A stretch of DNA of 64,000 nt from Anaerovoracaceae bacterium (GTDB lineage: Bacteria; Bacillota; Clostridia; Peptostreptococcales; Anaerovoracaceae), in assembly GCA_050953425.1 (NCBI GenBank), contig JBMNMQ010000007.1, positions 232,408 through 296,407 of the forward strand, in the 5' to 3' direction. Positions within the stretch are counted from its first letter, which is position 1. Each line of letters starts with the position of its first letter. Positions 1 through 64,000 of the stretch are shown here, piece by piece. Under the pieces are notes generated by a model. The model saw only the letters and a program-made list of their open reading frames with translations. It was not told where the DNA came from and searched no databases. The position numbers and the translations under genes were made by a program.

Positions 1-615
1 CTGACGGAAGCCGAGCGATCGCAGCGCGTGCTCCGCCTGGTAGATCGCCTGCATTTTGTCACGGGTGATGCGGTCGCCGTAGGGAATGCGGCTGGCCAGG
101 CAGGCGCAGGCCGGCTTTTCCCAGACGGGTTCGTTCATCGCCGCCAGCGCCCGGCGGATATCATCCTTATGAAAGCCGACCTCCGCCAGCGGGCTGAGGA
201 TGCCCAGTTCCTGCAGCGCCTGGCGACCGGGGCGATAGTCCGTTTCGTCGTCGGCGTTGGTGCCGTCGGCGATGGGAATATCGTCGGTGACGTGCTGCAG
301 TGCCTGAAACATGGCCTTCTTGCAGTAATAGCATCGATTCGGCGGGTTGCGCAGAAATTCCTCCGGCAGGGCGTCCTCGATGTTGATCACCAGCTGCGGA
401 ATGCCGTGCTTTTCACAGAAGATGCGGGCTTCCTGCTGTTCATCCGGGGAAAAATGGGGCCCGCTCAGCGTCACGGCCAGACTGCCGCGCCCGAGCGCCT
501 CGTAGGCGGCCAGCAGCAGGAATGAGCTGTCCACACCGCCGGAAAAGGCGACGGCCAGCCGGTCATAGGCGGCCAGATGCTGGTAAAGCTGCTGGATTTT
601 ATCCTGCAAGCTCAT
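1..615 (-). CDS. PP-loop ATP pyrophosphatase family protein (LarE / TIGR00268-like ATP-dependent sulfur transferase). Partial: the 3' end runs off the window start.
   Basis: My reverse-strand translation from the ATG at 615 gives MSLQDKIQQLYQHLAAYDRLAVAFSGGVDSSFLL..., which carries the SGGxDS PP-loop motif. An RBS (aaggga) lies upstream. The ORF is absent from the track because it is truncated. Confidence 0.6.
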   Translation of the reverse strand, partial: MSLQDKIQQLYQHLAAYDRLAVAFSGGVDSSFLLLAAYEALGRGSLAVTLSGPHFSPDEQQEARIFCEKHGIPQLVINIEDALPEEFLRNPPNRCYYCKKAMFQALQHVTDDIPIADGTNADDETDYRPGRQALQELGILSPLAEVGFHKDDIRRALAAMNEPVWEKPACACLASRIPYGDRITRDKMQAIYQAEHALRSLGFRQ

Positions 616-1186
616 TCGTTTCCCTTTCTACCTGATCCTCGCAGCTGCGCATGGCGAGGATCGTTTCTTCGAAGAGTTCGTCGAGCTCCCAGCCCAGCAT
701 GGCGGCGCCGTCGCGGATGACGTCGCGGCTGCAGCCGGCGGCGAACTTTTTATCCTTGAACTTTTTGCGCAGAGATTTGACGGGCATGTCCTTCGTGCTC
801 CGGGAAGGCCGCATCAGCGCGCTGGCGCCGATCAGGCCGGTCAGCTCGTCGACGGCGTAGAGGGCGCGCTCCATCTCGTGCTCCGGCTTGACGTCGGAGC
901 AGACGTTGTAGCCGTGGGAAACCACGGCATGGACAAAGTCCTCGTCGGCATCGATCTCGGCCAGCAGCTGCGGGGCCCTGACGCAGTGCTCGTCGGGGAA
1001 CTGCTCAAAGTCGACATCGTGCAGAAGACCGACAAGCCCCCAGAAGTCGGCTTCCCCGCCGAATCCCATCGATTCGGCGAAATATCGCATGACACCCTCC
1101 ACGGTCAGTGCGTGGCGGATGTGAAACGGATCCTGATTGTATTTCAGCAGCAGATCCAGCGCCTGCTTCCTGGTTATTTCTCCCAT
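599..1186 (-). CDS. HD-domain phosphohydrolase
   Basis: 195-aa ORF with H..HD metal-binding motifs (HALTVEGVM...LLHDVD). An aaggag RBS precedes the ATG at 1186. It overlaps the downstream PP-loop gene by 17 nt. Confidence 0.7.
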   Translation of the reverse strand: MGEITRKQALDLLLKYNQDPFHIRHALTVEGVMRYFAESMGFGGEADFWGLVGLLHDVDFEQFPDEHCVRAPQLLAEIDADEDFVHAVVSHGYNVCSDVKPEHEMERALYAVDELTGLIGASALMRPSRSTKDMPVKSLRKKFKDKKFAAGCSRDVIRDGAAMLGWELDELFEETILAMRSCEDQVERETNELAG

Positions 1187-1261
1187 ATTGTTCTCCTTCG
1201 ATTCCTCGTGCCTTTCCGGCTTTCAAACAGATAATTATCATACCGCAGCACCGCAGTCGTG

Positions 1262-2701
1262 TCAATCGACGGAGGCGCGCCCGGGCGGGCGGGATCCGGC
1301 TTTCGCAGCGGCGCGAAGTCCGGCTTCACCGTCTCTCTCATCCCGGCGCCGCCCGGCTCTGCCGTCTGCCGCGTCCGGGCCGCGGTCGGCCCGGTTCGCT
1401 GCCGCCGCATCCGGTCGCGGTTCGATCCTGCCGTCCGCCGCATCCGGTCGCGGTTCGGCCCTGCCGTCCGCCGCGTCCGGTCGCGGTTCGGCCCTGCCGT
1501 CCGCCGCGTCCTGACAGGCTCCGTCCTGCAGATTGTGCATGGCGTGATTGATTTCCTCGAGACGAACGATGAGAAACATCTGCATTTCGGCATCGATGGC
1601 GTCTTCGATGCCGAGCAGCTCGCGGATCCGGGCGATGCGGTAGCGGACGGTGTTGCTGTGCTGGTAGAGCCGGGCGGCCGTCGCCTTGATGTCGCCGCGG
1701 CAGTGCACATAGGCGCGCATTGTTTTGCAGTAGGCAGTGCCGTGCTCGCGGTCGTGTGTCTGCACGCGGTTCAGCAGCTCGCCGTAACAGGCGCGCACCC
1801 AGTGGCTGCGGCGCAGCGGGCAGAGAAATTTGGCGGTGCCGATGTCCCGATAAAAGCTGTATTCTGTTCGGTCGATGGAACTGACGACGGCGGCGTAGAG
1901 AGCTTCCTGCATGGCGGTGCCGGCGGTGGAGAGCTGGGTGTGGTAATTGCTGAGGCCGAGGGCAAAGACGGCGGGATCGATGTGAATCAGTTCGCGCAGT
2001 TCCCGGATGCCCCGCAGCACGGCATCGCGGCCGCGGCTGTCGGTGTAGATAATCAGGAAGCCGTGCGCCGTCTGCATAACGGTGTGGCTGGCTTCCGGCG
2101 GCAGGCCGCTGGTGGAGACCCTGCGGTAATACTGGCTGGCGTAATCGCTGAGGATCTGGTCGCTGTCATCGCGGGAACGCGGCAGCGCGAAAGCGCAGAC
2201 CAGCTCGTTGTGGAAATAGGGGTTGATTTCCCGGGCGATCATCTCCGCTTCCACGCCGCTGACGTTGCCGCTGATCAGCTGCCGCGCCTTTCTGGTGGCA
2301 GACACGTTGATTTCGCCGGCTGTCAGGGAGCTGCGGATGACATAGACGAGATCGACGATCGGCGTTTCGGAAAAGAAGAAAATCGGCGTGTGCAGGCGGT
2401 TGGCCGCACCGATGACCGCGTCGGGAAGGCGATGAAAGTAGGTCGTGCGGATGCAGAGCGCGGCGAGCCGTTTTTTCAGCAGCGCGGTGAGAACCGGTTC
2501 GAGGAGTTCCGGCGCGTTGCGGTAGGCGGAGAGGGTGGTGATCACCATGTCGCCGGGATGAAAGCCGCGATCCAGCGATTCTCCGGTTTCGCATTCGAAG
2601 AGCGCGGCGGCGCGCACGTGGTTGTTGAGCCCGCTGCGATCGGTGATCAGCGTGAAATGCTTAAAGACGGGATGGGACATCATTTCTTCGATTGTGATCA
2701 T
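1262..2701 (-). CDS. PucR-family transcriptional regulator with a low-complexity, repeat-encoded C-terminal tail
   Basis: 479 aa. PucR-like architecture with a C-terminal HTH (TVRYRIARIRELLGIED). After the HTH there is a ~90-aa tail built from DAADGRAEPRP repeats. Confidence 0.75.
   Translation of the reverse strand: MITIEEMMSHPVFKHFTLITDRSGLNNHVRAAALFECETGESLDRGFHPGDMVITTLSAYRNAPELLEPVLTALLKKRLAALCIRTTYFHRLPDAVIGAANRLHTPIFFFSETPIVDLVYVIRSSLTAGEINVSATRKARQLISGNVSGVEAEMIAREINPYFHNELVCAFALPRSRDDSDQILSDYASQYYRRVSTSGLPPEASHTVMQTAHGFLIIYTDSRGRDAVLRGIRELRELIHIDPAVFALGLSNYHTQLSTAGTAMQEALYAAVVSSIDRTEYSFYRDIGTAKFLCPLRRSHWVRACYGELLNRVQTHDREHGTAYCKTMRAYVHCRGDIKATAARLYQHSNTVRYRIARIRELLGIEDAIDAEMQMFLIVRLEEINHAMHNLQDGACQDAADGRAEPRPDAADGRAEPRPDAADGRIEPRPDAAAANRADRGPDAADGRAGRRRDERDGEAGLRAAAKAGSRPPGRASVD
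1401..1511. repeat. 33-bp direct tandem repeat, about 3.3 copies, inside the 3' end of the PucR-family gene
   Basis: The unit gccgcatccggtcgcggttcg(a/g)(t/c)cctgccgtcc repeats head-to-tail. On the minus strand it encodes DAADGRAEPRP repeats. Confidence 0.8.
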
Positions 2702-2937
2702 AAGGCCTCCGAAGATCTCCGGGAAATTGTATTCTTTTTCAAAACAGTGTTGAAAATACAGTGAATTTGTAAAATCTAAAATATTATATCACATAATTTA
2801 GAAAAAAACCAATTGAGACTGGGACAACTTATGCTATCATAGAGTTACAAAAGAGATGTAAAAAACATGTATAAAACAGGTTAGAAAATATTTAATTAGA
2901 AATTATCTATCCCCAATACAAGATACCCCCTATATAG

Positions 2938-2975
2938 TAAAAGAAGACTCGCAAGCGTCTTCTTTTACTATTTTA
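2938..2975. terminator. Hairpin with flanking T/A runs at the edge of an AT-rich island (terminator-like, readable on both strands)
   Basis: aaaagaagac-tcgcaagc-gtcttctttt followed by actatttt. An 8-9 bp stem with U-tracts on either side. Confidence 0.45.
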
Positions 2976-3090
2976 CGGGGCTTTTTATCGCTGAATTTAC
3001 GGGGCTTTTTATCGCTGAATTTACAGGGCTTTACATCGCTGATTACGGGGCTTTACATCGCTGATTGCGGGGCTTTATATCGCTGATTCA
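2973..3090. repeat. Five tandem copies of a 22-24 bp unit (TTACGGGGCTTT[TT]ATCGCTGA[AT]); iteron-like
   Basis: Read directly: ttacggggctttttatcgctgaat x2, then ttacagggctttacatcgctga, ttacggggctttacatcgctga, ttgcggggctttatatcgctga. It lies in the 680-bp divergent intergenic region between the PucR-family gene and the histidine phosphatase gene. Confidence 0.8.
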
Positions 3091-3378
3091 ATGCGGGACT
3101 CTGCAGCGCCGATTTGACAGGCCCCTGTATCCCCGCTGCGGCGGGGCGCTCTGTCCGCCGCAGCCCTGCCGCCGGCCCGCCGCCTCGCTGGACCGAACGG
3201 GAAAGAAGAGGGAGCCGGGAAAGCGAGGGCAGCGGAACGGCATTCCCCGGCCGTGTCCTTGCCTTCCGTACCGCAGATGATATACTGATGTTGCCGCGTC
3301 GGCGGTGCGGCCGGATCTTCAGGGCGGCCGAAGCAGCACCGCTGTCTGTGCAGCCGCCGCGGCAGGGGAGGTACAAAT

Positions 3379-3999
3379 ATGGGATCCTATATCTATTTAT
3401 TTCGTCACGGCATCACCGAGGGCAACCTGAAAAAATATTTCTACGGCAGCACCGATCTGCCGCTGGCCGCCGAAGGGCGGCAGCAGATTCTCGATCTGGC
3501 GGCGCGCAGCTTTTATCCGCATCCGTGGAAGGCCGATTTCTATGCGACGCCGCTGCGCCGCACCGTGGAAACGCTGCGGCTGATCTACGGCCGGCAGCCG
3601 TATCGGATCATCGACGACCTGCGCGAGATCGACTGCGGTTCCTTTGAGATGCGGACGGCGGAGGATCTGCACGAGGAACCGGAATTTCAGCGCTGGATGC
3701 ACGCCAGGGGCGGAGATGTCTGCCCGCCCGGCGGCGAGGGCACGGCCGCCTTTCGACAGCGTGTCCGGCGAGGCTACCGGGAGCTGGTTTCGCGTCACCG
3801 GCTGCGCGACCTCTCGGTGCGGCACAATAAAAAAGACGCCGTCTCGATCGTCATCTGTCACGGCGGCGTCATCGGGGCCATTCTGGATCAGCTGTTCCCC
3901 GTCGAGCGCGAGAGCATGTGGGACTGGATCCCCGATCCCGGCCACGGCTGCCGGCTGCAGCTCGAGCGCGGCCGGGCACAGGCATATGAAGAACTGTAG
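3379..3999 (+). CDS. Histidine phosphatase family protein (phosphoglycerate mutase-like)
   Basis: 206 aa. N-terminal LFRHGITEGN (RHG catalytic motif) and a later ICHGGVI motif. Confidence 0.8.
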   Translation: MGSYIYLFRHGITEGNLKKYFYGSTDLPLAAEGRQQILDLAARSFYPHPWKADFYATPLRRTVETLRLIYGRQPYRIIDDLREIDCGSFEMRTAEDLHEEPEFQRWMHARGGDVCPPGGEGTAAFRQRVRRGYRELVSRHRLRDLSVRHNKKDAVSIVICHGGVIGAILDQLFPVERESMWDWIPDPGHGCRLQLERGRAQAYEEL

Positions 4000-4136
4000 G
4001 CGCGGCCGGGCGCAGGCATACGAAGAACTGTAGGCCCGGCCGTGCGGCGCGGCCGCGGACTTCATCGCGCGCGGCGGCGATGCACCATGGCGCTCCGCAC
4101 GGCGATGCGGCATGACGATGGATCCGGCGGCGCCGG

Positions 4137-5093
4137 CTAGCGGAGCCGAATGGTGATTTCGCCGCTGGAAAGCGTCTCCTGCCGCCCGTCCGCATAGCGC
4201 ACGATCAGCCCGGCGTTGTCATCAATGCCGACGGCGACGGCCGGCTCCGGCTCACCGCCGATGATGCGGTAGACGTTGATCGGCTGCCCCGTCACCAGCG
4301 AGCGGCGGCGGTATTCGTCGAGGAAGGCGCGCTGCGCAAGGTGTGCGGTCTGGTCGAGCACGTTGTCGATGACCAGCGCGGCCAGGCGGCTGCGCGACAG
4401 CGTGCCGCCGATGCTGCCGGCAGCCGGACCGGCGCTGTCCGGAAAGTCCGCGGTCGTGCAGTTGATGCCGATGCCGGTTACCAGATGGCTGACGCGGCCG
4501 GATTCGAAATCGGTCAGCGCTTCGGTCAGCGTGCCGGAAACCTTGCGGCCGTCGAGATAGATGTCGTTGACCCATTTGATGCGGCTCTCCCTGCCGCTGA
4601 CGGTGTCGACGGCCTCGGCAACGGCGACGGCGACAGCCGCGGTGATCAGCACCGACTGGGTCAGATCGCAGGTCGGCTCGAGCACGATGCTGAGGTAGAG
4701 ACCGGTATCGCGGGGCGAATAAAAGCTGCGGCCGCGCCGCCCGCGGCCGGCGGTCTGCTCGCCGGCGATCACGGTCGTGCCGTGCGGTGCGCCGGCCATC
4801 GCCAGAGAAGCCGCCGTGCTGTTGGTGGACTCAAGCACGTCGTAGAGGTGCAGGGGAATGTCATGCCGCAGGTGAAGCCGGATCGCTTCCTCGGAGAGGA
4901 TGTCGCAGTCCTCGGGCAGCATGTAGCCGCGCCGCGGCTGTGACTCGATGGTATAGCCTTCGTCCCGGAGAGCGCTGATCGCCTTCCAGACCGCGGTGCG
5001 CGAGAGCCCGAGCCGGGCCGCCAGGCGGGCGCCGGAAACCGGCTGCCCCTTCTGCGCTTCCAGCGCTTTCAGTACTTGATGTTTGGTATCCAT
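4137..5093 (-). CDS. birA: Bifunctional biotin--[acetyl-CoA-carboxylase] ligase / transcriptional repressor
   Basis: 318 aa. N-terminal HTH (ARLGLSRTAVWKAISALR), a GRGRRGRSF biotin-ligase motif and a C-terminal SH3-like region. Confidence 0.85.
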   Translation of the reverse strand: MDTKHQVLKALEAQKGQPVSGARLAARLGLSRTAVWKAISALRDEGYTIESQPRRGYMLPEDCDILSEEAIRLHLRHDIPLHLYDVLESTNSTAASLAMAGAPHGTTVIAGEQTAGRGRRGRSFYSPRDTGLYLSIVLEPTCDLTQSVLITAAVAVAVAEAVDTVSGRESRIKWVNDIYLDGRKVSGTLTEALTDFESGRVSHLVTGIGINCTTADFPDSAGPAAGSIGGTLSRSRLAALVIDNVLDQTAHLAQRAFLDEYRRRSLVTGQPINVYRIIGGEPEPAVAVGIDDNAGLIVRYADGRQETLSSGEITIRLR

Positions 5094-5243
5094 ACGTTCA
5101 GTCTACCCGCAGCGGGGCGGCGCTGTCAACCGTTGACAATGTCTGTCATCGGCGGTAAAATGATGCGTAAAACAGCGCCGCTGCCGAACAGGATGTGTCG
5201 GTGGAAACGACAGGCATTTCTTTTCTTTGGATGACGAACAGAG

Positions 5244-7556
5244 ATGAAGAACATTATTAGAAATCTGGCACCATACTGGAAGACCGTGATACTGCTGGTC
5301 GTTTTTTTGTGCGCGCAGGCGTACTGCGATCTGGCGCTGCCGCAGTATACGCAGGACATCATCGATGTCGGCATCCAGGACAAGGGCATCGAATACGTTC
5401 TGCCGGAAAAGACGACGGCGGCGGAGTACCGGTCCGCACAGCTCTTCATGACGAAAAAAGAAAAGCAGGCCTGGCGCGGCGCCTATCGGCGGGACGGCCG
5501 CCTCTACCGCCGCACCGTGCAGTCGCCGGAGCGGCTCGCGCAGCTCGATGACCAGCTGCTGGTGCCGATCGTGCTGACCTATCAGATGGGACACGCCACG
5601 GTATCCGGGTTTCGCAGCACTGTCAGGCAGGCGCTGGAGGAAAGCCGCAATCCGGCCGCCGAGATGCTCGCCGACCGCATCGACGAGATGTCGGTCAAAG
5701 AGATCGGGCAGCTTTTCAATGTGGATCTGAAGACCTTCCGCGCCGAGAACGAAGACGGCCGGGTAAAGACCTATGTGGATATGCGGCCGCTGATTCAGGA
5801 ACTGAGCGACAGCGGCAGCTTCAGCAGCGGCAGTCTTCGGGCCGCCAAGAAAAAGATGCAGGCTGCCATCGACCGGATCGGCGACCAGACGCTGCATGCG
5901 ATGGGCGTCGCCTATGCCGGCAGCTGCGATGAGAAGGCCGGTATGGATGTCGATCGGATTCAGAAGGACTATCTCTGGCACGAGGGCCGGCTGATGGCGG
6001 TGATGGCGCTGGGCATGATGCTTTCGGGCATCGTCGTGGCCTTTTTTGCGTCCCGCACCGGCGCTCTGGTGGGGCGCGATCTGCGGCGCGGTCTGTACCG
6101 CAATGTCATCGGCTATTCCAGCGCCGAGATGGATCGTTTTTCCTCGGCATCCCTGATCACGCGCAGTACCAATGACGTGCAGCAGGTGCAGCTGGTGACG
6201 ACACTGATGCTGCGCATGGTGCTCTATGCGCCGATTCTGGGCATCTGGAGTATCTTCAAGGTGGCGCAGACCGGGGCGCATATGGGCTGGGTCATCGCTC
6301 TCGGCGTTCTCGTGATCATCGGCATCATCGCCGTGCTGGTCAAACTGGCGATGCCGAAATTCAAGATCATGCAGAAGCTGATCGATGCCGTCAACCGCGT
6401 TTCCCGGGAAATCCTCACCGGGCTGCTGGTCATTCGCGCCTTCGGCCGGGAAAAGACGGAAGAAGAACGCTTTGACCGGGCCAACGTCGATCTGCGGCAG
6501 ACGCAGCTGTTCACCGGCCGGGTGATGTCGACGATGATGCCGGCGATGATGATGGTGATGAACGGCCTGGTGGTGCTCATCACCTGGGTGGCTTCCCACC
6601 GTGTCAACACCGGTGATATGCAGGTCGGTACGATGACGGCCTTCATCACTTATGCAATGATGATCGTCATGTCGTTCCTGATGCTGTCGATGCTGTCGAT
6701 CATGCTGCCGCGCGCCGGCGTGGCCGCCGACCGCATTGCCGAGGTGCTGGCGACAAAGAGCTCCATCCGCGATCCGCAGCAGCCGCGGCGGCTGCAGCAG
6801 GTGCGCGGGGAAATCCGCTTTGAGCACGTCCGCTTCCGCTATCCCGGCGCTGCGGACGACGCTCTCGAGGATATCGATTTTACTGCCGCGCCGGGCGAAA
6901 CGACAGCGATCATCGGCAGCACCGGCTCCGGCAAGACGACGCTGGTCAATCTGATCCCGCGCTTTTATGATGTCACCGGCGGCACCGTGCGCCTTGACGG
7001 CATCGATGTGCGGGAGCTGCGGCTCGCCGATCTGCGGGCGGCGATCGGGTTTGTGCCGCAGAAGGGCATTCTCTTTTCCGGTACGGTCGCTTCCAACCTG
7101 CGCTTTGGCAGGGAAGACGCGACGGAAGAGGAGCTGCGGCAGGCGGCACGGACCGCTCAGGCAGAGGATTTCATCGACGACCGCGACGGCGGATTTGAGA
7201 GCCATATTTCTCAGGGCGGCGCCAATGTCTCCGGCGGGCAGAAGCAGCGCCTGGCGATTGCCCGGGCGCTGGTGCGCCGGCCGCCGGTGCTCGTCTTTGA
7301 CGACAGTTTTTCGGCGCTCGATATGAAGACCGACGCGGCGCTGCGCCGCCGCCTGTCGGAGGAAGCGCGGGATACGGCCCGGATCATTGTCGCCCAGCGC
7401 ATCAGTACGGTGCTGCACGCCGACCAGATCCTCGTTCTGCACGAGGGACGCGTCGTCGGCCGCGGCCGCCATCAGGATCTGATGCGGGACTGCGAAGTGT
7501 ACCGGCAGATTGCCCGTTCGCAGCTGTCGAATACGGAACTGGAGGGGATCGGCTGA
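5244..7556 (+). CDS. ABC transporter ATP-binding / permease protein (type I exporter half-transporter) with a large extracytoplasmic insertion after TM1
   Basis: 770 aa. Six-TM exporter core followed by Walker A (GSTGSGKTT), the signature SGGQKQR and Walker B LVFDD. About 220 aa are inserted between TM1 and TM2. Confidence 0.85.
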   Translation: MKNIIRNLAPYWKTVILLVVFLCAQAYCDLALPQYTQDIIDVGIQDKGIEYVLPEKTTAAEYRSAQLFMTKKEKQAWRGAYRRDGRLYRRTVQSPERLAQLDDQLLVPIVLTYQMGHATVSGFRSTVRQALEESRNPAAEMLADRIDEMSVKEIGQLFNVDLKTFRAENEDGRVKTYVDMRPLIQELSDSGSFSSGSLRAAKKKMQAAIDRIGDQTLHAMGVAYAGSCDEKAGMDVDRIQKDYLWHEGRLMAVMALGMMLSGIVVAFFASRTGALVGRDLRRGLYRNVIGYSSAEMDRFSSASLITRSTNDVQQVQLVTTLMLRMVLYAPILGIWSIFKVAQTGAHMGWVIALGVLVIIGIIAVLVKLAMPKFKIMQKLIDAVNRVSREILTGLLVIRAFGREKTEEERFDRANVDLRQTQLFTGRVMSTMMPAMMMVMNGLVVLITWVASHRVNTGDMQVGTMTAFITYAMMIVMSFLMLSMLSIMLPRAGVAADRIAEVLATKSSIRDPQQPRRLQQVRGEIRFEHVRFRYPGAADDALEDIDFTAAPGETTAIIGSTGSGKTTLVNLIPRFYDVTGGTVRLDGIDVRELRLADLRAAIGFVPQKGILFSGTVASNLRFGREDATEEELRQAARTAQAEDFIDDRDGGFESHISQGGANVSGGQKQRLAIARALVRRPPVLVFDDSFSALDMKTDAALRRRLSEEARDTARIIVAQRISTVLHADQILVLHEGRVVGRGRHQDLMRDCEVYRQIARSQLSNTELEGIG

Positions 7557-9412
7557 TGGCGGAAAACAGACGAAAATCGGGCGTGGCACCGCACGGAGGG
7601 CCGGGCAGTCTCGGTGCGCCGGGAGAAAAGGCGAAGAATTTCCGCGGTGCCGTGAAGCAGCTGTTCGCCTATATGGGTCGGCTGCGCTTTGTGGTCGTAC
7701 TGGTGATGGCCTTCGCCGGCATCTCTACTGTCTTTTACGTCATCGGGCCGAAGGTGCTCGGTCACGCAACGACAGAGCTGGCGGAAGGCCTGATGCGCAA
7801 GATCAACAGCACCGGCGGCATCGACTTTGAACGGATCCTGGATATCCTGCTCTTTGCGCTGATCCTCTATGCGGTCAGTTCCCTCTTTTCCTTTCTCGAG
7901 GGCTGGCTGATGAACGAGGTCACGCAGAAAGTCTGCTACCGTATGCGGCGGGATATCTCGGAAAAAATCAACCGCATGCCGATCCGCTACTTCGAGAGCC
8001 GCACCTACGGCGAGGTGCTGTCGCGCATCACCAACGACGTCGATACCCTCGGTCAGGGGCTGAACCAGAGCGTGTCGATGCTGATCACTTCGCTGACGAC
8101 GATCGTCGGGGTGCTGGTCATGATGCTGAGCATTTCGCCGCTGATGACGCTGATCGCGGTGGTCGTGCTGCCGGTCTCGGCGGTTCTGCTGAGCCTGCTG
8201 GTGCGTGTGTCACAGAAATATTTCCGCCGCCAGCAGGATTACCTCGGCCGCATCAACGGACAGGTGGAGGAGAATTTTGCCGGTCAGCAGATCATCAAGG
8301 CCTTCGGGCGCGAAAAGAAAACCATCGACGCTTTCGAGGAAACCAACGAGACGCTCTGCGATTCGGCCTGGAAATCGCAGTTCCTCTCCGGCATCATGAT
8401 GCCGGTGATGGCGTTTGTCGGCAACCTCGGCTATGCAGGCGTGGCCATCGCCGGCGGCTTTCTCGCCATCAACGGCGTCATCGGCATCGGCGACATTCAG
8501 GCCTTCATCCAGTACGTCAAGAATCTGACGCAGCCGCTGCAGCAGATCGCCCAGGTGATGAATCAGCTGCAGTCGATGGCCGCTTCGGCCGAGCGCGTCT
8601 TCGAGTTCCTCGCCGAAGAGGAGGAGAAAGCGGAAGACCGCGAGACCGTCCGTCTCGAGCGGGTCGAGGGTGCGGTGCGGTTCTCCCATGTGCGCTTCGG
8701 CTACGATCCGGCGCAGCCGATCATCCGCGATTTCAGCACCGATGTGCAGCCCGGTCAGAAGATCGCCATCGTCGGTCCGACCGGTGCCGGCAAGACGACG
8801 CTGGTCAAGCTGCTGATGCGCTTCTACGATGTCGATGCCGGCAGCATCTCTGTAGACGGCCATGATCTGCGCGATTTCGAGCGCCGGCAGCTGCGGCAGC
8901 ACATCGGCATGGTGCTGCAGGATACCTGGCTGTTTTCCGGCACCATCCGCGAGAACATCCGCTTCGGACGGCTGGACGCCAGCGATGACGAGGTGGAAGC
9001 CGCGGCGCGGGCGGCGCACGCCGATCACTTCATCCGCACGCTGCCGGACGGCTACGATATGATCCTCAATGAGGACGCGACCAACGTCTCGCAGGGGCAG
9101 AAGCAGCTGCTGACGATTGCCCGCGCGATTCTCGCCGACCGCCGCCTGCTGATCCTCGACGAGGCGACATCCTCGGTCGATACCCGCACCGAAGAACTGA
9201 TTCAGGACGCGATGGATCGGCTGATGGCGGGGCGCACGAGCTTTGTCATCGCCCATCGCTTATCGACGATCCGCAATGCCGACCGCATCCTCGTGCTGCG
9301 GCACGGCGATATCGTCGAGCAGGGCACGCACGACGAACTGCTGCAGCGCGGCGGTTTCTACGCCGAACTCTATCAGTCGCAGTTTGAGGACATCGAAAAA
9401 GCCGCCCTCTGA
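7556..9412 (+). CDS. ABC transporter ATP-binding / permease protein, the heterodimer partner
   Basis: 618 aa. Walker A GPTGAGKTT, signature SQGQKQ, Walker B ILDEAT. Its start ATG overlaps the stop of the upstream half-transporter (tgATGg). Confidence 0.85.
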   Translation: MAENRRKSGVAPHGGPGSLGAPGEKAKNFRGAVKQLFAYMGRLRFVVVLVMAFAGISTVFYVIGPKVLGHATTELAEGLMRKINSTGGIDFERILDILLFALILYAVSSLFSFLEGWLMNEVTQKVCYRMRRDISEKINRMPIRYFESRTYGEVLSRITNDVDTLGQGLNQSVSMLITSLTTIVGVLVMMLSISPLMTLIAVVVLPVSAVLLSLLVRVSQKYFRRQQDYLGRINGQVEENFAGQQIIKAFGREKKTIDAFEETNETLCDSAWKSQFLSGIMMPVMAFVGNLGYAGVAIAGGFLAINGVIGIGDIQAFIQYVKNLTQPLQQIAQVMNQLQSMAASAERVFEFLAEEEEKAEDRETVRLERVEGAVRFSHVRFGYDPAQPIIRDFSTDVQPGQKIAIVGPTGAGKTTLVKLLMRFYDVDAGSISVDGHDLRDFERRQLRQHIGMVLQDTWLFSGTIRENIRFGRLDASDDEVEAAARAAHADHFIRTLPDGYDMILNEDATNVSQGQKQLLTIARAILADRRLLILDEATSSVDTRTEELIQDAMDRLMAGRTSFVIAHRLSTIRNADRILVLRHGDIVEQGTHDELLQRGGFYAELYQSQFEDIEKAAL

Positions 9413-9503
9413 GGGGAGGACGGCCGATATGTTCGCAGACGGCCGGATCGGGCGGCAGGCGATGCGGCTTTCCCGGCGGACGGACAGTATGGATCCCGGC
9501 TGC

Positions 9504-10004
9504 TCAGGGTTCCGTGGAATCCCGGCTTTTTTCACTGTCGCCGGATTTCTCTCCGGCCTTCGCGTTCTCCTTCAGCGCGCTGCGCAGATTGTCGAGCGCC
9601 ATGGCGATCAGCCGGCGGAAGGTCGTGACCTGTTCTTCGGTCATGCCGCTGGTGAGGATCTGCTCGTATTCTTCTTTTTTCTGATTCAGAACCGGAATGA
9701 TGGCTTCTCCCTTTTCCGAGAGCATGAGCTGATAACGGCGCTTGTCGGCGGGATCCGGCCGGCGCGTTACATAGCCTTCGTCGATCAGAGAACGGGTCAT
9801 GCGGGCCACGGCACCTTTGTTGTAGCCGAGGCGCTGGGAAATCTCATCCTGGCTGAAGCCGGGGTGCCGGGCGATCGTCAGCAGCAGGACCGGATGACTG
9901 ATGTCGAACACGGCACTGCTTTCATCGTGTCCGCTGCGGATGTATTTGGTGCTGCCGCGGTGCAGCAGGGATAAATCGTTGAATATGGTTGTCCTGGTAC
10001 TCAT
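9504..10004 (-). CDS. MarR-family transcriptional regulator
   Basis: I chose an internal start at MSTRTTIF... with an aggagg RBS; the track ORF over-extends through a GC-rich upstream region. Winged-helix signature (GYNKGAVARMTRSLIDEGYVTRRPDPADKR). Confidence 0.8.
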   Translation of the reverse strand: MSTRTTIFNDLSLLHRGSTKYIRSGHDESSAVFDISHPVLLLTIARHPGFSQDEISQRLGYNKGAVARMTRSLIDEGYVTRRPDPADKRRYQLMLSEKGEAIIPVLNQKKEEYEQILTSGMTEEQVTTFRRLIAMALDNLRSALKENAKAGEKSGDSEKSRDSTEP

Positions 10005-10498
10005 GCTGTTTCCTCCTGTAAAGCGGCGGGAATCGGGCGGGGCCGTCAGATCCGGCGCGGCCGCAAAGTGTTTGCCGCCGCAACTATTATAACGCAGGGA
10101 AGAAATGGTTGTCAAGTCAACAATGCATTTTGCGGCTTTCCGGATTTTCGCACGGCCGTCCCGTGCGCCTTCCTGTTTGCCCGCGCTTCCCGCGCGGCTT
10201 CTCCGCGGCCGGCGCAGATTGCGCCGGTTTGCGCCGTCGTCCACGCCGTCCCGCGACTGTCGAAGCAGCCGCATCCTCGCGGATCTTAGATCTTCGCGGC
10301 AGACGGCCTCGAAGCGCGCACAACCAGGGGACGGGGCATCAACCCGCTTTTTCACTCTGTGACCGGTCACCCCAGTTAACAGTAGAAAGCGCCGCGTGAA
10401 TGTCTTATAATAAGATTGGTATCGGCGTTTCAGCCTGTTTTCAGAGCCCGATGCGAAAATAAGCGGGCAGCAGGACAAAACACGCACAGGAGGCGTTC

Positions 10499-11185
10499 AT
10501 GATCTTGGAAAAAACGGATTCCTTTACTCTGGAACTGACAGGCATCCCCGAGCCGCTGCGGCCGATGGCCGAGGAGGCGCAGAAATTTGTCGAAGTGCGC
10601 AATGTCTACCATTCGGCGATTCGGGAAGTCAGCACTAAGCTGGAGATCCTCGACGACGAGTTCGAAGCGCGCAACGACTACAACCCGATTCATCATATGG
10701 AGAGCCGGGTCAAATCGATCCAGAGTATCTTTGAAAAGCTCGAGCGCAAGGGACGCCCGCTGACGATCGACGGCATCCGCACGCTGACGGACATTGCCGG
10801 CATCCGGGTGATCTGCAACTATATCGACGACATCTATACCATCGCCGATCTCCTGCTCAAGCAGGATGATATCGAGCTGGTTCGGGAAAAGGATTACATC
10901 GCGCATCCGAAGGAAAGCGGCTATCGCAGTCTGCATCTGGTGGTGATCGTGCCCGTCTTCCTCGCCGAGCGCACGGAAAAAATCCCGGTGGAGATTCAGA
11001 TCCGCACCATCGCGATGGATACCTGGGCTTCGCTGGAACACGAACTCAAATACAAGAACAAGGGCAGTATCAGCGAGGCGGCGCAGCGCGAACTGCAGCA
11101 GTGCGCCGAAGCGGTGGCGGACATCGACCGGCGGATGCAGCGCATCCATCGGGAGATGGGTCTGCAGAGTGAAGAAGCGGGTTGA
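10499..11185 (+). CDS. relQ: Small alarmone synthetase (RelQ/YjbM-like GTP pyrophosphokinase)
   Basis: 228 aa. RelA/SpoT synthetase-domain motifs (DIAGIRVICNY, GYRSLHLVV, EIQIRT). Its size and sequence are housekeeping RelQ-like. Confidence 0.85.
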   Translation: MILEKTDSFTLELTGIPEPLRPMAEEAQKFVEVRNVYHSAIREVSTKLEILDDEFEARNDYNPIHHMESRVKSIQSIFEKLERKGRPLTIDGIRTLTDIAGIRVICNYIDDIYTIADLLLKQDDIELVREKDYIAHPKESGYRSLHLVVIVPVFLAERTEKIPVEIQIRTIAMDTWASLEHELKYKNKGSISEAAQRELQQCAEAVADIDRRMQRIHREMGLQSEEAG

Positions 11186-11278
11186 CGATGCCCCCGGGCC
11201 GGCCGCGGAGGACGGCTGCGGAGTGTATCATGAATTGGCCTGCCGGCAGGCGCCGGCAGCGGGAAAGGGTGAAAGAAG

Positions 11279-11728
11279 ATGAATTTTTTCGGCGGCAGAT
11301 ACGGCAATGACCAGCTCGGCGTCTTTCTGATGATCGTCTCGATCATCTGCGAGATCGCCGGTGCGCTGGCCCATCTGCGCATTTTATACTATCTGGGTGT
11401 GCTTCTCTTTGTCCTGATGTTTGCGCGTATGTTTTCCCGCAATATCTACCGCCGGCAGGCGGAAAACGAGCGGTTCATGCTCTTCTGGAACCGCATCCGC
11501 AACTGGAACTACTTCCGGCGGCAGCGCCGCGAGCAGAAGCGGCAGCAGCAGAACGGCACCTACTATTACGATGAAAAGGAACGCGCCCGCAACGGCCGCG
11601 GCGGAAAGACAGTGTACTGCTACTATTACTGTCCGTCCTGCCGGCAGCAGGTCCGCATTCCGGCGGGCAAGGGAAAGGTGAAGGTGACCTGCCCGCGCTG
11701 CGGTACGGTGTTCGACGCGATCAGCTGA
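11279..11728 (+). CDS. Membrane protein with a C-terminal zinc ribbon (hypothetical)
   Basis: 149 aa. Two predicted TM helices, a basic linker, then CPSC...x18...CPRC. Confidence 0.5.
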   Translation: MNFFGGRYGNDQLGVFLMIVSIICEIAGALAHLRILYYLGVLLFVLMFARMFSRNIYRRQAENERFMLFWNRIRNWNYFRRQRREQKRQQQNGTYYYDEKERARNGRGGKTVYCYYYCPSCRQQVRIPAGKGKVKVTCPRCGTVFDAIS

Positions 11729-11871
11729 GCGTGCCGGTAAACGGCGCTTGGCCCTGTCTGTGCGTTCGGGCCGCATTCGGGCCGCATTCGGGCCGGCTGC
11801 AGCGGATGCACCCGGCCGCCTGATCAGGCCGTCTCTGCGGGTGATCTTCCGGTGCCTGCCCCGGCTGTCCG

Positions 11872-12066
11872 TTATTTTTCCTCCAGCGATTTTTCCACCT
11901 CGTCCATGCGCCCCAGCACCAGTTCTTCGGGCAGGCTGACCTGCCCGCATTTGGGACAGCGGGGTACCTTGTGGCGAAAGTTCTTGTTGAGATAGGTGAA
12001 CTGGACGTCGATCTCCTCCAGCTCCACTTTGCACCGGTCACACAATAATTTCCGTTTTTCTGCCAT
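11872..12066 (-). CDS. YgiT-type (MqsA N-terminal-like) zinc-finger protein, 64 aa
   Basis: CDRC...x20...CPKCGQ with a spacing that matches the YgiT-type finger family as I recall it. A strong RBS (ggaggagg) is present, and the ATG lies 29 nt inside the 3' end of the upstream 761-aa gene, so the two are translationally coupled. Confidence 0.6.
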   Translation of the reverse strand: MAEKRKLLCDRCKVELEEIDVQFTYLNKNFRHKVPRCPKCGQVSLPEELVLGRMDEVEKSLEEK

Positions 12067-14323
12067 TGAAGACCTCCTCCAGTTCGATGTGCATGCGATG
12101 CGTGTAGAGATTGACGATCGTGTAAGTATCGCCGTCGACGGCGTATTCGACCCAGCAGGTGATGCTGCCGAGTTCGCGGTAGCATTTGTAATGCCCGTTT
12201 TCCGGATCGACCGTGCGGCGGCCGTGCTGTTCGCCGACGTCGAGGACGTCGCAGAGATCCGATTCGAGCAGGCGCAGGCCGTCCATCTTTTTCTGCACCT
12301 CCGGCGGGATCACCAGCCGGTAGCGGCTGGCGGCCGGCTTTTCTTTCATTTCCATGTTCAGCACCTCTTTCATCAGCCGTTCCTTGACGATGACCTTGTT
12401 GCGGCGGCGCTGCGTCTCCGTCGGCGGCTCGGCGCTGTCGTCGCTGTCGACGTCGAAGAGCGCGCCGAGGATGTGACGCACCGGTTTGCCGTGGTCGCGG
12501 AAGATATCGCGGCAGTTGATGCAGTAGACGAGATAGGGATCGTCCGACTGCGCGGCACGCTTTTCGTTGACGTAATCGACGTATTCATCGTCGGCGATCA
12601 GCGGAATGCCGCCGTAGCCGCAGCAGCCGGGCGGGCCGGGCAGCTCGTCGAGCGTTTCCGCGGAAGCCGCGGCCAGCTCGCGCACGGCCGCTTTCATGCC
12701 CTCGTCGTGGCGTGCCTGGCAGGGGTCAAAGACCGCCCAGTGTCCCGGCAGCGTCCCGCCGGCGGGGGTCTCAAAGCCCTCGTCCCGCAGCACTTCGTAG
12801 AGCGAAATCAGCGGGATCTGCGGCAGGTAGTCGCGCAGGTGCTGCATGCAGGAAGGGCAGGCGACGATCAGCTGCGGTGAGCCGATCGCTTCCCATTCCT
12901 GCCGCAGTTTGTCGATTTCCTCCTCGTGCAGGTCCTCCTCGCCGGCCCAGTCCGCGGGGATGCCGCAGCAGCGCAGCAGCAGACCGGTGCCCGGCGCGTG
13001 TTCGCGCAGCCACAGATAGGGCCGGATCACGTAGTCGGGATGAGCGCTGCCGAGCCAGCAGCCGGGGAAGAAGGCGCGCGCCCGGCCGCCGGCGACGTCT
13101 TCCCGCGGCTGCGGCGCGATCGAGAGGGCGGCGCAGGGACCGTTGGAGAACTCCATGTCGCGGATCCAGAACTGGTGCCAGCCGCCCGGTGTCTTGTTCT
13201 GCTGGTGCAGCAGATAGCGGGACTCCTTGAGCATGCTGTCGAGGTCGATGCCGGCCGGGCAGACTTCCTCGAAAATGCCGGTCTGGTTGCCGGTGCTGAT
13301 CAGCCGCTTGGCCGGGCTCTTGGAGACCAGCGACTCGCCGGCTTTGGTGGAAAAGAGGATATCGTCGCGCATTTCCCGCGGCCACTTGCCCATGTAGGGG
13401 GAGAGGTCACAGTAGACCTGACAGGGATTGCAGCGGCAGCGCAGACAGCGCTGTGCCTCGGCCCGGGCTTCCTCATCCGTAAAGAGACCGTTCTCGCCGC
13501 TCGCCGCCACTGCCAGCGCGGATTCCGTGAAGCTGGTGTCGAAGACGATTTTGGTCGGTTCCGGCGGCTGCGGAAAGACACCGCGGCCGGTGCGGAAGAA
13601 GTAGTCGATCGCCTCGGCGGCACGGATGCCGAAGGCCATCGCGTGGAGCGCATCGAGTCCGTGGACGCCGCCGCCGGCGAGGATAAAGCGCCCGCCTTCT
13701 TCAAAGACGCTCTCTTCAATGCCGAAATCGCTGCCGCCCGCGCCGGTGGCAATGAGGACGGCGTCAAAGTCGTCGACTTCTTCGAGCGAGGTGATTTCCC
13801 GGTCGCTGCGCAGTTCGTATTCTTCGTATTTGAACTGCAGCGCCAGATCGGCTTCAACCAGTTCCTCCGGCAGCTGTTCGTAGAGAGAGCCGCCGACCCG
13901 GCTGCCGCGCTCAAAGATCGTGACGGCGTATTTCTGCGCGGCCAGTTTGATCGTACAGGCCAGACCGGCAGCGCCGCCGCCGATGACGGCTGCGGTTTTC
14001 TTGCGTGCGGGCAGATTCAGCTCCGGCGGATCCTTGCGGCGGGCACCGGCGAGGCAGGTCTGCTCGAGTCGGTGCAGCTGCACCGGATCGTCGAGCTTGC
14101 TGCGGACGCAGGCCTGCTCGCAGATGCCGGGACAGAGCGCACTGGCGATGGCCGGAAACGCCATCGCCTTGCGCAGCTCCTTGTAGGCCGGATTATAGCG
14201 TCCGGCCTTCATCTTGTCCTGAAAGGCGAGGACGTTGACGCGGAACGGACAGGCGTCCTCGCAGAACGGCGGTTCGCTCTGCAGGCAGTGGTCAAACTGG
14301 TTGTAATAGGTCTCTACGGCCAT
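12038..14323 (-). CDS. Multi-domain iron-sulfur flavoprotein: GltD/PreT-like N-terminal Fe-S plus FAD/NAD(P) domain, 2x[4Fe-4S] ferredoxin, two HdrD-type CCG cysteine-rich domains, and a C-terminal DUF4258-like domain
   Basis: 761 aa, one continuous frame. Motifs: CPGICEQAC (GltD-like), the Rossmann motif AAVIGGGAAGLA, CLRCRCNPCQVYC and VCPAGID (ferredoxin), FFPGC..RCCG..ACPSC and FDPC..GCCG..YCINC (CCG domains). The C-terminal ~100 aa resembles the DUF4258 fold pattern. Confidence 0.75.
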   Translation of the reverse strand: MAVETYYNQFDHCLQSEPPFCEDACPFRVNVLAFQDKMKAGRYNPAYKELRKAMAFPAIASALCPGICEQACVRSKLDDPVQLHRLEQTCLAGARRKDPPELNLPARKKTAAVIGGGAAGLACTIKLAAQKYAVTIFERGSRVGGSLYEQLPEELVEADLALQFKYEEYELRSDREITSLEEVDDFDAVLIATGAGGSDFGIEESVFEEGGRFILAGGGVHGLDALHAMAFGIRAAEAIDYFFRTGRGVFPQPPEPTKIVFDTSFTESALAVAASGENGLFTDEEARAEAQRCLRCRCNPCQVYCDLSPYMGKWPREMRDDILFSTKAGESLVSKSPAKRLISTGNQTGIFEEVCPAGIDLDSMLKESRYLLHQQNKTPGGWHQFWIRDMEFSNGPCAALSIAPQPREDVAGGRARAFFPGCWLGSAHPDYVIRPYLWLREHAPGTGLLLRCCGIPADWAGEEDLHEEEIDKLRQEWEAIGSPQLIVACPSCMQHLRDYLPQIPLISLYEVLRDEGFETPAGGTLPGHWAVFDPCQARHDEGMKAAVRELAAASAETLDELPGPPGCCGYGGIPLIADDEYVDYVNEKRAAQSDDPYLVYCINCRDIFRDHGKPVRHILGALFDVDSDDSAEPPTETQRRRNKVIVKERLMKEVLNMEMKEKPAASRYRLVIPPEVQKKMDGLRLLESDLCDVLDVGEQHGRRTVDPENGHYKCYRELGSITCWVEYAVDGDTYTIVNLYTHRMHIELEEVFNGRKTEIIV

Positions 14324-14392
14324 CCCCTTTTTCCTCCTTCAAAAAATCTGCAGACCGCCGGAAGCGGTCTGCAGAGCACGTTAGTGAATTCT

Positions 14393-17269
14393 TTATTCGT
14401 CGGTCTTGATCGGATTCGCCTTGATGTTTTCGACTTCTTCCCAGAAATCGGAACCGAGGAAGTACTTCTTCGGCTTGAGCGGATCCTTTTCGCCCTTGGC
14501 CATCGCTTCGAGTCCGGCCTTGACCTTCGCCGGTGTTGCCGGGATTTCATAGACGCGCAGGCCGGTCGCGTTGTTGATCGCGTTGATGACGGCCATGTGG
14601 TCTGCCGACTGGAACGCTTCGGAAGCGCCGGAGGAACCGAACGGCCCTCTCTCGTCGTAGGCGTCGATGCCGATGTTGACGAGTTTGTCGGGAACATCCT
14701 TGATCGTCGGGACGCCGCAGCGGACCATGTTGTTGTCCTTCTTGACGTCTTCGTAGTTTTCACTGAGCGCGAAGCCGATCGCGTGCGAGACGCCGCCGTT
14801 GATCTGGCCTTCGACGGACTGACTGTTGCCCGGTCTGCCGATCCAGTAGACGGTGGTCATGCCGAGAACCTGCGTCTTGCCGGTCTTGACGTCGACTTCG
14901 ACTTCCGACATGAACAGCGAATAGGTATAGGCATAGGTCGGGTTGCCGGAACCGTCGTTCGGGTCGAGGTCGCAGAAGTAGTCCCATTCGCTGCGGGTGG
15001 TCCAGTTGCCCTCGTAGCGGGTCGGAATGCCTTCGTCGATCATTTCCTGATAGGTCCGGTAGGTGCCGTCCTCTTTGCGCATCGCGTTGGCGAGATTTTC
15101 CGCGGCCAGGATCGAGGCCTTGCCGTTGGCAAAGTGCGATCTGGAGCCGGCCGACTCGCCGGTGTTCGGACAGTACTTGCTGTCGTCCTGAACGAGGCGG
15201 ACGCAGTCCGGCGTGATGTCCGGGAAGTACGGCCGCAGCGCTTCCAGCGTGCAGACGAGGGAACCGGCGTCGCCGCCCTGTCCCTGATCCTGCCAGGTGT
15301 CGTATTTGACGAATTTCATGTCGCCCTCGAGTTCGATGGCGACGTTGGCTTCATCGACGTCACCGAGGCCGACGTTGTAGCCGCCCCAGGCGATGCCGAC
15401 GCCGCGACGCTTCTCCGGCGTGTCCTCGGCCTTGGCCCTGGCCACCGCTTCATCGTACAGCGGCTTCAGCTTCTTCATCATCTCTTCCATCGGGTACTGC
15501 AGGAACGGGTACTGGTTGAGGTTGTCCTGCCCCGGACGGGCGATGTTTCTCCAGCGGAACTCCCACGGATCGATGCCCGCCTTCTCGGCCAGCATGTCGA
15601 CCAGCGCTTCGCTGGCGGTGTAGGCCTGCGGTGCGCCGTAGCCGCGGTAGGCGGTGCCGAAGCAGTGGTTGGTGATGGCCACGCGAGCCAGACCTGCCGC
15701 ATTCGGGATATAATATGGATAGAACATGAAGCGAAGGATCTTGGTCAGCTTGTCGTCGCCCAGTTCCGGATAGGCACCGTGGTCGAGTCCGGCGTCGAAT
15801 TCGCCGGCCGTAAAGTGACCGTCCTTGTCGCAGGCGAGCTTGCCGTTGATGTAGCACGGCGAGCGCTTGCCGGACAGAGCCATGAAGGTGGCGTAGTCCA
15901 TGCCGATCGCGCACGGCTTGCCGGTGACCTTGGTGGCGATGCCGGCCATCGCATAGCTGTAGGCGGACATCGCCCAGCCGAACGAACCGCCGGTCGGGTT
16001 TTCGATGACGCGCAGCTTTTCGACCGGGATGCCGATCGCTTCGGCCATATCGTCGCGGTCAAAGTAGAGCGTCATGGTCTTGCAGTGGACGCAGAGGTTG
16101 TCGTCCTCGTCGTAGTAGGCCTGAATGGTATCGCCCTCGATGGAGCAGTGCGGCTCACGAGAGGAGTAGAAGCTGCCCTCGACGCTGTAGGCGGAGTCGT
16201 CGATGATGTCTTCGAGGTGTTCGTGGTCACCCTTCAGCACCGGCTGGATCGAGTAGATGTTCTGATCCATCGACGGGTGAATCGGCTTGGCGTCCGGTGC
16301 GACCGCTTCCAGATAGCTCATGTACTCCGGCAGCTGCTCGATTTCGACCTTGACTTTGGCGGCCGCCGCTTCGGCGTGCTTTCTGGTGTCGGCCGCGACC
16401 ATCGCGACAACGTCGCCGTAGCTGTAGATTTTCTTATCCTGAAGGATGGTATGGATCTGATCGAATTCCACGGTCCGCGGCGAGAACGTGTAAGCCATCA
16501 GGCGGTTGGCGCCGGGAACATCCTTGGCGGTGATAACCTTGTAGACGCCGGGCATCTTTTCCGCTTCGCTGTAATCGATCTTCTTGATGTTGGCGTGGCT
16601 GGTAATGCGCGGCTGTACCAGAGCAACCTTGAGGGTCTCGGCCGGCATGTGCAGCTCGACGTCGTCACCGTAGTCGCAGACGCCGCAGGCCTTGGCCATC
16701 GCGTTCGGACGAACCAGCGGCTTGCCGTAGAATCCGTCCTTGACGTCCTTGCTCCAGTCGTAGGTGATGTCTTCGTAGGTCTTTTCGCCTCTCATGATCG
16801 CGGCAGCGGCCATGACGGCGTCGACGATCTGCTTGTAGCCGGTGCAGCGGCAGATGTTGCGCTTTTTCTGGAACCAGTCTCTGACTTCTTCTCTGGTCGG
16901 ATCCGGGTTTTCCTCCAGCAGTGCATAGGCGGAAACGATGAAGCCCGGTACGCAGAAGCCGCACTGCACTGCGCCCAGATTGACCCAGGCATACTGCAGC
17001 GGATGCGGATGCCGCACGGTGCCGATGCCTTCGATGGTCAGCACTTCGCTGTATTCCTTGACATTCTTCATCTTCTTGGTGCAGGAACGTACAACTTTGC
17101 CGTCGAGAATGACGGAGCAGGAGCCGCAGACACCGGTACCGCAGCCGACCTTGGTCCCGGTCAGCCCGATGCGGCGCAGCACGTCGGACAGAGTGTCTTC
17201 CTGAGGATCACAGATAAACATGCGCTCGGCGCCATTGATCCTCAGAGTAAACTTGCTGTAGTTACTCAT
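14393..17269 (-). CDS. Molybdopterin-dependent aldehyde oxidoreductase (Mop-like; [2Fe-2S] domains fused to the xanthine-dehydrogenase-family Mo-binding subunit, no FAD subunit)
   Basis: 958 aa from the ATG at 17269 (ggagg RBS). The track's 963-aa ORF starts 5 codons earlier. N-terminus carries CGTGVCGSCSV and QCGFCVPGF..CRCTGY, the two [2Fe-2S] motifs. The rest is the Mo-binding aldehyde-oxidase / XDH-family domain. Confidence 0.85.
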   Translation of the reverse strand: MSNYSKFTLRINGAERMFICDPQEDTLSDVLRRIGLTGTKVGCGTGVCGSCSVILDGKVVRSCTKKMKNVKEYSEVLTIEGIGTVRHPHPLQYAWVNLGAVQCGFCVPGFIVSAYALLEENPDPTREEVRDWFQKKRNICRCTGYKQIVDAVMAAAAIMRGEKTYEDITYDWSKDVKDGFYGKPLVRPNAMAKACGVCDYGDDVELHMPAETLKVALVQPRITSHANIKKIDYSEAEKMPGVYKVITAKDVPGANRLMAYTFSPRTVEFDQIHTILQDKKIYSYGDVVAMVAADTRKHAEAAAAKVKVEIEQLPEYMSYLEAVAPDAKPIHPSMDQNIYSIQPVLKGDHEHLEDIIDDSAYSVEGSFYSSREPHCSIEGDTIQAYYDEDDNLCVHCKTMTLYFDRDDMAEAIGIPVEKLRVIENPTGGSFGWAMSAYSYAMAGIATKVTGKPCAIGMDYATFMALSGKRSPCYINGKLACDKDGHFTAGEFDAGLDHGAYPELGDDKLTKILRFMFYPYYIPNAAGLARVAITNHCFGTAYRGYGAPQAYTASEALVDMLAEKAGIDPWEFRWRNIARPGQDNLNQYPFLQYPMEEMMKKLKPLYDEAVARAKAEDTPEKRRGVGIAWGGYNVGLGDVDEANVAIELEGDMKFVKYDTWQDQGQGGDAGSLVCTLEALRPYFPDITPDCVRLVQDDSKYCPNTGESAGSRSHFANGKASILAAENLANAMRKEDGTYRTYQEMIDEGIPTRYEGNWTTRSEWDYFCDLDPNDGSGNPTYAYTYSLFMSEVEVDVKTGKTQVLGMTTVYWIGRPGNSQSVEGQINGGVSHAIGFALSENYEDVKKDNNMVRCGVPTIKDVPDKLVNIGIDAYDERGPFGSSGASEAFQSADHMAVINAINNATGLRVYEIPATPAKVKAGLEAMAKGEKDPLKPKKYFLGSDFWEEVENIKANPIKTDE

Positions 17270-17284
17270 GAATGTAGCCTCCAA

Positions 17285-17604
17285 ATCGATATGTTGGGTG
17301 ATAAAAATGATACGTTGTTACAGCTTACCGCGGCTGCGAAAACAAAAACCTCTGCGTTTGCAAAGGTTCTGGACAGCGTCCCAGACTGCCGGCTGTCAGC
17401 GGCCGCCGCGGGAGTTCGCATTTCTCCGATCCTTTCCAAACATAGCAGGTCGCTTCGCTTTCACGAAAGACCCGTCAAACTGCGTTCCTGGCATCCAGCG
17501 CTGCACAGCACGGGGACGCGGCAGATCCGTCAGTCTCGGATGCGATATGGTGGTTTTTTTTTGATACGCAAATAATCGCGAGTGCCTGTAACGTACTATT
17601 AAAT
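17285..17604 (-). promoter_or_regulatory. ~320-nt structured 5' leader (candidate Moco/Tuco-type riboswitch with a terminator expression platform)
   Basis: The long leader contains several hairpins (cuuucgugaaag, cggagaaaugcgaacuccc, cugggacgcuguccag) and the intrinsic terminator. The downstream genes encode a molybdoenzyme. Confidence 0.4.
17338..17370 (-). terminator. Intrinsic terminator inside the 5' leader of the aldehyde oxidoreductase operon
   Basis: Minus-strand RNA AACCUUUGC-AAAC-GCAGAGGUU followed by UUUUGUUUUC. A 9-bp stem with one G.U pair, about 70 nt upstream of the start codon. Confidence 0.7.
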
Positions 17605-17610
17605 ATACCA

Positions 17611-17640
17611 GTTATCTGCAGGAAACTCAACGCCTGCGGG
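17611..17640 (-). promoter_or_regulatory. Sigma-70-like promoter for the leader / aldehyde oxidoreductase operon
   Basis: On the minus strand: TTGAGT-17nt-TATATT. Confidence 0.4.
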
Positions 17641-17715
17641 CGAATCAATTTCAAGAAATGTGTATTAATTTTGAGAATTTTTGGAGAGGCAATGATATTG
17701 TTGCTGCACCAACAA

Positions 17716-17910
17716 TCATTTGACGGCGTAAAAGCGCAGCCAGCAGATAAACGCAAAGAGCAGGCCGCCGAAGATGGTGCGGGAAATGACGCCGTCCATA
17801 ATTGCCGGTACTTTCCAGAGCAGCAGTCCGACAGCCAGAGCAACCGGGATCAGGATGCCCCAGAATTTTTTGTGGTCAATTGGTCGCATTTGCGTTTTCC
17901 TCCGATCCAT
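17716..17910 (-). CDS. Small hydrophobic membrane protein (hypothetical)
   Basis: 64 aa with two predicted TM helices (ILIPVALAVGLLLW, FGGLLFAFICWL). An alternative internal start, MRPIDHKK, has a ggagga RBS. Confidence 0.4.
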   Translation of the reverse strand: MDRRKTQMRPIDHKKFWGILIPVALAVGLLLWKVPAIMDGVISRTIFGGLLFAFICWLRFYAVK

Positions 17911-17944
17911 TGTATTTTATAGTTTCAGGAGAGCAAAGTCAATG

Positions 17945-18150
17945 CAGGCGGCGGATTTTGCCGCAAATAATTATCCCGGCGGTTTCCGTCGTCAGCATCG
18001 CGGGGGAGAAGGAAGCACCGCAGACCATCCGTCCCGGCGGATAGCCGGGTTCCCTCCCCGCGCGGACTTTGCCCGAAAAACAAGTGCACTGCAGGGCGGC
18101 TGCCCGCCGGCGGCCGCGGGAGCGCTGCCCGAAACAGCGCAGGAGGCAGA
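17945..18150 (+). promoter_or_regulatory. Structured leader upstream of moeA (second candidate Moco-riboswitch-like element)
   Basis: Stem gcggcgga-tttt-gccgc, then a 10-bp closing stem cgcgggggag...ctccccgcg enclosing the hairpin cccggcggatagccggg. About 75 nt to the moeA ATG. Confidence 0.3.
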
Positions 18151-19377
18151 ATGTTCACAGATCATATCAGCAAGGAAGAAGCGCTGGCACGCATCCGCGC
18201 TGCCTGGCAGCCGCAGATCAAAAACGAAGAAGTGCCGCTGGCGGAGGCGGCCGGCAGAGTGTGCGCGGAGGACTGCCGCGCCCGTGTCTCACTGCCGGTC
18301 GTGCGTGCCGCCGGCATGGACGGCATCTGTGTCAATTTCGATCTTCTCGCCGACGGTATCCCCGATACTTCGGCATGGCGGCGCGGCCGCGACTACGATC
18401 GCGCCGATACCGGCGATGATTTTGACGACCGCTTTGATACCGTGCTGCCGATCGAATGGATCCGTTCCCGCGAGGACGGCGGGATCGACATCGACATGCC
18501 GGCCGGGCGGCCGGGCGGCGGCCCGAAACTTCACCGCGGCATGAATGTGCAGCCGGCCGGCGGCATGCTGGAACAGGGAACGCTGCTGGTGCACGGCGGC
18601 ACGGCGCTGACGCCGCTCGATCTCGCGGCGCTGGCGGCCGGCGGATACGGCAGCGTGCGCGTGCTGCGCCGGCCCCGCATCGCCTTTCTGGCTGCCGGCA
18701 GTGAACTGGTGGAGGCCGGGGCACCGCTGCGGCGGGGGCAGAATTACGACGCCAATACACCGCTGGCGCGGGCGCTGCTGGAAGAGATGGGCGCCGCGGT
18801 GACCTGCGGCGGCATCCTCGGCGACGATCGGGAAGCGCTGGGCAGCTGGATCGACACGCAGCTGCCGCAGCAGGATCTCGTCCTCGTCAGCGGCGGCTCC
18901 TCAAAGGGCGAGGAGGATTACAACACCCGCCTGCTGGCGGCGCGCGGAGAACTGCTCTTCCACGGCGTGCTGGCGGCGCCGGGCCGGCCGATGAGCGCCG
19001 TCGTCTGCGGCGGGCGCACCGTGCTCCTCAATCTCGCCGGCCCGACGCTGGCTTCCTGGCACGGCCTCGAGTGGTGCGTGCGCGAGCTGATTCGCGACTG
19101 GTACGGCGGCGCCCTGCCGCGGGAGAACGAGGTCGAGGCCGTTCTGGAAGCTGACCTGCCGGCACCGCCGCTGTCGCTGATCGTGCGGCTCATCGTCCGC
19201 CGCGGCGAGGACGGCCGGCTTCTGGCACGGCCGATTCTCGGCAGTCGGCCGGCCGGCGGCGGCCGCCCCGGCCACCCCTGCATTGCCCAGCCCGATGCCA
19301 ACGCGGCGCTGGTGACGCGGCCCGGTGAACCGGCGCCGCAGAAGGGCGACCGCGTGCGCGTCAGGCTGGTGCGCTGA
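18151..19377 (+). CDS. moeA: Molybdopterin molybdotransferase
   Basis: 408 aa with MoeA/gephyrin-E architecture. The GGSSKGEEDY motif region is present. aggagg RBS. Confidence 0.85.
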   Translation: MFTDHISKEEALARIRAAWQPQIKNEEVPLAEAAGRVCAEDCRARVSLPVVRAAGMDGICVNFDLLADGIPDTSAWRRGRDYDRADTGDDFDDRFDTVLPIEWIRSREDGGIDIDMPAGRPGGGPKLHRGMNVQPAGGMLEQGTLLVHGGTALTPLDLAALAAGGYGSVRVLRRPRIAFLAAGSELVEAGAPLRRGQNYDANTPLARALLEEMGAAVTCGGILGDDREALGSWIDTQLPQQDLVLVSGGSSKGEEDYNTRLLAARGELLFHGVLAAPGRPMSAVVCGGRTVLLNLAGPTLASWHGLEWCVRELIRDWYGGALPRENEVEAVLEADLPAPPLSLIVRLIVRRGEDGRLLARPILGSRPAGGGRPGHPCIAQPDANAALVTRPGEPAPQKGDRVRVRLVR

Positions 19378-19527
19378 AGTGCGTCTGCCGCTGCGTTCCG
19401 GCCGGCATACATTTCCGTGCGCCATCTGCCCGCCCGTCCTTCGCCGCGATTCCTTCGCGCCGATCTGCCCCGGCCGTCCCCGGCGCGGAAAGCAGAATAC
19501 AAATTCCGTTGACGATGCAGAAAGTGC

Positions 19528-19556
19528 TTGACAGCCGCGGGGGAAGCCGCTAGACT
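19528..19556 (+). promoter_or_regulatory. his operon promoter P1 (TTGACA-17-TAGACT)
   Basis: Read directly: cTTGACAgccgcgggggaagccgcTAGACTg. Confidence 0.5.
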
Positions 19557-19606
19557 GTTACTTGAACGTGATAACACGTTAACGCATTAAAGCGATAAAA
19601 CAGCAT

Positions 19607-19635
19607 TTGGCAAAGTCCGGGTGATCCAGTATAAT
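19607..19635 (+). promoter_or_regulatory. his operon promoter P2 (TTGGCA-17-TATAAT)
   Basis: tTTGGCAaagtccgggtgatccagTATAATg. It sits ~60 nt upstream of the hisZG ATG. Confidence 0.5.
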
Positions 19636-19696
19636 GAAGAGACGGTCTGCACCGCGCAGCAGCGAAGGCGTGCCGGCCGGCGGGAGGTTGAACGAG

Positions 19697-21280
19697 ATGG
19701 GAATTTATGAAACGGCGAATCTGCGGCCGGAGGAGATCGCGACGCTGGAGCTGCGAGCCCTCTACGAGGGACACGGCTACCGCAAGTATAAAATGAGCAA
19801 ATTCGAGGAGTACAGCCTCTATGCCAATAACCGCGATTTCCTCGCCGGGGACAAGGTGCTGACGTTCACCGATCTCGACGGCCGTCTGATGGCGCTCAAG
19901 CCCGATGTGACGCTGTCGATCATCAAGGACATGCATCCCGGCGAAAGTGAACTGGAAAAGCTCTACTATATCGAGAACGTCTATCGCGAAAGCCGCGCCA
20001 GCAACAGCTTTCAGGAAATTCAGCAGATCGGCCTGGAGATGCTCGGCCGCATCGGCCGCGCCGAGATCATCGAAGCGCTGACGATGGCGGCGCAGACGCT
20101 GGCGACGATCAGCGACGCGTACCTGCTGGAGCTGTCGAACATGACCTTCACCGAAGAGCTGCTGCGGACGATGGAGCTCAGCAGCGAGGCGGCCCAGCAT
20201 CTGCTGCGTCTGATTCGCGCCAAGAATGCCGATGGCATCCGCAAGGTGGCGGCAGAGGAAGGACTGCCGCCGGCTGCGGTCGACAATCTCTGTGCGATCA
20301 CGGAACTGTCCGGCCCTGTCGAGGAGACGCTGGAACGGGCGCGCGGGCTGGCCATCAACCGCACGATGCTGGCGGCGCTCGATGAACTGCGGGAGATCAG
20401 CGCCGGCATGAAAGCCGCCGGCGCCGCCGACCGGCTGGTGCTCGATCTCTCGATGGTCAACGACATCGATTACTACAACGGCGTGATCTTCAAGGGATAC
20501 ATCCCCGGCGCCGCCGTCAATGTACTCGCCGGCGGGCAGTACGACCGGGCGATGGCCCTGTTCGGCCGCCGCAGCGGTGCAATCGGGTTTGCTCTCTATC
20601 TCGACGAAGTGGCGCACGGCATCGCCGCCCCGGCCGGTGACCGCGGCGGCATGCTGACGATCGCTCTGCCCAAGGGCCGGCTCGGCGATCAGGTCTACGA
20701 GATCCTCAGCCGCGGCGGCTATGAGTGCGATGCCTACAACGACAAAAACCGCCGCCTGGTGGTCGAAAACCGCGACAAAAACGTCCGCTACATTCTCGTC
20801 AAGCCCAGCGACGTCGCCGTCTACGTCGAGCACGGCGCAGCCGACGTCGGCATCGTCGGCAAGGACATCCTCATGGAGAACGAACCGGACGTCTATGAGC
20901 TCAAGGATCTCGGCATCGGCCGCTGCCGCATGTCGGTGGCGGCACCGAAGGGCTATGTCGATGATCCGGACAAGACGCTGCGCGTGGCGACCAAGTTTGT
21001 CAACGTCGCCAAAAAGCACTACCAGGCGCGCAACCGCGACATCGAAATCATCAAGCTCAACGGCAGCATCGAACTCGGCCCGATTGTCGGCCTCTCCGAC
21101 GTCATCGTCGACATCGTCGAAACCGGCAATACTATCCGCGAAAACAACCTCGAGGTCATCGAGCAGTTCAAGGATATCAGTGCACGCTTCATCGCCAATA
21201 AGACCAGCTATCGCTTCCGCCACGCGCAGATCGACGAAATGGTCGGCAGGCTGGGCAGCGCCCCGGCCGGGCGGGACTGA
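19697..21280 (+). CDS. hisZG: ATP phosphoribosyltransferase regulatory subunit fused in-frame to the ATP phosphoribosyltransferase catalytic subunit (HisZ-HisG fusion)
   Basis: A single frame. The first ~318 aa form a HisZ-like class-II aaRS-like domain. The next ~210 aa, beginning MLTIALPKGRLGD, are short-form HisG. No stop separates the two. I chose the start at MGIYE, which has a gggagg RBS. Confidence 0.8.
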   Translation: MGIYETANLRPEEIATLELRALYEGHGYRKYKMSKFEEYSLYANNRDFLAGDKVLTFTDLDGRLMALKPDVTLSIIKDMHPGESELEKLYYIENVYRESRASNSFQEIQQIGLEMLGRIGRAEIIEALTMAAQTLATISDAYLLELSNMTFTEELLRTMELSSEAAQHLLRLIRAKNADGIRKVAAEEGLPPAAVDNLCAITELSGPVEETLERARGLAINRTMLAALDELREISAGMKAAGAADRLVLDLSMVNDIDYYNGVIFKGYIPGAAVNVLAGGQYDRAMALFGRRSGAIGFALYLDEVAHGIAAPAGDRGGMLTIALPKGRLGDQVYEILSRGGYECDAYNDKNRRLVVENRDKNVRYILVKPSDVAVYVEHGAADVGIVGKDILMENEPDVYELKDLGIGRCRMSVAAPKGYVDDPDKTLRVATKFVNVAKKHYQARNRDIEIIKLNGSIELGPIVGLSDVIVDIVETGNTIRENNLEVIEQFKDISARFIANKTSYRFRHAQIDEMVGRLGSAPAGRD

Positions 21281-21313
21281 GCGGGCAGAAAAATCCCAAG
21301 GAGGTTCTGTTCT

Positions 21314-22372
21314 ATGAGCAGGTTCATGAATGAAAGAATGCGGGATCTGGCGCCCTATGAACCGGGCGAACAGCCGCAGACGGACGAGCTGATCAAGCTC
21401 AACAGCAATGAAAATCCCTATCCGCCGTCACCGGTGGTCAAGCAGGCGGTGGCGATGATCGATCAGGACAATATGCGCCTTTATCCCGACCCCGATACCG
21501 GCCTGGTGATCCGTTCCCTGGCTGCCTACTACGGTCTGCGGGAGGATCAGATCGCGATGGGCAACGGTTCGGACGAGATCCTCGCCTTCGCCTATATGGC
21601 ATACGGCGGACGGGTCTATTTCCCCGAAACCAGCTATGGATTTTACCCCGTATTCGGTACGCTCTTCGACTGCGAGGCGCATCCCGTCCGCATGGATGAC
21701 GACATGCGCATCAAGCCGGAGCAGTACCGCGCCAACGACGGGCTGGTCGTGATCGCCAATCCCAACGCGCCGACCGGCATGGCGCTGACGCGGGCAGAAG
21801 TCGAGGAGATCCTGCGCGCCAACCCGGATCAGGTCGTGGTGATCGACGAAGCCTACGTCGACTTCGGCGCCGAATCCTGTGTGCCGCTGGCGGACAGCTA
21901 TGAGAATCTGCTGATTGTACAGACGTTCAGCAAATCGCGCAGTCTGGCCGGCATGCGGATCGGCTTTGCGATCGGTGACAGCGCCCTGATCGACGACATC
22001 AACCGCGTTAAATTCAGCTTCAACCCGTACAATCTGAGCCAGGAAGCGATCATCGCCGCCAAAGCGGCCATCGATGACGACGAGTATTTCCAGCTGCAGC
22101 GGCAGCGGGTGATCCGCACGCGGGAAGCGTTCTGCCGGGAACTGGATCGGATGGGCGTTTTCTACTATCCGTCACAGGCCAATTTTGTCTTCGCGAAGAC
22201 CGGCTCCGGTGTCTATGAGGCCCTGCGTGAGCGCGGCATCCTCGTACGTCACTGGGAAACGCCGAAGATCCGCGATTTCATCCGCGTGACCATCGGCCGC
22301 GACGAAGACATGAAAAAACTGACTGCGGCGCTGGAGGAAATCCTCGGCGCGCGGCGGCAGGGCGCGGAGTAA
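21314..22372 (+). CDS. hisC: Histidinol-phosphate aminotransferase
   Basis: 352 aa, class-II aminotransferase. Motifs YPDP and TFSKSRSLAGMRIGF with the PLP lysine. Confidence 0.9.
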   Translation: MSRFMNERMRDLAPYEPGEQPQTDELIKLNSNENPYPPSPVVKQAVAMIDQDNMRLYPDPDTGLVIRSLAAYYGLREDQIAMGNGSDEILAFAYMAYGGRVYFPETSYGFYPVFGTLFDCEAHPVRMDDDMRIKPEQYRANDGLVVIANPNAPTGMALTRAEVEEILRANPDQVVVIDEAYVDFGAESCVPLADSYENLLIVQTFSKSRSLAGMRIGFAIGDSALIDDINRVKFSFNPYNLSQEAIIAAKAAIDDDEYFQLQRQRVIRTREAFCRELDRMGVFYYPSQANFVFAKTGSGVYEALRERGILVRHWETPKIRDFIRVTIGRDEDMKKLTAALEEILGARRQGAE

Positions 22373-22477
22373 GCCGCCCCCGGTCGTCCCGGTCGTCGCA
22401 CCCGTCTGGCCGTTCGGCCGCGAACGACCGCAGAGCCCGCGGACAGAGGCGGCGCAGCGGCAGGAAAGGAAGGAACT

Positions 22478-23062
22478 ATGCGTACAGCGGAAATTGAACG
22501 CCGGACCGGAGAAACTCAGATTCGCCTGTGGCTGGATCTGGAGGGGACCGGCAGCTACGACATTCACACCGACAGCGGCTTTATGCGCCATATGCTGGAG
22601 CTCTTTGCGCGGCATGGCCGCTTTGACCTCAGCATCGACTGCAGCGGCGACAGCGACGTCGACTTTCACCACACGGTGGAGGACCTCGGCATCGTACTCG
22701 GCCAGGCCTTTGACCAGGCACTGGGTGACCGCAAGGGGATCCGCCGCTACGGCAGCATGCTGCTGCCGATGGACGAGGCGCTGGTGCTGACGGCGCTCGA
22801 TCTGTCCGGGCGCGCCTGTGTCTGCTATGAGGCCGAACTCAGGGACCGCGTCGGCAGCTTTGACACCGAGCTGGTGGAGGAGTTTTTCCGTGCCTTCGCC
22901 CGCGAGCTGAAGATGACGCTGCATGTGCGGCAGCTCGCCGGCAGCAACACCCACCACATCATCGAGGCGATGTTCAAGGGCCTGGGCCGGGCGCTTGCGA
23001 CGGCCTGCGCCATCGACGAGGACTTCGCCGAGGAAATACCATCGACAAAAGGAGTACTGTGA
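22478..23062 (+). CDS. hisB: Imidazoleglycerol-phosphate dehydratase
   Basis: 194 aa with IGPD motifs (DIHTDSGFMRHMLELF, HHIIEAMFKG). Confidence 0.9.
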   Translation: MRTAEIERRTGETQIRLWLDLEGTGSYDIHTDSGFMRHMLELFARHGRFDLSIDCSGDSDVDFHHTVEDLGIVLGQAFDQALGDRKGIRRYGSMLLPMDEALVLTALDLSGRACVCYEAELRDRVGSFDTELVEEFFRAFARELKMTLHVRQLAGSNTHHIIEAMFKGLGRALATACAIDEDFAEEIPSTKGVL

Positions 23063-23667
23063 TGATAGCAGTCATTGATTACGGCGTCGGGAATCTCTTT
23101 TCCCTGACGGCTTCCCTGAAATATCTGGATATCGATACGGTCGTCACCAGCCGCCGCGAGGACATCGAGGCGGCGGACCGCATCATTCTGCCGGGCGTGG
23201 GCGCATTCGCCGATGCCCGCCGCAAGCTCGACGACACCGGGCTGGTGGAGACGATCCGGTCGCAGACGGCGGCCGGCAAGCCGCTGCTGGGCATCTGCCT
23301 CGGCATGCAGCTGCTCTTTGACCGCAGCCTGGAGTACGGCGAACATGAGGGCCTGGGCCTGATCCCGGGCGAGGTGGCGCCGATCGCCGACGATCTGCAC
23401 CGCGGCCTCAAGGTGCCGCACATCGGCTGGAACAGCCTGCGGATCAAGGAGGATCCGCTGTGGAAGTACATCGACGACGGCGAGTACGTCTACTATGTAC
23501 ACAGCTACTACGCGCGCCGCTGCGCGGAGAGCACGATCGGCACTTCGGAATACGATATCACCATCACCGGCGCGGTGCGCCGCGGCAGCGTCTGCGGCAC
23601 TCAGTTCCACCCCGAAAAGAGCGGCCGTACGGGGCTCAATATTCTCCGTGCCTTCAACGAACTGTGA
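23059..23667 (+). CDS. hisH: Imidazole glycerol phosphate synthase, glutamine amidotransferase subunit
   Basis: 202 aa. GICLGMQLL catalytic Cys and an HSYY motif. Its start overlaps the hisB stop. Confidence 0.9.
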   Translation: MMIAVIDYGVGNLFSLTASLKYLDIDTVVTSRREDIEAADRIILPGVGAFADARRKLDDTGLVETIRSQTAAGKPLLGICLGMQLLFDRSLEYGEHEGLGLIPGEVAPIADDLHRGLKVPHIGWNSLRIKEDPLWKYIDDGEYVYYVHSYYARRCAESTIGTSEYDITITGAVRRGSVCGTQFHPEKSGRTGLNILRAFNEL

Positions 23668-23776
23668 GCGCCGTGCGCGGGCGAGTCGAACCGCGCAGCG
23701 CCTGCACGGTGCCGACGGAATGAAGCGCCGTGCGCGGGCGAGTCGAACCGCGCAGCGCCTGCACGGTGCCGACGGA
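23668..23776. repeat. 57-bp tandem duplication (2 copies) in the hisH-hisA spacer
   Basis: gcgccgtgcgcgggcgagtcgaaccgcgcagcgcctgcacggtgccgacgga occurs twice, separated by atgaa. Each copy contains the internal inverted repeat gtgcgcg / cgcgcag. Confidence 0.85.
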
Positions 23777-23851
23777 TTGCAGTATCGCAGACGGGCGGAC
23801 CGGGTTCTGCGCCGGCGGATCCGGCGATGCAGCGAAGGAGGAAAACACAGC

Positions 23852-24628
23852 ATGAAAATATTTCCGGCGATCGATCTCCGCGGCGGCCGGGCGGTACGCC
23901 TCTATCAGGGAGATTACGATCGCGAAACCGTATACAGCGACGATCCGGTCGACGTGGCCCGCGGCTTTGCCGAGGCCGGGGCGGTCTGCCTGCATCTGGT
24001 CGATCTCGACGGTGCGCGGGACGGCCGGCTGGCGAACTTTGACACCATCCGGGCGATCACAGAAGCCGTCGATCTCTTCGTCGAAGTGGGCGGCGGCATC
24101 CGCGACGAGGAGCGCCTGCGCCGCTATCTCGACGTCGGAGTCGGGCGCGTGATCCTGGGTACGATTGCGGTGCGCGACCGCGCCTTTCTTGAGCGCATGG
24201 CGGAGCGCTACGGCGAGCGCATCGCCGTCGGCGTCGACGCCCGCGACGGCCGGGTGGCCGTCAGCGGCTGGAAGGAACTGACCGACCTCGACAGCCGCGA
24301 ATTCTGCCGCTATCTGGCCGGACTCGGCATCGGCGCGGTCATTTATACCGACATTGCCCGCGACGGCAGTCTGCAGGGCACCAATATGGATGTGTACCGG
24401 CAGCTGGCCGGAATCCCCGGACTGACGGTCACCGCCAGCGGCGGCATCAGCCGCCTCGACGAACTCGAGCAGCTGAACGGCCTTGTCGACGCCGCGATTC
24501 TCGGCAAGGCACTCTACAGCGGCACCCTCGATCTGCGCGACTGCCTGCGCATCGCCGGGCCGCAGCGGCCGCCGGCAGTGCGGGAGAGGCCGGCGGTGAA
24601 CAAGCAGGAGGAACAGCATGATAACTAA
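23852..24628 (+). CDS. hisA: 1-(5-phosphoribosyl)-5-[(5-phosphoribosylamino)methylideneamino]imidazole-4-carboxamide isomerase
   Basis: The start MKIFPAIDLRGG has an aaggagg RBS. The track ORF over-extends upstream in this frame. Confidence 0.9.
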   Translation: MKIFPAIDLRGGRAVRLYQGDYDRETVYSDDPVDVARGFAEAGAVCLHLVDLDGARDGRLANFDTIRAITEAVDLFVEVGGGIRDEERLRRYLDVGVGRVILGTIAVRDRAFLERMAERYGERIAVGVDARDGRVAVSGWKELTDLDSREFCRYLAGLGIGAVIYTDIARDGSLQGTNMDVYRQLAGIPGLTVTASGGISRLDELEQLNGLVDAAILGKALYSGTLDLRDCLRIAGPQRPPAVRERPAVNKQEEQHDN

Positions 24629-25376
24629 ACGGATCATACCCTGTCTCGACGTCAGGGACGGTAAAGTAGTCAAGGGAGTAAATTTTGAGGGCGTGCGCGA
24701 CGTCGCCGACCCGGTGGAGATGGCGCGCTTTTACAACGAGGAAGGCGCCGACGAGCTGGTCTTTTACGACATCACCGCCAGCGTCGAGGGACGGACGCTG
24801 TTCACCGACATCCTCACCCGCGTCGCCAGTGAGATCTTCATCCCGCTGACGGTGGGCGGCGGCATCTCCACGCTGGATGACTTCGACCGCGTGCTCAAAT
24901 GCGGCGCCGACAAGGTCAGCGTCAACAGCGGCGCGATCCGCAATCCGGACCTGATCGAAGCCGGGGCGAAGAAATACGGCGATCAGTGCGTCGTCCTCTC
25001 GATGGACATCAAGCGCGTCGACGGCAGCTTCCATCTCTTCCGCAACGGCGGCCGCGAAGACACCGGCATCGACGCCCTGCAGTGGGCCGTCGACGGCGTC
25101 AACCGCGGTGCCGGTGAACTGGTCGTCAACAGCATCGATACCGACGGCGTCAAGGACGGCTTTGATCTCGAAATGCTCGATGCCATCGGCGCCCGCGTCA
25201 AGGTGCCGATCATTGCCAGCGGCGGCGCCGGCTGCCGCGAGGACTTTGCCGAACTCTTCCGCAGTCATCCGGCGGTCGATGCCGGACTGGCTGCCAGCAT
25301 CTTTCATTTCAAGGAAGTGGCGATCGGCGATTTGAAGCGCTACCTGCGCGAACAGGGCGTGGAAGTGCGGCTGTAG
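24618..25376 (+). CDS. hisF: Imidazole glycerol phosphate synthase, cyclase subunit
   Basis: 252 aa beginning MITKRIIPCLDV. Confidence 0.9.
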   Translation: MITKRIIPCLDVRDGKVVKGVNFEGVRDVADPVEMARFYNEEGADELVFYDITASVEGRTLFTDILTRVASEIFIPLTVGGGISTLDDFDRVLKCGADKVSVNSGAIRNPDLIEAGAKKYGDQCVVLSMDIKRVDGSFHLFRNGGREDTGIDALQWAVDGVNRGAGELVVNSIDTDGVKDGFDLEMLDAIGARVKVPIIASGGAGCREDFAELFRSHPAVDAGLAASIFHFKEVAIGDLKRYLREQGVEVRL

Positions 25377-25457
25377 GAACAATGGTGAAAATCCGGCTTT
25401 CGGAATAATGCAGGAATGCGGGAGCGAAATGCGCGGCGACAGGAAAGAAGGAGCGAA

Positions 25458-26105
25458 ATGAACGGCGAACTGAATCTGAAATTCGATGACAAGGGACTGA
25501 TTCCGGCAATCGTGCAGGACCACTATACCAAGGAAGTCCTGACGCTGGCCTATATGAACGAGGAAAGCCTGGCGATTACGCAGAAGGAGGGGTATACCTG
25601 CTTCTGGTCGCGCAGTCGGCAGCAGCTGTGGCGCAAGGGCGAGACCAGCGGCAACCGCCAGAAGGTCGTCACGATCACGGCCGACTGCGACTGCGACGCC
25701 CTGGTGATCGACGTCATCAAGGACGGCCCGGCCTGCCATACCGGTGCCGAAAGCTGCTTTTTCAACGAGCTGTGGCAGAGCGACGAGGAGACGCCGTTCA
25801 GCTACGAGGGACTTTATCACCTGCTCGAGGGGCGCCGCGACACGCCCCGGGAGGGCAGCTACACGACCTATCTGTTTGAAAAGGGCATGGACAAGATCCT
25901 CAAGAAGGTCGGCGAGGAATGCACCGAGGTCATCATCGGCGCCTGCAAGGGCGACAAGGCGGAAGCCAACTACGAGATCGCCGATCTCGTCTATCATGTG
26001 ATGGTGATGATGGTGGCCATGGGCATCAAGCCCCGCGACGTCACGGCGGAGCTGGCCAGCCGTCACGTCATCGACCACAAGATCAAGCAGGAACGGATGA
26101 AATAG
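25458..26105 (+). CDS. hisIE: Bifunctional phosphoribosyl-AMP cyclohydrolase / phosphoribosyl-ATP pyrophosphatase
   Basis: I chose the start MNGELNLKF (gaaggag RBS). The HisI part has [10 protein letters not shown] and the HisE part is the C-terminal MazG-like region. Confidence 0.85.
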
Positions 26106-26147
26106 CGCCGCGAGCGGCCGGAGCGGCGCGGCGGAGAGGGCAGGAAA

Positions 26148-26212
26148 AACCGGGGCGGCAGCGGCAGTGCGGTCAGCAGTGCCGGCACAGACGTCAGACC
26201 CCGGTTTTTTAT
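26148..26212. terminator. Bidirectional intrinsic terminator between the his operon and the convergent cob operon
   Basis: aaaaaccgggg ... ccccggtttttta; a long GC stem flanked by A and T runs. Confidence 0.6.
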
Positions 26213-26250
26213 GTCGTTTTTCCGCGGTCGTACTGCCGCGGTTTTCTGCG

Positions 26251-26679
26251 TCATTCCTGCGTACGGCTTCCGTTTCCGTCCTTGAGCCGCAGCGGCAGGC
26301 CGCAGAAGAGGCGGATGACGGTGCCGGCGCGGCCGGCCAGCCAGATGGCGGTGCGGCCGTTGGCTTCGCGCCAGGCGCGCAGCTCGGCGTCGACCGGCAC
26401 CAGACCGGCGGAAATATCGCGGCAGATCAGCACCTTGCCGTCCAGATCCCCGGCACAGCCGCGGAGGATATCGAGTGGGTCAATTCCGCGGCGCACACAG
26501 GCGCGGGTGAATTCCTCCAGATCATCGATGATCTCGGCACCGGCGGCTGCGGCCGGCAGTGTTTTCCGGCTGACCGCGCGGTCGCAGTCGGCAGCCGTGC
26601 AGGTATAGACGGTGCCGCCGAAAGTGCGGCGGGCGTAGTCGAGTTTTCCCTGACTGGCGCCGCCGGTGATCAGTATCAT
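26251..26679 (-). CDS. cobU: CobU/CobP-family protein (adenosylcobinamide kinase / guanylyltransferase-like) with a degenerate P-loop
   Basis: The start MILITGGASQGKL has an aaggaggg RBS. The C-terminal GLVPVDAELRAWREANGR..IWL region resembles the CobU guanylyltransferase segment. The Walker A lysine is followed by Leu rather than Ser/Thr. Confidence 0.65.
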   Translation of the reverse strand: MILITGGASQGKLDYARRTFGGTVYTCTAADCDRAVSRKTLPAAAAGAEIIDDLEEFTRACVRRGIDPLDILRGCAGDLDGKVLICRDISAGLVPVDAELRAWREANGRTAIWLAGRAGTVIRLFCGLPLRLKDGNGSRTQE

Positions 26680-26749
26680 ATTCTTTCCCTCCTTGATTCT
26701 TCCCGGCAGGTTTCTCTGCCTGATTCGTTTCTCGGCGGCTGGCACCGGG

Positions 26750-27589
26750 TCAGAGCAGCGAGACGAGGATGCCGGCGGTCAGCGCGCCGGCGAGTTCGCC
26801 GACGGTGACCATAAAGCCGGAGATATCACCGTTCATGCCCTGCAGACTGCGGCGGGCGGCCAGCCCCGCCAGCTGCGCTGCGATCCAGGTTGCGAGCAGC
26901 GGCAGCAGCATGCGGACGGCCGTCAAGGTGCCGACTGCACTTGCCGTGTCCGCCGCGAACAGCAGGTGCGCCGCCCGGGCGGGAAGAAACTGCCGCAGCA
27001 GCGGCAGCAGCAGGAGCGGCAGGCAGGCCATGGCTGTGACCGCGGCCACTCCGCGGTGATCCGCCCGCCAGCTGCTGCGGTGGTACTGGCTGGCAGGCAG
27101 CGGTGCGGCGGTCAGCACGGCACCGACGGCGGCGCTGCGGCTCATCAGCGGCACGCAGGCCAGAGACGGAAGCAGACTCAATGCGCGGGCATCGGTCAGC
27201 GGCACCAGCGCGGCACTGCCGAGCAGCAGCAGAACGCCGAGACCGACAGCGGCGAAGGCGCCGACGGCCGCGTCCTTGAGAATGCGGCGCCGGTCGTCCA
27301 GATCGCGGCGGGAGAACACGGCGTCGCAGACGTCCATATAGCCGTCGACATGGATGGCGCCGGTCAGCCACAGCGGCAGGAGCGCGAGTACGGCCGCGGA
27401 AAGCATCGGGTGCAGCGGCAGCTGCAGCAGCAGGGCGGCGCAGACAGACCAGATCACACCCAGCAGCAGCCCCAGCGGCGGCAGCGCCAGCAGCATCTGC
27501 CGGCGGCAGCTTTCGTCCCATTTTTCTGCCGGGCAGGGAAGGGCGCTGAACATGCCCCAGGCCATCATAAACCCGCGCAGCACTTTCAT
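26750..27589 (-). CDS. cobS: Adenosylcobinamide-GDP ribazoletransferase (cobalamin synthase)
   Basis: 279-aa polytopic membrane protein with the CobS pattern (GLFSALPCP-like N-terminus, MDVCDA motif). Confidence 0.85.
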   Translation of the reverse strand: MKVLRGFMMAWGMFSALPCPAEKWDESCRRQMLLALPPLGLLLGVIWSVCAALLLQLPLHPMLSAAVLALLPLWLTGAIHVDGYMDVCDAVFSRRDLDDRRRILKDAAVGAFAAVGLGVLLLLGSAALVPLTDARALSLLPSLACVPLMSRSAAVGAVLTAAPLPASQYHRSSWRADHRGVAAVTAMACLPLLLLPLLRQFLPARAAHLLFAADTASAVGTLTAVRMLLPLLATWIAAQLAGLAARRSLQGMNGDISGFMVTVGELAGALTAGILVSLL

Positions 27590-28263
27590 TGCGGCACCTC
27601 CTCCGCCGTCACGATCGGGATCGCCTGACCGGGTGCTGTCTGTCCGGACGGCGCCTGGTCCGGTGCTGCTTCCCCGGGTGCCGCTCCGGGCAGATCGGAC
27701 AGCAGTTTCCGCAGCTGCACGCCGCCGCGATAGGTCAGCGCACAGCCGTGCAGTACTTCGACGACGATGTCGCAGCGCGCCGCCAGCAGCCGGTCGGCGT
27801 CCGCCAGCGCCCGTCGGTACTGTTCGCTCAGCGCGGCCGCGGGTGCGGCATCGCCGCAGATAAAGTCGGAGACGAAGACGGCGTGCCCGGTGCGGTCGGC
27901 AAACGCTTGCAGGTCGCGGCAGACGCGCGCGCCGGCACCGGCATCGCCGAAGGCGTTGTCGACGTGAAACATTTCCTCGGCCAGCAGCGCGGTGACGCTG
28001 TCGAGGAGAAAGACGCCGTCTGTGTCGACATCCGTGCGCGCCAGGCAGGCGCAGAGATCGCGCGGCTGCTCCAGGGTCGTAAAGCCCCAGCCGCGGCGCT
28101 CGCGGCGGTGCCGGGCCGCGCGGCGGCGATCCTCCTCATCCCGCACGGCCATCGTCGCCAGATAGTAGAGCGGGCGCCGTGTCCGCGCGGCCAGCGCCCG
28201 GGCGCAGCACTGGGCGATATGGCTCTTGCCGTTTTTGCAGCCGCCGCTGATAAAGATGTTCAT
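27586..28263 (-). CDS. CobU/CobP-family adenosylcobinamide kinase / guanylyltransferase paralog
   Basis: MNIFISGGCKNGKS is a canonical Walker A. The YYLATM..W.T.E and LLDSVTALL blocks resemble CobU. About 60 aa of Pro/Ala-rich C-terminal extension. Confidence 0.65.
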   Translation of the reverse strand: MNIFISGGCKNGKSHIAQCCARALAARTRRPLYYLATMAVRDEEDRRRAARHRRERRGWGFTTLEQPRDLCACLARTDVDTDGVFLLDSVTALLAEEMFHVDNAFGDAGAGARVCRDLQAFADRTGHAVFVSDFICGDAAPAAALSEQYRRALADADRLLAARCDIVVEVLHGCALTYRGGVQLRKLLSDLPGAAPGEAAPDQAPSGQTAPGQAIPIVTAEEVPQ

Positions 28264-29402
28264 ATCCGTCCGCCTCCGGCGCGAATTTCCTCAAGGTAAC
28301 TGTCGTCGATGGCCGCTTCCTCAAAAGTCGCCATGTCGCGCATCACCGCGCCGGCGCCGCGGATGATCTGAAACGCCAGCACGCAGCCGCTGCCTTCCCC
28401 GAGACGCAGATCCAGATCGAGCAGCGGGCGCAGCCGCAGCGCTTCGATGACCCGCTGAGCACCGGGTTCGACGGAACGATGGGAGGCGAACAGCGCGTCG
28501 CGGCACTGCGGCTGCAGGCGGCAGGCACAGAGTGCGGCGACGGCGGAGATATAGCCGTCGATGACGACCGGCACCCGGTTTTCCGCGGCGCCGAGGAAGG
28601 CGCCGCACATGGCGGCCAGATCAAAGCCGCCGAGACGGGCGAGGATGTCTGTCACATCGGCCTGCGGCTGTTCGCGGTGCAGGCGGTGCAGCGCGTCTTT
28701 GATTACCTGCCGCTTTTTCTCCAGCGCGGCATCGGTCAGACCGCCGCCGCGGCCGGTGATTTCCGCCGGGTCGAGATCGAGCAGCGCGGCCAGCACGGCG
28801 GTGCTGGTAGTGGTGTTGCCGATGCCCATCTCGCCGACGCCGAGCAGATCAAAGCCGTGCGCGGCGGCGGCGCGGGCCAGTTCGAGGCCGGCAGCCATGG
28901 CTTTCAGCGCCTGCTCGCGCCGCATTGCCGGACCGCGGGCAAGGTTCGCTGTGCCGCGGGCGATTTTGCGGTCGAGGATCTTCGCTGTCTCGGTCTGAAA
29001 CAGCGCTTCCGTTTCCGCGACCGAGAGCTCGGCCGGCACTGTGCCGGCGATGCCGACGTCACAGATCAGCAGTTCGACATCAAAATTCCCGGCCAGCGCA
29101 CCGACGCCGGTCAGTTTCCTGGTGAAGTTGATGGTCTGCGCCATCGTCACCGACTGCGGCGCCGAAGAGACGCCTTCGGCCGCGACGCCGTTGTCGGCGG
29201 AGAAGATCAGCACCGCCGGCTTCTGCGGCATCGTGACGACGCTGCCGGTGATGCCGGCGAGGCGGATCGCGATGTTCTCCAGCTGCCCGAGGCTGCCGGG
29301 GGGCTTGGCCAGCTTTTCCTGCCGCGCGGCGGCGGCTTTCATGGCCTGCTGATCGGCCGGGCGGATGCCCTGCAGGCAGGCCTCAATTTGTTCCTTCCAC
29401 AT
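28260..29402 (-). CDS. cobT: Nicotinate-nucleotide--dimethylbenzimidazole phosphoribosyltransferase
   Basis: I chose the start at MWKEQIEA; the track ORF over-extends. Motifs GEMGIGNTT and PGSLGQLE. Confidence 0.85.
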   Translation of the reverse strand: MWKEQIEACLQGIRPADQQAMKAAAARQEKLAKPPGSLGQLENIAIRLAGITGSVVTMPQKPAVLIFSADNGVAAEGVSSAPQSVTMAQTINFTRKLTGVGALAGNFDVELLICDVGIAGTVPAELSVAETEALFQTETAKILDRKIARGTANLARGPAMRREQALKAMAAGLELARAAAAHGFDLLGVGEMGIGNTTTSTAVLAALLDLDPAEITGRGGGLTDAALEKKRQVIKDALHRLHREQPQADVTDILARLGGFDLAAMCGAFLGAAENRVPVVIDGYISAVAALCACRLQPQCRDALFASHRSVEPGAQRVIEALRLRPLLDLDLRLGEGSGCVLAFQIIRGAGAVMRDMATFEEAAIDDSYLEEIRAGGGRI

Positions 29403-30156
29403 CGATGAAATTCCTTTCCGTGAGCCATGCAGCCGAGGCGGCGCTGTCGATGCTCTCGATGGTAAACGTGACTTCCCGGCTGCACTCGCGTTCGATGCGC
29501 CGCAGTGCCGCGGCGGCATCGATGACCCCTTTGCCCAGCGGCAGGTGCAGATCGCGGCGGCCGTCATTGCTGTGCAGATGCACATGGCCGATCCACGGCG
29601 CCAGCACGTGGATCCAGTCGGCGAGCGGCCGCGTGCCGGAGCAGGCGGCGTGTCCGATGTCGAGGCAGAGGCGTGCCCGCGGATCGTCAATGCCCTGCAT
29701 CAGCTGCGCCAGCGGTTCCGGTTCGGTTTCCATGACGTTTTCGATGCAGAGGCGGAAATCATCGCTGCGGGAAGCCAGCAGCCCGCGCCAGAACGGGACG
29801 GACCGCTGCAGATGCCACTGCGGGAAGTAGACCATCGGAACAAAGCCCGAATGCACGACCAGCCGGCGGCACGACAGCGCATCGCAGAGATCCAGCGCCT
29901 CGTGCAGGCGGCCCCTGGCCAGCTGCAGCGCCCGCGGGTCGATGGCCGCCGGGTAGAGTTCGTTGTAGGGCGCATGCAGGATCAGGGAAGGCGGCGGGCA
30001 GGCTGCAAGGCGCTGCCGAAGGCGGGGCAGCACGTCCGCATCATCGAGATTCTGCGGCAGACAGAATTCGCTCAGCTCGAGCCCGAGACCGCAGCGCGCC
30101 GCGGTTTCCCAGCCGTCTTCCGCCGCAGTGGCTATGTGCAGGAAATGTCGTTTCAT
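29383..30156 (-). CDS. Xylose-isomerase-like TIM-barrel (AP endonuclease 2 superfamily) protein; candidate CbiR-type cobamide remodelling amidohydrolase
   Basis: 257 aa from MKRHFLHI. TIM-barrel metal-ligand pattern (HAP, HSG, ENV, DIGH, HLHSND). First gene of the cobT-cobU-cobS operon, overlapping the cobT start by 20 nt. Confidence 0.55.
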   Translation of the reverse strand: MKRHFLHIATAAEDGWETAARCGLGLELSEFCLPQNLDDADVLPRLRQRLAACPPPSLILHAPYNELYPAAIDPRALQLARGRLHEALDLCDALSCRRLVVHSGFVPMVYFPQWHLQRSVPFWRGLLASRSDDFRLCIENVMETEPEPLAQLMQGIDDPRARLCLDIGHAACSGTRPLADWIHVLAPWIGHVHLHSNDGRRDLHLPLGKGVIDAAAALRRIERECSREVTFTIESIDSAASAAWLTERNFIDVEGTN

Positions 30157-30455
30157 GTTATCAGAGTAGCACCGCCGCCGCTGCTTGGCAAGCGGGGGAA
30201 ACAGCGAAAGCGATGGCGCGGCAGCCGCGACGCGGCGGCGCGGAGCGATGACAGCGGTACGCACAGCGGACAGGGCGGCGTGAATCAGGGCGGTTTTTGG
30301 GACACCTCAAATGGTAAAAAGAGAATGTACACAGAAACGAGTGTATTCGTTCTCCGCCGAACACAGAGACCGGGGAGCGGGCAGCAGGCGATTGGAAGAC
30401 GTTTTCTGCCGACCAGAGAAAACGGGATATGAGGAATGAACGGGAGGTAACTGAC

Positions 30456-30968
30456 ATGGCAGGACAGGAAAATGCAAAAAAGGGAAAAGGAAAAAAGGTA
30501 CTGATGGTTGTGCTCATCGTTGCGGCGGTCTTCGTGGTGCTCGGCGTCGCGGGTTCGCTCATGGATGACAGCGACAGCAGCAGTTCGAACACGCAGTCGA
30601 CGACCCGGAGCTCCGCAGAACAGAAAACCGAAAAGCCGAAGGAAGAGATGACCGCGGCGCAGAAGAATGCCTACCAGGCGGCGCAGGACTATCTTGATTT
30701 CTCGGCATTCTCCAGACAGGGGCTGATCGACCAGCTGTCCAGTGAAAGCGGCGACGGATACAAAAAGAAAGATGCCGAGTTTGCTGTCAGCAAGCTGGAA
30801 AAGGAAGGCAGGGTTGACTGGAATGAACAGGCAGTCAAATCAGCCAAGACGTATCTGGAGACATCCAGTTTTTCCAAGGACGGCCTGATTGAGCAGCTGG
30901 AAAGCGAATACGGCGAACAGTTCACCCACGAACAGGCCGTGTACGGCGCCGACAAGGCTTACAAGTAG
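30456..30968 (+). CDS. Ltp-family (host cell surface-exposed lipoprotein / superinfection-exclusion-like) protein, TM-anchored, two Ltp repeats
   Basis: N-terminal TM segment and a Ser-rich linker, then two repeats of the YLxxSxFSxxGLIxQLxSExGxxF..EQAVY(A/G) pattern: AQDYLDFSAFSRQGLIDQLSS.. and AKTYLETSSFSKDGLIEQLESEYGEQFTHEQAVYGAD. gggagg RBS. Confidence 0.65.
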   Translation: MAGQENAKKGKGKKVLMVVLIVAAVFVVLGVAGSLMDDSDSSSSNTQSTTRSSAEQKTEKPKEEMTAAQKNAYQAAQDYLDFSAFSRQGLIDQLSSESGDGYKKKDAEFAVSKLEKEGRVDWNEQAVKSAKTYLETSSFSKDGLIEQLESEYGEQFTHEQAVYGADKAYK

Positions 30969-31039
30969 AGGCTGCCGGACGGTGCGAACGGGCGGCCCCT
31001 CGCAGGGAAACGGCCGTCCGCGCCGCAGGCAGCAATGGA

Positions 31040-31085
31040 AAGACACCCGCAGTTTTGACATATCCCGGCTGCGGGTGTTTTACTG
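31040..31085 (+). terminator. Intrinsic terminator downstream of the Ltp-like gene
   Basis: acacccgcag-N16-ctgcgggtgtttt. Confidence 0.6.
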
Positions 31086-31209
31086 CTGCGAAAAAGTGAA
31101 TTCATTTATTTTCTTTCAGCTCTGTTTCAGACAGTCGTGCTATTCTTCGACCATAGATCAAATAAATCTTTTCATAACTCCTCTCTTTCATTTTTATTCA
31201 CAACTGCAG

Positions 31210-31245
31210 CAAAAGAACCCGGCAACGGGTTCTTTGCTTGTGTGC
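31210..31245 (-). terminator. Intrinsic terminator downstream of the SPFH gene
   Basis: Minus-strand reading: agaacccg-uugc-cggguucu followed by uuugcugc. Confidence 0.55.
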
Positions 31246-31466
31246 CGGGCGCGGCACAGTACTGACCGGTAAAAGTCCTGCCCGGGAAGCTGCCGCTAAA
31301 TGCGGCAAACCACCGGCCGGAAACAGTGATGTCAGGGGGAGAAGGCCGGGAAAGCAAGGCAGAGCGGAGTGCAGGCCTGCTGACGACCGCGATCTGCGTT
31401 GACAGGAATCTGCATTGACGCAGCGCCGTTTACCCGACCGGTATGTACGGCGGCTGATCAGTCGGT

Positions 31467-32534
31467 TCAGCGCGCTGCCGCAGGGCGGCCGGTGCTCCTG
31501 TCTGTCTTATGTTTCTCCGGATCGGCGATGTCGCGGTTGATGGCCGCTGTCGTCTGCGCGGCCTCGCGGCCGCCGGTACCGGTTTCCGGGCCGATGCAGG
31601 GATCCGTTTCTGTACCGGGCTGCGGCGGCAGACCGGGATCGATCGGGGTATGGTCACCGATGCCGAGCGCTTCGCCGGCCACGCCGAGAGAAGCCACCGC
31701 ACTGGCGATGTCGGACGGCATGTAGATCTTCGTCGCGCGGCCGTCGGAGACGTCCTTGAGCGCTTCAATGCCCTTGAGCTTGAGCACCGGCTCGCTGATT
31801 TTCGCTTCGCGCAGCATGGTCAGTCCGTCCGCTTCCGCTTCATAGACGAGGCGGATCGACTTGGCCTGCCCTTCAGCCATGTTGATGCGCGCTTCCTTTT
31901 CCGCCTCGGCGGCAAGGATCTTCGCCTGCTTGTCACCTTCGGCCCGGGAGACCACGGCTTCCTTGTGGGCGTTGGCTTCGAGGACGGTCTGGCGGCGTTC
32001 CCGCTCGGCCCGCATCTGCTTGGTCATGACTTCCTCGATCTCGGCGGGCGGCTTGATGTTTTTGATCTCGACGCGGGTGACCTTGATGCCCCAGGGGTCG
32101 GTCGCCTCGTCGAGGACGCTCTGCATGCGGTTGTTGATTTCGTCGCGCGACGTCAGCGTCGTGTCCAGTTCCATCTCGCCGATGATATTGCGCAGCGTCG
32201 TGGCGGCGAGGTTCTGGATGCCGGCGACCGGGTTCTCGACGCCGTAGGTGTAGTCGTGCGGATTGAAGACTTTGCAGAAGACGACCGAGTCGATCTGCAT
32301 AGTGACGTTGTCTTTGGTGATGACCGGCTGCGGCGGGAAGTCCATGACCTGCTCCTTGAGCGAGATCTTTTTGGCGACCCGGTCAAAGAACGGGATCATG
32401 ATGTGGATGCCGGCGCTCCAGGTGGTCAGATAGCGGCCGAGCCGCTCGATGATGTAGACGTGGGCCTGCGGCACGATGCGGATGTTGACCACGACCAGCA
32501 CCGCGATGACCACGACGATGATTGCTATTCCCAT
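31467..32534 (-). CDS. SPFH / Band-7 (stomatin / prohibitin-like) domain membrane protein
   Basis: 355 aa. N-terminal TM helix, SPFH core (IPQAHVYIIERLGRY..), a coiled-coil EA-rich region and a disordered C-terminal tail. Confidence 0.85.
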   Translation of the reverse strand: MGIAIIVVVIAVLVVVNIRIVPQAHVYIIERLGRYLTTWSAGIHIMIPFFDRVAKKISLKEQVMDFPPQPVITKDNVTMQIDSVVFCKVFNPHDYTYGVENPVAGIQNLAATTLRNIIGEMELDTTLTSRDEINNRMQSVLDEATDPWGIKVTRVEIKNIKPPAEIEEVMTKQMRAERERRQTVLEANAHKEAVVSRAEGDKQAKILAAEAEKEARINMAEGQAKSIRLVYEAEADGLTMLREAKISEPVLKLKGIEALKDVSDGRATKIYMPSDIASAVASLGVAGEALGIGDHTPIDPGLPPQPGTETDPCIGPETGTGGREAAQTTAAINRDIADPEKHKTDRSTGRPAAAR

Positions 32535-32771
32535 AGTCCCCCTCCTTTACTCTGCGCGGCGGGACGGACGATGCGCCGGCCTGCGGTTTCCCGGAATGCG
32601 CCGCGGCTTGTCCCTGCGCAGCTTATTATATTATACAACAGCAGCCGGCGGCAGGCGAGTAAAGAATGATTTTACAAAAGCGCCGCGGCGGCGCGCGGAA
32701 ACCATGCACAGGACGGGGGACGTCCGCGAATGTGCCGGCAGCAGGGAAGCAGTCTCGCCCGTACCGGCTGC

Positions 32772-32886
32772 ACGGGGCATCAGGTGCGGTCCGCGAACGG
32801 GGCATCAGGTGCGGTCCGCGAACGGGGCATCAGGTGCGGCCCGCGAACGGGGCATCAGGTGCGATCCGCGAACGGGGCTTGACAGC
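32772..32886. repeat. 27-bp direct tandem repeat, 4 copies, running into the -35 element of the downstream promoter
   Basis: (acggggcatcaggtgcggtccgcga) x4 with single substitutions. The fifth, degenerate unit reads acggggcTTGACAgcg, followed 17 nt later by TAAAGT. Confidence 0.8.
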
Positions 32887-32968
32887 GCGGCAGTGCGATG
32901 GGTAAAGTAGAGAAAGCAGCGGTGCGGCACGCAGGGCCGCATGTCACGAAGCGGAGGCAGAGCAGCAC

Positions 32969-33757
32969 ATGGCAAAGAACAATGAAACAAAGCACGAAGC
33001 GGCACAGCCGTTTTCCTGTACGGACTGCGGCGTGCTCAACTGTGAAACGCGGCGCAGCATGTACCCGCAGGACTGTCTGACTGCGGCGCTGGATCCGGAA
33101 CTGGACGCGGCGGTCGGGGAATTGTACCGGGAAGAGGAAAATCGAAAAATTTCCGTTGTTTCCGCCGAAATCGAGAGTGCCTTTTACGGCCGCTACACGC
33201 GGGTGGAGGAAATTATGGAATTTGCCCGGCGGATGGGATATCGGCGCATCGGCATTGCCGTCTGCGCCGGGCTGATCGAAGAGGGGCGTATCTTTGCCCG
33301 CATTCTGCGGCGGCACGGATTTGAGGCGGTCGGCGTGGTCTGCAAGGTCGGCTCGAAGAACAAGGCCGATCTCGGCGTGCCGAAAAAGTATCGCACGACC
33401 GGAGAGGTGATGTGCAACCCGATTCTGCAGGCCAAGCTCCTCGCCGGGGAAAAGACCGACCTCAACGTCGTCGTCGGGCTCTGCGTCGGGCATGACAGCC
33501 TCTTTTACAAGTATTCCGAAGCGGTCACGACGACACTGGTGACCAAGGACCGTGTGCTGGCGCACAATCCGGCGGCCGCGCTCTATCAGGCCGGGTCGTA
33601 CTACCGGCGGCTTATGGAGAGGGAACCGCAGGAAAATGCGCCGCAGGAAAGCGTGCCGCGGAAGAGCGAACCGCGGGAAAACGAGCCGCAGACGGCAGCG
33701 GCGCGGCAGAAGGAAGGACCGCAGCGGGCGGCAGCGGTCCGGCGTGAAGGGAAATAA
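32969..33757 (+). CDS. DUF1847-like predicted metal-binding protein (family assignment from memory)
   Basis: 262 aa. N-terminal FSCTDCGVLNC cysteine cluster, further conserved Cys, and a low-complexity C-terminal tail (PQENAPQESVPRKSEPRENEPQ). Confidence 0.55.
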   Translation: MAKNNETKHEAAQPFSCTDCGVLNCETRRSMYPQDCLTAALDPELDAAVGELYREEENRKISVVSAEIESAFYGRYTRVEEIMEFARRMGYRRIGIAVCAGLIEEGRIFARILRRHGFEAVGVVCKVGSKNKADLGVPKKYRTTGEVMCNPILQAKLLAGEKTDLNVVVGLCVGHDSLFYKYSEAVTTTLVTKDRVLAHNPAAALYQAGSYYRRLMEREPQENAPQESVPRKSEPRENEPQTAAARQKEGPQRAAAVRREGK

Positions 33758-33761
33758 AGAA

Positions 33762-34529
33762 GTGAAATATTTTTTCTTTGATATTGACGGCACCCTGACC
33801 GATCTGCGCACCGGCAGGATGGTGCCCAGCGCGCTCGAAACCCTGCGGCGGCTGGAGGCGGCCGGACACGTGACGGCCATCGCCAGCGGCCGGGCGTATT
33901 ACAAAACGGTTCCCGCCGCGCGGCAGGCCGGCATCCATAACTTTGTCGCCAACGGCGGTGCGGCGCTGGTGATCGACGACCGCCTGGTCTGCAACCGGCC
34001 GCTTGACCGCGGCAGGGCCCTGCAGCTGATTCACGAAGCCGACGCGCTGGGATACGGCATCCTCATCGCCGTCGACGACAGCCCCGCGGTCGTGCTGCGC
34101 GATGACCGCTTTCTGCGCCAGGCCGGCGAACGGCGCGAGCCGACCCGTTACCTGCGCCGGCCGGATCTGGATTTCGACAGCCTGCCGGAGATCTACAAAA
34201 TCTACATTTCCGTGCCCAAAGAGGAAGAAGGGCGGCTGCAGAATCTCGATCTGCTCGGTCATATCCGCTTTGAGCCGTCCTACCTGACGTACCAGCACGA
34301 TGAGAAGGATCGCGGCATCCGCGATCTCGTGCGGCGGATGGGCGGCCGCGTTGAGGACGTCGTTGTCTTCGGTGACGGCGAAAACGACATGGTGATGTTC
34401 CGCCCCGAATGGACCTCGATTGCGATGGGCGGCGGCTGGCCGGCGCTGCGGGAGCAGGCCGACTACGTTACCGATGCGGCCGGGGACGACGGCATCCGCA
34501 ATGCCTGCCGGCACTTCGGCTGGATCTGA
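33762..34529 (+). CDS. Cof-type HAD-IIB family hydrolase
   Basis: Motifs FFDIDGTLTD and GDGENDMVMF. The proposed GTG start lies 5 nt after the upstream stop; the track ORF over-extends into the preceding gene. Confidence 0.7.
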   Translation: MKYFFFDIDGTLTDLRTGRMVPSALETLRRLEAAGHVTAIASGRAYYKTVPAARQAGIHNFVANGGAALVIDDRLVCNRPLDRGRALQLIHEADALGYGILIAVDDSPAVVLRDDRFLRQAGERREPTRYLRRPDLDFDSLPEIYKIYISVPKEEEGRLQNLDLLGHIRFEPSYLTYQHDEKDRGIRDLVRRMGGRVEDVVVFGDGENDMVMFRPEWTSIAMGGGWPALREQADYVTDAAGDDGIRNACRHFGWI

Positions 34530-34553
34530 CAGGCGTCAAAGGAGGAACTTTTC

Positions 34554-36020
34554 ATGGACAGCGAACTGCTGACTTTTCTCACCGATCACGCGGCGCAGCG
34601 GCCGGTTTCCTTTCATATGCCCGGGCACAAGGGTGCGGACTTTTTCCGCCGCTGCGGGTACGGCGCTTTTCTCGATCGTCTGATTGACTGCGACATCACC
34701 GAGATCCCGGGCGCCGACAATCTCTTTCAGGCCGAGGGCGTGATCGCCGCCGTGCAGGAGCGCTATGCGGCCCTCTACGACGCCCGCGATGCGCATCTGC
34801 TGATCAACGGCACCAGCGGCGGACTGATCGCCGCGATGCTGGCCAGCGTGCCGCCGGGCGGACGCCTGATCATGGCCCGCAACTGCCATAAATCGGTCTT
34901 CAACGGACTGCGGCTCGGCCGCATCGAACCGATCTACGCGTACCCGTCGGTGCTGCCGGAAGCCGGTATCTCCGGCGCCCTGGAAGTACAGGAAATCGCC
35001 CGCTGTCTCGACGCGCATCCGGAGGCGTCGGCTGTCCTGCTGCCGAGCCCCAACTACTACGGTATCTGCAGCGACACTGCCGCCATCGCCGAGCTCTGCC
35101 ACCGGCATGACTGCACCCTGATCGTCGATCAGGCCCACGGCGCGCATCTGCATTTCTTTCACAAATTCGGCGTCGATCCGTCACTGCCGCCGTCGGCCGA
35201 GCAGAGCGGGGCGGATCTGGTCGTCAACAGCATCCACAAGACGCTGGCTTCGCTGACGCAGAGCGCGGTACTCAATCGCTGCAGCGATCGGGTGGATCGC
35301 TACGTGCTCGAAGATCGTCTGCAGATGATCGAGAGCACCAGCCCGTCCTATCTGCTGATGGCTTTTCTGGCCGTGAACGCGGAGATTCTGGAGCAGCGCG
35401 GCCGCGAAGCGCTGACGGGCTGGAAGCGGGCGCTGGATCTCTTTTACGAGCAGGCCGGCGACATCCCCGGACTGCGGCTGATCGCGCCGGCGCGCGGCAT
35501 GGATCATACCAAGATCAACCTCGACCTCAGTGCCCGCGGTCTGGATGGGGCCGCGCTCGAGCGGCAGCTGAACGCGCGCGGCATCTTTCCGGAGCTGCAC
35601 AGCGGCCGCCTGCTGATGCTGATGAGCGGGATCGGCACCACGAGCGAACACGTCGAGCGTACACTGACCGCGCTGCGGGACATTGCCGCCGGTGCGGACG
35701 AAGCGGCGGAGCCGCCGGCTGCAGCTTCTTTTCCGCTGCCGTCGGCCTCCGCACCGGAAAACCGTCCGGCGATGCTGACGCCGCCGCAGCGGCAGACCTG
35801 GGCCGCCCTCGAGGAAGCCGCCGGCCGCATCAGTGCCGCCTGCGTGATTCCCTATCCGCCGGGCATTCCCATCCTCTGTCCCGGCGAGACGGTCACCGCA
35901 GAGGTCATCGCGCACTGTCTGCGGCTGCGCCGCACCGGTGAAAACGTCATCGGCATCAACGACCGCGGTGAAATCCTTGTCGGCTGCGATGACAGCGGGG
36001 TGCAGCCGCCCGCGATGTGA
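34554..36020 (+). CDS. Orn/Lys/Arg decarboxylase family PLP-dependent enzyme
   Basis: 488 aa. N-terminal FHMPGHKG and an S-x-HKT PLP-lysine region (NSIHKTLASL). Confidence 0.8.
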   Translation: MDSELLTFLTDHAAQRPVSFHMPGHKGADFFRRCGYGAFLDRLIDCDITEIPGADNLFQAEGVIAAVQERYAALYDARDAHLLINGTSGGLIAAMLASVPPGGRLIMARNCHKSVFNGLRLGRIEPIYAYPSVLPEAGISGALEVQEIARCLDAHPEASAVLLPSPNYYGICSDTAAIAELCHRHDCTLIVDQAHGAHLHFFHKFGVDPSLPPSAEQSGADLVVNSIHKTLASLTQSAVLNRCSDRVDRYVLEDRLQMIESTSPSYLLMAFLAVNAEILEQRGREALTGWKRALDLFYEQAGDIPGLRLIAPARGMDHTKINLDLSARGLDGAALERQLNARGIFPELHSGRLLMLMSGIGTTSEHVERTLTALRDIAAGADEAAEPPAAASFPLPSASAPENRPAMLTPPQRQTWAALEEAAGRISAACVIPYPPGIPILCPGETVTAEVIAHCLRLRRTGENVIGINDRGEILVGCDDSGVQPPAM

Positions 36021-36086
36021 AATTTCACCGCATCTTCACCGGATTTTTAAGTTTGTTTTACGTTTTTTCTGTACAATAAGAGCATT

Positions 36087-37318
36087 ATGAGCGAATCACA
36101 GTCCCTGTCGACAACTTCAAAGAAGCGCATTCTCTGGCTCGACATCCTCAGAGGGCTGATGCTTTTTTTGTCGTCTATGGTCACTGCACGTGGTCGAAGA
36201 CCGGCATTAATGTTGTTTACGCCTTTCATATGCCCGCCTTTTTTATCATTTCGGGCATGGCGTCTGCCTGCGGACGCCCGCAGGAGCCGGGCGTGTTTCT
36301 GCGCCGCAAGGTCTGCGGCCTGCTGCTGCCGTATTTTTTCCTCAATCTTTATGCGGCGCCGCTGCGCAAGTGGCTGGAATATCTCGGCGAAAACAATGCG
36401 CAGAACACCTGGGATCTGCTGCGCGGGGTCCTGATCTCCAATGCCGACAGCGGCTGGAAGATGGCTTCCAATACGACCTGGTTTCTGCCCTGCCTCTTCC
36501 TCACCTGCGTCATCTTTTATTTCCTCCGGCGGCTTTCGCGCAGTGAAGGCATGCTGATCCTGATGACGGCGGCCGTCACGGCGGCGGCTGCGGTGCTGGG
36601 CGTGACGCATGGCGGCGGGGGCATCTGGCACTGGAAGCCGGCGGTGATGGCGCTGCCGTTTTACCTGGCCGGCTACCTCTTCATCCGCCATCTGCCGCAG
36701 ATCGAGGCGGCGTTCCGCGGCCGCAGAGCCGCACTGGCCGCGGCTGCCGCGGCCGCTCTGCTGCTGGCCGGTTATTTCTGCGGCCAGGCCAATGGCTTTG
36801 TTTCGATGATCCGCAATCAGTACCATAATCTGTTCCTCTACTATGCGTCGGCGCTGGCGACCAGTTTTGCGATCACGCTGCTCGTCATGGCCGCTTCCCG
36901 CAGCGAAGCGTTCCGGCGCGCGATGAAGCCGGCGGAACGAATCGGCCGGCGCACGCTGCCGTACATCGCCGTGCACGTACCGATCATGAAGCTGATCAAG
37001 TATTATTTCGGCATCTACGAAGGCTGCAGCGAGTGGATCATCGTCCTGCTGTCGGTGAGCCTCTATTTCGGCCTGCTGCCGCTCGCGGATCTGCTGCAGA
37101 AAGTGATCCCGACTTCACTGCCGTCGCTGCCCTCGCGGCAGCAGCTGGCGGCGCGTGCGGGCACTGCGACCGACGCCGCGTCACTCCGTCCGCAGGCTGT
37201 TTGCCCAGTCCTCCTCCGCCCGCCCGGCCCGGGCTCGCCTTGCAATTTACACGCGGGCCATTATAATAAAAGAAACGGCGTCAAAGCGGCCGCAGACAGG
37301 GATGCTGCCGGCGGCTGA
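36087..37318 (+). pseudogene. Acyltransferase-3 family (OafA-like) membrane acyltransferase, disrupted by a -1 frameshift in a T7 homopolymer
   Basis: The frame-0 N-terminus KKRILWLDILRGLMLF carries the AT3 signature. It continues in frame +2 as VVYGHCTWS...FHMPAFFIISGMA (ORF 36230..37318). Inserting one T in the tttttttt run at 36166-36172 restores LMLFFVVYGHC. Confidence 0.6.
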
Positions 37319-37335
37319 CGCCGGGGAGACGACCT

Positions 37336-38061
37336 ATGTACAAAACGATTGGCATTATCGGGGGAATGGGGCCGGCCGCGACCGTCGATCTCTTCGATCG
37401 CATCGTTCGTCTGACCGCTGCCGCGGACGACCAGCATCACATTCCGATTCTGATTGACAACAACACCCGCATTCCCGACCGCACCAGAGCAATCATTGCC
37501 GACGAAGACAGTCCGCTGCCGGAAATTCTCCGCAGCGGCAGGCGTCTGCTCGCGGCGGGGGCGGATTTTCTTATTATGCCCTGCAATACCGCGCACTACT
37601 ATTTTGACGAGATCACCGCTGCCCTCGGCGCACCGCTGCTCAACATGCTGCAGCTGACCGCGGAGCGGCTGCGGCGGGATCACGTGCGCCGGGCGGCTGT
37701 TCTGGCCACCGACGGAACCCTGGCGACCGGCATCTACGAACAGGCACTGGAAGCGGCGGGGGTGGAGGCCATGCGCCCGACCGCGGCGGAACAGCGACAG
37801 ATCATGTCGCTGATTTACGATTACGTCAAGAGCGGTATTCTCGATCGCGGGCGGCTGCCGGAAACCGGGACCAGAGCGGTTGCCGCGGCGCTGCGGGAGC
37901 GCGGCGCCGAACGGCTGATCCTCGGCTGCACCGAACTGCCGCCGGCCTTTCACGCCATGGAGATGGAAGTCGGCTGCGTCGATCCGACCCGACTGCTGGC
38001 GGAAGCGGCCATCCGCACGGCCGGCGCCGAAGTCCGCGCGGACGAACCGTGCCCGCGGTGA
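37336..38061 (+). CDS. Aspartate/glutamate racemase family protein
   Basis: 241 aa. N-terminal IGIIGGMGPAAT and a second catalytic-Cys region, LGCTELP. Confidence 0.8.
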   Translation: MYKTIGIIGGMGPAATVDLFDRIVRLTAAADDQHHIPILIDNNTRIPDRTRAIIADEDSPLPEILRSGRRLLAAGADFLIMPCNTAHYYFDEITAALGAPLLNMLQLTAERLRRDHVRRAAVLATDGTLATGIYEQALEAAGVEAMRPTAAEQRQIMSLIYDYVKSGILDRGRLPETGTRAVAAALRERGAERLILGCTELPPAFHAMEMEVGCVDPTRLLAEAAIRTAGAEVRADEPCPR

Positions 38062-38135
38062 TCTCGAGCGGTTTCCGCAGCCCCTTTTCCGCGTTTAGTT
38101 TCCAATCTTCCCGCTCTGCAGCCTGAGGCACCGCC

Positions 38136-39773
38136 TCAGGCTCCTTTGGCCAGGCACAGCGGCGAGAAGATGAAATAGATCAGGCAGACGATCAGGCAGC
38201 CGACGACGGCCCAGATTTTCCCCTGCTTCCACGGCGTCATCTCGACCACATCCGCATCCGGCATTTCCCAGGCCTCGGCGCGCGGCCGCACCTTGATGAG
38301 AATCCAGTAGATCAGGCATTCGATGCAGAACAGTCCGAAGACGACATAGAGGTAGTGGATATGCTGGAAAAAGGGAATGAATTTGCTGGCACCGTAGAGA
38401 ACGATGTGCAGCGGTACAATGATTTTGGGTGCCAGCGAAGTCGCATATCTGCTGAAGAGGCCGAACAGCACCGCGGTCAGAATCGGCATCGAGAAAAAGC
38501 CCCAGCATTCGTTGATGAAGTTCATGATGCCGGTGCTGAAAAATTCTACAAACGGGGAGATGGCGATCGCCGCCAGCCCGACGATGGTACCGAACACTTT
38601 GCCGACGTGAACGACCTTTTCGGCGGAAGCGTTTTTGCCGACGGTATCCTGGTAGATATTCAGCGTAAAGATGGTCGACGCCGAATTCAGCACTGAATTG
38701 AACGAAGAAAGCACGGCACCCATCATCACCGCGGCCATAAAGCCCATCACCGGTTTCGGGATCACGCTCAGCAGCAGCTTCGGGTAGGCCTGGTCGGCAG
38801 CCAGCCCGACGGTGGCATCTACCTGTCCGTGGGCGGACAGCAGCTGATAGGCGATGACACCCGGCAGGACGATGATGAAGATGTCGAGGCATTTGAAGAA
38901 TCCGGCCCAGACGGCGCCCTTCTGGCTTTCGGCGAGGCTGCGCGCACCCAGCGAGCGCTGGATGATCGACTGGTTGGTGGCCCAGTAGAAGAGATTGTTG
39001 ACAAACATGCCGGTGAAGAGAATCGGCCAGGGAATGCGCGGCGGCATGGCATCGGGCGGATCCCAGGCAGTCATCTTTTCCGGCGTGGCGGTGACCAGAT
39101 GGTGCAGCCCGGCCGCGAAACCGCCGCCGTCCAGTTTCCCGAGGGCAAAGATACCGAGAATCGGAACCAGAAAACCGCCGAGGATGAGCCCGACGCCGTT
39201 GATGGTATCCGAGTAAGCGATGGCCTTGAGGCCGCCGAAGACGGCATAGCAGAGCCCGATCACGCCGGTGATCGCGCACATGATGACGATGGCGCCGAAA
39301 TAGCTGATGTGCAGCATGCCGGTGATATTGAACATAGCCTGCAGAGCGACGGCGCCGGAATAGAGAATCACCGGCAGCATCGTGAAGACATAGGCGATCA
39401 GAAACATGACCGAGAAAATCCGCATCGTGGCCTTGTCGTAGCGCATTTCGAAAAACTGCGGCAGGGTGGCGATGCCGCCCTTGAGAAAGCGCGGCAGCAG
39501 GAAGAAGGCGAGGATGATCAGCGCGAAGGCCGAGGTCGCCTCCCAGGCGATCGGGCTCATATCGCCGGCAAAGCTCTGGCCGTTGGTGCCGACCAGCTGC
39601 TCGGCGGAGAGGTTGGTCATCATCAGTGAGCCGGCGATGACAATGCCGGGCAGGTCGCGTCCGGCAAGAAAATAGCCGTCTTTGCTGCCGAGATCTTCAC
39701 TGCGCGTTTTGCGCCAGGAAAGCAGGGCGACAAAGGCGGTAAAACCAACGAGTTCGATGAATAAAAGTATCAT
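38136..39773 (-). CDS. Sodium:solute symporter (SSF / SGLT-type) family transporter
   Basis: 545 aa, about 13 TM segments, SSF-family sequence pattern. Confidence 0.85.
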   Translation of the reverse strand: MILLFIELVGFTAFVALLSWRKTRSEDLGSKDGYFLAGRDLPGIVIAGSLMMTNLSAEQLVGTNGQSFAGDMSPIAWEATSAFALIILAFFLLPRFLKGGIATLPQFFEMRYDKATMRIFSVMFLIAYVFTMLPVILYSGAVALQAMFNITGMLHISYFGAIVIMCAITGVIGLCYAVFGGLKAIAYSDTINGVGLILGGFLVPILGIFALGKLDGGGFAAGLHHLVTATPEKMTAWDPPDAMPPRIPWPILFTGMFVNNLFYWATNQSIIQRSLGARSLAESQKGAVWAGFFKCLDIFIIVLPGVIAYQLLSAHGQVDATVGLAADQAYPKLLLSVIPKPVMGFMAAVMMGAVLSSFNSVLNSASTIFTLNIYQDTVGKNASAEKVVHVGKVFGTIVGLAAIAISPFVEFFSTGIMNFINECWGFFSMPILTAVLFGLFSRYATSLAPKIIVPLHIVLYGASKFIPFFQHIHYLYVVFGLFCIECLIYWILIKVRPRAEAWEMPDADVVEMTPWKQGKIWAVVGCLIVCLIYFIFSPLCLAKGA

Positions 39774-39869
39774 AAAACAACTCCTTGCAGCATTGCATTG
39801 TTACAGGTGATGAATGGTGCGACGGGCGCTTTGCGGTCCATGAGACCGCGGTCGGTGAGACGGATGCCG

Positions 39870-41066
39870 TCAGCGGGATTTCTCCTGTGCGGCAACGTCG
39901 ACCCAGGTGCTTCCCCGCCGGGCAGATTCCAGGCATTTGTCAACCCATTTGACGCCGCGGACGCCGGCCCGGATATCCGGGTACCAGAAATCGTCGTCGG
40001 ACGCGGGTTCGACGCCGGTGACGGCGGCCGCAAAGCGGCGGTAGAGATTGGCCCAGGCGTCGTTCAGACCCTCTGGGTGGCAGGGTGCGAGGCGGTCTTC
40101 GCTGCGCGCCGCCGCATCGAGATAGGGCATGCCGCGATAGAGAATCTGCTCCGGCCGGCCGTCGACTTCATAGCGCAGCTGATCGGGGCAGGCGTCGTTC
40201 CATTCCAGAGAAGCCTTTTCACCGATGAGACGCACCTGGTGGTGGTGCCGGGCGCCGCTGTTGACGGAACTGGCCCAGCAGTAGGCCTGGGCGTCGGCGG
40301 CAACCGACGCGGACGCCGCCAGATCCATGATGACGAAGGCGTTGTCTTCCAGTCTGCGGCCGGGCACGAACGAACGCGTCGTGCACAGCAGACGGCGGAT
40401 TCTAAAATCGGGAATCATGGCCTCGGTCAGATAGAGCGGGTGGGTGCCGACGTCACCGAGTATGAAAGAGGAGCCGGCCTGTTCCGGCCTGCTGCGCCAG
40501 GGAACGGCGCGGTGATCCCGCTCGTCGGCGCGGCTGTCGCCGCCGTGCGCGAAGCTCATGTTGATGAGGCGGATGCGGCCGAGCCGGCCGCTGCGAACCA
40601 TCTGCCGCGCCTGCTGAATCATCGGGTGGCAGGCGTAACCGTAGGCAGCGACTGCGACACACTGCCTGCGCTCGGCCAGCGCCGCCAGCTCCTCGGCCTC
40701 GGCGACGGAGCAGCAGAGCGGTTTTTCGCAGACGACATGGAGTCCGGCTTCGAGAGCGGCTCGACAGGCCTCATAATGGAAGGCGTTGGGGGTCGCAATG
40801 GAAACCGCCTCAATGCCGTCTGCGCGCCTGGCTTCGGCGGCAAGCATATCGGGAACATCGGCATAGCAGCGTGCCGGGTCCAGACCCAGTCTGCGGCCGA
40901 AGTCCCGACATCGCTGCGGGTCGTGACTGAAGACCCCGGCAAGAAGCTGAAAGTTATCGTCACGCCGGGCCGCAGCCCGGTGTACGGCGCCGATCTGGCT
41001 GCCTTCTCCACCGCCGATCATCGCCCAGCGAATACTGTGATCGGCGATTCTGAAACCATCTAGCAT
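39870..41066 (-). CDS. Gfo/Idh/MocA family oxidoreductase
   Basis: I chose the start MLDGFRIADHSIRWAMIGGGEGSQIG, a Rossmann N-terminus with a gggggg RBS. The track ORF over-extends upstream. Confidence 0.8.
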   Translation of the reverse strand: MLDGFRIADHSIRWAMIGGGEGSQIGAVHRAAARRDDNFQLLAGVFSHDPQRCRDFGRRLGLDPARCYADVPDMLAAEARRADGIEAVSIATPNAFHYEACRAALEAGLHVVCEKPLCCSVAEAEELAALAERRQCVAVAAYGYACHPMIQQARQMVRSGRLGRIRLINMSFAHGGDSRADERDHRAVPWRSRPEQAGSSFILGDVGTHPLYLTEAMIPDFRIRRLLCTTRSFVPGRRLEDNAFVIMDLAASASVAADAQAYCWASSVNSGARHHHQVRLIGEKASLEWNDACPDQLRYEVDGRPEQILYRGMPYLDAAARSEDRLAPCHPEGLNDAWANLYRRFAAAVTGVEPASDDDFWYPDIRAGVRGVKWVDKCLESARRGSTWVDVAAQEKSR

Positions 41067-41277
41067 AGCATCCCCCCCTGTTCGGTGCGCCGGCATCGCG
41101 GCGGATTTGTAAAAAAATACCTTAAAACATATTATAGCAGAGAAAGAATTGTTTACAAGTGTTATAATACTGTTACAATGTAAAGTAAAGCTTTGCGGGG
41201 TGCTGCCCGGCGCATTGACCAGAGGGGCGGCAGCCTGCTGCATAAACGGGCGGACCTCATACCCGGGAGGAGGGAAC

Positions 41278-42297
41278 ATGCTGCATATCGGTTTGATCGG
41301 CTGCGGCCGGATGGGAAGGGATCATGTGAAACGCGTGACAGAGCGCACGGCGGATGCGGAAATCGCGGCGGTGGCGGATGTGGATGCCGAGCGGCGGAAA
41401 CAGGCGGCTGCTCTCTGCGGCGCACGCATGTACAGCGATCCGCTGGCACTGATCGATGACGATCGGGTCGAGGCGGTGATGGTGGTTTCGCCCGGCGCAG
41501 CGCATGAAGAGCCCATTCTTCGCGCCGTGCGGCGCGGCAAGCCGGTCTTTTCCGAAAAGCCGCTGGCGACGACGGCGGCAGCCTGCCGCCGCATTGCGGA
41601 AGCGGAAATGGAGGGCGGACGGCATCTCGTGCAGGTCGGTTTCATGCGGCGCTTTGACCGCGGCTGCCGCCAGATGAAGAAAGAGCTGGATTCCGGCGCC
41701 TATGGCGCGCCGCTTCTGCTCCACTGCACCCATCGCAATGCCTATGTCCTCGACGACTACACGACGCCGATGGCGGTCTATGATACCGCCATCCACGAAA
41801 TCGACTGTCTGCACTGGCTGCTCGATGACACCTGGGAATCGGTACAGGTGATTCTGCCGCGCCGCAGCCGACTGGCCAGGGAAGGGCTGCAGGATCCGCA
41901 GCTGATGATTCTGCGTTCCCGCGGCGGCGTAGTCGTGGGGCTCGAGGTATTCGTCACCTGCCGCTTCGGCTATGACATCAACTGCGAGATCGTCTGTGAA
42001 GAAGGCAGCCTCACCATGCCGCAGCCGGCGGCGCCGCTCATCAAGCATGCGGCGAAGATTGAGCGGGAACTGGAGACCGATTTCTTCAATCGCTTCCTCG
42101 ATGCCTACGATGTGGAAATCAATGAGTGGGTGCGGGGCGCGCAGGCCGGCCGCGTCGACGGACCCACGGCCTGGGATGGCTATATGGCGGCGGTGACGGC
42201 AGATGCACTGGTAAAGGCGCAGCGCAGCGGCGTCAGCGAAACCGTAGCCGCAGCCGAGACCCCGGCCTTTTACCGCCCGGCGCAGCAGAGCCGGTAA
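41278..42297 (+). CDS. Gfo/Idh/MocA family oxidoreductase (inositol 2-dehydrogenase-like)
   Basis: I chose the start MLHIGLIGCGRMGRDHV with a gggagg RBS. It has the EKP motif (FSEKPLA). Confidence 0.8.
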   Translation: MLHIGLIGCGRMGRDHVKRVTERTADAEIAAVADVDAERRKQAAALCGARMYSDPLALIDDDRVEAVMVVSPGAAHEEPILRAVRRGKPVFSEKPLATTAAACRRIAEAEMEGGRHLVQVGFMRRFDRGCRQMKKELDSGAYGAPLLLHCTHRNAYVLDDYTTPMAVYDTAIHEIDCLHWLLDDTWESVQVILPRRSRLAREGLQDPQLMILRSRGGVVVGLEVFVTCRFGYDINCEIVCEEGSLTMPQPAAPLIKHAAKIERELETDFFNRFLDAYDVEINEWVRGAQAGRVDGPTAWDGYMAAVTADALVKAQRSGVSETVAAAETPAFYRPAQQSR

Positions 42298-42497
42298 GGG
42301 AGCAGGCTGCAGGCCGCGGCAGCCGCTAAGAGGGCCGGACGCAGCGGCCGTTCGCAGCGTTTTTTCTGCAGCCGATTGTGTCAGACACACGGCTGTGTGG
42401 TATCTGTACAGAAAGCCTGTATCTGTGCCGCGGATTCTGACCGGGCCGGATCCATTCATGCCTGCGGGCACAGCGCCCGCCGAGAAAGGAACACGAC

Positions 42498-44372
42498 ATG
42501 AAAGAAGTCAAATCGCCGAAGAGGCCGCTGGCCTATTACTATATCATTGCTCTGGTGCTGCTCCTGCTGTTCAATTTTCTGGTCGCGCCGAGCATTTCGC
42601 AGAAAAAGGTCACCGAAGTCAACTACAGCACCTTTATGCACATGATCGAGGATCGCGACGTCGGCAAGGTAGAGATCACCGATACCGAGATCACCTTCAC
42701 CAGCAAGGATGAGAGCAGGATCTACAAGACCGGGGTCATGAATGACCCGGAACTGATCGATCGCCTCTATCAGTCCGGCGCCAAATTTACCAGGGAAATT
42801 GAGACTACGATGTCGCCCGGCCTGACTATTTTCCTCTCCTTCATTCTGCCGGTGCTGATTTTCATCATCCTCGGCGAGTATCTGCGGCGCAAGATGATGC
42901 AGTCGGCCGGCGGCAAGGGCGCGATGTCCTTCGGCATGGGGAAGTCGAACGCCCGGGTCTACGTGCAGTCGACCGGCGGGATCCGCTTCAGCGATGTCGC
43001 CGGCGAGGACGAAGCCAAGGAAAGCCTGCAGGAAATCGTCGAATATCTGCACGATCCGTCCAAATACGAGGAGATCGGCGCGGCCATGCCCAAGGGCATT
43101 CTCCTTGTCGGACCGCCTGGAACCGGCAAGACGATGCTGGCCAAAGCCGTGGCCGGCGAGTCCCAGGTGCCGTTCTTTTCGATTTCCGGTTCGGAGTTCG
43201 TCGAGATGTTCGTCGGCATGGGCGCTTCCAAGGTACGCGACCTGTTCAAGCAGGCCAAGGAGAAAGCTCCCTGCATCGTCTTTATCGACGAGATCGACAC
43301 CATCGGCAAGAAGCGCGACGGGCAGATTTCCGCCAACGACGAGCGCGAACAGACGCTGAACCAGCTTCTGACCGAGATGGACGGTTTTGAGAACAACAAC
43401 GGCGTCATCATTCTCGCCGCCACCAATCGTCCCGAATCCCTCGATCCGGCGCTGACGCGGCCGGGACGCTTTGACCGCCGCGTGCCGGTGGAGCTGCCCG
43501 ATCTCAAGGGCAGAGAGGAGATCCTCAAGGTGCACGCGAAGAAGATCCGCCTCGCCGACGACGTTGATTTCAGCGTCATCGCGCGCATGGCCGCCGGCAC
43601 CTCCGGCGCCGAGCTCGCCAACATCGTCAACGAGAGTGCACTGCGGGCGGTGCGCGACGGCCGCCGCGAGGTGACCGAGGCCGATCTCGAGGAGAGCATT
43701 GAGGTGGTCATCGCCGGATATCAGAAAAAGAACGCCATTCTCTCCGACGACGAGAAAAAGGTGGTCGCCTATCACGAAATCGGTCATGCGCTGGTGGCCG
43801 CGCGGCAGACGCATTCGGCGCCGGTGCAGAAAATCACGATCATTCCCCGCACCTCCGGAGCGCTGGGCTACACCATGCAGGTGGAACAGAATGACAAGAG
43901 TCTGCTGACGCGGGAAGAACTGGAAAACAAGATTGCCACGCTGACCGGCGGCAGGGCGGCGGAAGAGGAGGCCTTCGGCGAAATCACGACCGGCGCTTCC
44001 AACGATATTGAACAGGCCACCAAGCTGGCGCGTGCGATGATCACCCGCTACGGCATGAACGAGGAGTTTGACATGGTGGCGATGGAGACGGTTACCAATC
44101 AGTATCTGGGCGGCGATACGTCGCTGGCCTGCTCGGCGGAAACGCAGAACGAAATCGATCGCAAAGTCATCGACCTGGTCAAAGCGCAGCACGCCCGGGC
44201 GCGGAGCATTCTCGCCGCCAACCGCGATCTGATGCGCCGCCTGGCGGACTTCCTCTACAAGAAGGAGACAATAACCGGCGAGGAGTTCATGGAGATCCTG
44301 AACGAGGAGGATCGCAAGGCCGCGGCCGCTCAGTCGCAGACAGAAACGAAAAAAGGAGGCAGCAGAAAATGA
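42498..44372 (+). CDS. ftsH: ATP-dependent zinc metalloprotease FtsH
   Basis: 624 aa. AAA+ Walker A GPPGTGKT, the second region of homology, and the HEIGHA zinc motif. Confidence 0.9.
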
Positions 44373-44905
44373 AACATCGTTCGCAGCTCGCCCGGACGCA
44401 GCTGATCCTCGGCATCCTCATGGTGGTTCTGGGAATTGCCGCGCTGATCCGGCCGCTTTCCCTGCTGACCGGCTTTGTCATCGCCTGCGGCATCATGGCG
44501 ATCATTCTCGGCATTTTCGATATTGTCTTCTATATCCGTGCCGAGCGCTTTTCCGGTGCGGGGCCGCTGACGGCGGTCATCACCGGTGTTCTCAGCATCA
44601 TGGTCGGCGTTATGCTGCTGATTTTCCCCGACGCCGGCAGAATGGTTCTGTGCGTGCTCTTCCCGATCTGGTTCATTGCCCACAGTGCGGCGCAGCTGGC
44701 GCAGGCGGATATCCTGCGCCTGACGAGCGCCCGCGGATACTATCTGCTTTCCGTCATCACCGCCATCATCGGTATTATACTCGGATTTCTGCTGCTTCTG
44801 CAGCCGCTGCTCTCCGGCGTGGCGCTGGGCTGGATGATCGGGCTCTATCTGATCCTTCTCGGCGCTGCCGGCATCGTGCTCTCCTTCAGCCGGCACAATC
44901 TCTGA
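44369..44905 (+). CDS. HdeD / DUF308-family membrane protein
   Basis: 178 aa, six predicted TM helices. Its ATG overlaps the ftsH stop. Confidence 0.65.
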   Translation: MKHRSQLARTQLILGILMVVLGIAALIRPLSLLTGFVIACGIMAIILGIFDIVFYIRAERFSGAGPLTAVITGVLSIMVGVMLLIFPDAGRMVLCVLFPIWFIAHSAAQLAQADILRLTSARGYYLLSVITAIIGIILGFLLLLQPLLSGVALGWMIGLYLILLGAAGIVLSFSRHNL

Positions 44906-45087
44906 ACGGATGACCCTGCAGGCGGGGGCCGCCGGGATCGGCACCGGAACAAGCGCTGCCGCACGACGGACCGGGGGCATGAAACGGCCGTCCGGTGAAA
45001 GGCCGGACGGCAGGGGATGCAGCAGATCGGCCTGCCGTCGCTGCGAGGCGGCAGGCACATCTTTCTGCTGTTTGCATTGCTTTCGGC

Positions 45088-47163
45088 TTATTTCTGGCGG
45101 GCCAGCAGGCGCATCGAATTGAGAATGCAGAGGACGGCTACGCCGACGTCGGCGAAGACGGCCGCCCACATCGTGGCGATGCCGACGGTCGCCAGAATCA
45201 GAATGAGCACTTTGATGACCAGCGCAAAGACGATGTTCTGCCGGGCGATGGCGATGGTGCGGCGGGCGATGCGCATGACCAGCGGAATGCGTTCGAGGTC
45301 GTCATCCATGATCACCACGTCGGCCGCTTCGATGGCGGCATCGGAACCGAGCGAACCCATCGCGATGCCGACATCGGCACGCATCAGCACCGGGGCGTCG
45401 TTGATGCCGTCGCCGATGAAGGCGAGATATCCGCGCCCGCGGCTGTGTTCCTCTTCGCGCAGCAGTTCCTCCACGGCCGCGACTTTGTCGCCGGGCAGCA
45501 GTTCGGCACGGACCTGATCTACGCCGAGGCGGCTGCCGACGGCTTCGGCGGCCTGACGGCGATCGCCGGACAGCATGATGAACCGTTCGACCCCCTCTTT
45601 TTTCATGTCGGCGATGGCTCGCTGCGCCTCCGGCTTGACCTGGTCGGAGATCAGGATGGCACCGAGAAAGCGGCTGTCGGCAGCTACATAGACAATGGTA
45701 GAGGCCGGGTCCTCGGCGGTTTCAAAGTCGATGCCGCGTTCGCGCAGCAGCGCGGCGCTGCCGACGAGAAGGACGGTTTCCGCGGCCGTCGTTTCACTGC
45801 GCGCGGGCGGAGCTGTTTCGCCGGCTGCCGCAGCGAGGCCCGCCTGCAGGGCTGTCTCTCCGGCCGCGGCGGCTTTCCCCGCGGCAGGTGCGGTCTGCAC
45901 GACGGCGAGCAGGCCCCGGCCGCTGAGGCTGGTGACGTCGCGGACGACGGCGGGCAGGGCGTCCGCCCCGTCCGCACAGCCGCCGGATCCGGCTTTCGCG
46001 AGCGCGGCCTGCGGCTGCAGACCGCGGGCCGTGCAGGCTTCGCGGATGGAGGCGGCGATCGGATGCGTCGACATTCCTTCGGCCAGTGCGGCCGTGCGCA
46101 GCACATCTTCTTCCGTTACGCCCGCGGCGGGGAGGATGCGATTGACCGTAAAGACGCCGCGCGTCAGTGTGCCGGTCTTATCCGATACCACATCCCTGAG
46201 GCGGCCCATCAGCTCCAGATAATTGGATCCCTTGACGAGGACGCCGGCGCGGGACGCAGCGCCGATGCCGCCGAAGAACGCCAGCGGTACGGAAATCACC
46301 AGGGCACACGGACAGGAGATGACGAGGAAGGTGCAGGCGCGATAGATCCAGGTCGCCGCATCGTGCGTGAGCAGGCTGGGGATCACGGCCAGCGCGACCG
46401 CGCCGAAAACGACGATCGGCGTGTAGATGCGGGCAAAGCGGGTGATGAACGACTCGAGATGTGATTTTCGTTCCGAAGCTTCTTCGACCAGTTCGAGAAT
46501 CCTGACAACGGTGGAATCTTCGTACTGCTTATCGGCGCGGATCTTCAGCAGTGTCTCTTCGTTGACGCAGCCGGAGATGACCTCGTCGCCCGCGTGCACG
46601 GAACGCGGCACCGACTCGCCGGTGAGGGCGGCGGTGTTGACGCGGCCGTCGCCTTCGAGCACGGTTCCGTCGACGGGGATCTTTTCGCCGGCGCGTACCA
46701 GCAGGATGTCACCGACGGCCACATCATCCGGCTCGATCTCTTCGAGACTGCCGTCCGGCAGCAGCCGCTCGGCGGATTCCGGGACGATTTCCATCAAATC
46801 CTTGATCGAACCGCGTGAGCGGTCGACGGCGTAGGACTGAAACCACTCTCCGATCTGGTAAAAGAGCATGACGGCGCAGGCTTCCGGATTTTCTCCGGTC
46901 GCGAAAGCGCCGACCGTCGCCAGCGTCATCAGAAAGGATTCGTCCAGCATCTGGCCGTGGACGATGCCGAGGAACGCCTTGCGGACGACGTCCCAGCCGA
47001 TCAGGATATAGGGGACCAGGTAGGGGATGGCCATCAGCCAGTGGTTCTCGTGGATGGAAGCGGGCAGCCGGTCGCCGAGCAGATGTTCACCGAGGACGAC
47101 GGCGGCATAGAGAATCAGGGCGATGAGAATGCGCGTTCTCTCTTTTTTCAGTTTTTTGCTCAT
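45088..47163 (-). CDS. Heavy-metal-translocating P1B-type ATPase (CPC motif, no N-terminal metal-binding domain)
   Basis: 691 aa. Motifs CPCALV, DKTGTLT, HPIA and GDGINDAP. About 90 aa of Ala/Gly-rich low-complexity sequence are inserted in the cytoplasmic loop. Confidence 0.85.
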   Translation of the reverse strand: MSKKLKKERTRILIALILYAAVVLGEHLLGDRLPASIHENHWLMAIPYLVPYILIGWDVVRKAFLGIVHGQMLDESFLMTLATVGAFATGENPEACAVMLFYQIGEWFQSYAVDRSRGSIKDLMEIVPESAERLLPDGSLEEIEPDDVAVGDILLVRAGEKIPVDGTVLEGDGRVNTAALTGESVPRSVHAGDEVISGCVNEETLLKIRADKQYEDSTVVRILELVEEASERKSHLESFITRFARIYTPIVVFGAVALAVIPSLLTHDAATWIYRACTFLVISCPCALVISVPLAFFGGIGAASRAGVLVKGSNYLELMGRLRDVVSDKTGTLTRGVFTVNRILPAAGVTEEDVLRTAALAEGMSTHPIAASIREACTARGLQPQAALAKAGSGGCADGADALPAVVRDVTSLSGRGLLAVVQTAPAAGKAAAAGETALQAGLAAAAGETAPPARSETTAAETVLLVGSAALLRERGIDFETAEDPASTIVYVAADSRFLGAILISDQVKPEAQRAIADMKKEGVERFIMLSGDRRQAAEAVGSRLGVDQVRAELLPGDKVAAVEELLREEEHSRGRGYLAFIGDGINDAPVLMRADVGIAMGSLGSDAAIEAADVVIMDDDLERIPLVMRIARRTIAIARQNIVFALVIKVLILILATVGIATMWAAVFADVGVAVLCILNSMRLLARQK

Positions 47164-47300
47164 AATGACACCTCAGTCTTCCCGGCCGCGGCGGGCGGGA
47201 TCCAAGTACACTGTGTTCGCCTGCGCAGGCGGCCGCCGGGTGAGCCGGCAGGGCTGCGGGCCGCTGCTTTGACGGAGCAGGTGCGGCCGTCACGGCGGAG

Positions 47301-47516
47301 TTACTTTTCGATGGAAAAATCGGGTTCGACTCTGCGGCAGGCACGAATGGCCTGATCGAGAATTTCATCAAAGCGGCTGTCGTCGGCTTCGACGGTCATC
47401 TTCTGCATCATGAAATTGACGCGCCCCTTCTGCACTCCTTCGATTTTGTTGATGGCATCTTCCATTTTGGCCGCGCAGCTGGCGCAGTCGACTTCGATTT
47501 TGTAGCTCTTTTTCAT
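47301..47516 (-). CDS. Heavy-metal-associated (HMA) domain metallochaperone
   Basis: 71 aa with VDCASCAAK, a CxxC within a ferredoxin-like fold pattern. Confidence 0.7.
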   Translation of the reverse strand: MKKSYKIEVDCASCAAKMEDAINKIEGVQKGRVNFMMQKMTVEADDSRFDEILDQAIRACRRVEPDFSIEK

Positions 47517-47585
47517 GGTCTTGTTCCTTTCTTCCCGTTTGTGACCGCCGCGCCGGTTCTGCTGCCGGCGGATCGGGGGTGCTGA

Positions 47586-47912
47586 CTACCGGTCTTCTTC
47601 GATGTGCTCCTTGCCCATGGCGATGATCGTCTTGACATGCTCATCGGCCAGGGCGTAATAGACGGCTTTGCCGTCGCGCCTGGCCTTGACCAGCTTGGCT
47701 GCCTTGAGGATCTTCAGCTGATGGGAGATGGCCGGCTGGCTCATCTCCAGATCATCGCAGATCGAAGAGACATTTTTTTCGCCCGCGTAGAGATCGTAGA
47801 GAATGCGGACCCGGGTCGAATCGGCGAAAACCTTGAACAGTTCCGCCAGGTCGATCAGTTCCTCTTCGTCGATGCGCTCTGTCTGGTGACCGAGGCTGTC
47901 CGTTTTTTTCAT
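47586..47912 (-). CDS. ArsR/SmtB-family metalloregulator
   Basis: I chose the start MKKTDSL (ggaagga RBS). HTH region DSTRVRILYDL...QPAISHQLKILKAAKLV. Confidence 0.8.
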   Translation of the reverse strand: MKKTDSLGHQTERIDEEELIDLAELFKVFADSTRVRILYDLYAGEKNVSSICDDLEMSQPAISHQLKILKAAKLVKARRDGKAVYYALADEHVKTIIAMGKEHIEEDR

Positions 47913-48006
47913 GCTGCGCTCCTTCCGCTGTTCGGCGTGGTTCGCTCGCCGAGTTCCCCTGTTTTTATCCCGCGGAGAGCCGGGAGCAAACAAATTCGCG
48001 TTTGTT

Positions 48007-48043
48007 TATATGAATATATTAGCATATATAAATGTGATGTCAA
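48007..48043 (-). promoter_or_regulatory. Promoter (TTGACA-16-TAATAT on the minus strand) overlapped by an AT-rich inverted repeat, TATATG-N10-CATATA; candidate ArsR/SmtB operator
   Basis: Read directly from gtttatatgaatatattagcatatataaatgtgatgtcaa. The inverted-repeat arms TATATG and CATATA flank a palindromic AATATATT core. Confidence 0.45.
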
Positions 48044-48175
48044 CGGAAAAATGAAATTACGGTTGAACATTTTTTGCGGCGGGCGGTATAATGGGGCAGA
48101 ACATGGCCGCTGCCGCTGCGTTTCCGGGGCACGGCGGCTCCGGGCCGGCCGGCGGCCGGAAGTGAGGTATGATAT

Positions 48176-48772
48176 ATGGCAAAAATGCAGCTGGAATCGC
48201 TGAAGAAGCTTTATGCGGGGCCCTTCGTGGCGATGTACCAGGCCGATTACCGCAACCGTGAGAGCGGCGGCCGCAAGCAGTATGATATGATTTCCCGCAA
48301 TCTGCACCTGCAGGCGGAAACACTGGGCAGGGACCTGCCGCTCAATGCGATCGCCATGCTCGTTGTCGACCCGGTCCGGCGCCGGGTGCTGCTGACGCGT
48401 GAGTTCCGCATGCCGATCAACGATTACATGGTCTCTCTGCCGGCGGGGCTGGTCGAAGAAGGAGAAGACCCCGAGCAGGCACTGCGGCGCGAACTGCGCG
48501 AGGAAGCCGGCTTGACGGCCGACCGCATCCATCTTCTGCCGGCGACGTTTTCGAGCATCGGGCTCACCGATGAACGCGTCGCGACGGCCATCGTCACCGT
48601 ACGCGGCGCGCAGCAGGAACAGCATCTGGAGGAAAACGAGGAAATCACCAGTGCCTGGTATTCCTATGAAGAAGCGCGGCGGATCGTCACCGACCCGCAG
48701 ACGCGCATCGGTGCCCGCAGCGCCTTCCTGACCATGCTGTGGCTCGAGCACGAGGGTGTTTCGGTGCTCTAG
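48176..48772 (+). CDS. NUDIX hydrolase
   Basis: 198 aa with the Nudix box GLVEEGEDPEQALRRELREEAGL. Confidence 0.8.
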   Translation: MAKMQLESLKKLYAGPFVAMYQADYRNRESGGRKQYDMISRNLHLQAETLGRDLPLNAIAMLVVDPVRRRVLLTREFRMPINDYMVSLPAGLVEEGEDPEQALRRELREEAGLTADRIHLLPATFSSIGLTDERVATAIVTVRGAQQEQHLEENEEITSAWYSYEEARRIVTDPQTRIGARSAFLTMLWLEHEGVSVL

Positions 48773-48815
48773 ACGCCCGCGGCCGGGGCGAAGCAATGCG
48801 GAAAACAGGAAAAGC

Positions 48816-48845
48816 AAACTCCGCACCGTGTTTGGGTGCGGAGCC
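48816..48845. terminator. Hairpin terminator between the convergent NUDIX and glgP genes
   Basis: ctccgcacc-gtgttt-ggtgcggag followed by cctttgcggatgttt. Confidence 0.5.
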
Positions 48846-48974
48846 TTTGCGGATGTTTCATATTGCTGTTTATATGTTCGGCGGATGCTGTTCGGCGGGC
48901 TGCCGCCGTCGGTGCGGCCCCCGCGCTGCCCGCGGCCGAACCGCGCCGCAGCAGACGTCGCTGCGGATTGCGGA

Positions 48975-51545
48975 TCAGCGCACCGACGACAGCACCGGCT
49001 TGGTGTACCAGATCTTTTCGGCGTAGTCGCGGATGCTGCGATCGGCGGCAAAGCGCGCGGCCTTGGCGATGTTGTCGATCGACATCGTATTCCAGCGACT
49101 GCGGTCCTCGTAGTCCGCCTGCATCTGATCGTGCACCCGGCAGTAGTCCTCGAAATCGCGCAGGCACATGTAGGGGTCGGCGATGCTGTACGAGGGCTGC
49201 AGCAGGTAATCCCGCAGCTTGTTGAAATCCCTGCCGGCAAAGCCCCTGCCGATGGCATCGATGACACGGCGCAGCGTCGCATCGGTGTTGTAGAGCTGTT
49301 CGGCATGGTAGCCGTTCTGCACTTCCTGCCGCACTTCTTCTTCGTTGAGACCGAAGATGTAGATGCTGTCCGGCCCGACGGCCTCGCGGATTTCGACGTT
49401 GGCGCCGTCGAGGGTGCCGATGGTGACGGCACCGTTGATCATCATCTTCATATTGCCGGTGCCGCTGGCTTCCTTGCCGGCCAGCGAAATCTGCTCGGAG
49501 ATTTCCGTCGCCGGCATCAGCATCTCCGCCATCGAGACACTGTAGTTTTCCAGAAAGACGACCTTCATCTTCTTTGAGATGACCGGATCGTTTTCGATCT
49601 CTTCCCCCAGTTTCCAGATCAGGTCGATGATCTCCTTGGCCAGATAGTAGCTCGGCGCCGCCTTGGCCGCAAAGAGATAGGTTTCGGGACGCGTCACCTT
49701 GTTCGGATTTTCCTTCAGATCCAGATAGCGGGCGATGATGCGCATCGCGTTCATCAGCTGCCGCTTGTATTCGTGCAGCCGCTTGGCCTGCACGATGAAG
49801 AGCGAGTCGGGATCGATTTCGATGCCGCGGTCGCGGCGGATGCGGTCGGCGAGCCGGGCCTTGCTGCCGCGCTTGATTTTTTCCAGCCGTTCCTGTACGC
49901 CGCTGTCGCCGCGGAAGTGGATGAAATCCTCGAGACGCTCGGGATGCAGCCGATAGTCGGGACCGATGCAGTCGTCGATCAGCGCCGCCAGCTGCGGGTT
50001 GGACTGACACAGCCAGCGGCGGTAGGCGATGCCGTTGGTGACGTTGGCAAATTTATAGGGCGTCATCAGGAAGTGATCGTGAAAGAGATCGTCCCTGAGG
50101 ATGCGCGAGTGCAGCGCCGAGACGCCGTTGACGCGGTGCGAGCCGATGACCGAGAGGTTGGCCATGCGCACCTGCTTGTCGCCGAGAATCGCCATGTAGT
50201 CGATCTTGCCCTTGTCGCCGGGGAATTTTTCGTTGGCGGCAATGCGGAAGCGGCGGTCGATTTCGCAGATGATCGCGAAGATGCGCGGCATCATCGTGCG
50301 CACCAGATCGGCGTTCCATTTTTCCAGCGCTTCGGCGAGGACCGTGTGGTTGGTATAGGAAACGGTGGAAGTGATGATCTTCCAGGCATGATCCCAGTCG
50401 TAGCCGTAATCGTCGAGGAAGATGCGCATCAGTTCCGGAATCGTCAGGGCCGGGTGGGTGTCGTTGATGTGGATCACCGTTTTTTCGCCGAAGTTGCTGA
50501 GCGTGCCGAACTGGTTGTAGTGGTCGCGGACGATGTTCTGGCAGGAAGCGGAGACCATAAAGTACTGCTGCTTGAGCCGCAGCTCCTTGCCTTCCTCGAT
50601 GTTGTCGGCGGGATAGAGTACCTTGGTGATCAGTTCGGCGCTGTTGTTCTTCTGCGCTGCCCGGGTAAAGTCGCCGTTGTTGAAGAGGCCCATGTCAAAG
50701 TCCTCCGAGTCGCGGGCGCGCCAGAGCCGCAGCTTGCTGACGGCCTCGCTGTCGGCGCCGGAAATGTACAGATCGTAGGGTACGGCCTCTACTTTCTGGG
50801 CATCGTCGAGGTGGTAGCGCATCCGGCCGTCTTCCCAGTACTCGCTGTAGCGTCCGTAGAAGTGGACGTAAAAGGTGTCATCTTCGTGCGGGTTGAGCCA
50901 GACGCGGCCGCCGGGAAGCCAGTTGTCCGGCAGCTCGACCTGCCAGCCGTCGACGATCTTCTGCCGGAAGAGGCCGTATTCGTAGCGCAGTGAAAAGCCG
51001 GTTGCATCATAGCCGCCGGTCGCCAGCGCGTCCATGAAGCAGGCTGCCAGCCGTCCCAGGCCGCCGTTGCCGAGACCGGCATCGGGTTCGCAGTCGTAGA
51101 GATCCTGCATGGCGATGCCCTTCTCCTGCATCAGCTCTTCCGCGAGCTGCGTTTCACCGAGGTTATAGAGATTGTTTTTCAGTGACTGGCCGACCAGAAA
51201 CTCCATGCATATATAGTAGATCTTTTTGCGCCCCTGAGTGCGGTTTTCAATCTCCATGCGCCGGTCGTTGAAGGCGACGCGCTTTTCCAGCAGCTGGGTG
51301 TTGACGACGAAAGCCGTCGCCTTGTAGAGATCCTGGACATCGGCCTGCTCAAAAGTGACGTGGAGCCGATTCTTCAGGTATACTTCGATTTTTCTGCGGA
51401 AGGAGGCCGGTGTTTCGGCCTCGGCGGGGATGACGGCACCGAGTTCGGCCGCGGTTTCCGCCGCTGCGGGCGAGGCCGCGGCGGCGGCGGTCATCCGGTT
51501 CGTCTTGTTTCTTGCTGTTTTATTTTCTTTCTTCTTTGCGTTCAT
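48975..51545 (-). CDS. glgP: Glycogen / alpha-glucan phosphorylase
   Basis: 856 aa, GT35 family. The PLP-lysine region motif EASGTGNMK is present. Confidence 0.9.
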   Translation of the reverse strand: MNAKKKENKTARNKTNRMTAAAAASPAAAETAAELGAVIPAEAETPASFRRKIEVYLKNRLHVTFEQADVQDLYKATAFVVNTQLLEKRVAFNDRRMEIENRTQGRKKIYYICMEFLVGQSLKNNLYNLGETQLAEELMQEKGIAMQDLYDCEPDAGLGNGGLGRLAACFMDALATGGYDATGFSLRYEYGLFRQKIVDGWQVELPDNWLPGGRVWLNPHEDDTFYVHFYGRYSEYWEDGRMRYHLDDAQKVEAVPYDLYISGADSEAVSKLRLWRARDSEDFDMGLFNNGDFTRAAQKNNSAELITKVLYPADNIEEGKELRLKQQYFMVSASCQNIVRDHYNQFGTLSNFGEKTVIHINDTHPALTIPELMRIFLDDYGYDWDHAWKIITSTVSYTNHTVLAEALEKWNADLVRTMMPRIFAIICEIDRRFRIAANEKFPGDKGKIDYMAILGDKQVRMANLSVIGSHRVNGVSALHSRILRDDLFHDHFLMTPYKFANVTNGIAYRRWLCQSNPQLAALIDDCIGPDYRLHPERLEDFIHFRGDSGVQERLEKIKRGSKARLADRIRRDRGIEIDPDSLFIVQAKRLHEYKRQLMNAMRIIARYLDLKENPNKVTRPETYLFAAKAAPSYYLAKEIIDLIWKLGEEIENDPVISKKMKVVFLENYSVSMAEMLMPATEISEQISLAGKEASGTGNMKMMINGAVTIGTLDGANVEIREAVGPDSIYIFGLNEEEVRQEVQNGYHAEQLYNTDATLRRVIDAIGRGFAGRDFNKLRDYLLQPSYSIADPYMCLRDFEDYCRVHDQMQADYEDRSRWNTMSIDNIAKAARFAADRSIRDYAEKIWYTKPVLSSVR

Positions 51546-51641
51546 AGTCTTCCTTTCTTAAACGTTTCCCCGTTTCATGATTTCACACTGCCCGATACCC
51601 TGTGCGGGCGGCGGGCTGCCGTCCCGCGGGAGCTTTCCCTG

Positions 51642-53027
51642 CTATTCGAAGAGGCTTTCGTAGAGTTCGCGATAGATGCCGGCGGATTTCTTCCAGCCGA
51701 AATCGAGTTCGAGGTCATGCCGTACGAGAGCGCTCCAGTTGGTGCGGTCGTACCAGCGCTCGACAGCGTTCATCACCGCGTGGTACAGGCTGTCGCTGTC
51801 GTAGTCCTCGAAGACAAAGCCGCTGCCGTCGCCGAGCGTGCAGTCCTTGATCGAGTCGCGCAGCCCGCCGGTGCTGCGCACCACGGGAATATCGCCGTAG
51901 CGGCAGCCGATCATCTGGTTGAGGCCGCAGGGTTCGTTGCGCGACGGCACCAGCAGGATGTCGCCGGCCGCGTAGAGACGATGCGACAGATCGGCACTGA
52001 ACTTGATGATGCAGCGGGCCTTGTCGCGGTGACGGCCCTCGAGCCCGTGGAAGAAGTCTTCGTATTCCGGATAGCCGTTGCCGAGGAGGATGAACTGCAC
52101 ATCGTGGCTGTCGAGGATGCCGTCGATGGTCGCCCGGATCAGATCCATGCCCTTGGCGGGCACCAGGCGGGAGATCACGGTGATCAGCGGCACATCGCGC
52201 ACCGGCAGCGCCAGGCTGTCCTGCAGCTGTGCCTTGCAGATCGCTTTGCCGTTGAGATCCAGACTGGAATAATTGGCGGGAATCAGCGGGTCGACGGCCG
52301 GGTCGTAGAGGGATGTGTCGATGCCGTTGAGAATGCCGTGCAGCTTCCAGGCATTGCGGTTGATGATGTCGTGCAGTCCGCAGGCGGCCAGCGGGCTCTT
52401 CAGCTCTTCGGCGTAGGTCGGGCTGACCGTGCACAGAAGGTGGGCGCTCTCAATGCCGCCCTTGAGCAGATTAACGCCCTCGCCGAATTCGACGACGTGG
52501 TTTTCTCCTTCGGGCAGGCCGATGACTTCGCTGAGGAATTCATGCGGATAAAAGCCCTGATATTCAATGTTGTGGATGGAGAGGATCGTCTTCAGATTTT
52601 CGCGATGATAGAGCGAATTCTGATAGACCGGTACCAGCGCGGTCTGCCAGTCATTGGCGTGAATAATCTCCGGTTCAAAGCCGGTGAGTTCGACGGCGTC
52701 GAGGACGGCCCGCGAGAAGTAGGCAAAGCGCTCGCCGTCGTCGTAGTAGCCGTAGAGCCCGGGACGGCCGAAGTAGTATTCGTTGTCGATGAAATAGTAG
52801 ATCACGCCCCTGTAAGCCAGTTCAAAGACGCCCATGTACTGCGAGCGCCAGGCGAGGTTGATGTAGCGGCTGCCGAGGAATGTCATGCGGGAGCGGTACT
52901 CTTCGCCGATATCCTGATAGAGCGGCAGGATGACCCGGCAGTCGATCTCCGCGCCGCTGAGACTGTTGAGTGCCCGCGGCAGTGAGCCGGAGACTTCGCC
53001 GAGCCCGCCGGTGTGGGCAAAGGGCAC
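51642..53027 (-). CDS. glgA: Glycogen synthase (ADP-glucose type). The N-terminus is truncated or frameshifted as the sequence stands.
   Basis: 461 aa from a GTG start, beginning (M)PFAHTGGLGEV, i.e. at the KTGGL motif. The upstream beta-strand (xxVLFVASE) is missing in this frame but is present in the upstream ORF's frame (RRVLYATP) once a single C is deleted from the C4 run at 53035-53038. Confidence 0.75.
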   Translation of the reverse strand: MPFAHTGGLGEVSGSLPRALNSLSGAEIDCRVILPLYQDIGEEYRSRMTFLGSRYINLAWRSQYMGVFELAYRGVIYYFIDNEYYFGRPGLYGYYDDGERFAYFSRAVLDAVELTGFEPEIIHANDWQTALVPVYQNSLYHRENLKTILSIHNIEYQGFYPHEFLSEVIGLPEGENHVVEFGEGVNLLKGGIESAHLLCTVSPTYAEELKSPLAACGLHDIINRNAWKLHGILNGIDTSLYDPAVDPLIPANYSSLDLNGKAICKAQLQDSLALPVRDVPLITVISRLVPAKGMDLIRATIDGILDSHDVQFILLGNGYPEYEDFFHGLEGRHRDKARCIIKFSADLSHRLYAAGDILLVPSRNEPCGLNQMIGCRYGDIPVVRSTGGLRDSIKDCTLGDGSGFVFEDYDSDSLYHAVMNAVERWYDRTNWSALVRHDLELDFGWKKSAGIYRELYESLFE

Positions 53028-53835
53028 GCACTCGGGGCGTCGCGTAGAGAACCCGGCGAGCCGAAGCAGAAGCCTTCGGAAAATCGGTATCCTCCGCCGC
53101 GGGGGCGGCGCTGCCGGCGTCTGCGGCGGCCGGGGGCATGGCCTCCGGCTTGACGGCCGGGGCTTCCGCCTTCGGCTTGACGGCCGGGGCTTCCGCCTTC
53201 GGCTTGACGGCCGGGGCTTCCGCCTTCGGCTTGACGGCCGGAACCTCTGCCTCCGGCTGCACGACCGGCGTGCCGGATTTCTGCTTTTCGGCCGCGGCGG
53301 TGTCTGCGGCAGTCGCTTTGGCTGCTTTTGCTGTCTCGGCGGCTGTCGATTCGGTCTTTTTTATCTTCTCGGCCGGGGCTGCAGCAGTTTGATTCGTCTC
53401 TGCAGCTTTCCTCGCCGTTGTTTTTTTCGCCGTGGATTTGGCACTGCTCCGGGTTTTGGCCGCAGAGGAAGACGCCGACTTTTTCCGGGTCGTCTTTTTG
53501 GCGGCGGAAGAGGTCGACTTTTTGCGGGCGGCTGTTTTTTTCGTGCCGGAAGCGGCTGTGCTCTTTTTGGCGGCGGTTTTCTTTCGCGTCGTCCTGGCGG
53601 CGGTGGATTTTCCGGTCGTTTTCGTCTCCGCCTTTTTTGCGCTGCTGTCGGTGTCGGCCGCCGCTGCGTTCTTTTTCGCTGCGGCTGTTTTGCTCCCGGC
53701 GGCTGCAGCCGTTTTGCTGCCGGCCGCGGCTCCTGCGGAAGCGCTGTCTGCGGCCCCCGCTGCCGCTGATTCTGCTGTCGGGGTATCGGTCGTATTGTCG
53801 GTGGTCATGGTCTGCTTTTTCGTCGGTTCAGTCAT
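52822..53835 (-). CDS. Lys/Ala/Thr-rich intrinsically disordered protein (histone H1 / AlgP-like KAAK-repeat protein). Its 3' ~70 codons overlap glgA out of frame, so it may be an N-terminal extension of glgA.
   Basis: 337 aa with a strong RBS (gggaggg). It contains AKK / TAAKK repeats and four EAPAVKPKA repeats, the latter encoded by 27-bp DNA tandem repeats at ~53150-53260. After ...AEDTDFPKASASARRVLYATP the composition turns Arg-rich and junk-like. Confidence 0.4.
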   Translation of the reverse strand: MTEPTKKQTMTTDNTTDTPTAESAAAGAADSASAGAAAGSKTAAAAGSKTAAAKKNAAAADTDSSAKKAETKTTGKSTAARTTRKKTAAKKSTAASGTKKTAARKKSTSSAAKKTTRKKSASSSAAKTRSSAKSTAKKTTARKAAETNQTAAAPAEKIKKTESTAAETAKAAKATAADTAAAEKQKSGTPVVQPEAEVPAVKPKAEAPAVKPKAEAPAVKPKAEAPAVKPEAMPPAAADAGSAAPAAEDTDFPKASASARRVLYATPRVRALCPHRRARRSLRLTAAGTQQSQRRGDRLPGHPAALSGYRRRVPLPHDIPRQPLHQPRLALAVHGRL

Positions 53836-54432
53836 ACCTGCCCTCCCTGTCGGTATCGGTTTGATGTTCAGAAAATCCTGTGTTTTTGTCCTTGCGGTAC
53901 GTCCCTGATTATACTACATTCGGCGATTCGGTACAACGGCTGGCGGAACCGCCGGGAGCTCCGTCTGCGGTGTCCGGCGGGATGCTTTCTGCGCGGTGCA
54001 CGGAGAACGCGGCGGCCCCGCAAACAGGCGGCCCGCGGACCGGTGCGCGGCACGGCGGCACTGCTTTCGCGCGGCCGCAGGCGGCGGTGCGGAAACGTAA
54101 ATTTTAGGTCATTTTTCTGTATAACGGCGCCGTTCAGTCCGATGAGGGCGATCAGCAGCCCGAGCAGGGCGGCAGGAAAGATCTGCGTGTGCCGGGTTTC
54201 GCGGCCGGGACCGGACGGCGCGTCAGGTCCGTCGGTGTATGACCGTGCGTGCCGGGTTCCGCGGACGGGGCCGCCGCCCCGGAAACGCAAATTTTCTGTA
54301 AGGAAGGGATAAACTTTCTGCCCCTCCCGCCGGCGCAATTGCAATGGCGGGCTCACTGCGTTATTATAGTTTGAAAAGACGAATTTATTGCGCTATTATA
54401 AAAAGAGAACCACCGTGCGGGAGGAAACCGAA

Positions 54433-56364
54433 ATGGCAGTTGTCAGCAAGCAGATCACAGGCGGTATCGCGGAACATAAATACCTGTTTCATAAGGGCCG
54501 TAATCATCGCAGCTATGAACTTTTCGGCGCCCACCGCGCCGGCGGCAGCGTGCGCGACGGCTATCTGTTCCGCGTCTGGGCCCCGCGGGCGGCGGCGGTG
54601 TCGGTGGTCGGCAGTTTCAATGACTGGGATCCGCAGGCTGATCCGATGCGGCAGCTGGACGACGACACCAGCATCTGGGAACTGACCTGCAGTGCCGCGC
54701 GGGAGGGGGATCTCTACAAATTTGCGGTGCGCACCGACGACGGCCGGCTGCTCTACAAGGCGGATCCGTATGCGTTCTGTTCCGAGCGCGCCGGCGAGGC
54801 AGCCGAGGACAGTCAGAAAGCCTCGATTCTCTATGATCTTTCGCGGCCCTTTGACTGGCACGATGACCGCTGGCTGCGCAGCCGCGACAGCCGCAATCCC
54901 TATGAAGCGCCGATGAACATCTACGAGGTGCATCTCGGCTCCTGGAAGCGCGATGCCGACGGTGCGCCGCTGAATTATCGCGAACTGGCGGATCAGCTCA
55001 TCCCCTATGCCGCCGACATGGGGTATACGCATCTGGAGCTGCTGCCGGTGATGGAGCACCCGTATGACGGGTCCTGGGGCTACCAGATCACCGGATATTA
55101 CAGCGTAACGTCGCGTTACGGCGATCCCGCTGACTTCAAATATCTGATCAATACGGCCCATGCCCGCGGCCTCGGCGTCATTCTCGACTGGGTGCCGGCG
55201 CATTTCCCCAAGGACGAATACGGTCTGGTGGAATTCGACGGCTATCCGCTCTACGAATACACCGATCCTCTGAAGATGGAGCACAAGGGCTGGGGCACGC
55301 GTGCTTTCGACTTCGGCCGCCCCGAGGTCGTCAGTTTTCTGGTCTCCAACGCCTTTTTTTACTGCGAGGAGTACCATGCCGACGGCCTGCGGGTCGATGC
55401 GGTGGCGGCGATGCTGTATCTGAACTATGATCGGCAGGACGGGGAATGGACGCCCAACGATGAGGGCGGCATCGAGAACAAGGAAGCGACAAAGTTCCTC
55501 CAGACCGTCAACGAGCACGTGCTGCGGCACCACCCCGGTGTGCTGATGATCGCCGAGGAATCGACGGCCTGGCCGAATGTGACCAAGCCGCCGAAAGTCG
55601 GCGGACTCGGCTTTAATTTCAAATGGAACATGGGATGGATGAACGACGTCCTTGAGTATTTCTCCACGGATCCTCTTTTTCGCCGCGGCATCCATAACAA
55701 GCTGACCTTCGCGATCACTTACGCTTACAGCGAGAATTACATTCTGCCGATCTCCCACGATGAAGTGGTGCACGGCAAGCATTCGCTGCTCGACAAGATG
55801 CCGGGCGAATACGAAGATAAATTTGCCGGCATGCGCAGTTTCCTCGTCTATATGATGACGCATCCGGGCAAGAAGCTGCTCTTTATGGGGCAGGAATTCG
55901 GCCATTTCGCCGAGTGGAACGAAAAGAAAGAGCTGGACTGGATGCTGCTGGACTACGAACAGCATCAGAAACTGCGGGACTTTGTCCGGGAACTCAATCA
56001 GTACTATCTGCAGACTCCGGCGCTCTGGCGGCGCGACGATTCCTTCGACGGCTTTCAGTGGATCGATGCCGACAACGCCGACGACAATGTCTATACCTAT
56101 CTCCGCACCGAGCGCGGCGTGCGCTATGACGCGCTGCTGGTTGCTCTCAACCTCTCCGGTCGAGACATCGAGCAGTACGACATCGGCGTGCCCGCGGCAG
56201 CCTCCTATACCCTCGTCATCGATACCGACCGCGTGCGCGCGGGCGGCAGGGGGCTGCGGCGGAAGAAGAACTATCAGGTGAAGAAGGGCAGCTGCAATGG
56301 ATTTGCGCAGCATGTGACCATCAGGCTGCCGAAACTTTCAGCTGTCATACTCGAAATGAGGTGA
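54433..56364 (+). CDS. glgB: 1,4-alpha-glucan branching enzyme
   Basis: I chose the start MAVVSKQ (ggagga RBS). GH13 catalytic motifs: DGLRVDAV and GQEFGH. Confidence 0.9.
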
Positions 56365-56368
56365 ACCA

Positions 56369-57556
56369 ATGATCGAGAAAAAGCAATGCGTTGCGATGCT
56401 GCTGGCGGGCGGCCAGGGAAGCCGGCTGGCGCCGCTGACCCGCGACATCGCCAAACCGGCCGTACCGTTTGGGGCCCGCTACCGGATCATCGATTTTTCC
56501 CTTTCCAACTGTGTCAATTCCGGCATCGACACGGTGGGAGTGCTGACGCAGTACCAGCCGATGGAATTGAATGAATACCTCGGCATGGGGGCGCCGTGGG
56601 ATCTGGATCTGCGCTTTGGCGGCCTGCATGTGCTGCCGCCGTACCAGGACTCCAAGGGAGGCGACTGGTTCAAGGGCACGGCCAATGCCATCTATCAGAA
56701 TCTGGACTTTATCAAGCGCTTTGATCCCGAATATGTGCTGATTCTCTCCGGCGATCACATCTACAAGATGGATTATTCGCTGATGCTGCAGGAACATATC
56801 GCCAATGAGGCGGACTGCACGATCGCCGTGATCGATGTCGATCCCGAAGAAGCGTCGCGGTTCGGCATCATGACCACCGATGCGGAGGGACGAATCACGG
56901 AGTTCGAGGAAAAGCCGGCGCAGCCGAAGAGCACGCAGGCTTCGATGGGCGTCTATATTTTCACCACCGAGGCGCTGATCAAGTACCTCGTGGCCGACGA
57001 AGAGAATGCCGATTCGAGCAATGACTTCGGCAAGAACATCATCCCCGGCATGCTGGGGGACGGCTGCCGCATGTTCGCCTATCTCTACAAGGGATACTGG
57101 CGGGACGTCGGCACGCTGGATTCGTTCTGGGCGGCCAACATGGACGTCCTCGGCGAGATGCCGGAGCTGTGGCTCAACGATCCCGGCTGGCGCATCTACT
57201 ACCGCCACTCCTTCAACCATCCGCAGTATCTCGGTCAGCATGCGCGGATCACCAATTCGATCTGCGGTGACGGCAACGAGATCGACAGCCGCATCGACCA
57301 TTCGGTGATCTTCAACAACGTCATCGTCGAAGAGGGGGCGGAGATCCGCGACAGCATCATCATGAGCGACTGCGTCATCCAGAAGGGCGCGCGGGTAGAG
57401 TACGCGATCGTTGACCGCGGCACCGTGATCGGCACGGCCGCCGAAGTCGGCGGCAGCCGCGAGCGGGGCGCACTGACGGTGGTGAGCCGCGGGCTCTCGC
57501 TCGACGGCGGGCAGCAGATTGCCCCCGGCACCATCTACACGGGAACGGAACGATAG
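56369..57556 (+). CDS. glgC: Glucose-1-phosphate adenylyltransferase
   Basis: 395 aa with [13 protein letters not shown] and [14 protein letters not shown]. Confidence 0.9.
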
Positions 57557-57571
57557 GGGAGGAGGTACGAA

Positions 57572-58690
57572 ATGAGTGCAGCAGCATTGATCTTTGCGGA
57601 TTCCTTTGACGTTGACCTGGATACACTGACGGAAAAGCGAACCCTCGCGGCGGTTCCGTTCGGGGCCCGTTACCGCGTCATCGATTTTATGATTTCCAGT
57701 CTTGTCAACTCCGGCGTCAAGAATATCGGCATCGTAACCACGCAGAAATACCACAGTCTGATGAACCACGTCCGCGCCGGCGCGGCCTGGGATCTGGACC
57801 GCAAGAGGTCCGGCGTCACCTTCCTGCCGCCCTATTCGACCGGCAGCCGGCACAGCGTATTTGAAAACCGCCTTGAGGCGATGCAGAACAATCTGACCTA
57901 TCTGCGTCAGATCAGCGATGAGTATGTAATTTTTACGGCCTGCAACTACGTCGGCAACGTGGATTTCCATCGCATGTACGAGGCGCATGTGCAGAGCCGC
58001 GCGGACATCACCGGCCTCTACACCAACAAGCCGGTCAATAAGCAGGCGATCCTGCCGGTGACCGAATACAGCATTGCCGAAGACGGCACCGTCCGGGACG
58101 TGCGCATTGAAACGGGACATGAGCCGGGCATGAAGATCGCGGCCAACACCTACATCGTCGATCGGCAGCTGCTGCTCGGCGAGCTGGAAGCATCGTATCG
58201 GGCGGGAAAGAAGAGCTTCCGCCGCGATGTCCTGATGCCGCTCGTCAACAAGGGCAGCGTGCGAGGGTATGAAGCGCAGGAAACGCTGCTCTTTCTCGAC
58301 GACACGTCCTGCTATTTGAAGAGCAATCTCGATCTTCTGCGGCGGGAAATCCGCGATGAAATTTTCCATAAGGAAGGCAGCCCGATCGTGACCAGGGTCA
58401 AGGACAGCGCACCGACGCGCTACGGCGCCGAAGCCAAAGCGGTCAATTCGCTGATCGCCGACGGCGCGATCATCGAGGGGGAAGTGCGCAATTCGATCAT
58501 CTTCCGCGGCGTGCGCATCAAGAAGGGCGCAGTGGTGGAAAATTCGGTCGTCCTTCAGGATACCACGGTCGGCGAATACGCCCGGCTCAATTACGCAGTG
58601 CTCGACAAGAATGCCTTCATCAACGACGGACGGATGCTGTCGGGCTACATCACCCATCCGTTCTACGTCGGGCATCACGTGATTATCTAG
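57572..58690 (+). CDS. glgD: Glucose-1-phosphate adenylyltransferase subunit GlgD
   Basis: 372 aa, a GlgC paralog that lacks the GGxGxRL motif ([13 protein letters not shown] is retained). This is the Firmicutes-type GlgCD pair. Confidence 0.85.
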   Translation: MSAAALIFADSFDVDLDTLTEKRTLAAVPFGARYRVIDFMISSLVNSGVKNIGIVTTQKYHSLMNHVRAGAAWDLDRKRSGVTFLPPYSTGSRHSVFENRLEAMQNNLTYLRQISDEYVIFTACNYVGNVDFHRMYEAHVQSRADITGLYTNKPVNKQAILPVTEYSIAEDGTVRDVRIETGHEPGMKIAANTYIVDRQLLLGELEASYRAGKKSFRRDVLMPLVNKGSVRGYEAQETLLFLDDTSCYLKSNLDLLRREIRDEIFHKEGSPIVTRVKDSAPTRYGAEAKAVNSLIADGAIIEGEVRNSIIFRGVRIKKGAVVENSVVLQDTTVGEYARLNYAVLDKNAFINDGRMLSGYITHPFYVGHHVII

Positions 58691-58782
58691 AGGCTGTCGG
58701 AACCGGGAAGGGTGCGGGTTCCGCACTCTTCCCGCAGTGCAGGGGGAATGACAGCGGGGAAAAAGACAGCACAGGAGAAATA

Positions 58783-60657
58783 GTGAGCGAAAGAAAAGTA
58801 CTGATATTATTCGATCCGGCGGATTCGACGTACAAAGAACCGACCGGGGCGGTTCGTTCGGGGAGCATGATGCATTTCCGCCTGCGGATCAGCGAGGATA
58901 TTGTCGTGGTGGATCCCTACATGGTGGTCAAGTACGACCGCCATGAGAAGCCGGCCGTCTACCATCTGGAAAAGACGCTGGCGGACGGACACCTGCCGGG
59001 CTACGTGGATTATGAGGTCTATTTTGAAATCGTCGACAGCGGACTCTACTGGTACGAGTTTGACGTGCACACCGATCTCGGCCTTTTGCGCGTCGGGCGC
59101 TCGGAGGAGGACGGCAAAGCGCTGATCTGCGACAATCCGCTGATGTTCCAGCAGACCGTCTTCCGCCGGCAGTACGAGGAGCCGGAGTGGATTTACGGCG
59201 GCGTCTTTTATCATATTTTCGTCGACCGCTTCTACCACACCGGACCGCGGGTGGAACTGCCCGGCAAGGTGACGCGGGACGACTGGGGCGGGACGCCCGA
59301 ATACCGGGCGCAGAACGGCCGCATTCTCAACAACGATTTCTTCGGCGGCAATCTCAACGGCATCCGCGCCAAGCTGGATTATCTCGAGGATCTGGGCGTC
59401 ACCTGTCTCTATCTGAGCCCGATCTTCGAAGCGTACTCGAACCACAAATACGACACCGCCGATTACCTGCACATCGACCCGATGTTCGGCACCGAGGAGG
59501 ACCTGCGGGCGCTCTGCCGCGAGGCCGGGGCGCGCGGCATGCACGTCATTCTCGACGGCGTCTTTGCCCACACCGGCTCTGATTCGATCTACTTTGACAA
59601 GGAGCAGCACTACGGCGGCAGCGGCGCCTGGAATAATCCGTCGTCGCCCTACCGGGACTGGTATTTTATCCGCGACGACGGCAGCTACGACTGCTGGTGG
59701 GGCATCGATACGCTGCCAAAGCTGAACAAGGACGCGCCGGGCTACCGCGCGTTTCTGATGGGGCAGGACGGTCCGCTGCGGCACTGGCTGCGCGCCGGCG
59801 TCGACGGCTGGCGCCTCGATGTGGCCGATGAACTGCCTTCTTCGTTCCTTCACGAGCTGGCGGCGACGGTCAAGGACGAGAAGCCGGATGCACTGCTGAT
59901 CGGTGAGGTCTGGGAGGACGCGTCCAACAAAGTCGCCTACGACGAACGCAAGAACTACTTTGAGGGCGACAAGCTGGACTCGGTGATGGATTACCCGCTC
60001 AAGGATGCGATCATCGCTTTCCTCCGCGAGGGCGACGCCCACCGCCTGGCGATCACGGTGGAGACGATCATGAGCAACTATCCCGCCTGGGCGGTCGATG
60101 CGCTGATGAACAGCCTCGGCACGCACGATACGGAGCGCATCCTCACGGCGCTGGCCGGTCAGCCGCTGGGCGATGCGACGCGGGAACAGCAGGCACAGAT
60201 GCGGCTTTCGGCGGCGGAGCGGGAGCGCGGCCGGGTACTGCTGCAGCAGGCCGTGCTGCTGCAGATGACACTGCCGGGCGTGCCCTGCATCTATTACGGC
60301 GACGAAGCGCTGATGGAGGGATACAAAGACCCGTTCAACCGTCGCTGCTATCCGTGGGGCGAGGAGGATCAGGGCATGATCGCCTGGTACCGCAGCCTGA
60401 TCCACATTCGCCGCACGCACATCGTCTACCGCCGCGGCGGCTACCGCACGCTGGCCGGTGAGGCGGGATTCTACGCCTTTGAGCGCTATGAGGAGCATGC
60501 CGGCAGTATGGTGACCGCGATCAACCGCGGCGAGCAGCCGGTGACGCTGCATCTGCGCGGCTGCTGGATCGACCTTCTGACCGGCCGCGAAGAAGAAGAC
60601 GATATCACTCTCGAGCCGGGGGCCATGCGGCTTCTGGAGGAACAGTGGAGGTTCTGA
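58783..60657 (+). CDS. GH13 alpha-amylase-family glycoside hydrolase (neopullulanase / cyclomaltodextrinase-like, with an N-terminal domain)
   Basis: 624 aa. GH13 conserved regions: DGVFAHTG, GWRLDVADE, EVWED, and the FLGTHD-like SLGTHDT. Confidence 0.8.
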   Translation: MSERKVLILFDPADSTYKEPTGAVRSGSMMHFRLRISEDIVVVDPYMVVKYDRHEKPAVYHLEKTLADGHLPGYVDYEVYFEIVDSGLYWYEFDVHTDLGLLRVGRSEEDGKALICDNPLMFQQTVFRRQYEEPEWIYGGVFYHIFVDRFYHTGPRVELPGKVTRDDWGGTPEYRAQNGRILNNDFFGGNLNGIRAKLDYLEDLGVTCLYLSPIFEAYSNHKYDTADYLHIDPMFGTEEDLRALCREAGARGMHVILDGVFAHTGSDSIYFDKEQHYGGSGAWNNPSSPYRDWYFIRDDGSYDCWWGIDTLPKLNKDAPGYRAFLMGQDGPLRHWLRAGVDGWRLDVADELPSSFLHELAATVKDEKPDALLIGEVWEDASNKVAYDERKNYFEGDKLDSVMDYPLKDAIIAFLREGDAHRLAITVETIMSNYPAWAVDALMNSLGTHDTERILTALAGQPLGDATREQQAQMRLSAAERERGRVLLQQAVLLQMTLPGVPCIYYGDEALMEGYKDPFNRRCYPWGEEDQGMIAWYRSLIHIRRTHIVYRRGGYRTLAGEAGFYAFERYEEHAGSMVTAINRGEQPVTLHLRGCWIDLLTGREEEDDITLEPGAMRLLEEQWRF

Positions 60658-60658
60658 G

Positions 60659-62383
60659 ATGAGCTATAGAGATGAATATGAAAAGTGGCTGCAGGCGGAT
60701 GCGGTGGACGAGGCGACCCGACGGGAACTGCGGGACATCGCCGGGGATGAGGAGCAGATCGAGGATCGCTTCAGCGGCATGCTGCAGTTCGGTACGGCCG
60801 GACTGCGCGGACGCATGCGTGCCGGACTCAACGGCATGAACGTCTATACGGTGCGCTACGCGACGCAGGGCATGGCCAACCTGATCAAGTCCTGCGGCGA
60901 GGATCCCGGCAGCGGCGTCACCATCGCCTACGACAGCCGCAGCAACAGCCGCCTCTTTGCCGAGCAGGCGGCGGCCGTACTGGCGGCCAACGAAATCCAT
61001 GTGCACCTCTTTGATGATCTGCGGCCGACACCGGAACTCTCGTTCGCCATTCGCGAAACCGGCTCGATCGCCGGCATCAATATCACCGCCAGTCATAATC
61101 CCAAGGAGTACAACGGCTACAAGGCGTACTGGTCGGACGGGGCACAGCTGCCGCCGGAACACGCGGCGCAGGTGTCGGCTTCGATGGAGCGGATCGATAT
61201 CTTCGACGACGTCCTCACCTGCGAGTTCGCCGATGCCGTGGAGAGCGGCCGCGTTGCCTGGCTCGGCGAGGAGATGGACGAACGCTACATGGAGCAGGTG
61301 CTGGCGCAGTCGGTGGGCGGGCGCTATGTGCGGCAGGCCGCCGATGACTTCGAAATCGTCTATACGCCGTTCCACGGTGCCGGCTGCCGGCTCGTGCCCG
61401 AAGTGCTGCACCGTCTCGGCATCCGCCGTCTGATTCCGGTGGCCGAGCAGATGAAGCCGGACGGTGATTTTCCGACCGTGGCTTCGCCCAATCCGGAGAA
61501 CGCCGAAGGCTTTGCGATGGCGATCGCGCTCGCCGCTTCCCGCGGTGTCGATCTGATCATCGGCACCGACCCCGACAGCGACCGCTGCGGGGCCGTGGTG
61601 CGCAGCGGCGAGGAGTATCAGGTCCTCAGCGGCAATCAGATCGGCGTCCTGCTGCTCGACTATCTGATTACGCTGCGCCGCGAAAACGGCACCCTGCCGG
61701 CCGACGCGGCGGCGGTCAAGAGCATCGTCTCGACGCCGATGTTCAACAAAATCTGCGCCGTCAACGGTGTCACCGCGGTGGAGACGCTGACCGGCTTTAA
61801 GTTCATCGGTGAAAAGATCAAGGAATTCGAGGAGACCGGCGCGCACACGTTCCTCTTCGGCTTTGAAGAGAGCCTCGGTTTTCTCGCCGGCACCTACGCG
61901 CGCGACAAGGATGCCGTGGTGGCGGCGATGCTGATCGCCGAGATGGGATGCTGGTACAAGACCCGGGGGATGACGCTCTACGATGGTCTGCAGGAGCTCT
62001 ACCGGCGCTACGGGTATTACCGGGAAGTCACCAAATCCATCGTCTTTGAGGGGCTCGACGCGCAGCAGCGGATGCAGCAGCTGATGGCGCAGCTGCGGCG
62101 TCGGCATCCGGCCGCGATCGGGCTGCCGGTGCGGCGCGTGCGCGACTACCAGCAGGGCACGGTCACCGACCTCGCCGACGGCGCAACGGTGCCGACCGGC
62201 CTCGGCCGCAGCGACGTGCTCTTCTACGAACTCGAGGATGACTGTGCGGCCGTCGTGCGGCCCTCCGGAACCGAGCCCAAGATCAAGCTCTACGTGATGG
62301 CCCGCGGCGATGATGCCGGGGCGGCCGATCAGCGCTTTACAGCGATTCTGGAGGCCGGCACAGCACTTCTTCAAAAGGCCTGA
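60659..62383 (+). CDS. pgcA: Phosphoglucomutase / phosphomannomutase family alpha-D-phosphohexomutase
   Basis: 574 aa. Active-site TASHNP, the GFEESLG sugar-binding loop and the C-terminal domain. Confidence 0.85.
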   Translation: MSYRDEYEKWLQADAVDEATRRELRDIAGDEEQIEDRFSGMLQFGTAGLRGRMRAGLNGMNVYTVRYATQGMANLIKSCGEDPGSGVTIAYDSRSNSRLFAEQAAAVLAANEIHVHLFDDLRPTPELSFAIRETGSIAGINITASHNPKEYNGYKAYWSDGAQLPPEHAAQVSASMERIDIFDDVLTCEFADAVESGRVAWLGEEMDERYMEQVLAQSVGGRYVRQAADDFEIVYTPFHGAGCRLVPEVLHRLGIRRLIPVAEQMKPDGDFPTVASPNPENAEGFAMAIALAASRGVDLIIGTDPDSDRCGAVVRSGEEYQVLSGNQIGVLLLDYLITLRRENGTLPADAAAVKSIVSTPMFNKICAVNGVTAVETLTGFKFIGEKIKEFEETGAHTFLFGFEESLGFLAGTYARDKDAVVAAMLIAEMGCWYKTRGMTLYDGLQELYRRYGYYREVTKSIVFEGLDAQQRMQQLMAQLRRRHPAAIGLPVRRVRDYQQGTVTDLADGATVPTGLGRSDVLFYELEDDCAAVVRPSGTEPKIKLYVMARGDDAGAADQRFTAILEAGTALLQKA

Positions 62384-63470
62384 GACCGCCGACGGCCGAA
62401 ACCTCGGTGACGCAGAGCGCGCCTTCGGTGACGGCCAGCGTCAGCGCCCGGGTCAAATCGCAGCCGCGCAGCAGCGCGGCCAGATAGGCGGCAATCGAAG
62501 TATCCCCGGCCCCGAGCCCGGATACTTCTTTTGTTACCGGCACGGCGGTGCGAAAGCCGGTTTGCCCCGCCCAGCTCTGCAGGCAGCCGGCCGGCAGCCG
62601 CAGCCGCTGCTCCGCGGCAGCGAAGAATCCGGCGCCGGCGTGGCGGTAGGCCATGCCGGCGGCGCCGCATTTGATCAGTACGTTGGCGGCGCCGTATTCC
62701 TGCGCCAGCGCGGCGAGGCGGGCGGCGCGCCGGCGCACCGCAGTCGTGTCTGCGTCCGTTTCCTGCGGCGGCAGGATGGCCGTGAGTTCATCGATGCTGG
62801 GGACGAAGAAATCGGTCCACGGCAGTACCCGGCGCAGTATCGCCCGCCAGTCCTGGCGGCCGGCTTCGGAGGCGGGGTCGACGGCGCAGAGATCGAGGGA
62901 GGTCAGCAGGCCGTGCTCGCGGGCGCCGCGCAGGGCGCGGTACAGGCCCTCGCCGCCGTCGCGGTAGATTTCACGCATCGTGGAAGGGTGGCCGAAATGC
63001 AGCAGGCCGCAGTCCCGCAGCGAGTTCCAGTCGAGATCGTCGGCGCGGAAGCGGTCGTTGGCGCCGGGATTCTGGAGAATAGACCGATCCAGGCCGGGGA
63101 CGGCGAGGATCACGCTCCAGGCGGTGTAGGACGCCGGATCGCTGATCAGTCCGGTGAGGGCGCGTTCGCCGGCTCCGTCGCGCAGCATATGCCGCAGCAG
63201 GCGGCCGAAGTCGTCGTCGCCGAGACGGGCGCACAGCACCGGTTCGATGCCAAAGCGGTGCAGTGCGAGACCGGTGTTGGCCACCGGCCCGCCGGGATGG
63301 ATTTCGCGGCCGGTGATGCGGGTGATCTCTCCGGGGCGGATCACGTCACCGATCTCCCGCGCGGGAGGGCAGACAAACCGCGGGCAGATATCGACGCTGA
63401 GGGCGCCGGCAACCGCCGCCCGGACGGCGGCGGAGCGCAGAGCAGGACGGGGCTGCGCGGCATGATTCAT
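62337..63470 (-). CDS. PfkB-family carbohydrate kinase
   Basis: 377 aa. Ribokinase-like fold pattern with C-terminal GAGDTSIAA. Its 3' end overlaps the pgm stop region by 47 nt. Confidence 0.7.
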   Translation of the reverse strand: MNHAAQPRPALRSAAVRAAVAGALSVDICPRFVCPPAREIGDVIRPGEITRITGREIHPGGPVANTGLALHRFGIEPVLCARLGDDDFGRLLRHMLRDGAGERALTGLISDPASYTAWSVILAVPGLDRSILQNPGANDRFRADDLDWNSLRDCGLLHFGHPSTMREIYRDGGEGLYRALRGAREHGLLTSLDLCAVDPASEAGRQDWRAILRRVLPWTDFFVPSIDELTAILPPQETDADTTAVRRRAARLAALAQEYGAANVLIKCGAAGMAYRHAGAGFFAAAEQRLRLPAGCLQSWAGQTGFRTAVPVTKEVSGLGAGDTSIAAYLAALLRGCDLTRALTLAVTEGALCVTEVSAVGGLRPFEEVLCRPPESL

Positions 63471-64000
63471 AATCTGTCACTCTCCTTTGTCAATGTGTTC
63501 AGATACTCGACATAAATCTCGCTGAATTCGTCCGCGGCCAGACGCCAGCTCCAGTTGCGGCCGGTCGTGGCCGGCGTGTTGATGCGCGCCTCGCTGCCCT
63601 TGACCAGCAGATCCTGCAGGGGCAGGATGCAGGTATCGGCGCGGCTGCGCATGGCCAGTTCCGTCAGCGCCCGGGTCGCCGAAAAGGGATCAAAGCGCGG
63701 CGCCTTGCGGCCGGCCGCCGTGCCGCCGCTCTGGGAGCGGATATAGGACGTGATCAGCTGCTGTTCGGAGGTAGACTGCGAACGGTACCAGCCGCAGGTC
63801 GTGTCGTTGTCATGGGTGCCGGTGTAGACGACGGAATTGGGCTCGATGTTCTTCAGCAGATAGGGATTGTCAGGGCTGCCGTCGAAGGCGAACTGCAGTA
63901 CTTTCATGCCCGGAAAACCGGCGCGCCGGATCGCGCGCCGCACCGCCGGGGTGATCGTGCCGAGATCCTCGGCGATGAATTCGCGCGGTCCCAGCGCATC
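63467..64000 (-). CDS. malQ: 4-alpha-glucanotransferase (amylomaltase, GH77). Partial: the 5' end lies beyond the window.
   Basis: C-terminal ~178 aa including FIAEDLG, GMKVLQFAFD and VVYTGTHDNDT. The frame stays open to position 64000. Confidence 0.8.
   Translation of the reverse strand, partial: DALGPREFIAEDLGTITPAVRRAIRRAGFPGMKVLQFAFDGSPDNPYLLKNIEPNSVVYTGTHDNDTTCGWYRSQSTSEQQLITSYIRSQSGGTAAGRKAPRFDPFSATRALTELAMRSRADTCILPLQDLLVKGSEARINTPATTGRNWSWRLAADEFSEIYVEYLNTLTKESDRL

Follow-up and report, generated by a model that had tools for sequence, protein, structure and literature searches.

Toxin-antitoxin (TA) pairs are seen as selfish elements or as part of defence, and there are, to our knowledge, few well-supported cases in which such a pair has become a permanent subunit of the core machinery of metabolism. 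The locus described here raises the question of whether it represents such a case. An initial annotation of the sequence proposed that the redox partner of a Mop-type aldehyde oxidoreductase ends in a toxin-like DUF4258 domain, and that the gene overlapping its 3′ end encodes the matching YgiT/MqsA-type zinc finger. We therefore ask how far these likenesses hold, how widely the arrangement is shared, and what a toxin-like domain might be doing in a metabolic operon.

Organisation of the operon

The proposed order of the minus-strand operon, comprising a small transmembrane (TM) ORF, a leader, the Mop-type enzyme, a 761-aa partner and a 64-aa Cys4 ribbon protein, was recovered with all four ORFs in place. 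In the window (the whole 64-kb stretch of DNA that was analysed) the features are as follows, the toxin-like C-terminal part of the partner being called domain X.

11872–12066, minus strand: Cys4 zinc-ribbon protein, 64 aa, DUF7479 / DVU_1557 family, remotely MqsA/YgiT-like (Pfam, NCBIfam)
12038–14323, minus strand: partner, 761 aa, with Fer4_20, FAD Rossmann, ferredoxin-type Cys motif(s), two CCG domains, linker and domain X (Pfam, NCBIfam, family alignment)
12073–12080, minus strand: Shine-Dalgarno sequence GGAGGAGG of the ribbon gene, within the 3′ coding region of the partner, with a 6-nt spacer to the ATG at 12066 (sequence)
12089–12334, minus strand: domain X, about aa 664–745 of the partner, RelE/ParE (BECR)-fold toxin-like (predicted fold)
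12494–13072, minus strand: two HdrD-type CCG domains of the partner, about aa 418–610 (Pfam CCG)
14347–14375, minus strand: terminator-like hairpin with a 13-bp stem and T-run, between the Mop and partner genes (sequence)
14393–17284, minus strand: Mop-type molybdopterin aldehyde oxidoreductase, 963 aa, 2x[2Fe-2S] and Moco domains (Pfam, NCBIfam)
17285–17715, minus strand: leader or intergenic region 5′ of the Mop gene, with a promoter-like site at 17630–17602 and a terminator-like hairpin at 17370–17345
17716–17910, minus strand: TM-like small ORF of 64 aa, predicted to encode a membrane protein and perhaps the operon's first gene (ORF call)
18151–19377, plus strand: MoeA-like molybdopterin molybdotransferase gene, divergent from the operon (Pfam MoeA_N, MoCF_biosynth)

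The small TM-like ORF, which has a promoter-like site at 17942–17914, gave a weak match to the TM part of CdaA_N as its sole Pfam hint and has homologs upstream of Mop in two other loci, L006 and L016 (tblastn, 40–44% identity). The leader had been described as structured, and some folding was found (z = −2.44 for 17285–17600), but the structure is only modest, and conservation with L016 and L006 is limited to leader nucleotides 2–71. A known riboswitch, for Moco or otherwise, could be rejected for the leader, since an Rfam search of 9000–21000 at E ≤ 1 yielded two chance-level matches, both outside the leader. The genes neighbouring the operon within the window are housekeeping genes.

The oxidoreductase and its partner

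The 963-aa catalytic subunit contains the Pfam domains Fer2, Fer2_2, Ald_Xan_dh_C, MoCoBD_1 and MoCoBD_2 and belongs to NCBIfam NF045668 (Mop/DVU_1559 type), with a score of 1133.2 bits (cutoff 1100 bits) over profile positions 3–905 of 905. The partner is a member of NF045663 (pyridine nucleotide-disulfide oxidoreductase/dicluster-binding protein, DVU_1558 type; cutoff 530 bits), scoring 623 bits with residues 11–747 aligned to profile positions 10–758 of 759. Its N-terminal region carries Fer4_20 (aa 8–92) and an FAD-type Rossmann motif (aa 111–205), which agrees with the FeS-FAD portion of the GltD/PreT-like FeS-FAD/NAD(P) domain that had been assigned, but a separate NAD(P)H-binding domain was undetected because the GltD-like matches stop at about profile position 238 of 485. 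The two [4Fe-4S] clusters claimed for this protein must likewise be reduced: one ferredoxin-type Cys motif is intact, whereas the second reads STGNQTGIFEEVCP where 19 of 21 aligned homologs have CxxCxxCxxxC, three Cys of this motif being lost in the window's partner. The C...CCG...CxxC patterns of the two CCG stretches are kept in 22/22 aligned homologs.

Domain X

Two independent models predict that the last ~85 residues of the partner share the RelE/ParE (BECR) fold of bacterial toxins. The more specific proposal that the C-terminal ~100 aa constitute a DUF4258 domain failed as an HMM membership, as the C-terminal 101 and 138 aa of the window's protein matched zero Pfam families even at E ≤ 10, yet homologs and the predicted fold support a remote kinship. 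DUF4258 (PF14076, gathering threshold 25 bits) was matched below threshold by 13 of 48 X homologs (best E = 0.0012), near full length (profile positions 6–70 of 71) and with 13.8 bits for the stand-alone homolog P0135; it was the only Pfam family to recur in the matches of these 48 sequences. Their reversed-sequence controls matched DUF4258 in 0/48 cases, and each family was matched at most once among the reversed sequences.

Profile comparison was less favourable. In hhalign, X against DUF4258 domains gave E = 0.027, no better than the crossed control (0.026), and the alignment was co-linear over 70 columns with a weak score. Since the register differs between the two alignments, residue equivalences between X and DUF4258 are not to be trusted. 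The two-domain comparison (X plus ribbon) was co-linear over 138 columns, but with E = 0.03. No SEH motif was evident in X against nine published DUF4258-YgiT fusions, these alignments being weak, a profile search of PDB sequences with X gave zero matches, and Foldseek of the two-domain X-ribbon model against the PDB found nothing significant. At the sequence level, the homolog matches support a remote relationship between X and DUF4258.

X has a conservation pattern of its own, with W724, H742 and R743 invariant and T722, Y727 and Y740 near-invariant. The invariant W, Y, H and R sit on the last two strands, and X could therefore hold an active or ligand site, beyond a docking surface.

The ribbon protein

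The strong ribosome-binding site and 29-nt overlap attributed to the ribbon gene are present, with the Shine-Dalgarno sequence at 12080–12073 and the overlap defined by the ATG at 12066 and the partner's TGA at 12040–12038. Its product belongs to Pfam DUF7479 (PF24292; 86.5 bits, cutoff 27) and NCBIfam NF045645 (79.6 bits, cutoff 60) and has the features of a zinc ribbon, two CxxC knuckles around a beta-hairpin followed by a helix, although the Cys spacing is CxxC-x24-CPxCG and not the x20 first given. The 64-aa chain stops just after this helix, and Pfam and NCBIfam detected no HTH-XRE or other DNA-binding domain. Across 77 distinct homologs the four Cys are almost always kept, and the family C-terminus is an invariant ...E-x3-E-[DE]-K. 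No selenocysteine (Sec) variants of these Cys occurred in 83 matches; that suspicion came from the model name "near_Sec", in which "Sec" refers to the neighbouring radical-SAM selenoprotein TrsS.

As a YgiT/MqsA finger, the window's ORF itself matched neither TIGR03830 (MqsA) nor TIGR03831 (YgiT_finger) at E ≤ 10; the kinship is remote and appears through its homologs and hhalign. Among 37 ribbon homologs, 25 matched TIGR03830 (best E = 2.3e-5) and 18 matched TIGR03831 (best E = 0.0013), recurrent but weak matches that are not scored as reaching the curated cutoffs, and these two were the commonest non-self matches of the family. hhalign of DUF7479 against real YgiT domains gave E = 2.4e-4. 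A profile search of PDB sequences with the ribbon returned only MasE (E = 0.0013) and LIM domains. These comparisons support a remotely MqsA/YgiT-like ribbon.

Pairing, distribution and genomic context

The fusion of the partner to X had been presented as a peculiarity without a described equivalent. It is neither an oddity of this genome nor uncatalogued. Practically every one of the 80 related genome loci retained has the fusion in frame, X occupies the last 85 positions of the NF045663 profile (one homolog, P0173, matches positions 674–758), and the family extends over at least 516 species-level genome loci in Bacillota, Bacteroidales, Desulfobacterota, Holophagaceae, Treponema and Chloroflexi. 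Within the family the fusion is the ancestral norm. A frameshift or an assembly error is rejected as its origin, because NF045663 matches end to end and this architecture is what the family normally has. NCBIfam equivalog models cover all three proteins (DVU_1557–1559 families) and the wider DVU_1551-1559 neighbourhood, the "TrsS" curation of which presumably originates from Haft & Tolstoy 2025 (mSystems 10:e0141724). In the literature, we found no description of a TA ancestry of the DVU_1557–1559 cassette and no functional description of DVU1557/1558 or DUF7479.

The ribbon gene directly follows X in 77/80 genome loci, so that X, like DUF4258, has an adjacent or fused MqsA/YgiT-type ribbon partner. 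The two occur in every combination, split or fused, including natural X-ribbon (X-Zn) fusions of ~160 aa, partner-X-Zn fusions of ~850 aa, and a locus (L001) where X is a separate gene between partner and ribbon. The fused X-Zn form gave a predicted fold with pTM 0.81, in which X and ribbon are predicted to pack in a fixed arrangement.

The patchy, mobile distribution typical of functional type II TA systems, which frequently lie on plasmids, in prophages or in defence islands, was not found. Synteny of the module with Mo/W enzyme genes is kept in at least 516 genome loci and 42 long metagenome loci, and 2.9 million viral contigs yielded no relative. The module accompanies Mop, tungsten AOR (AFOR) or DMSO-reductase (DMSOR)-type enzymes and is usually followed by the DVU_1556 methyltransferase, the DVU_1555 C-GCAxxG-C-C protein, TrsS and the DVU_1553 PaaK-like ligase (CoA-ligase). 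The TrsS, methyltransferase and ligase genes accompany it in about half of the loci and are absent from the window, and its role must therefore be separable from those genes. Free X-Zn modules without any CCG protein lie next to AFOR or DMSOR-type enzymes, and MoeA, divergent in the window, is in other loci directly upstream of such modules.

Discussion

We consider it probable that X and the ribbon protein derive from an ancient TA-type pair which, through domestication, became a fixed accessory module without toxicity in Mo/W-pterin oxidoreductase clusters of the DVU_1551-1559 type, in hundreds of anaerobes. X would be the RelE/ParE-fold half, with DUF4258 as its nearest sequence family, and the ribbon the MqsA/YgiT-like half. 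With the toxin-like half covalently joined to the C-terminus of the FAD/Fe-S/CCG electron-transfer protein, translational coupling would supply the ribbon half in stoichiometric amounts, and on the model of MqsR-MqsA the two halves can be expected to bind tightly. So bound, they would serve as an integral device for docking or assembly, in which the ribbon's acidic C-terminal helix (...E-x3-E-[DE]-K) may be presented to another component of the system or, alternatively, the Cys4 metal site may be held next to the CCG domains. A docking or accessory module without toxicity is the most likely role, and this agrees with the domesticated regulatory or assembly module that the initial annotation had suggested.

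A bolder version of the domesticated-module reading, which we regard as possible but rather unlikely, is that X-Zn is the one constant core of a widespread anaerobic Mo/W pterin oxidoreductase pathway, with a mechanistically new role. The other parts of the proposed pathway would be the oxidoreductase, the DVU_1556 methyltransferase, the C-GCAxxG-C-C protein, the radical-SAM (seleno)protein TrsS and the PaaK-like ligase. X-Zn might here serve as a redox-gated nuclease or nucleotide-binding switch, or as a carrier or adaptor offering its ...E-[DE]-K tail to the ligase, the radical-SAM enzyme and the oxidoreductase.

Alternatively, the Cys4 site could itself be a redox centre, with Fe as in rubredoxin or as a dithiol/disulfide, and pass electrons to and from the CCG domains or the Mo/W enzyme, X being a mere dock. 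HdrD-like CCG domains act on disulfides in other enzymes, and in Mop-type loci X is fused straight after such domains. This would also agree with the NCBI name "DVU_1557 family redox protein", with the near-universal Cys and the rubredoxin-like CPxCG of the second knuckle, and with weak matches to rubredoxin-like and (seleno)protein CxxC families, found among many generic ribbon matches. However, Sec is encoded at none of the four Cys in 83 matches, free X-Zn modules exist beside AFOR or DMSOR-type enzymes without any CCG protein, zinc has a structural role in MqsA/YgiT, the nearest homologs and structural neighbour, and conservation outside the Cys peaks in the C-terminal helix rather than around the metal site. 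We hold a redox centre to be unlikely.

It is less probable still that X has kept its catalytic activity, as a BECR-type ribonuclease or as some other enzyme acting on phosphodiesters or nucleotides, restrained by the ribbon and redox-controlled by the attached FAD/Fe-S/CCG protein. Such a redox-gated regulatory toxin would be comparable to the RelE-sensor fusion Cami1. For a toxin it would be atypical to be so strictly syntenic with metabolic genes across phyla, to lie among housekeeping genes and to be absent from viral contigs, the module has no DNA-binding or autoregulatory domain, and the DUF4258 invariants (SEH...R...H) are not recognisable in X, the alignments being too weak for register.

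A role for X-Zn as a maturation or cofactor-handling factor, in which a former RNA-binding fold was reused for the pterin phosphate or dinucleotide, appears very unlikely. Moco chaperones specific to one enzyme are typically encoded 3′ of that enzyme, which is a point in its favour, as are the presence of the module with all three Mo/W enzyme families (Mop, AFOR, DMSOR-type), its frequent placement immediately behind MoeA, with a MocA-like NTP transferase nearby, and the divergent MoeA adjoining the operon in the window. However, X-Zn has no similarity to known Moco chaperones (XdhC, TorD, NarJ, FdhD), and some loci (L090, L120, L137) contain the module with the methyltransferase, TrsS and ligase but lack a Mo/W enzyme within 7–8 kb. 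Equally improbable is a convergent or generic likeness, with X a small alpha/beta domain that shares RelE/ParE topology, the ORF an ordinary zinc ribbon, and neither of TA ancestry.

The proposed domesticated module, which spans several phyla and three Mo/W enzyme families, points to a conserved two-part accessory of Mop-type aldehyde oxidoreductases that is missing from current Mo/W enzyme models and is common to bacterial W-AORs and an Fdh-like enzyme too. It gives the Pfam-unannotated domain X a predicted fold assignment, links DUF7479 to MqsA/YgiT ribbons, and provides a concrete structural hypothesis for the DVU_1551-1559 / TrsS neighbourhood of D. vulgaris Hildenborough, namely an MqsA-like ribbon gripping a RelE-like domain.

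Comparison with known systems

The classical description of the Desulfovibrio gigas MOP has flavodoxin as the electron acceptor. The window's catalytic subunit, an NF045668 equivalog, shares the domain organisation of this enzyme (2x[2Fe-2S] and Moco), but the classical picture includes neither the ribbon protein nor the conserved X-bearing partner encoded downstream here. The three proteins of the window are full members of the DVU_1559/1558/1557 cassette (NF045668, NF045663 and NF045645, all above cutoff), and their gene order is common to at least 70 other genomes. Relative to the DVU_1551-1559 neighbourhood, the window has the minimal three genes, without DVU_1556, DVU_1555, TrsS and DVU_1553. 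The curated names ("redox protein", "dicluster-binding protein") are silent on a TA link.

Cami1 (CARF-RelE, PDB 8PHB) is a CRISPR-locus defence effector with a demonstrated RNase function. It too is a multidomain protein with a RelE-fold effector, whereas X is joined here to a redox protein (flavin/Fe-S/CCG) within a metabolic operon and always comes with a ribbon partner of its own. The proposed carrier or adaptor arrangement of X-Zn would loosely resemble LysW, a zinc-ribbon carrier. For MqsR-MqsA of E. coli (PDB 3HI2, 3GN5), sequence identity is at noise level (11–14%), and MqsA has a C-terminal HTH-XRE domain; since this is absent from the ribbon protein, the latter cannot autoregulate like MqsA.

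The closest parallel is the DUF4258-YgiT/MqsA system. A TA pairing of DUF4258 with MqsA/YgiT is a recognised prediction, for which 17 "DUF4258-MqsA (YgiT) fusions" were listed (Gerdes 2025, mBio, PMC11980606). The order is the same as here, a BECR/RelE-ParE-fold domain followed by a CxxC...CxxC ribbon, and like X-Zn the two are either encoded by neighbouring genes or fused into one protein of 160–200 aa. In weak alignments, however, the DUF4258 invariants (Y, S-E-H, R, H, Y-x-P, W) could not be recognised in X, which has its own motif VTYWVEY...NAYSHRM, and the C-terminal helix of DUF7479, invariant and ending in E-[DE]-K, is unique to it. The X-Zn module lacks the mobility of TA loci and is confined to metabolic operons, where it is often fused to a ~660-aa oxidoreductase.

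Operon organisation and surroundings

The four minus-strand ORFs of the initial annotation were recovered at the same positions, and the features in and around the operon are as follows.

10499-11185, plus strand: small alarmone synthetase, 228 aa, RelA_SpoT domain only, directly downstream of the operon
11279-11728, plus strand: membrane protein, 149 aa, with a C-terminal zinc ribbon, directly downstream of the operon
11872-12066, minus strand: ORF, 64-aa Cys4 (ribbon) protein; Pfam DUF7479
12038-14323, minus strand: ORF, 761-aa partner protein; Pfam Fer4_20, FAD-type Rossmann motif, two CCG stretches
14220-14192: promoter-like site within the partner gene
14347-14375, minus strand: strong terminator-like hairpin with a T-run, its 13-bp stem containing 8 GC pairs, in the 69 nt that separate the Mop stop from the partner start
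14393-17284, minus strand: ORF, Mop-type aldehyde oxidoreductase (Mop), 963 aa; Pfam Fer2, Fer2_2, Ald_Xan_dh_C, MoCoBD_1/2
17370-17345, minus strand: terminator-like hairpin in the Mop leader, ~60 nt ahead of the start codon
17630-17602, minus strand: promoter-like site in the Mop leader
17285-17715, minus strand: leader upstream of Mop, 431 nt, between the hydrophobic ORF and Mop
17716-17910, minus strand: ORF, 64-aa hydrophobic protein
19634-21280, plus strand: 548-aa histidyl-tRNA-synthetase-like (HisZ-like) protein and HisG (ATP phosphoribosyltransferase) in one polypeptide
19634-26105: his operon, headed by the 548-aa HisZ-like/HisG protein

The flanks contain a divergent MoeA gene, the his operon, the small alarmone synthetase, a MarR regulator and ABC exporters. 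Mop scored 1133 bits against NCBIfam NF045668 (cutoff 1100). The ribbon gene carries GGAGGAGG 6 nt before its ATG, and its 29-nt overlap with the 3' end of the partner gene was confirmed. A 1549-aa ORF antisense to the partner and Mop genes (window 12926-17575, plus strand) is almost certainly an artefact of GC-rich sequence, given the strong support for the genes on the minus strand.

The Mop leader had a folding z-score of -2.44 and no Rfam match over 17285-17715, and only its first ~70 nt are kept in two related loci (L016 and L006). An attenuator is one possibility for this leader, a regulatory RNA not yet described another. With the hairpin at 14347-14375 between Mop and the partner, the Mop transcript may be in excess over the partner and ribbon genes, and this downstream pair may be served by read-through or by a separate promoter.

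The partner protein and its C-terminal domain

The partner matched NCBIfam NF045663 ('pyridine nucleotide-disulfide oxidoreductase/dicluster-binding protein') over profile positions 10-758 of 759. Since this model covers the protein end to end, the C-terminal segment is integral to the curated family and no local accident. GltD-type models are matched up to about position 238 of their 485 profile positions (window 13574-14008, partner aa ~106-250). Since just ~65 aa separate the two FAD-binding motifs, a Rossmann domain of its own for NAD(P)H seems, from the sequence, to be missing. Of the GltD/PreT-like FAD/NAD(P) domain initially proposed, the FAD-type Rossmann motif stands and the NAD(P)H-binding part seems not to, and the partner, whatever its name suggests, may do without pyridine nucleotides. 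The second ferredoxin-type motif (window 13244-13462, partner aa ~288-360) has lost three of its four Cys and reads STGNQTGIFEEVCP, where 19 of 21 aligned homologs have CxxCxxCxxxC; in the homologs P0003 and P0009 this motif is likewise degenerate in part. Instead of the two [4Fe-4S] clusters initially assigned, the 'dicluster' domain of this partner can bind one at most.

The C-terminal domain, here X (partner aa ~664-745), was present in all of the ~22 full-length partner relatives found (30-55% identity), with W724, H742 and R743 invariant, and in four distant members DUF7479 is fused straight after it. Searching with an X-only profile returned X as a protein on its own (80-108 aa) and, at ~160 aa, two-domain X-DUF7479 (X-Zn) proteins; in none of them did X carry a Pfam annotation. 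When the profile was extended over the ribbon as well, an HMMER search through 1.84 billion cluster representatives gave 1332 proteins at E<=1e-3 (952 at E<=1e-10) in all four architectures: X, X-Zn, partner-X and partner-X-Zn. No X relatives were found in 2.9 million viral contigs.

A scan that took a single genome for each species yielded at least 516 loci, in taxa including Anaerovoracaceae, Oscillospiraceae, Peptococcaceae, Bacteroidales, Desulfosarcina, Desulfovibrionaceae, Holophagaceae, Treponema and Chloroflexi. Across the 80 loci kept for survey, the order Mop, partner(X), ribbon is near-universal and the ribbon gene comes next after the partner in 77. Since gene order and ribbon adjacency are kept in this way, the in-frame fusion of X to the oxidoreductase, as initially described, is on comparative grounds genuine and ancestral for the family. 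Additional copies of X or X-Zn are present in two of the 80 loci. In some loci the first copy is followed at once by another X or by another whole pair (L085:2369-3048, L082:2718-3175), and the module has therefore been tandemly duplicated there.

The ribbon protein

The ribbon had been taken for a YgiT/MqsA-type finger; the window ORF matched neither the YgiT nor the MqsA model and belongs instead to NF045645, 'DVU_1557 family redox protein'. Among 37 diverse DUF7479 proteins the commonest non-self NCBIfam match was TIGR03830, 'type II TA system antitoxin MqsA family' (25 proteins, best E = 2.3e-5), and 18 matched TIGR03831 YgiT_finger; generic ribbons likewise score against these 37. All four Cys are conserved in the family, and a TGA codon replaced none of them in 83 matches. 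That a redox-active Cys4 centre is the real function of the ribbon is unlikely in our estimation. Every DUF7479 protein (the window ORF and 77 homologs) ends in a near-invariant ...vE..lE[DE]K followed by the stop, and the 37-sequence alignment shows no variation at E58, E62 and the terminal K64. This pattern suggests that the conserved free C-terminus either inserts into a partner or is modified by one.

X and the toxin fold

The proposed DUF4258 membership of the C-terminus was not borne out: the last 101 or 138 aa, scanned alone, gave no Pfam match at E<=10, and X is not assigned to PF14076. On the refutation test given with the initial annotation, the claim fails as far as HMM membership goes, for the C-terminus and for the ribbon ORF alike. 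Among 48 X homologs, DUF4258 was the only Pfam family recurrently matched (13 of 48, best E = 0.0012; one inspected match spanned profile positions 6-70 of 71), and Colicin_E5 was matched by two. The same 48 sequences reversed gave no DUF4258 match and no family more than once. We also compared X with the DUF4258 portions of nine DUF4258-YgiT fusions from the literature (Gerdes 2025, Table S2, PMC11980606); the profiles aligned co-linearly over 70 columns at E = 0.027, which is non-significant and equal to the crossed control. The two-domain comparison of X-Zn with DUF4258-YgiT was co-linear over 138 columns, but with E = 0.03. A RelE/ParE (BECR) fold of X is well supported, while specific kinship with DUF4258 is plausible and weakly supported. 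Gerdes 2025 (PMC11980606) counts DUF4258 itself among 13 toxin families of BECR fold and gives its function as unknown. That X is a still-active, redox-gated nuclease is quite improbable.

Gene neighbourhoods

Free X plus ribbon, or X-Zn, is found right behind a tungsten-type aldehyde ferredoxin oxidoreductase (AFOR) and a small ferredoxin-like protein, often with MoeA, as well as after Fdh-alpha-like DMSO-reductase-family enzymes and after Mop with an X-less partner. The usual genes 3' of free X modules encode a methyltransferase, a C-GCAxxG-C-C protein, a radical SAM enzyme and an AMP-binding ligase, named in NCBIfam as DVU_1556 family methyltransferase, DVU_1555 family C-GCAxxG-C-C protein, radical SAM (seleno)protein TrsS and DVU_1553 family CoA ligase; the TrsS neighbourhood explains the model name 'diclust_near_Sec'. 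A DVU_1551 family MocA-like NTP transferase is also present, and some loci have a MocA-like NTP transferase fused to an HD domain. With any Mo/W enzyme, this block (with a PaaK-like ligase) lies behind X-Zn in about half of all loci (L001, L002, L086-L092, L099-L172 and ~45 of L006-L085), and in ~45 of 80 Mop-type genome loci its genes directly follow the ribbon gene; the 64-kb window contains none of the four. In 42 metagenome loci of >=5 kb, 34 held a Mo/W enzyme gene (Mop 18, AFOR 15, DMSOR-type 7; counts overlap, some loci having more than one), and C-GCAxxG-C-C, TrsS and ligase genes occurred in 29, 25 and 25. A cofactor-handling role for the X-Zn pair we regard as very unlikely.

A proposed domesticated toxin-antitoxin-type pair

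We consider it rather probable that X and the ribbon are an ancient toxin-antitoxin-type pair that Mo/W oxidoreductase systems have domesticated, as an accessory module that is no longer toxic and whose two parts interact tightly. A pair is proposed since the toxin fold of X and the MqsA/YgiT similarity of the ribbon independently point to one known pairing, and since gene order, fusion and fission, predicted fixed packing and translational coupling agree with it; domestication, since the module is deeply conserved in metabolic operons without a DNA-binding domain or mobile context. Mere convergence on a toxin/antitoxin resemblance is highly improbable. The ancestral pair would have been akin to DUF4258/MqsR on the X side and MqsA/YgiT on the ribbon side, and X in the window would tether the module to the FAD/Fe-S/CCG electron-transfer protein. 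We infer that X and the ribbon bind each other, that toxicity has been lost and that the module serves in docking or assembly. The invariant W/Y/H/R patch of X and the invariant acidic C-terminal helix of the ribbon show that something specific is recognised.

The cassette is not undescribed, being already catalogued with its neighbourhood (NCBIfam NF0456xx series; Pfam DUF7479), and Haft & Tolstoy 2025 presumably describes both. In annotation names and the searchable literature, that work apart, we found no statement of the DVU_1558 C-terminus as a RelE/ParE-fold domain or of DVU_1557 as MqsA-like. DUF4258/YgiT is, as initially noted, a recognised pairing of predicted toxin and antitoxin, with 17 'DUF4258-MqsA (YgiT)' fusions reported and no mention of an oxidoreductase context (Gerdes 2025, PMC11980606). 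The X-Zn fusions share the domain order of these proteins, whereas the HTH domain of MqsA is absent from the ribbon protein. Among PDB sequences, the DUF7479 profile (alignment A5) matched best to MasE, a small (1-methylalkyl)succinate synthase subunit (PDB 9o8u_D; E = 0.0013, 48 positions); like the ribbon, MasE is small and rich in Cys and serves an anaerobic enzyme as an accessory subunit.

What the first reader, a model, noticed from the sequence alone, without database searches (positions are those of the whole stretch)
17285..17604. 320-nt structured leader with a perfect intrinsic terminator upstream of the molybdoenzyme gene: candidate Moco/Tuco riboswitch
The minus-strand leader contains a 9-bp stem, AACCUUUGC-AAAC-GCAGAGGUU, followed by UUUUGUUUUC and lying ~70 nt before the RBS and ATG. 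Several more hairpins sit upstream, and a sigma-70-like promoter (TTGAGT-17-TATATT) lies at 17611-17640. A terminator inside a 5' UTR is the hallmark of a riboswitch or attenuator expression platform. The known cis-regulatory RNA associated with molybdoenzymes and Moco biosynthesis genes, including in Clostridia, is the Moco (or tungsten-variant Tuco) riboswitch. I cannot verify the Moco consensus from memory.
Basis: partly seen in the sequence, partly recalled or inferred. Interest (0 to 1): 0.6.

Follow-up and report, generated by a model that had tools for sequence, protein, structure and literature searches.

The report
Divergent Moco/Tuco riboswitch with terminator
The leader of a molybdenum-enzyme (aldehyde oxidoreductase) operon carries a diverged copy of the known molybdenum/tungsten-cofactor riboswitch followed by a transcription terminator: a known kind of regulator that scores below the standard database cut-off.

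Summary
A sigma-70-like promoter (17630-17602), a ~325-nt minus-strand leader and an 11-bp terminator hairpin with a U-tract (17370-17336) precede the aldehyde oxidoreductase gene (ATG 17269).

Rfam reports nothing at gathering score, and RF01055 reaches only 13.6 bits (cut-off 36). But most orthologous genes in Anaerovoracaceae carry strong P3-less RF01055 aptamers (54-82 bits) at the same position. Two covariance models built only from those relatives hit the window once, at 17554-17413(-): 24.9 bits (E 3e-4) and 28.8 bits (E 3e-6).

The window copy keeps P1, P2, P4 with its GAAA loop, CCGAG and UUUGGAAAGGA. That is 30 of 31 model pairs and 24 of 28 conserved columns.

It is atypical in three ways. 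P2 is a 58-nt GC-rich hairpin with no recognisable tetraloop receptor, CCUCCC has become CCUGCU, and no closer relative exists to test covariation.

The aptamer's 3' core is complementary to the terminator's 5' arm and loop. This predicts read-through without ligand and termination with ligand, an OFF switch.

In passing: relatives carry a second P3-less subclass, missed by Rfam at gathering score, upstream of tungsten-type AFOR genes, with apparent ON logic.

The parts
17602..17630 (-). Sigma-70-like promoter: -35 TTGAGT (17630-17625), 17-nt spacer with TG, -10 TATATT (17607-17602). The inferred transcription start is near 17595.
   Evidence: 9 of 12 consensus matches, extended -10. This is a consensus match only; the transcription start is not mapped.
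17413..17554 (-). Aptamer of the Moco/Tuco (RF01055) class, P3-less form.
   Evidence: RF01055 scores 13.6 bits over the full model. Model R1 scores 24.9 bits, E 3e-4 in 593 kb. Model R2 scores 28.8 bits, E 3e-6, the only hit in the window. 30 of 31 model pairs and 24 of 28 conserved columns are kept.
17416..17545 (-). P1. Inner helix: A17541-C17538 with G17432-U17429 (AUCC/GGAU). Outer helix: U17545-C17542 with G17419-A17416. The 3' strand carries an 8-9-nt bulge. J1/2 is G17537 A17536, part of CCGAG.
   Evidence: AUCC/GGAU against CUCC/GGAG in relatives is a compensatory pair type seen in 15 of 49 family members. An alternative register, UCCGA (17540-17536) with UCGGA (17429-17425), appears in the MFE fold.
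17478..17535 (-). P2: a 58-nt GC-rich hairpin with a GA/AA internal loop, a CC bulge and a CC/U loop. It replaces the ~40-nt P2 of relatives. The CCUAAG..UAUGG or CCUUCG..CAUGG tetraloop-receptor bulge is not recognisable.
   Evidence: dG -25.8, z -2.44. Alignments. The receptor is described in PMC2408646.
17447..17473 (-). P4: 11 bp with one bulged C and a GAAA tetraloop (17462-17459). Only 4 nt (17477-17474) separate P2 from P4, so there is no P3.
   Evidence: Compared with the nearest relative (L084), five P4 pairs differ, one on both sides, and none is broken.
17433..17446 (-). Core after P4: GCU AUGUUU GG AAA, where relatives have CCC GUGUUU GG AAA. P5 is either C17445-G17436 plus U17444.G17437, or G17446.G17436 (mismatch) plus C17445-G17437. 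G17446 could instead pair with C17474 and lengthen P4 by one pair.
   Evidence: The Rfam register is supported by the CC/GG to GC/GC exchange in the second subclass.
17379..17413 (-). Spacer hairpin between the aptamer and the terminator. It forms the tip of the long antiterminator helix in the ligand-free fold.
   Evidence: predicted only.
17355..17442 (-). Antiterminator: 17442-17425 (UGUUUGGAAAGGAUCGGA, i.e. the P5 3' side, J5/1 and the P1 3' strand) pairs with 17373-17355 (UCCAGAACCUUUGCAAACG, i.e. the terminator 5' arm and loop). It cannot coexist with P1/P5 or with the terminator.
   Evidence: pair list. (duplex -16.4 kcal/mol, z -3.85, 1 of 300 shuffles as good). (transcript ending at 17356: -78.2 against -63.8 kcal/mol for the P1-closed aptamer).
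17336..17370 (-). Intrinsic terminator: 11-bp stem (17370-17360 with 17355-17345), loop AAAC, U-rich tail to ~17336.
   Evidence: It resembles the terminators after the aptamers of L017, L018, L084 and L012 (AGACCUUUCCGC...GCGGAGGGUCUUU).
17267..17282 (-). RBS GGAGG (17282-17278) and start codon ATG (17269-17267) of the regulated operon.
11872..17269 (-). Regulated operon. It comprises a molybdopterin-dependent aldehyde oxidoreductase (14393-17269, 958 aa), a pyridine nucleotide-disulfide oxidoreductase/dicluster protein (12038-14323, 761 aa) and a DVU_1557-family redox protein (11872-12066, 64 aa).
   Evidence: Pfam. NCBIfam NF045668 at 1133 bits (cut-off 1100), NF045663 at 623 bits, NF045645 at 79.6 bits. 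Gene calls.

Best explanation
The leader holds a functional but diverged member of the molybdenum/tungsten-cofactor riboswitch class (Rfam RF01055), in the form that lacks stem P3. It controls the aldehyde oxidoreductase operon by transcription termination.

Proposed mechanism:
- Transcription starts near 17595.
- The aptamer (17554-17413) folds as P1, a long P2, P4 with a GAAA loop, and a short P5 around a conserved junction.
- Without ligand, the aptamer's 3' segment (UGUUUGGAAAGGAUCGGA) pairs with the 5' arm and loop of the downstream terminator. The terminator cannot form and the operon is transcribed.
- With the pterin cofactor bound, that segment is held in P1/P5. The terminator (17370-17345 plus U-tract) forms and transcription stops about 70 nt before the start codon. 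This is an OFF switch.

What is shown: homology of the aptamer, retention of its helices and most core bases, the terminator, and the mutually exclusive pairing.

What is inferred: ligand binding, the identity of the ligand (Moco or Tuco), and the direction of the switch in vivo.
For: (1) The element sits where orthologous genes carry bona fide RF01055 aptamers. 17 of 20 loci score 54-82 bits, with more. The nearest homologue (81% protein identity, L084) has a canonical P3-less aptamer plus terminator.

(2) Models built without the window sequence hit it and nothing else in the window. R1 gives 24.9 bits, E 3e-4 in 593 kb. R2 gives 28.8 bits, E 3e-6 in 64 kb. The RF01055 match is full length at the same coordinates.

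(3) 30 of 31 model pairs are standard pairs and 24 of 28 columns conserved at >=85% are kept. Protein identity to the nearest relative is only 81%, and the spacer between aptamer and terminator (about 45 nt in the window, about 115 nt in L084) shows no resemblance by eye. P4 differs from L084 at five pairs without breaking any.

(4) The family structure itself covaries strongly: 90.7% of cells paired, 26 of 31 pairs with double changes, 0 of 500 shuffles as good.

(5) 27 of 28 plus-strand aptamers upstream of the orthologous gene are followed by a terminator-like hairpin. Its 5' arm tends to complement GGAAAGG (mean z -1.76). The window has one of the strongest such complementarities (z -3.85).

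(6) Predicted energies favour the antiterminator at the decision point: -78.2 against -63.8 kcal/mol.

(7) The context is molybdenum cofactor metabolism: an XO-family molybdoenzyme downstream and moeA divergent upstream.
Against: - The RF01055 score is far below the gathering score (13.6 against 36). The scores against my own models are the lowest among credible hits.
- P2 lacks the tetraloop-receptor bulge although P4 keeps GAAA. Regulski et al. saw this combination in only 2 RNAs.
- Two bases of the near-invariant CCUCCC are changed. In the register that covariation supports, the first P5 pair becomes G.G.
- The window lineage is isolated. All contigs found have an identical leader, and the next homologue is 81% identical. 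The new P2 and core therefore cannot be tested by covariation.
- A metagenome scan for the variant core found only chance matches.
- Some orthologues have lost the riboswitch altogether (L090-L092), so it is dispensable.
- No ligand-binding or transcript data are available.
Confidence: 0.8

Rival explanations
1. Decaying relic. The aptamer descends from a Moco/Tuco riboswitch but no longer binds ligand. The terminator and antiterminator then give a fixed, ligand-independent level of read-through, most likely constitutively ON because the antiterminator is predicted to be more stable.
For: - Lowest score among homologues.
- Loss of the P2 receptor while GAAA is retained.
- Two changes in CCUCCC plus changes at two other conserved columns.
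- Related genomes have lost the element entirely (L090-L092) or carry weak copies that Rfam misses at gathering score (L006, L023).
- An alternative P1 register that sequesters CCGA is the MFE fold of the isolated aptamer.
Against: - Protein identity to the nearest relative is only 81% and the spacers show no resemblance by eye. Even so, 24 of 28 core columns, 30 of 31 pairs, the GAAA loop, the terminator and a strong antiterminator complementarity (z -3.85) are all retained. This argues for selection over most of the divergence.
- The new P2 is a well-formed hairpin rather than eroded sequence.
- A recent loss of function cannot be excluded.
Confidence: 0.12
2. Variant with altered specificity. 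The changed core (G17446, U17444), the changed J2/4 and the remodelled P2 retune the aptamer to a different pterin cofactor form, such as Moco versus Tuco or a dinucleotide form. The terminator mechanism stays the same.
For: - The changes lie in the most conserved junction segment.
- A G at the first CCC position is otherwise seen in the subclass linked to tungsten-type AFOR genes. This shows that the segment varies between functional subclasses.
Against: - There is a single lineage and no recurrence of the variant core elsewhere.
- The window keeps GGAAAGG, the GAAA loop and the OFF-type platform of the canonical subclass.
- No 3-D structure or ligand assay for this class turned up in my literature searches, so the role of these bases is unknown.
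Confidence: 0.07
3. An unrelated attenuator, for example protein-mediated, T-box-like or leader-peptide based, that only resembles the Moco motif by chance.
For: Rfam reports nothing at gathering score. The whole-leader folding z-score is unremarkable (-1.62).
Against: - Independent models give E 3e-4 and 3e-6 at exactly the RF01055 coordinates.
- The position is orthologous to strong RF01055 members.
- The other permissive Rfam matches are eukaryotic or irrelevant families at E of 1.9 to 6.6.
- The only leader ORF (17266-17439, TTG start) starts inside the conserved UUUGG core, and I saw no GGAGG-like Shine-Dalgarno sequence upstream of it.
Confidence: 0.02

Closest known systems
Moco RNA motif / molybdenum-tungsten cofactor riboswitch, P3-lacking form (Rfam RF01055; Regulski et al. 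2008, PMC2408646)
   Same: The multistem junction with P1, P2, P4 and P5 is present. CCGAG, GGG...GAAA...CCU and UUUGGAAAGGA are conserved and P3 is absent. An intrinsic terminator serves as expression platform, and the element lies next to Moco-related genes.
   Different: The score is below Rfam's gathering score. P2 is about 20 nt longer and has no recognisable receptor bulge. CCUCCC has become CCUGCU. The element precedes an XO-family (molybdenum-type) aldehyde oxidoreductase, whereas Regulski et al. linked P3-less RNAs mainly to tungsten-related or MPT-synthesis genes.
Orthologous aptamers of Anaerovoracaceae, e.g. L084 (nearest homologue), L017, L018, L012
   Same: They sit at the same place before the same three-gene operon. 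They share the AUCC/GGAU P1, the GAAA loop, the GGAAAGGAU core, a terminator of the form AGA(A)CCUUU..., and OFF-type antiterminator logic.
   Different: These relatives score 94-118 bits against R1 (54-68 bits against RF01055 for those scanned) and keep the CCUUCG..CAUGG receptor and CCUCCC. Their spacers are 70-120 nt, against about 45 nt in the window.
E. coli moaA Moco riboswitch (the tested representative of RF01055)
   Same: It belongs to the same aptamer family and represses on cofactor accumulation (PMC2408646).
   Different: The E. coli RNA has P3, acts on the ribosome binding site through P1 rather than through a terminator, and controls Moco biosynthesis genes rather than a Moco-using enzyme.
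AFOR-associated P3-less subclass seen in related genomes (L019, L039, L106-L118)
   Same: It has the same overall architecture and is detected by the same models. It has G at the first position after CCU, as the window does.
   Different: It has a GCGA or GUGA loop, a short P2 and GCRAAGGAG instead of GGAAAGGAG. The terminator's 5' arm is the aptamer's own 3' strand, which gives ON logic. It precedes ferredoxin plus tungsten-type AFOR genes. The window element does not belong to this subclass.

Membership tests
RF01055 Moco/Tuco riboswitch aptamer | Score at or above Rfam's curated gathering score (36 bits). This is an operational criterion. | tested here: not met
   No hit at gathering score in the window. 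The permissive scan gives 13.6 bits.
RF01055 Moco/Tuco riboswitch aptamer | Significant match to a covariance model of the family, built independently of the candidate. | tested here: met
   R1 (17 orthologous aptamers) gives 24.9 bits, E 3e-4 in 593 kb. R2 (42 aptamers) gives 28.8 bits, E 3e-6, the sole hit in 64 kb. E-values are rough because calibration is shortened.
RF01055 Moco/Tuco riboswitch aptamer | Secondary structure: P1, P2, P4 and P5 around a central junction. | tested here: met
   30 of 31 model pairs are standard pairs. The unconstrained MFE fold of 17554-17413 reproduces P2, P4 and a P5-like hairpin. The register of P5 is ambiguous.
RF01055 Moco/Tuco riboswitch aptamer | Conserved junction nucleotides (CCGAG; GGG/CCU at the base of P4; CCUCCC; UUUGGAAAGGA). 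| tested here: inconclusive
   24 of 28 columns conserved at >=85% match. CCGAG, GGG, CCU and UUUGGAAAGGA are kept, but CCC has become GCU and the C after P2 has become U. The functional tolerance of these changes is unknown.
RF01055 Moco/Tuco riboswitch aptamer | GNRA tetraloop on P4 with a tetraloop receptor in a P2 bulge. This is common but not universal: Regulski et al. list exceptions. | tested here: not met
   The GAAA loop is present (17462-17459). The receptor consensus CCUAAG/UAUGG or CCUUCG/CAUGG is absent from P2.
RF01055 Moco/Tuco riboswitch aptamer | Location in the 5' leader of genes for Moco synthesis, Mo/W transport or Moco/Tuco-dependent enzymes, with an expression platform. 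| tested here: met
   The element lies upstream of an NF045668 molybdopterin-dependent aldehyde oxidoreductase, with moeA divergent. A terminator plus antiterminator is present.
RF01055 Moco/Tuco riboswitch aptamer | Descent from, or orthology with, accepted members. | tested here: met
   The same position before the orthologous operon carries RF01055 hits of 54-82 bits in 17 of 20 loci, and a canonical P3-less aptamer (94.4 bits against model R1; not scanned with Rfam) in the nearest homologue.
RF01055 Moco/Tuco riboswitch aptamer | Binding of, or response to, Moco or Tuco. | not testable with these tools
   No transcript or binding data are available. The ligand is labile and is tested only genetically in the literature (abstract).
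P3-lacking ('Tuco-type') subgroup of RF01055 | Absence of stem P3 between P2 and P4. | tested here: met
   Only 4 nt (17477-17474) separate P2 from P4. The P3 positions are deleted in the RF01055 alignment.
P3-lacking ('Tuco-type') subgroup of RF01055 | Association with tungsten-cofactor genes, the correlation reported by Regulski et al. | tested here: not met
   The regulated enzyme belongs to the xanthine-oxidase (molybdenum) family. No AFOR or tungstate-transporter gene was found among the window ORFs examined. The rest of the genome was not available.

The most novel reading that the evidence does not exclude
The window aptamer may be a retuned sensor rather than merely a diverged copy. 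Its altered junction (CCU-GCU, changed J2/4, no receptor) would then belong to a system in which P3-less pterin-cofactor riboswitches control molybdenum-type and tungsten-type aldehyde oxidoreductases reciprocally. The canonical subclass would switch the XO-family enzyme OFF. A subclass that Rfam misses at gathering score would switch the tungsten-type AFOR ON. The discriminating bases would lie in P5/J5-1, the very segment altered in the window.
Probability: 0.1. Interest if true: 0.6.

Novelty: new member of a known kind. Interest (0 to 1): 0.3.

Why it matters
For annotation: this is a real cis-regulatory RNA that Rfam's gathering score misses. Standard pipelines (NCBI's PGAP, for instance, uses Rfam) would probably leave the operon without a regulator.

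For riboswitch biology, it offers two things.
- It is a natural aptamer that has lost the P2 tetraloop receptor and changed two near-invariant junction bases, yet keeps an intact termination/antitermination platform. That makes it a useful test case for which features are essential in a class for which my literature searches found no structure or direct binding assay.
- The comparison set shows P3-less aptamers placed before a molybdenum-type enzyme with OFF logic, and a distinct subclass before tungsten-type AFOR genes with ON logic. This bears on the open question of how these RNAs tell Moco from Tuco.

Tried and rejected
- Rfam at gathering score over the whole window gave no hits. On its own this would have wrongly refuted the finding.
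- The other permissive Rfam matches (SNORD83, mir-81, U12, C0719; E 1.9-6.6) were rejected as chance.
- The whole-leader folding z-score (-1.62) is not informative.
- I searched for closer relatives to test covariation of the new P2 and core. The exact-protein look-up found only contigs with an identical leader. The protein search found nothing between 81% and 100% identity.
- The metagenome scan with CCGAG-N60-90-CCTGCTNNNTTTGGAAAGGA returned 12 stretches. All look like coding sequence and none matches the model. The window's own contigs were not among them.
- The MAFFT alignment of the 17 aptamers was not structurally consistent. I used the RNAalifold-derived structure, edited by hand, and then realigned to the model.
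- A leader-peptide reading of ORF 17266-17439 (TTG start) was rejected. It starts inside the conserved core and I saw no GGAGG-like Shine-Dalgarno sequence upstream.
- No second aptamer was found before the divergent moeA.
- No tungsten-related gene was found among the window ORFs examined.
- Literature searches found no 3-D structure or base-level ligand contacts for this class.

Full report
**What is in the sequence.** On the minus strand, a promoter-like site lies at 17630-17602: TTGAGT, a 17-nt spacer with TG, then TATATT. A ~325-nt leader follows, down to the RBS GGAGG (17282-17278) and the ATG at 17269. AACCUUUGC (17368-17360), loop AAAC and GCAGAGGUU (17355-17347) pair, and two further pairs bring the stem to 11. 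A UUUGUUUUC tail follows. The predicted stability is -12.7 to -13.8 kcal/mol. Three corrections are minor. One pair is a G.U wobble, the tail has one U fewer than written, and the promoter coordinates were about 10 nt off.

**The gene context.** The downstream gene (14393-17269) is a 958-aa Mop-type, xanthine-oxidase-family aldehyde oxidoreductase. It matches NCBIfam NF045668 at 1133 bits. Next come an NF045663 flavoprotein/dicluster protein (12038-14323) and a DVU_1557-family redox protein (11872-12066). The moeA gene (18151-19377) is divergent upstream, followed by a histidine operon.

At Rfam's gathering scores the whole window gives nothing. In a permissive scan of 17150-17800, RF01055 gives a full-length match at 17554-17413(-). 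It scores only 13.6 bits against a cut-off of 36, with E = 2.8 over 4227 families. The alignment keeps UCCGAG, GGG...GAAA...CCU and UUUGGAAAGGA. It deletes P3 and fails on P2. Taken alone this is suggestive, not convincing.

**Comparative evidence.**
- A search of one genome per species with the oxidoreductase returned 80 loci. Most are Anaerovoracaceae (Family XIII) at 68-78% identity. The others are near 60%.
- Rfam at gathering score found RF01055 in 17 of the first 20 loci (54-82 bits), 100-330 nt upstream of the orthologous gene. P3 is deleted in the three alignments printed. It found 10 more sites in 15 further loci.
- The window's own protein occurs only on contigs with an identical leader. 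NCBI labels it as coming from an Anaerovoracaceae MAG.
- The next homologue is 81% identical. Its leader (L084-L089) has a canonical P3-less aptamer and the terminator AGACCUUUCCGC...GCGGAGGGUCUUUAUUUUUU. The window's terminator, AGAACCUUUGC...GCAGAGGUUUUUGUUUU, clearly resembles it.
- A 78% homologue (L090-L092) has no riboswitch at all.

**Independent models.**
- I built a covariance model (R1) from the 17 orthologous aptamers, without the window sequence. Against the window plus 82 loci (593 kb) it found 47 credible sites (30-118 bits). It also gave one marginal hit (L051, 15.1 bits, E 0.33). The window scored 24.9 bits, E 3e-4, at exactly 17554-17413(-).
- A second model (R2) was built from 42 aptamers realigned to R1, again without the window. 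It scores the window element at 28.8 bits, E 3e-6. No other hit in the 64 kb reaches E <= 10.
- E-values are rough, as the tool warns, but the coordinates agree across three models.
- The family structure is well supported: 90.7% of cells are paired, 26 of 31 pairs show changes on both sides, and 0 of 500 shuffles do as well. Slid controls drop to 34-49% paired. That alignment was fitted to the model, which favours it.

**Anatomy of the window copy.** In the model alignment, 30 of 31 pairs are standard pairs and 24 of 28 columns conserved at >=85% are matched.
- P1 is AUCC (17541-17538) with GGAU (17432-17429), plus an outer UCGC/GCGA helix.
- P2 is 17535-17478.
- Four nucleotides link P2 to P4, so there is no P3.
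- P4 is 17473-17447, with GAAA at 17462-17459.
- The core then runs CCU GCU AUGUUU GG AAA GGAU.
- Compared with L084, five P4 pairs have changed, one on both sides, and none is broken.

**How the window copy deviates.**
- P2 is a 58-nt GC-rich hairpin (dG -25.8, z -2.44). Relatives have about 40 nt with the CCUAAG/UAUGG or CCUUCG/CAUGG bulge. Regulski et al. identify that bulge as the receptor for the P4 GAAA loop. They report only two GAAA-bearing RNAs without it.
- CCUCCC has become CCUGCU. In the Rfam P5 register the first P5 pair becomes G.G. That register is supported by a CC/GG to GC/GC exchange in a second subclass. In the shifted register, C-G and U.G can form. G17446 could also pair with C17474 and lengthen P4 by one pair.
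- Each change has a precedent somewhere in the family. The third-position U occurs in L064 and L078, and the first-position G in the second subclass.
- These features explain the low scores. They also leave open whether ligand binding is intact.

**Expression platform and likely mechanism.**
- The aptamer's 3' segment 17442-17425 comprises the P5 3' side, the AAA junction and the P1 3' strand. It is complementary to 17373-17355, the terminator's 5' arm and loop. The pairing is GUUUG/CAAAC, AAAGG/CCUUU, UC/GA and GGA/UCC, with two 1x1 mismatches and a bulge.
- The duplex energy is -16.4 kcal/mol, z = -3.85 against shuffles of the partner, and 1 of 300 shuffles does as well.
- For a transcript ending at 17356, the antiterminator fold is predicted at -78.2 kcal/mol against -63.8 for the P1-closed aptamer. 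With the complete terminator (end at 17345) the values are -82.5 against -77.2.
- The same logic recurs in relatives. 27 of 28 plus-strand aptamers are followed by a terminator-like hairpin whose 5' arm tends to complement GGAAAGG (mean z -1.76). This holds for two groups whose terminator sequences differ.
- The default is therefore read-through. Ligand binding holds the 3' segment in P1/P5, lets the terminator form and switches the operon OFF.
- Shown: the competing pairings and their conservation. Inferred: ligand dependence and direction in vivo.

**Which ligand.** Regulski et al. proposed that P3-less RNAs sense the tungsten cofactor. Here the P3-less form precedes a molybdenum-family enzyme, with OFF logic. 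The same authors suggested that P3-less RNAs before putative Moco enzymes might repress them when Tuco is plentiful. That reading fits the OFF logic, but nothing here tests it. I found no tungsten-related gene among the window ORFs examined.

**A second subclass, outside the window.**
- The models also detect a distinct P3-less subclass. It has CUCCGAU, a short P2 without receptor, a GCGA or GUGA loop, and CCU-GCC-AUUGU-GCRAAGGAG.
- Rfam does not report it at gathering score.
- In L019, L020 and L039 it precedes a ferredoxin gene plus a tungsten-type aldehyde:ferredoxin oxidoreductase (AFOR). That operon is divergent from the molybdenum-type enzyme.
- All 13 further AFOR loci I fetched carry it just upstream of the ferredoxin gene. 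Five of them (L114-L118) have a Tup/Mod-like ABC transporter upstream, and ThiF, MobB or MoeA genes lie downstream in most.
- Twelve distinct sequences are 93.4% paired, and 13 of 31 pairs show compensatory double changes.
- Its terminator uses the aptamer's own 3' strand (GUGCRAAGGAG...) as its 5' arm. Ligand binding should therefore prevent termination, an ON switch.
- This suggests reciprocal control of tungsten-type and molybdenum-type aldehyde oxidoreductases. It also points to P5/J5-1 as a possible discriminating region. It is a lead, not a result about the window.

**Rival explanations.**
- A decaying relic is the main rival (about 0.12). It is supported by the deviations and by loss of the element in some relatives. 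It is opposed by retention of nearly all core bases, all helices, the terminator and a strong antiterminator. All of this persists although the nearest relative is only 81% identical in protein and the spacers show no resemblance by eye.
- A variant with altered specificity is possible but unsupported beyond the location of the changes (about 0.07).
- An unrelated attenuator is very unlikely (about 0.02).

**Verdict.** This is a diverged, sub-threshold member of the known Moco/Tuco riboswitch class in its P3-less form, with a termination-type OFF platform. It is a new member of a known kind, and interest is modest (0.3). The side observation on the AFOR-linked subclass may deserve its own study.

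Noticed in passing
L019:1711-1822(-), L020:1713-1824(-), L039:1636-1747(-), L022:1702-1813(-), L026:1692-1805(-), L014:1586-1698(+), L106-L110:1933-2046(+), L111-L113:1925-2036(+), L114-L118:~1883-1995(+): A second P3-less aptamer subclass. It has a GCGA or GUGA loop, a short P2 without receptor, and the core CCU-GCC...GCRAAGGAG. Rfam RF01055 does not report it at gathering score, but my model scores it at 43-60 bits. It lies directly upstream of ferredoxin plus tungsten-type AFOR operons in 16 loci. The terminator's 5' arm is the aptamer's own 3' strand, which implies an ON switch. This contrasts with the OFF platform before the XO-type oxidoreductase.
   Followed up: partly
L032:215-332 and 463-579; L069:446-562 and 696-812 (plus strand, upstream of the oxidoreductase gene): Two canonical P3-less aptamers lie in tandem before the orthologous gene (67-68 bits each with Rfam). 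L022 carries one aptamer of each subclass in series on the minus strand (1702-1813 and 1307-1438).
   Followed up: no
L106-L110:1638-1749(-): An extra copy of the AFOR-linked subclass on the strand opposite the neighbouring called genes, back to back with the copy that precedes the ferredoxin gene. Its target is unclear.
   Followed up: no
L090-L092 (78% homologue), ~400 nt upstream of the gene: These orthologues have no riboswitch and a short leader. The upstream DNA holds two or three direct repeats of a GC-rich unit of ~90 nt (...CGCCUGCCAGGCCGCCUC...GCCCCACGGG...), inside a called 99-122-aa minus-strand ORF with no family.
   Followed up: no
window 17536-17540 with 17425-17429 (minus strand): UCCGA, part of the conserved CCGAG, can pair with UCGGA just 3' of P1. 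This alternative P1 register is the MFE fold of the isolated aptamer and would mask the junction bases. It is absent from relatives.
   Followed up: partly
window 17716-17889 (-) and 17690-17719: A called 57-aa ORF with no family and a hydrophobic C-terminus ends 86 nt upstream of the promoter's -35 element. An inverted repeat (AAUGAUUGUUG...CAACAAUAUCAUU) overlaps its stop codon (17718-17716), with no U-tract.
   Followed up: no
L022, L026, L039, L014: between the AFOR-side aptamer and the oxidoreductase gene: Inverted copies of CCUGYGCACUUUUUUU / AAAAAAGUGCGCAGG lie ~110-150 nt apart. In L022, L026 and L039 they flank a short sequence that resembles the oxidoreductase gene's own start region (..CAAGCAAGCAAUUAUAUGAAUUUAAAGA). 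This may be a remnant of a duplication or a bidirectional terminator.
   Followed up: no
L060:1171-1293(-), L068:1184-1306(-), L072:1187-1309(-): In Synergistaceae-type loci, a canonical aptamer sits on the opposite strand. It precedes a MoCF_biosynth-domain protein (L060, L068) or a formate-dehydrogenase-like Fer2_4/Molybdop_Fe4S4 protein (L072), not the oxidoreductase.
   Followed up: partly

What the first reader, a model, noticed from the sequence alone, without database searches (positions are those of the whole stretch)
52822..53840. glgA N-terminus displaced by a single-base frameshift in a C4/G4 run, with a possible Lys/Ala-rich disordered N-terminal extension
As assembled, glgA can only start at a GTG directly at the KTGGL motif (MPFAHTGGL). 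That lacks the conserved first beta-strand. The upstream 337-aa K/A-rich ORF (strong RBS, ATG at 53835) overlaps it out of frame and turns into Arg-rich junk after ...ARRVLYATP. Deleting one C from the cccc run (plus-strand gggg at 53035-53038) produces RRVLYATPECVPFAHTGGLGEV in one frame, a canonical GlgA N-terminus. The frame then stays open upstream through the whole K/A-rich ORF. The nearest in-frame Met is 36 codons upstream (MPPAAAD...) and has a poorly spaced RBS. So one of three things is true. (a) There is a sequencing error, and GlgA carries a ~270-aa histone-H1-like disordered N-terminal domain, with EAPAVKPKA repeats encoded by 27-bp tandem repeats. (b) There is a sequencing error and GlgA starts at an internal start. 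(c) glgA is a genuinely frameshifted or phase-variable gene.
Basis: seen in the sequence. Interest (0 to 1): 0.55.

Follow-up and report, generated by a model that had tools for sequence, protein, structure and literature searches.

The report
Frameshifted glycogen synthase with lysine-rich tail
One extra C in this assembly splits a glycogen synthase gene that, in four other contigs of the same organism, is a single 730-residue protein with a long, disordered, positively charged lysine/alanine-rich N-terminal tail; the break is ordinary, but the tail is common in gut Clostridia and apparently undescribed.

Summary
On the minus strand, a 337-aa K/A-rich ORF (53835..52822) runs out of frame into a 461-aa GTG-start glgA (53027..51642).

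That intact ORF exists. An ENA contig (L001) matches the window over 2,224 nt with no mismatch and one gap, the extra C. A 333-kb JGI contig (L004) is identical over about 19.7 kb except for the same C. The intact 730-aa protein is recorded on three JGI contigs. No other assembly shows the C4 allele.

Repair restores beta-strand 1 of the GT5 fold. The Pfam match then starts at profile position 1 instead of 11, and E. coli GlgA residue 2 aligns to RVLYATPE.

The first ~259 residues (A31 K16 T15 S10 %, net +24, pI 10.1) are predicted disordered. Close relatives carry equivalent basic tails in the same ORF, and other lineages carry them at the C-terminus.

So reading (a) holds. Assembly error versus a private mutation cannot be settled without reads (roughly 60:35). 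The tail's function is inferred only: polyanion or nucleoid tethering, as in PhaM, PhaF and AlgP.

The parts
53931..53936 (-). Candidate -35 hexamer TTGTAC of the glgA promoter
   Evidence: Read directly. It lies 17 nt upstream of a perfect TATAAT. The consensus scanner did not list it because only 3 of 6 positions match in the -35.
53908..53913 (-). Candidate -10 hexamer TATAAT, within GTAGTATAAT
   Evidence: Read. The same GTAGTATAAT lies about 60-70 nt upstream of the far ATG of the orthologue in L002. This supports transcription starting upstream of the whole K/A-rich region.
53841..53847 (-). Shine-Dalgarno sequence GGGAGGG, 5 nt before the ATG
53059..53835 (-). Codons 1-259: the N-terminal A/K/T/S-rich extension of GlgA. 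It is basic (net +24, pI 10.1) and predicted disordered.
   Evidence: Composition. AlphaFold gives pLDDT <50 for residues 1-192 and 205-249 (10-residue block means stay below 55 up to residue 250), with no secondary structure before residue 260. No Pfam family matches. It is the only such segment in any frame of the window.
53356..53715 (-). Residues 41-160: the polycationic core (K 23%, A 29%, T 18%, net +29, pI 11.4)
53141..53241 (-). 27-bp tandem repeat, 3.7 copies at 98% match, encoding EAPAVKPKA; a Pro/Ala/Lys linker next to the catalytic domain
   Evidence: Copy number is identical in L001 and L004. The same VPAVKP motif occurs in distant orthologues P0024 and P0034.
53137..53139 (-).
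   Evidence: Its GGAGG is only 2 nt upstream, which is poor spacing. It is not conserved in orthologues.
53034..53037 (-). C4 run (plus-strand G4) holding the one extra base that breaks the frame. Other contigs have C3.
   Evidence: It is the single gap in 2,224 nt against L001, and the single difference in about 19.7 kb against L004.
53035..53058 (-). Codons 260-267, RRVLYATP: beta-strand 1 of the N-terminal Rossmann-like domain. It is lost from the annotated 461-aa product.
   Evidence: AlphaFold places a strand at E260-265. Pfam PF08323 starts at profile position 1 at residue 261 in the intact protein, but at position 11 in the 461-aa product. E. coli GlgA residue 2 aligns here.
53025..53027 (-). 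GTG taken as the start of the 461-aa glgA in the deposited annotation (P0002, MGI6737256.1). It is really Val270.
   Evidence: There is no Shine-Dalgarno sequence upstream.
51642..53033 (-). Remainder of glgA after the frameshift: codons 268-730 plus the stop. This is the GT5 catalytic core with the HTGGL motif.
   Evidence: Pfam PF08323, PF00534 and PF13692. PDB matches to GlgA and starch synthases at E 1e-72 to 1e-79. pLDDT is mostly above 90.
52822..53033 (-). Out-of-frame Arg-rich tail of the 337-aa ORF. It is an artefact of the frameshift, not a real peptide.
   Evidence: It overlaps the glgA catalytic frame. No protein with this tail exists in the 5.8-billion-cluster collection.

Best explanation
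The native gene is a single 2,193-nt glgA (53835..51642, minus strand). It encodes a 730-aa ADP-glucose-type glycogen synthase made of two parts:
- a ~259-residue intrinsically disordered, polycationic A/K/T/S-rich N-terminal extension, with a basic core at residues 41-160 and four EAPAVKPKA linker repeats;
- a canonical GT5 catalytic domain.

In this particular assembly, one extra C in a C3 run (giving C4 at 53034-53037) splits the gene. The result is a 337-aa K/A-rich ORF with a junk tail and a 461-aa remnant. The annotation pipeline started that remnant at an internal GTG, so it lacks beta-strand 1.

The extra base is most likely a consensus or assembly error (about 60%). Otherwise it is a very recent private loss-of-function mutation (about 35%). 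In either case it is not a designed feature.

Transcription is inferred to start from a TTGTAC-17-TATAAT promoter about 70 nt upstream of ATG 53835. The gene sits in a glycogen cluster: glgA-glgP runs divergent from glgB-glgC-glgD-amylase.

Function of the extension is inferred, not shown, at roughly 35-40%. Through non-specific electrostatic binding it would tether GlgA, and therefore nascent glycogen particles, to a cellular polyanion: nucleoid DNA, RNA or polyphosphate. This would control where glycogen is made and how it is shared between daughter cells. The histone-H1-like tails of PhaM and PhaF do this for PHB/PHA granules, and AlgP does it for polyphosphate granules.
For: Shown:
1. Deleting one C gives a 730-aa ORF.
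2. ENA contig L001 matches the window over 2,224 nt with 0 mismatches and 1 gap, the extra C.
3. JGI contig L004 (333 kb) is identical from window 63835 to 44121 except for that C. Its product P0121 equals the repaired protein residue for residue and is recorded on 3 JGI contigs.
4. The search with the 730-aa protein listed no other 100%-identical product apart from P0001 and P0002. An exact look-up did not find the 337-aa product in the collection. The C4 allele is therefore seen only in this assembly.
5. Repair restores Pfam PF08323 from profile position 1 instead of 11. It restores the alignment to E. coli GlgA from residue 2 and AlphaFold strand E260-265.
6. There is no Shine-Dalgarno sequence before the GTG. 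A strong one precedes the far ATG. The GTAGTATAAT -10 box is conserved upstream of the far ATG in the 71%-identical orthologue.
7. Orthologues P0003, P0004, P0005, P0006, P0009, P0012, P0014 and P0024 carry basic A/K-rich extensions of 107-253 aa (net +14 to +40) in one ORF with the catalytic domain.
8. In an unbiased search with the tail-less domain, 7 of the 9 closest 50%-identity cluster representatives have such tails.
9. Of 80 GTDB species loci, 36 have an N-terminal extension of at least 30 aa.
10. Other lineages carry the basic tail at the C-terminus: P0040 from Pseudoflavonifractor, P0066 from Coriobacteriaceae, and P0132 and P0167. This argues for convergent acquisition.
11. The extension is predicted disordered.

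For the function (inference):
- The composition and charge resemble AlgP (net +55) and PhaF (net +35). Their K/P/A tails bind DNA and space granules (PMC9239181, PMC13052382).
- The P0003 tail gives a sub-threshold Pfam HC2 hit.
- The relative P0125 carries 5 copies of KRGRKK, an AT-hook-like motif.
- Lysine-rich low-complexity regions are typically non-specific DNA or RNA binders, and metabolic enzymes are normally depleted of them (PMC6821194).
Against: - Error versus real mutation is unresolved. No reads are available. The gene contains longer homopolymers (A7, A6, C5, G5) that are intact, so a generic homopolymer error model does not single out this C-run. No other broken gene was found among the suspicious ORF pairs in the window, so the assembly is not generally error-ridden.
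- Translation of the extension is inferred from ORF conservation. It is not shown by proteomics. GC3 in the extension (0.69) is lower than in the catalytic part (0.82).
- The tethering function has no direct evidence. The window protein itself gives no HC2 hit at E<=0.1. Apart from a few recurring short words (KTAAKK in 6 of 17 tails, VPAVKP in 3), only composition is shared across tails. Some close relatives (P0007, P0011, Mogibacterium L005) lack any tail, so it is dispensable for catalysis.
Confidence: 0.85

Rival explanations
1. The extra C is a genuine, very recent mutation in the population this MAG represents. Here glgA is then a pseudogene or a strong hypomorph: a K/A-rich peptide with a junk tail, plus at best a poorly initiated GlgA lacking beta-strand 1.
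For: - The window shows no other frameshifted gene among the candidates tested, and its ftsH is intact where L004's is broken. The assembly therefore looks accurate.
- Longer homopolymers in the same gene are undisturbed.
- Spontaneous indels also favour short runs, and glycogen synthesis is dispensable (established knowledge).
Against: - There are zero substitutions in 19.7 kb against L004 and in 2.2 kb against L001. The only difference is of the class typical of consensus errors.
- The C4 allele and its predicted 337-aa product are absent from every other assembly in the collection.
- No secondary decay of the gene is seen.
Confidence: 0.35
2. Programmed or tolerated +1 ribosomal frameshifting. 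With tRNA-Pro on CCC in the P site and the rare Arg codon CGA in the A site, the ribosome slips +1 on CCC-C and makes full-length GlgA from the C4 allele.
For: - The site reads ACG CCC CGA G.
- CGA makes up about 1% of Arg codons in five reference coding regions.
- CCC-N is a known +1-prone context (established knowledge of tRNA-Pro, m1G37 and EF-P).
Against: - The frameshift is not conserved. Four contigs of the same organism and all orthologues examined have one uninterrupted ORF.
- There is no Shine-Dalgarno-like stimulator upstream of the site.
- A programmed site would be expected in every copy.
Confidence: 0.03
3. Two real genes: an independent K/A-rich histone-like protein followed by a short GTG-initiated GlgA, as the deposited annotation implies.
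For: Both ORFs exist as assembled. The deposited record annotates the 461-aa product as glycogen synthase.
Against: - The 461-aa product lacks beta-strand 1 and the first 10 Pfam profile positions.
- There is no RBS before the GTG.
- The last 69 residues of the 337-aa ORF are read out of frame across the conserved catalytic sequence.
- None of the tail-bearing orthologues fetched has the K/A region as a separate ORF; what lies upstream of the tail-less orthologues was not examined.
Confidence: 0.02
4. GlgA starts at an internal codon (M233 or nearby). The K/A-rich region would then be an untranslated leader or an incidental open frame in GC-rich DNA.
For: - GC-rich DNA gives long chance ORFs. 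A 279-aa antisense ORF overlaps the same region.
- GC3 and codon bias are weaker in the extension.
- An in-frame ATG exists at 53139.
Against: - The frame is kept open and in phase with glgA, with the same basic A/K composition, in many orthologues whose DNA sequences are unrelated.
- P0004 has no internal Met.
- The strong RBS and the conserved -10 box are at the far ATG, whereas the RBS at M233 is badly spaced.
- Basic tails also occur C-terminally, where no start-site ambiguity exists.
Confidence: 0.05
5. The extension is translated but has no specific tethering role. It would be a tolerated low-complexity expansion, a solubility or 'entropic bristle' tag, or a spacer affecting oligomerisation.
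For: - Apart from a few recurring short words, no conserved motif is shared across tails; length varies from 44 to 260 aa, and some close relatives lack it.
- Near-perfect 27-bp repeats show recent slippage-driven growth.
Against: - Net positive charge and low hydrophobicity are maintained across most tails while sequences turn over. A few tails are near-neutral or net negative (L018, L023, P0164, P0210).
- The tail has been acquired at either terminus in different lineages.
- It is the only such segment in 64 kb.
- Metabolic enzymes are usually depleted of such regions (PMC6821194).
Confidence: 0.4

Closest known systems
Bacterial glycogen synthase GlgA (GT5; E. coli GlgA PDB 2QZS, A. tumefaciens 1RZU)
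   Same: - Full-length match to Pfam PF08323, PF00534 and PF13692.
- Aligns to E. coli GlgA residues 2-475 at E 1e-77.
- Has the K/H-TGGL motif.
- Is linked to glgB, glgC, glgD and glgP.
   Different: It carries a ~259-aa disordered polycationic N-terminal extension that the characterised enzymes lack; they are 477-485 aa.
PhaM (Cupriavidus necator) and PhaF (Pseudomonas putida): PHB/PHA granule proteins with histone-H1-like tails
   Same: A storage-polymer protein joined to a lysine/alanine/proline-rich, disordered, strongly basic region. In PhaM and PhaF that region binds DNA non-specifically and tethers granules to the nucleoid. PhaM also complexes with and activates the polymer synthase (PMC13052382, PMC9239181).
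   Different: - Here the tail is fused to the synthase itself, at the N-terminus. PhaM and PhaF are separate proteins with C-terminal tails.
- The polymer is glycogen, not PHA.
- There is no sequence homology, only composition.
- Binding and localisation are untested.
AlgP (Pseudomonas aeruginosa), the histone-H1-like polyphosphate-granule spacing factor
   Same: A long, intrinsically disordered, tandem-repeat K/P/A tail (KPAA repeats, net +55) that varies in repeat number and is needed for even granule spacing (PMC9239181). The window protein has tandem EAPAVKPKA repeats and a +29 core.
   Different: The repeat unit, the charge density and the partner domain all differ. AlgP has no enzymatic domain.
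Chlamydial histone-like protein Hc2 (Pfam PF07382)
   Same: Lys/Ala-rich repetitive composition. The orthologue P0003's tail scores 29.3 bits against HC2.
   Different: That score is below the 40-bit family cut-off. The window protein gives no hit at E<=0.1. The resemblance is compositional, not family membership.
Plant starch synthases SSIII and SSIV, with long non-catalytic N-terminal extensions
   Same: The closest solved structure is the Arabidopsis SS4 catalytic domain (6gne, E 5.5e-79). The idea that a GT5 synthase carries an N-terminal region directing where granules start comes from my own knowledge of SS4.
   Different: Plant extensions are coiled-coil or CBM53 domains (my own knowledge, not tested here). 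They are not basic low-complexity disordered tails.

Membership tests
GlgA / GT5 glycogen (starch) synthase | N-terminal Glyco_transf_5 domain covered from its first strand, plus a C-terminal GT1 domain | tested here: met
   The repaired or intact protein matches PF08323 at positions 1-238 of 239 (residues 261-492), along with PF00534 and PF13692. The as-assembled 461-aa ORF matches only from profile position 11.
GlgA / GT5 glycogen (starch) synthase | K-X-G-G-L type motif just after beta-strand 1 | tested here: met
   The sequence is ...ATPECVPFAHTGGLGEV. It aligns to E. coli ...CSEMFPLLKTGGLADV. His replaces Lys, as in several orthologues.
GlgA / GT5 glycogen (starch) synthase | Genomic linkage to other glycogen genes | tested here: met
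   glgP lies downstream. glgB, glgC, glgD, an amylase and a PGM lie divergently upstream. The same order occurs in L002 and L004.
GlgA / GT5 glycogen (starch) synthase | ADP-glucose-dependent alpha-1,4-glucan elongation activity | not testable with these tools
   This needs an enzyme assay.
Histone H1-like nucleoprotein HC2 (PF07382) | Score at or above the Pfam gathering threshold (40 bits) | tested here: not met
   The window protein gives no hit at E<=0.1. Orthologue P0003 scores 29.3 bits.
Histone-H1-like granule tethers (PhaM, PhaF, AlgP type) | Long, disordered, K/A/P-rich, strongly net-positive region | tested here: met
   Net +24, with a +29 core and pI 10.1-11.4. pLDDT is below 50 over most of the region, with no secondary structure.
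Histone-H1-like granule tethers (PhaM, PhaF, AlgP type) | Non-specific DNA (or polyP) binding, and an effect on granule number, spacing or inheritance | not testable with these tools
   This needs EMSA or microscopy with tail-deletion variants.
Programmed +1 ribosomal frameshift (prfB type) | Frameshift site conserved in orthologues and in all copies of the gene | tested here: not met
   Four contigs of the same organism and all orthologues examined are uninterrupted.
Programmed +1 ribosomal frameshift (prfB type) | Slippery P-site codon followed by a slow A-site codon, with an upstream Shine-Dalgarno-like stimulator | tested here: inconclusive
   CCC-CGA with rare CGA is present, but no Shine-Dalgarno-like element lies upstream.
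Slipped-strand phase-variable gene | Long homopolymer or short-repeat tract (typically 7 or more units) in the coding region | tested here: not met
   The tract is C3 or C4 only.

The most novel reading that the evidence does not exclude
The basic disordered tails found on glycogen synthases of many gut Clostridia (N-terminal) and of Oscillospiraceae and Coriobacteriia (C-terminal) are a convergently evolved tether. They would anchor the synthase, and with it the growing glycogen particles, to the nucleoid or to another polyanion. This would be the first glycogen-granule positioning and partitioning mechanism described in bacteria. It would be built into the synthase itself, and it would counteract the polar, asymmetric glycogen accumulation seen in E. 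coli.
Probability: 0.3. Interest if true: 0.7.

Novelty: new variant of a known kind. Interest (0 to 1): 0.4.

Why it matters
- **Annotation.** The deposited 461-aa 'glycogen synthase' (MGI6737256.1) is a truncated artefact of a one-base frame break. The true product is 730 aa. Pipelines that restart at an internal GTG hide both the lesion and the extension.
- **Biology.** A polycationic disordered tail on a central storage-polymer synthase is unexpected for a metabolic enzyme. It recurs in most of the closest relatives and appears at either terminus in different lineages.
- **Existing analogy.** Histone-like tails position PHB and polyphosphate granules (PhaM, PhaF, AlgP). A 2025 review of bacterial organelle positioning does not mention glycogen at all (PMC13052382).
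- **Link to E. coli.** There, glycogen piles up at the old pole and drives asymmetric division (PMC11042326, PMC4836754). A synthase-borne nucleoid tether would be a simple way to avoid that, and it can be tested directly by tail deletion and heterologous expression.

Tried and rejected
1. Two exact-match scans of metagenome contigs for the site found nothing. That collection evidently lacks these samples, so no allele census was possible.
2. A look-up of the contig encoding P0002 found nothing on record, so the window's sample and technology could not be identified.
3. An exact look-up of the 337-aa frameshift product found it absent from the collection. I use this only as weak evidence that the C4 allele is unique to this assembly.
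4. The consensus promoter scan found no minus-strand site. The TTGTAC-17-TATAAT promoter was read by eye and supported by conservation of the -10 box in L002.
5. A scan for other frameshifts looked at same-strand overlapping open frames with a coding-like GC3. All eight tested products (from four same-strand overlapping pairs) carry separate Pfam domains, complete or nearly so. There is therefore no sign of a generally indel-ridden assembly.
6. Rfam at gathering thresholds found nothing in the whole window, so no leader RNA element is evident.
7. Pfam scans of extension-bearing homologues found no domain in any tail except the sub-threshold HC2 hit.
8. Literature searches for GlgA together with lysine-rich, disordered or N-terminal-extension terms returned nothing relevant. 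This covers the held library only.
9. Phase variation and programmed frameshifting were considered and rejected (see the membership tests).


Full report
**1. What is in the sequence**

All features below lie on the minus strand.

- ATG 53835 opens a 337-aa ORF ending at 52822. GGGAGGG precedes the ATG by 5 nt.
- A second ORF of 461 aa (53027..51642) starts at a GTG and reads MPFAHTGGL....
- The two ORFs overlap out of frame.
- The sequence at the junction is ...GCG ACG CCC CGA GTG CGT GCC C.... The C4 run corresponds to plus-strand G4 at 53034-53037.
- Removing one C yields a 730-aa ORF reading ...SASARRVLYATPECVPFAHTGGLGEV....
- The 27-bp tandem repeat (53141-53241, 3.7 copies, 98% match) encodes EAPAVKPKA.
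- The nearest in-frame Met is M233 (ATG 53139). Its GGAGG is only 2 nt away, and the GTG has no Shine-Dalgarno sequence.

**2. The repaired frame is the native protein**

- Pfam's starch-synthase catalytic domain PF08323 matches the intact protein from profile position 1, at residue 261. It matches the 461-aa product only from position 11.
- E. coli GlgA (PDB 2QZS) aligns from its residue 2 to RVLYATPECVPFAHTGGL.
- An AlphaFold model built on a 23-sequence alignment places beta-strand 1 at residues 260-265. Confidence is above 90 for most of the catalytic domain.
- The GTG 'start' is Val270, downstream of that strand.

**3. Independent DNA carries the intact gene**

It also returned P0002, the 461-aa product, deposited as MGI6737256.1, 'MAG: glycogen synthase [Anaerovoracaceae bacterium]', from an 818-kb contig.
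- The same 90% cluster holds P0121, a 730-aa JGI protein seen on three contigs.
- At the DNA level, L001 matches the window over 2,224 nt with 0 mismatches and a single gap, the extra C.
- L004 (JGI 3300053716, 333 kb) is identical to the window from 63835 down to 44121, about 19.7 kb, except for that same C.
- The search listed no other 100%-identical product, and an exact look-up did not find the 337-aa frameshift product.

The C3 allele is therefore seen on four contigs from two sources. The C4 allele is seen only in this assembly.

**4. Error or mutation?**

This cannot be decided without reads.

- For an artefact: there are no substitutions in about 20 kb. The only difference is a homopolymer indel, the typical residue of consensus errors. 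The allele is unique to this assembly.
- For a real lesion: the window is otherwise clean. Eight products from four same-strand overlapping frame pairs each carry separate Pfam domains, complete or nearly so. ftsH is intact here but broken in L004. Longer homopolymers in glgA (A7, A6, C5, G5) are undisturbed.
- My estimate is about 60% artefact, about 35% private mutation and under 5% anything designed.

Two designed mechanisms were considered.

- Phase variation is unlikely for a 3-4-nt run.
- A +1 slip at CCC-CGA is mechanistically conceivable, because CGA makes up about 1% of Arg codons in five reference coding regions. However, the frameshift is not conserved in any other copy or orthologue, and there is no upstream stimulator.

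**5. The extension is real and lineage-wide**

- Residues 1-259 are A 31%, K 16%, T 15%, S 10% and P 7%. The pI is 10.1, the net charge is +24, and there is a single aromatic residue.
- Residues 41-160 form a +29 core with pI 11.4. Residues 201-268 are a Pro/Ala/Lys linker containing the repeats.
- AlphaFold gives pLDDT below 50 for residues 1-192 and 205-249 (block means stay below 55 up to residue 250), and no secondary structure before residue 260.
- No Pfam family matches the extension.
- It is the only such segment in any frame of the 64-kb window.

Evidence from orthologues:

- P0003 (71% identity, 684 aa), P0004, P0005, P0006, P0009, P0012, P0014 and P0024 all have extensions of 107-253 aa with net charge +14 to +40. 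Each extension is in one ORF with the catalytic domain.
- The sequences do not align, but composition and charge are kept.
- Some short words recur, for example KTAAKK in 6 of 17 tails and VPAVKP in 3.

Because my first query contained the tail, I repeated the search without it.

- With the 461-aa domain against 1.84 billion representatives, 7 of the 9 closest clusters carry basic A/K-rich N-terminal tails.
- About 13 of 136 aligned representatives carry such tails N-terminally. Three more carry A/K-rich low-hydrophobicity tails C-terminally: P0132 and P0167 are net positive, and P0164 is E/A/K/P-rich with net -8.
- Among 80 GTDB species-representative loci, 36 have an N-terminal extension of at least 30 aa. 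Most of these are K-rich and net positive. They include Christensenellaceae and many uncultured Clostridia.
- The closest locus, a Mogibacterium, has no extension.
- C-terminal basic tails occur in Pseudoflavonifractor phocaeensis (P0040), in 813-845-aa proteins (P0046, P0048) and in a Coriobacteriaceae MAG (P0066).

A tail at either terminus in different lineages argues for repeated acquisition and selection for charge.

**6. Start site and expression**

- A TTGTAC-17 nt-TATAAT promoter lies at 53936-53908.
- The GTAGTATAAT box recurs about 60-70 nt upstream of the far ATG in the P0003 locus L002.
- P0004 has no internal Met in its extension.
- Codon choice in the extension follows the genome's preferences (GCC, ACC/ACG, CCG), with weaker GC3: 0.69 against 0.82.

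These points favour initiation at 53835. They argue against reading (b), although a minor short isoform cannot be excluded.

**7. Context**

glgA-glgP runs divergent from glgB-glgC-glgD-amylase-phosphoglucomutase. The order is the same in L002 and L004. This is a standard Bacillota glycogen cluster. No Rfam family is present in the window.

**8. How it probably works**

Shown: the catalytic part is an ordinary GT5 glycogen synthase.

Inferred: the tail is a non-specific polyanion binder.

- Its composition, disorder and charge match the K/P/A tails of AlgP (net +55) and PhaF (net +35). Those tails bind DNA and are required for even spacing of polyphosphate and PHA granules.
- PhaM does the same for PHB and also activates the PHB synthase (PMC9239181, PMC13052382).
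- Lysine-rich low-complexity regions are typical of non-specific DNA and RNA binders, and metabolic enzymes are usually depleted of them (PMC6821194).
- Two relatives strengthen the nucleic-acid reading. P0125 carries five KRGRKKAEETAKP units, and P0161 carries KPGRRPG and KRRGRKPS. Both resemble AT-hooks.
- P0003's tail scores 29.3 bits against Pfam HC2, below the 40-bit cut-off.

I therefore propose that the tail anchors GlgA and nascent glycogen to the nucleoid, or to RNA or polyP. I put this at 35-40%.

The main rival is a non-specific role as a solubility tag, spacer or tolerated expansion. It is about equally likely.

In E. coli, untethered glycogen accumulates at the old pole and causes asymmetric division (PMC11042326, PMC4836754). 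This gives the hypothesis a clear phenotype to test.

**9. Comparison with known systems, and novelty**

- Membership in GlgA/GT5 is met on every testable criterion.
- Membership in the HC2 histone-like family was tested and not met. The similarity to PhaM, PhaF and AlgP is one of working principle, not homology.
- I found no paper in the held library describing lysine-rich tails on bacterial glycogen synthases. A 2025 review of bacterial organelle positioning never mentions glycogen.
- Such proteins are already in public databases under the plain name 'glycogen synthase'.

The frame break itself is ordinary. The tailed synthase is a new variant of a known kind.

**10. Verdict**

- The frameshift is an assembly error or a private lesion and is of no special interest.
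- The deposited 461-aa annotation is wrong.
- The item of real, moderate interest is the widespread polycationic disordered tail on GlgA. Its function remains to be tested.

Noticed in passing
window 42927-44120 (ftsH, 42498..44372 +) against L004 19715-20918: The only other place where the window and the JGI contig differ is a 1.2-kb patch inside ftsH, with 166 mismatches and about 20 gaps. ftsH is intact in the window (624 aa) but split into three ORFs in L004. This looks like a strain-mixed or poorly polished patch in the JGI contig.
   Followed up: partly
L001 2225-2430: The last 206 nt of the ENA contig do not match the window. They fuse glgA to a TauD-like (PF02668) reading frame. This is probably a chimeric join in the short-read assembly.
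   Followed up: no
window 51400-51545 (-), N-terminus of glgP (48975..51545): GlgP begins with about 45 extra residues, MNAKKKENKTARNKTNRMTAAAAASPAAAETAAELGAVIPAEAETPAS: a short basic patch followed by an Ala-rich stretch. The L002 orthologue lacks them. A start at M17 is also possible.
   Followed up: partly
proteins P0143, P0146, P0149, P0150, P0152, P0153, P0155, P0157, P0158, P0159: About a dozen GlgA representatives with 41-44% identity carry giant N-terminal extensions of 400-1,100 aa. These are strongly acidic and Glu-rich, with net charge between -16 and -248. The three of this group that I printed and that begin 'MDK' (P0143, P0146, P0149) start with a short K/T-rich basic patch such as KKTTAKKTT; P0133 does not. 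Their source organisms and function are unknown.
   Followed up: no
proteins P0125 and P0161: The N-terminal extensions of these GlgA relatives contain repeated AT-hook-like motifs: five copies of KRGRKKAEETAKP in P0125, and KPGRRPG and KRRGRKPS in P0161. This hints at nucleic-acid binding.
   Followed up: no
window 53908-53917 (-) and L002 5941-5950: An identical GTAGTATAAT element lies about 60-70 nt upstream of the glgA start codon in two species whose GlgA proteins share 71% identity. It is probably the conserved -10 box of the glgA-glgP promoter.
   Followed up: partly
window 52930-53769 (+): A 279-aa Arg/Gly-rich ORF lies antisense to the K/A-rich region. It is a by-product of the biased composition, not a gene.
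   Followed up: no
window 1-64000: No Rfam family reaches its gathering score anywhere in the window.
   Followed up: yes
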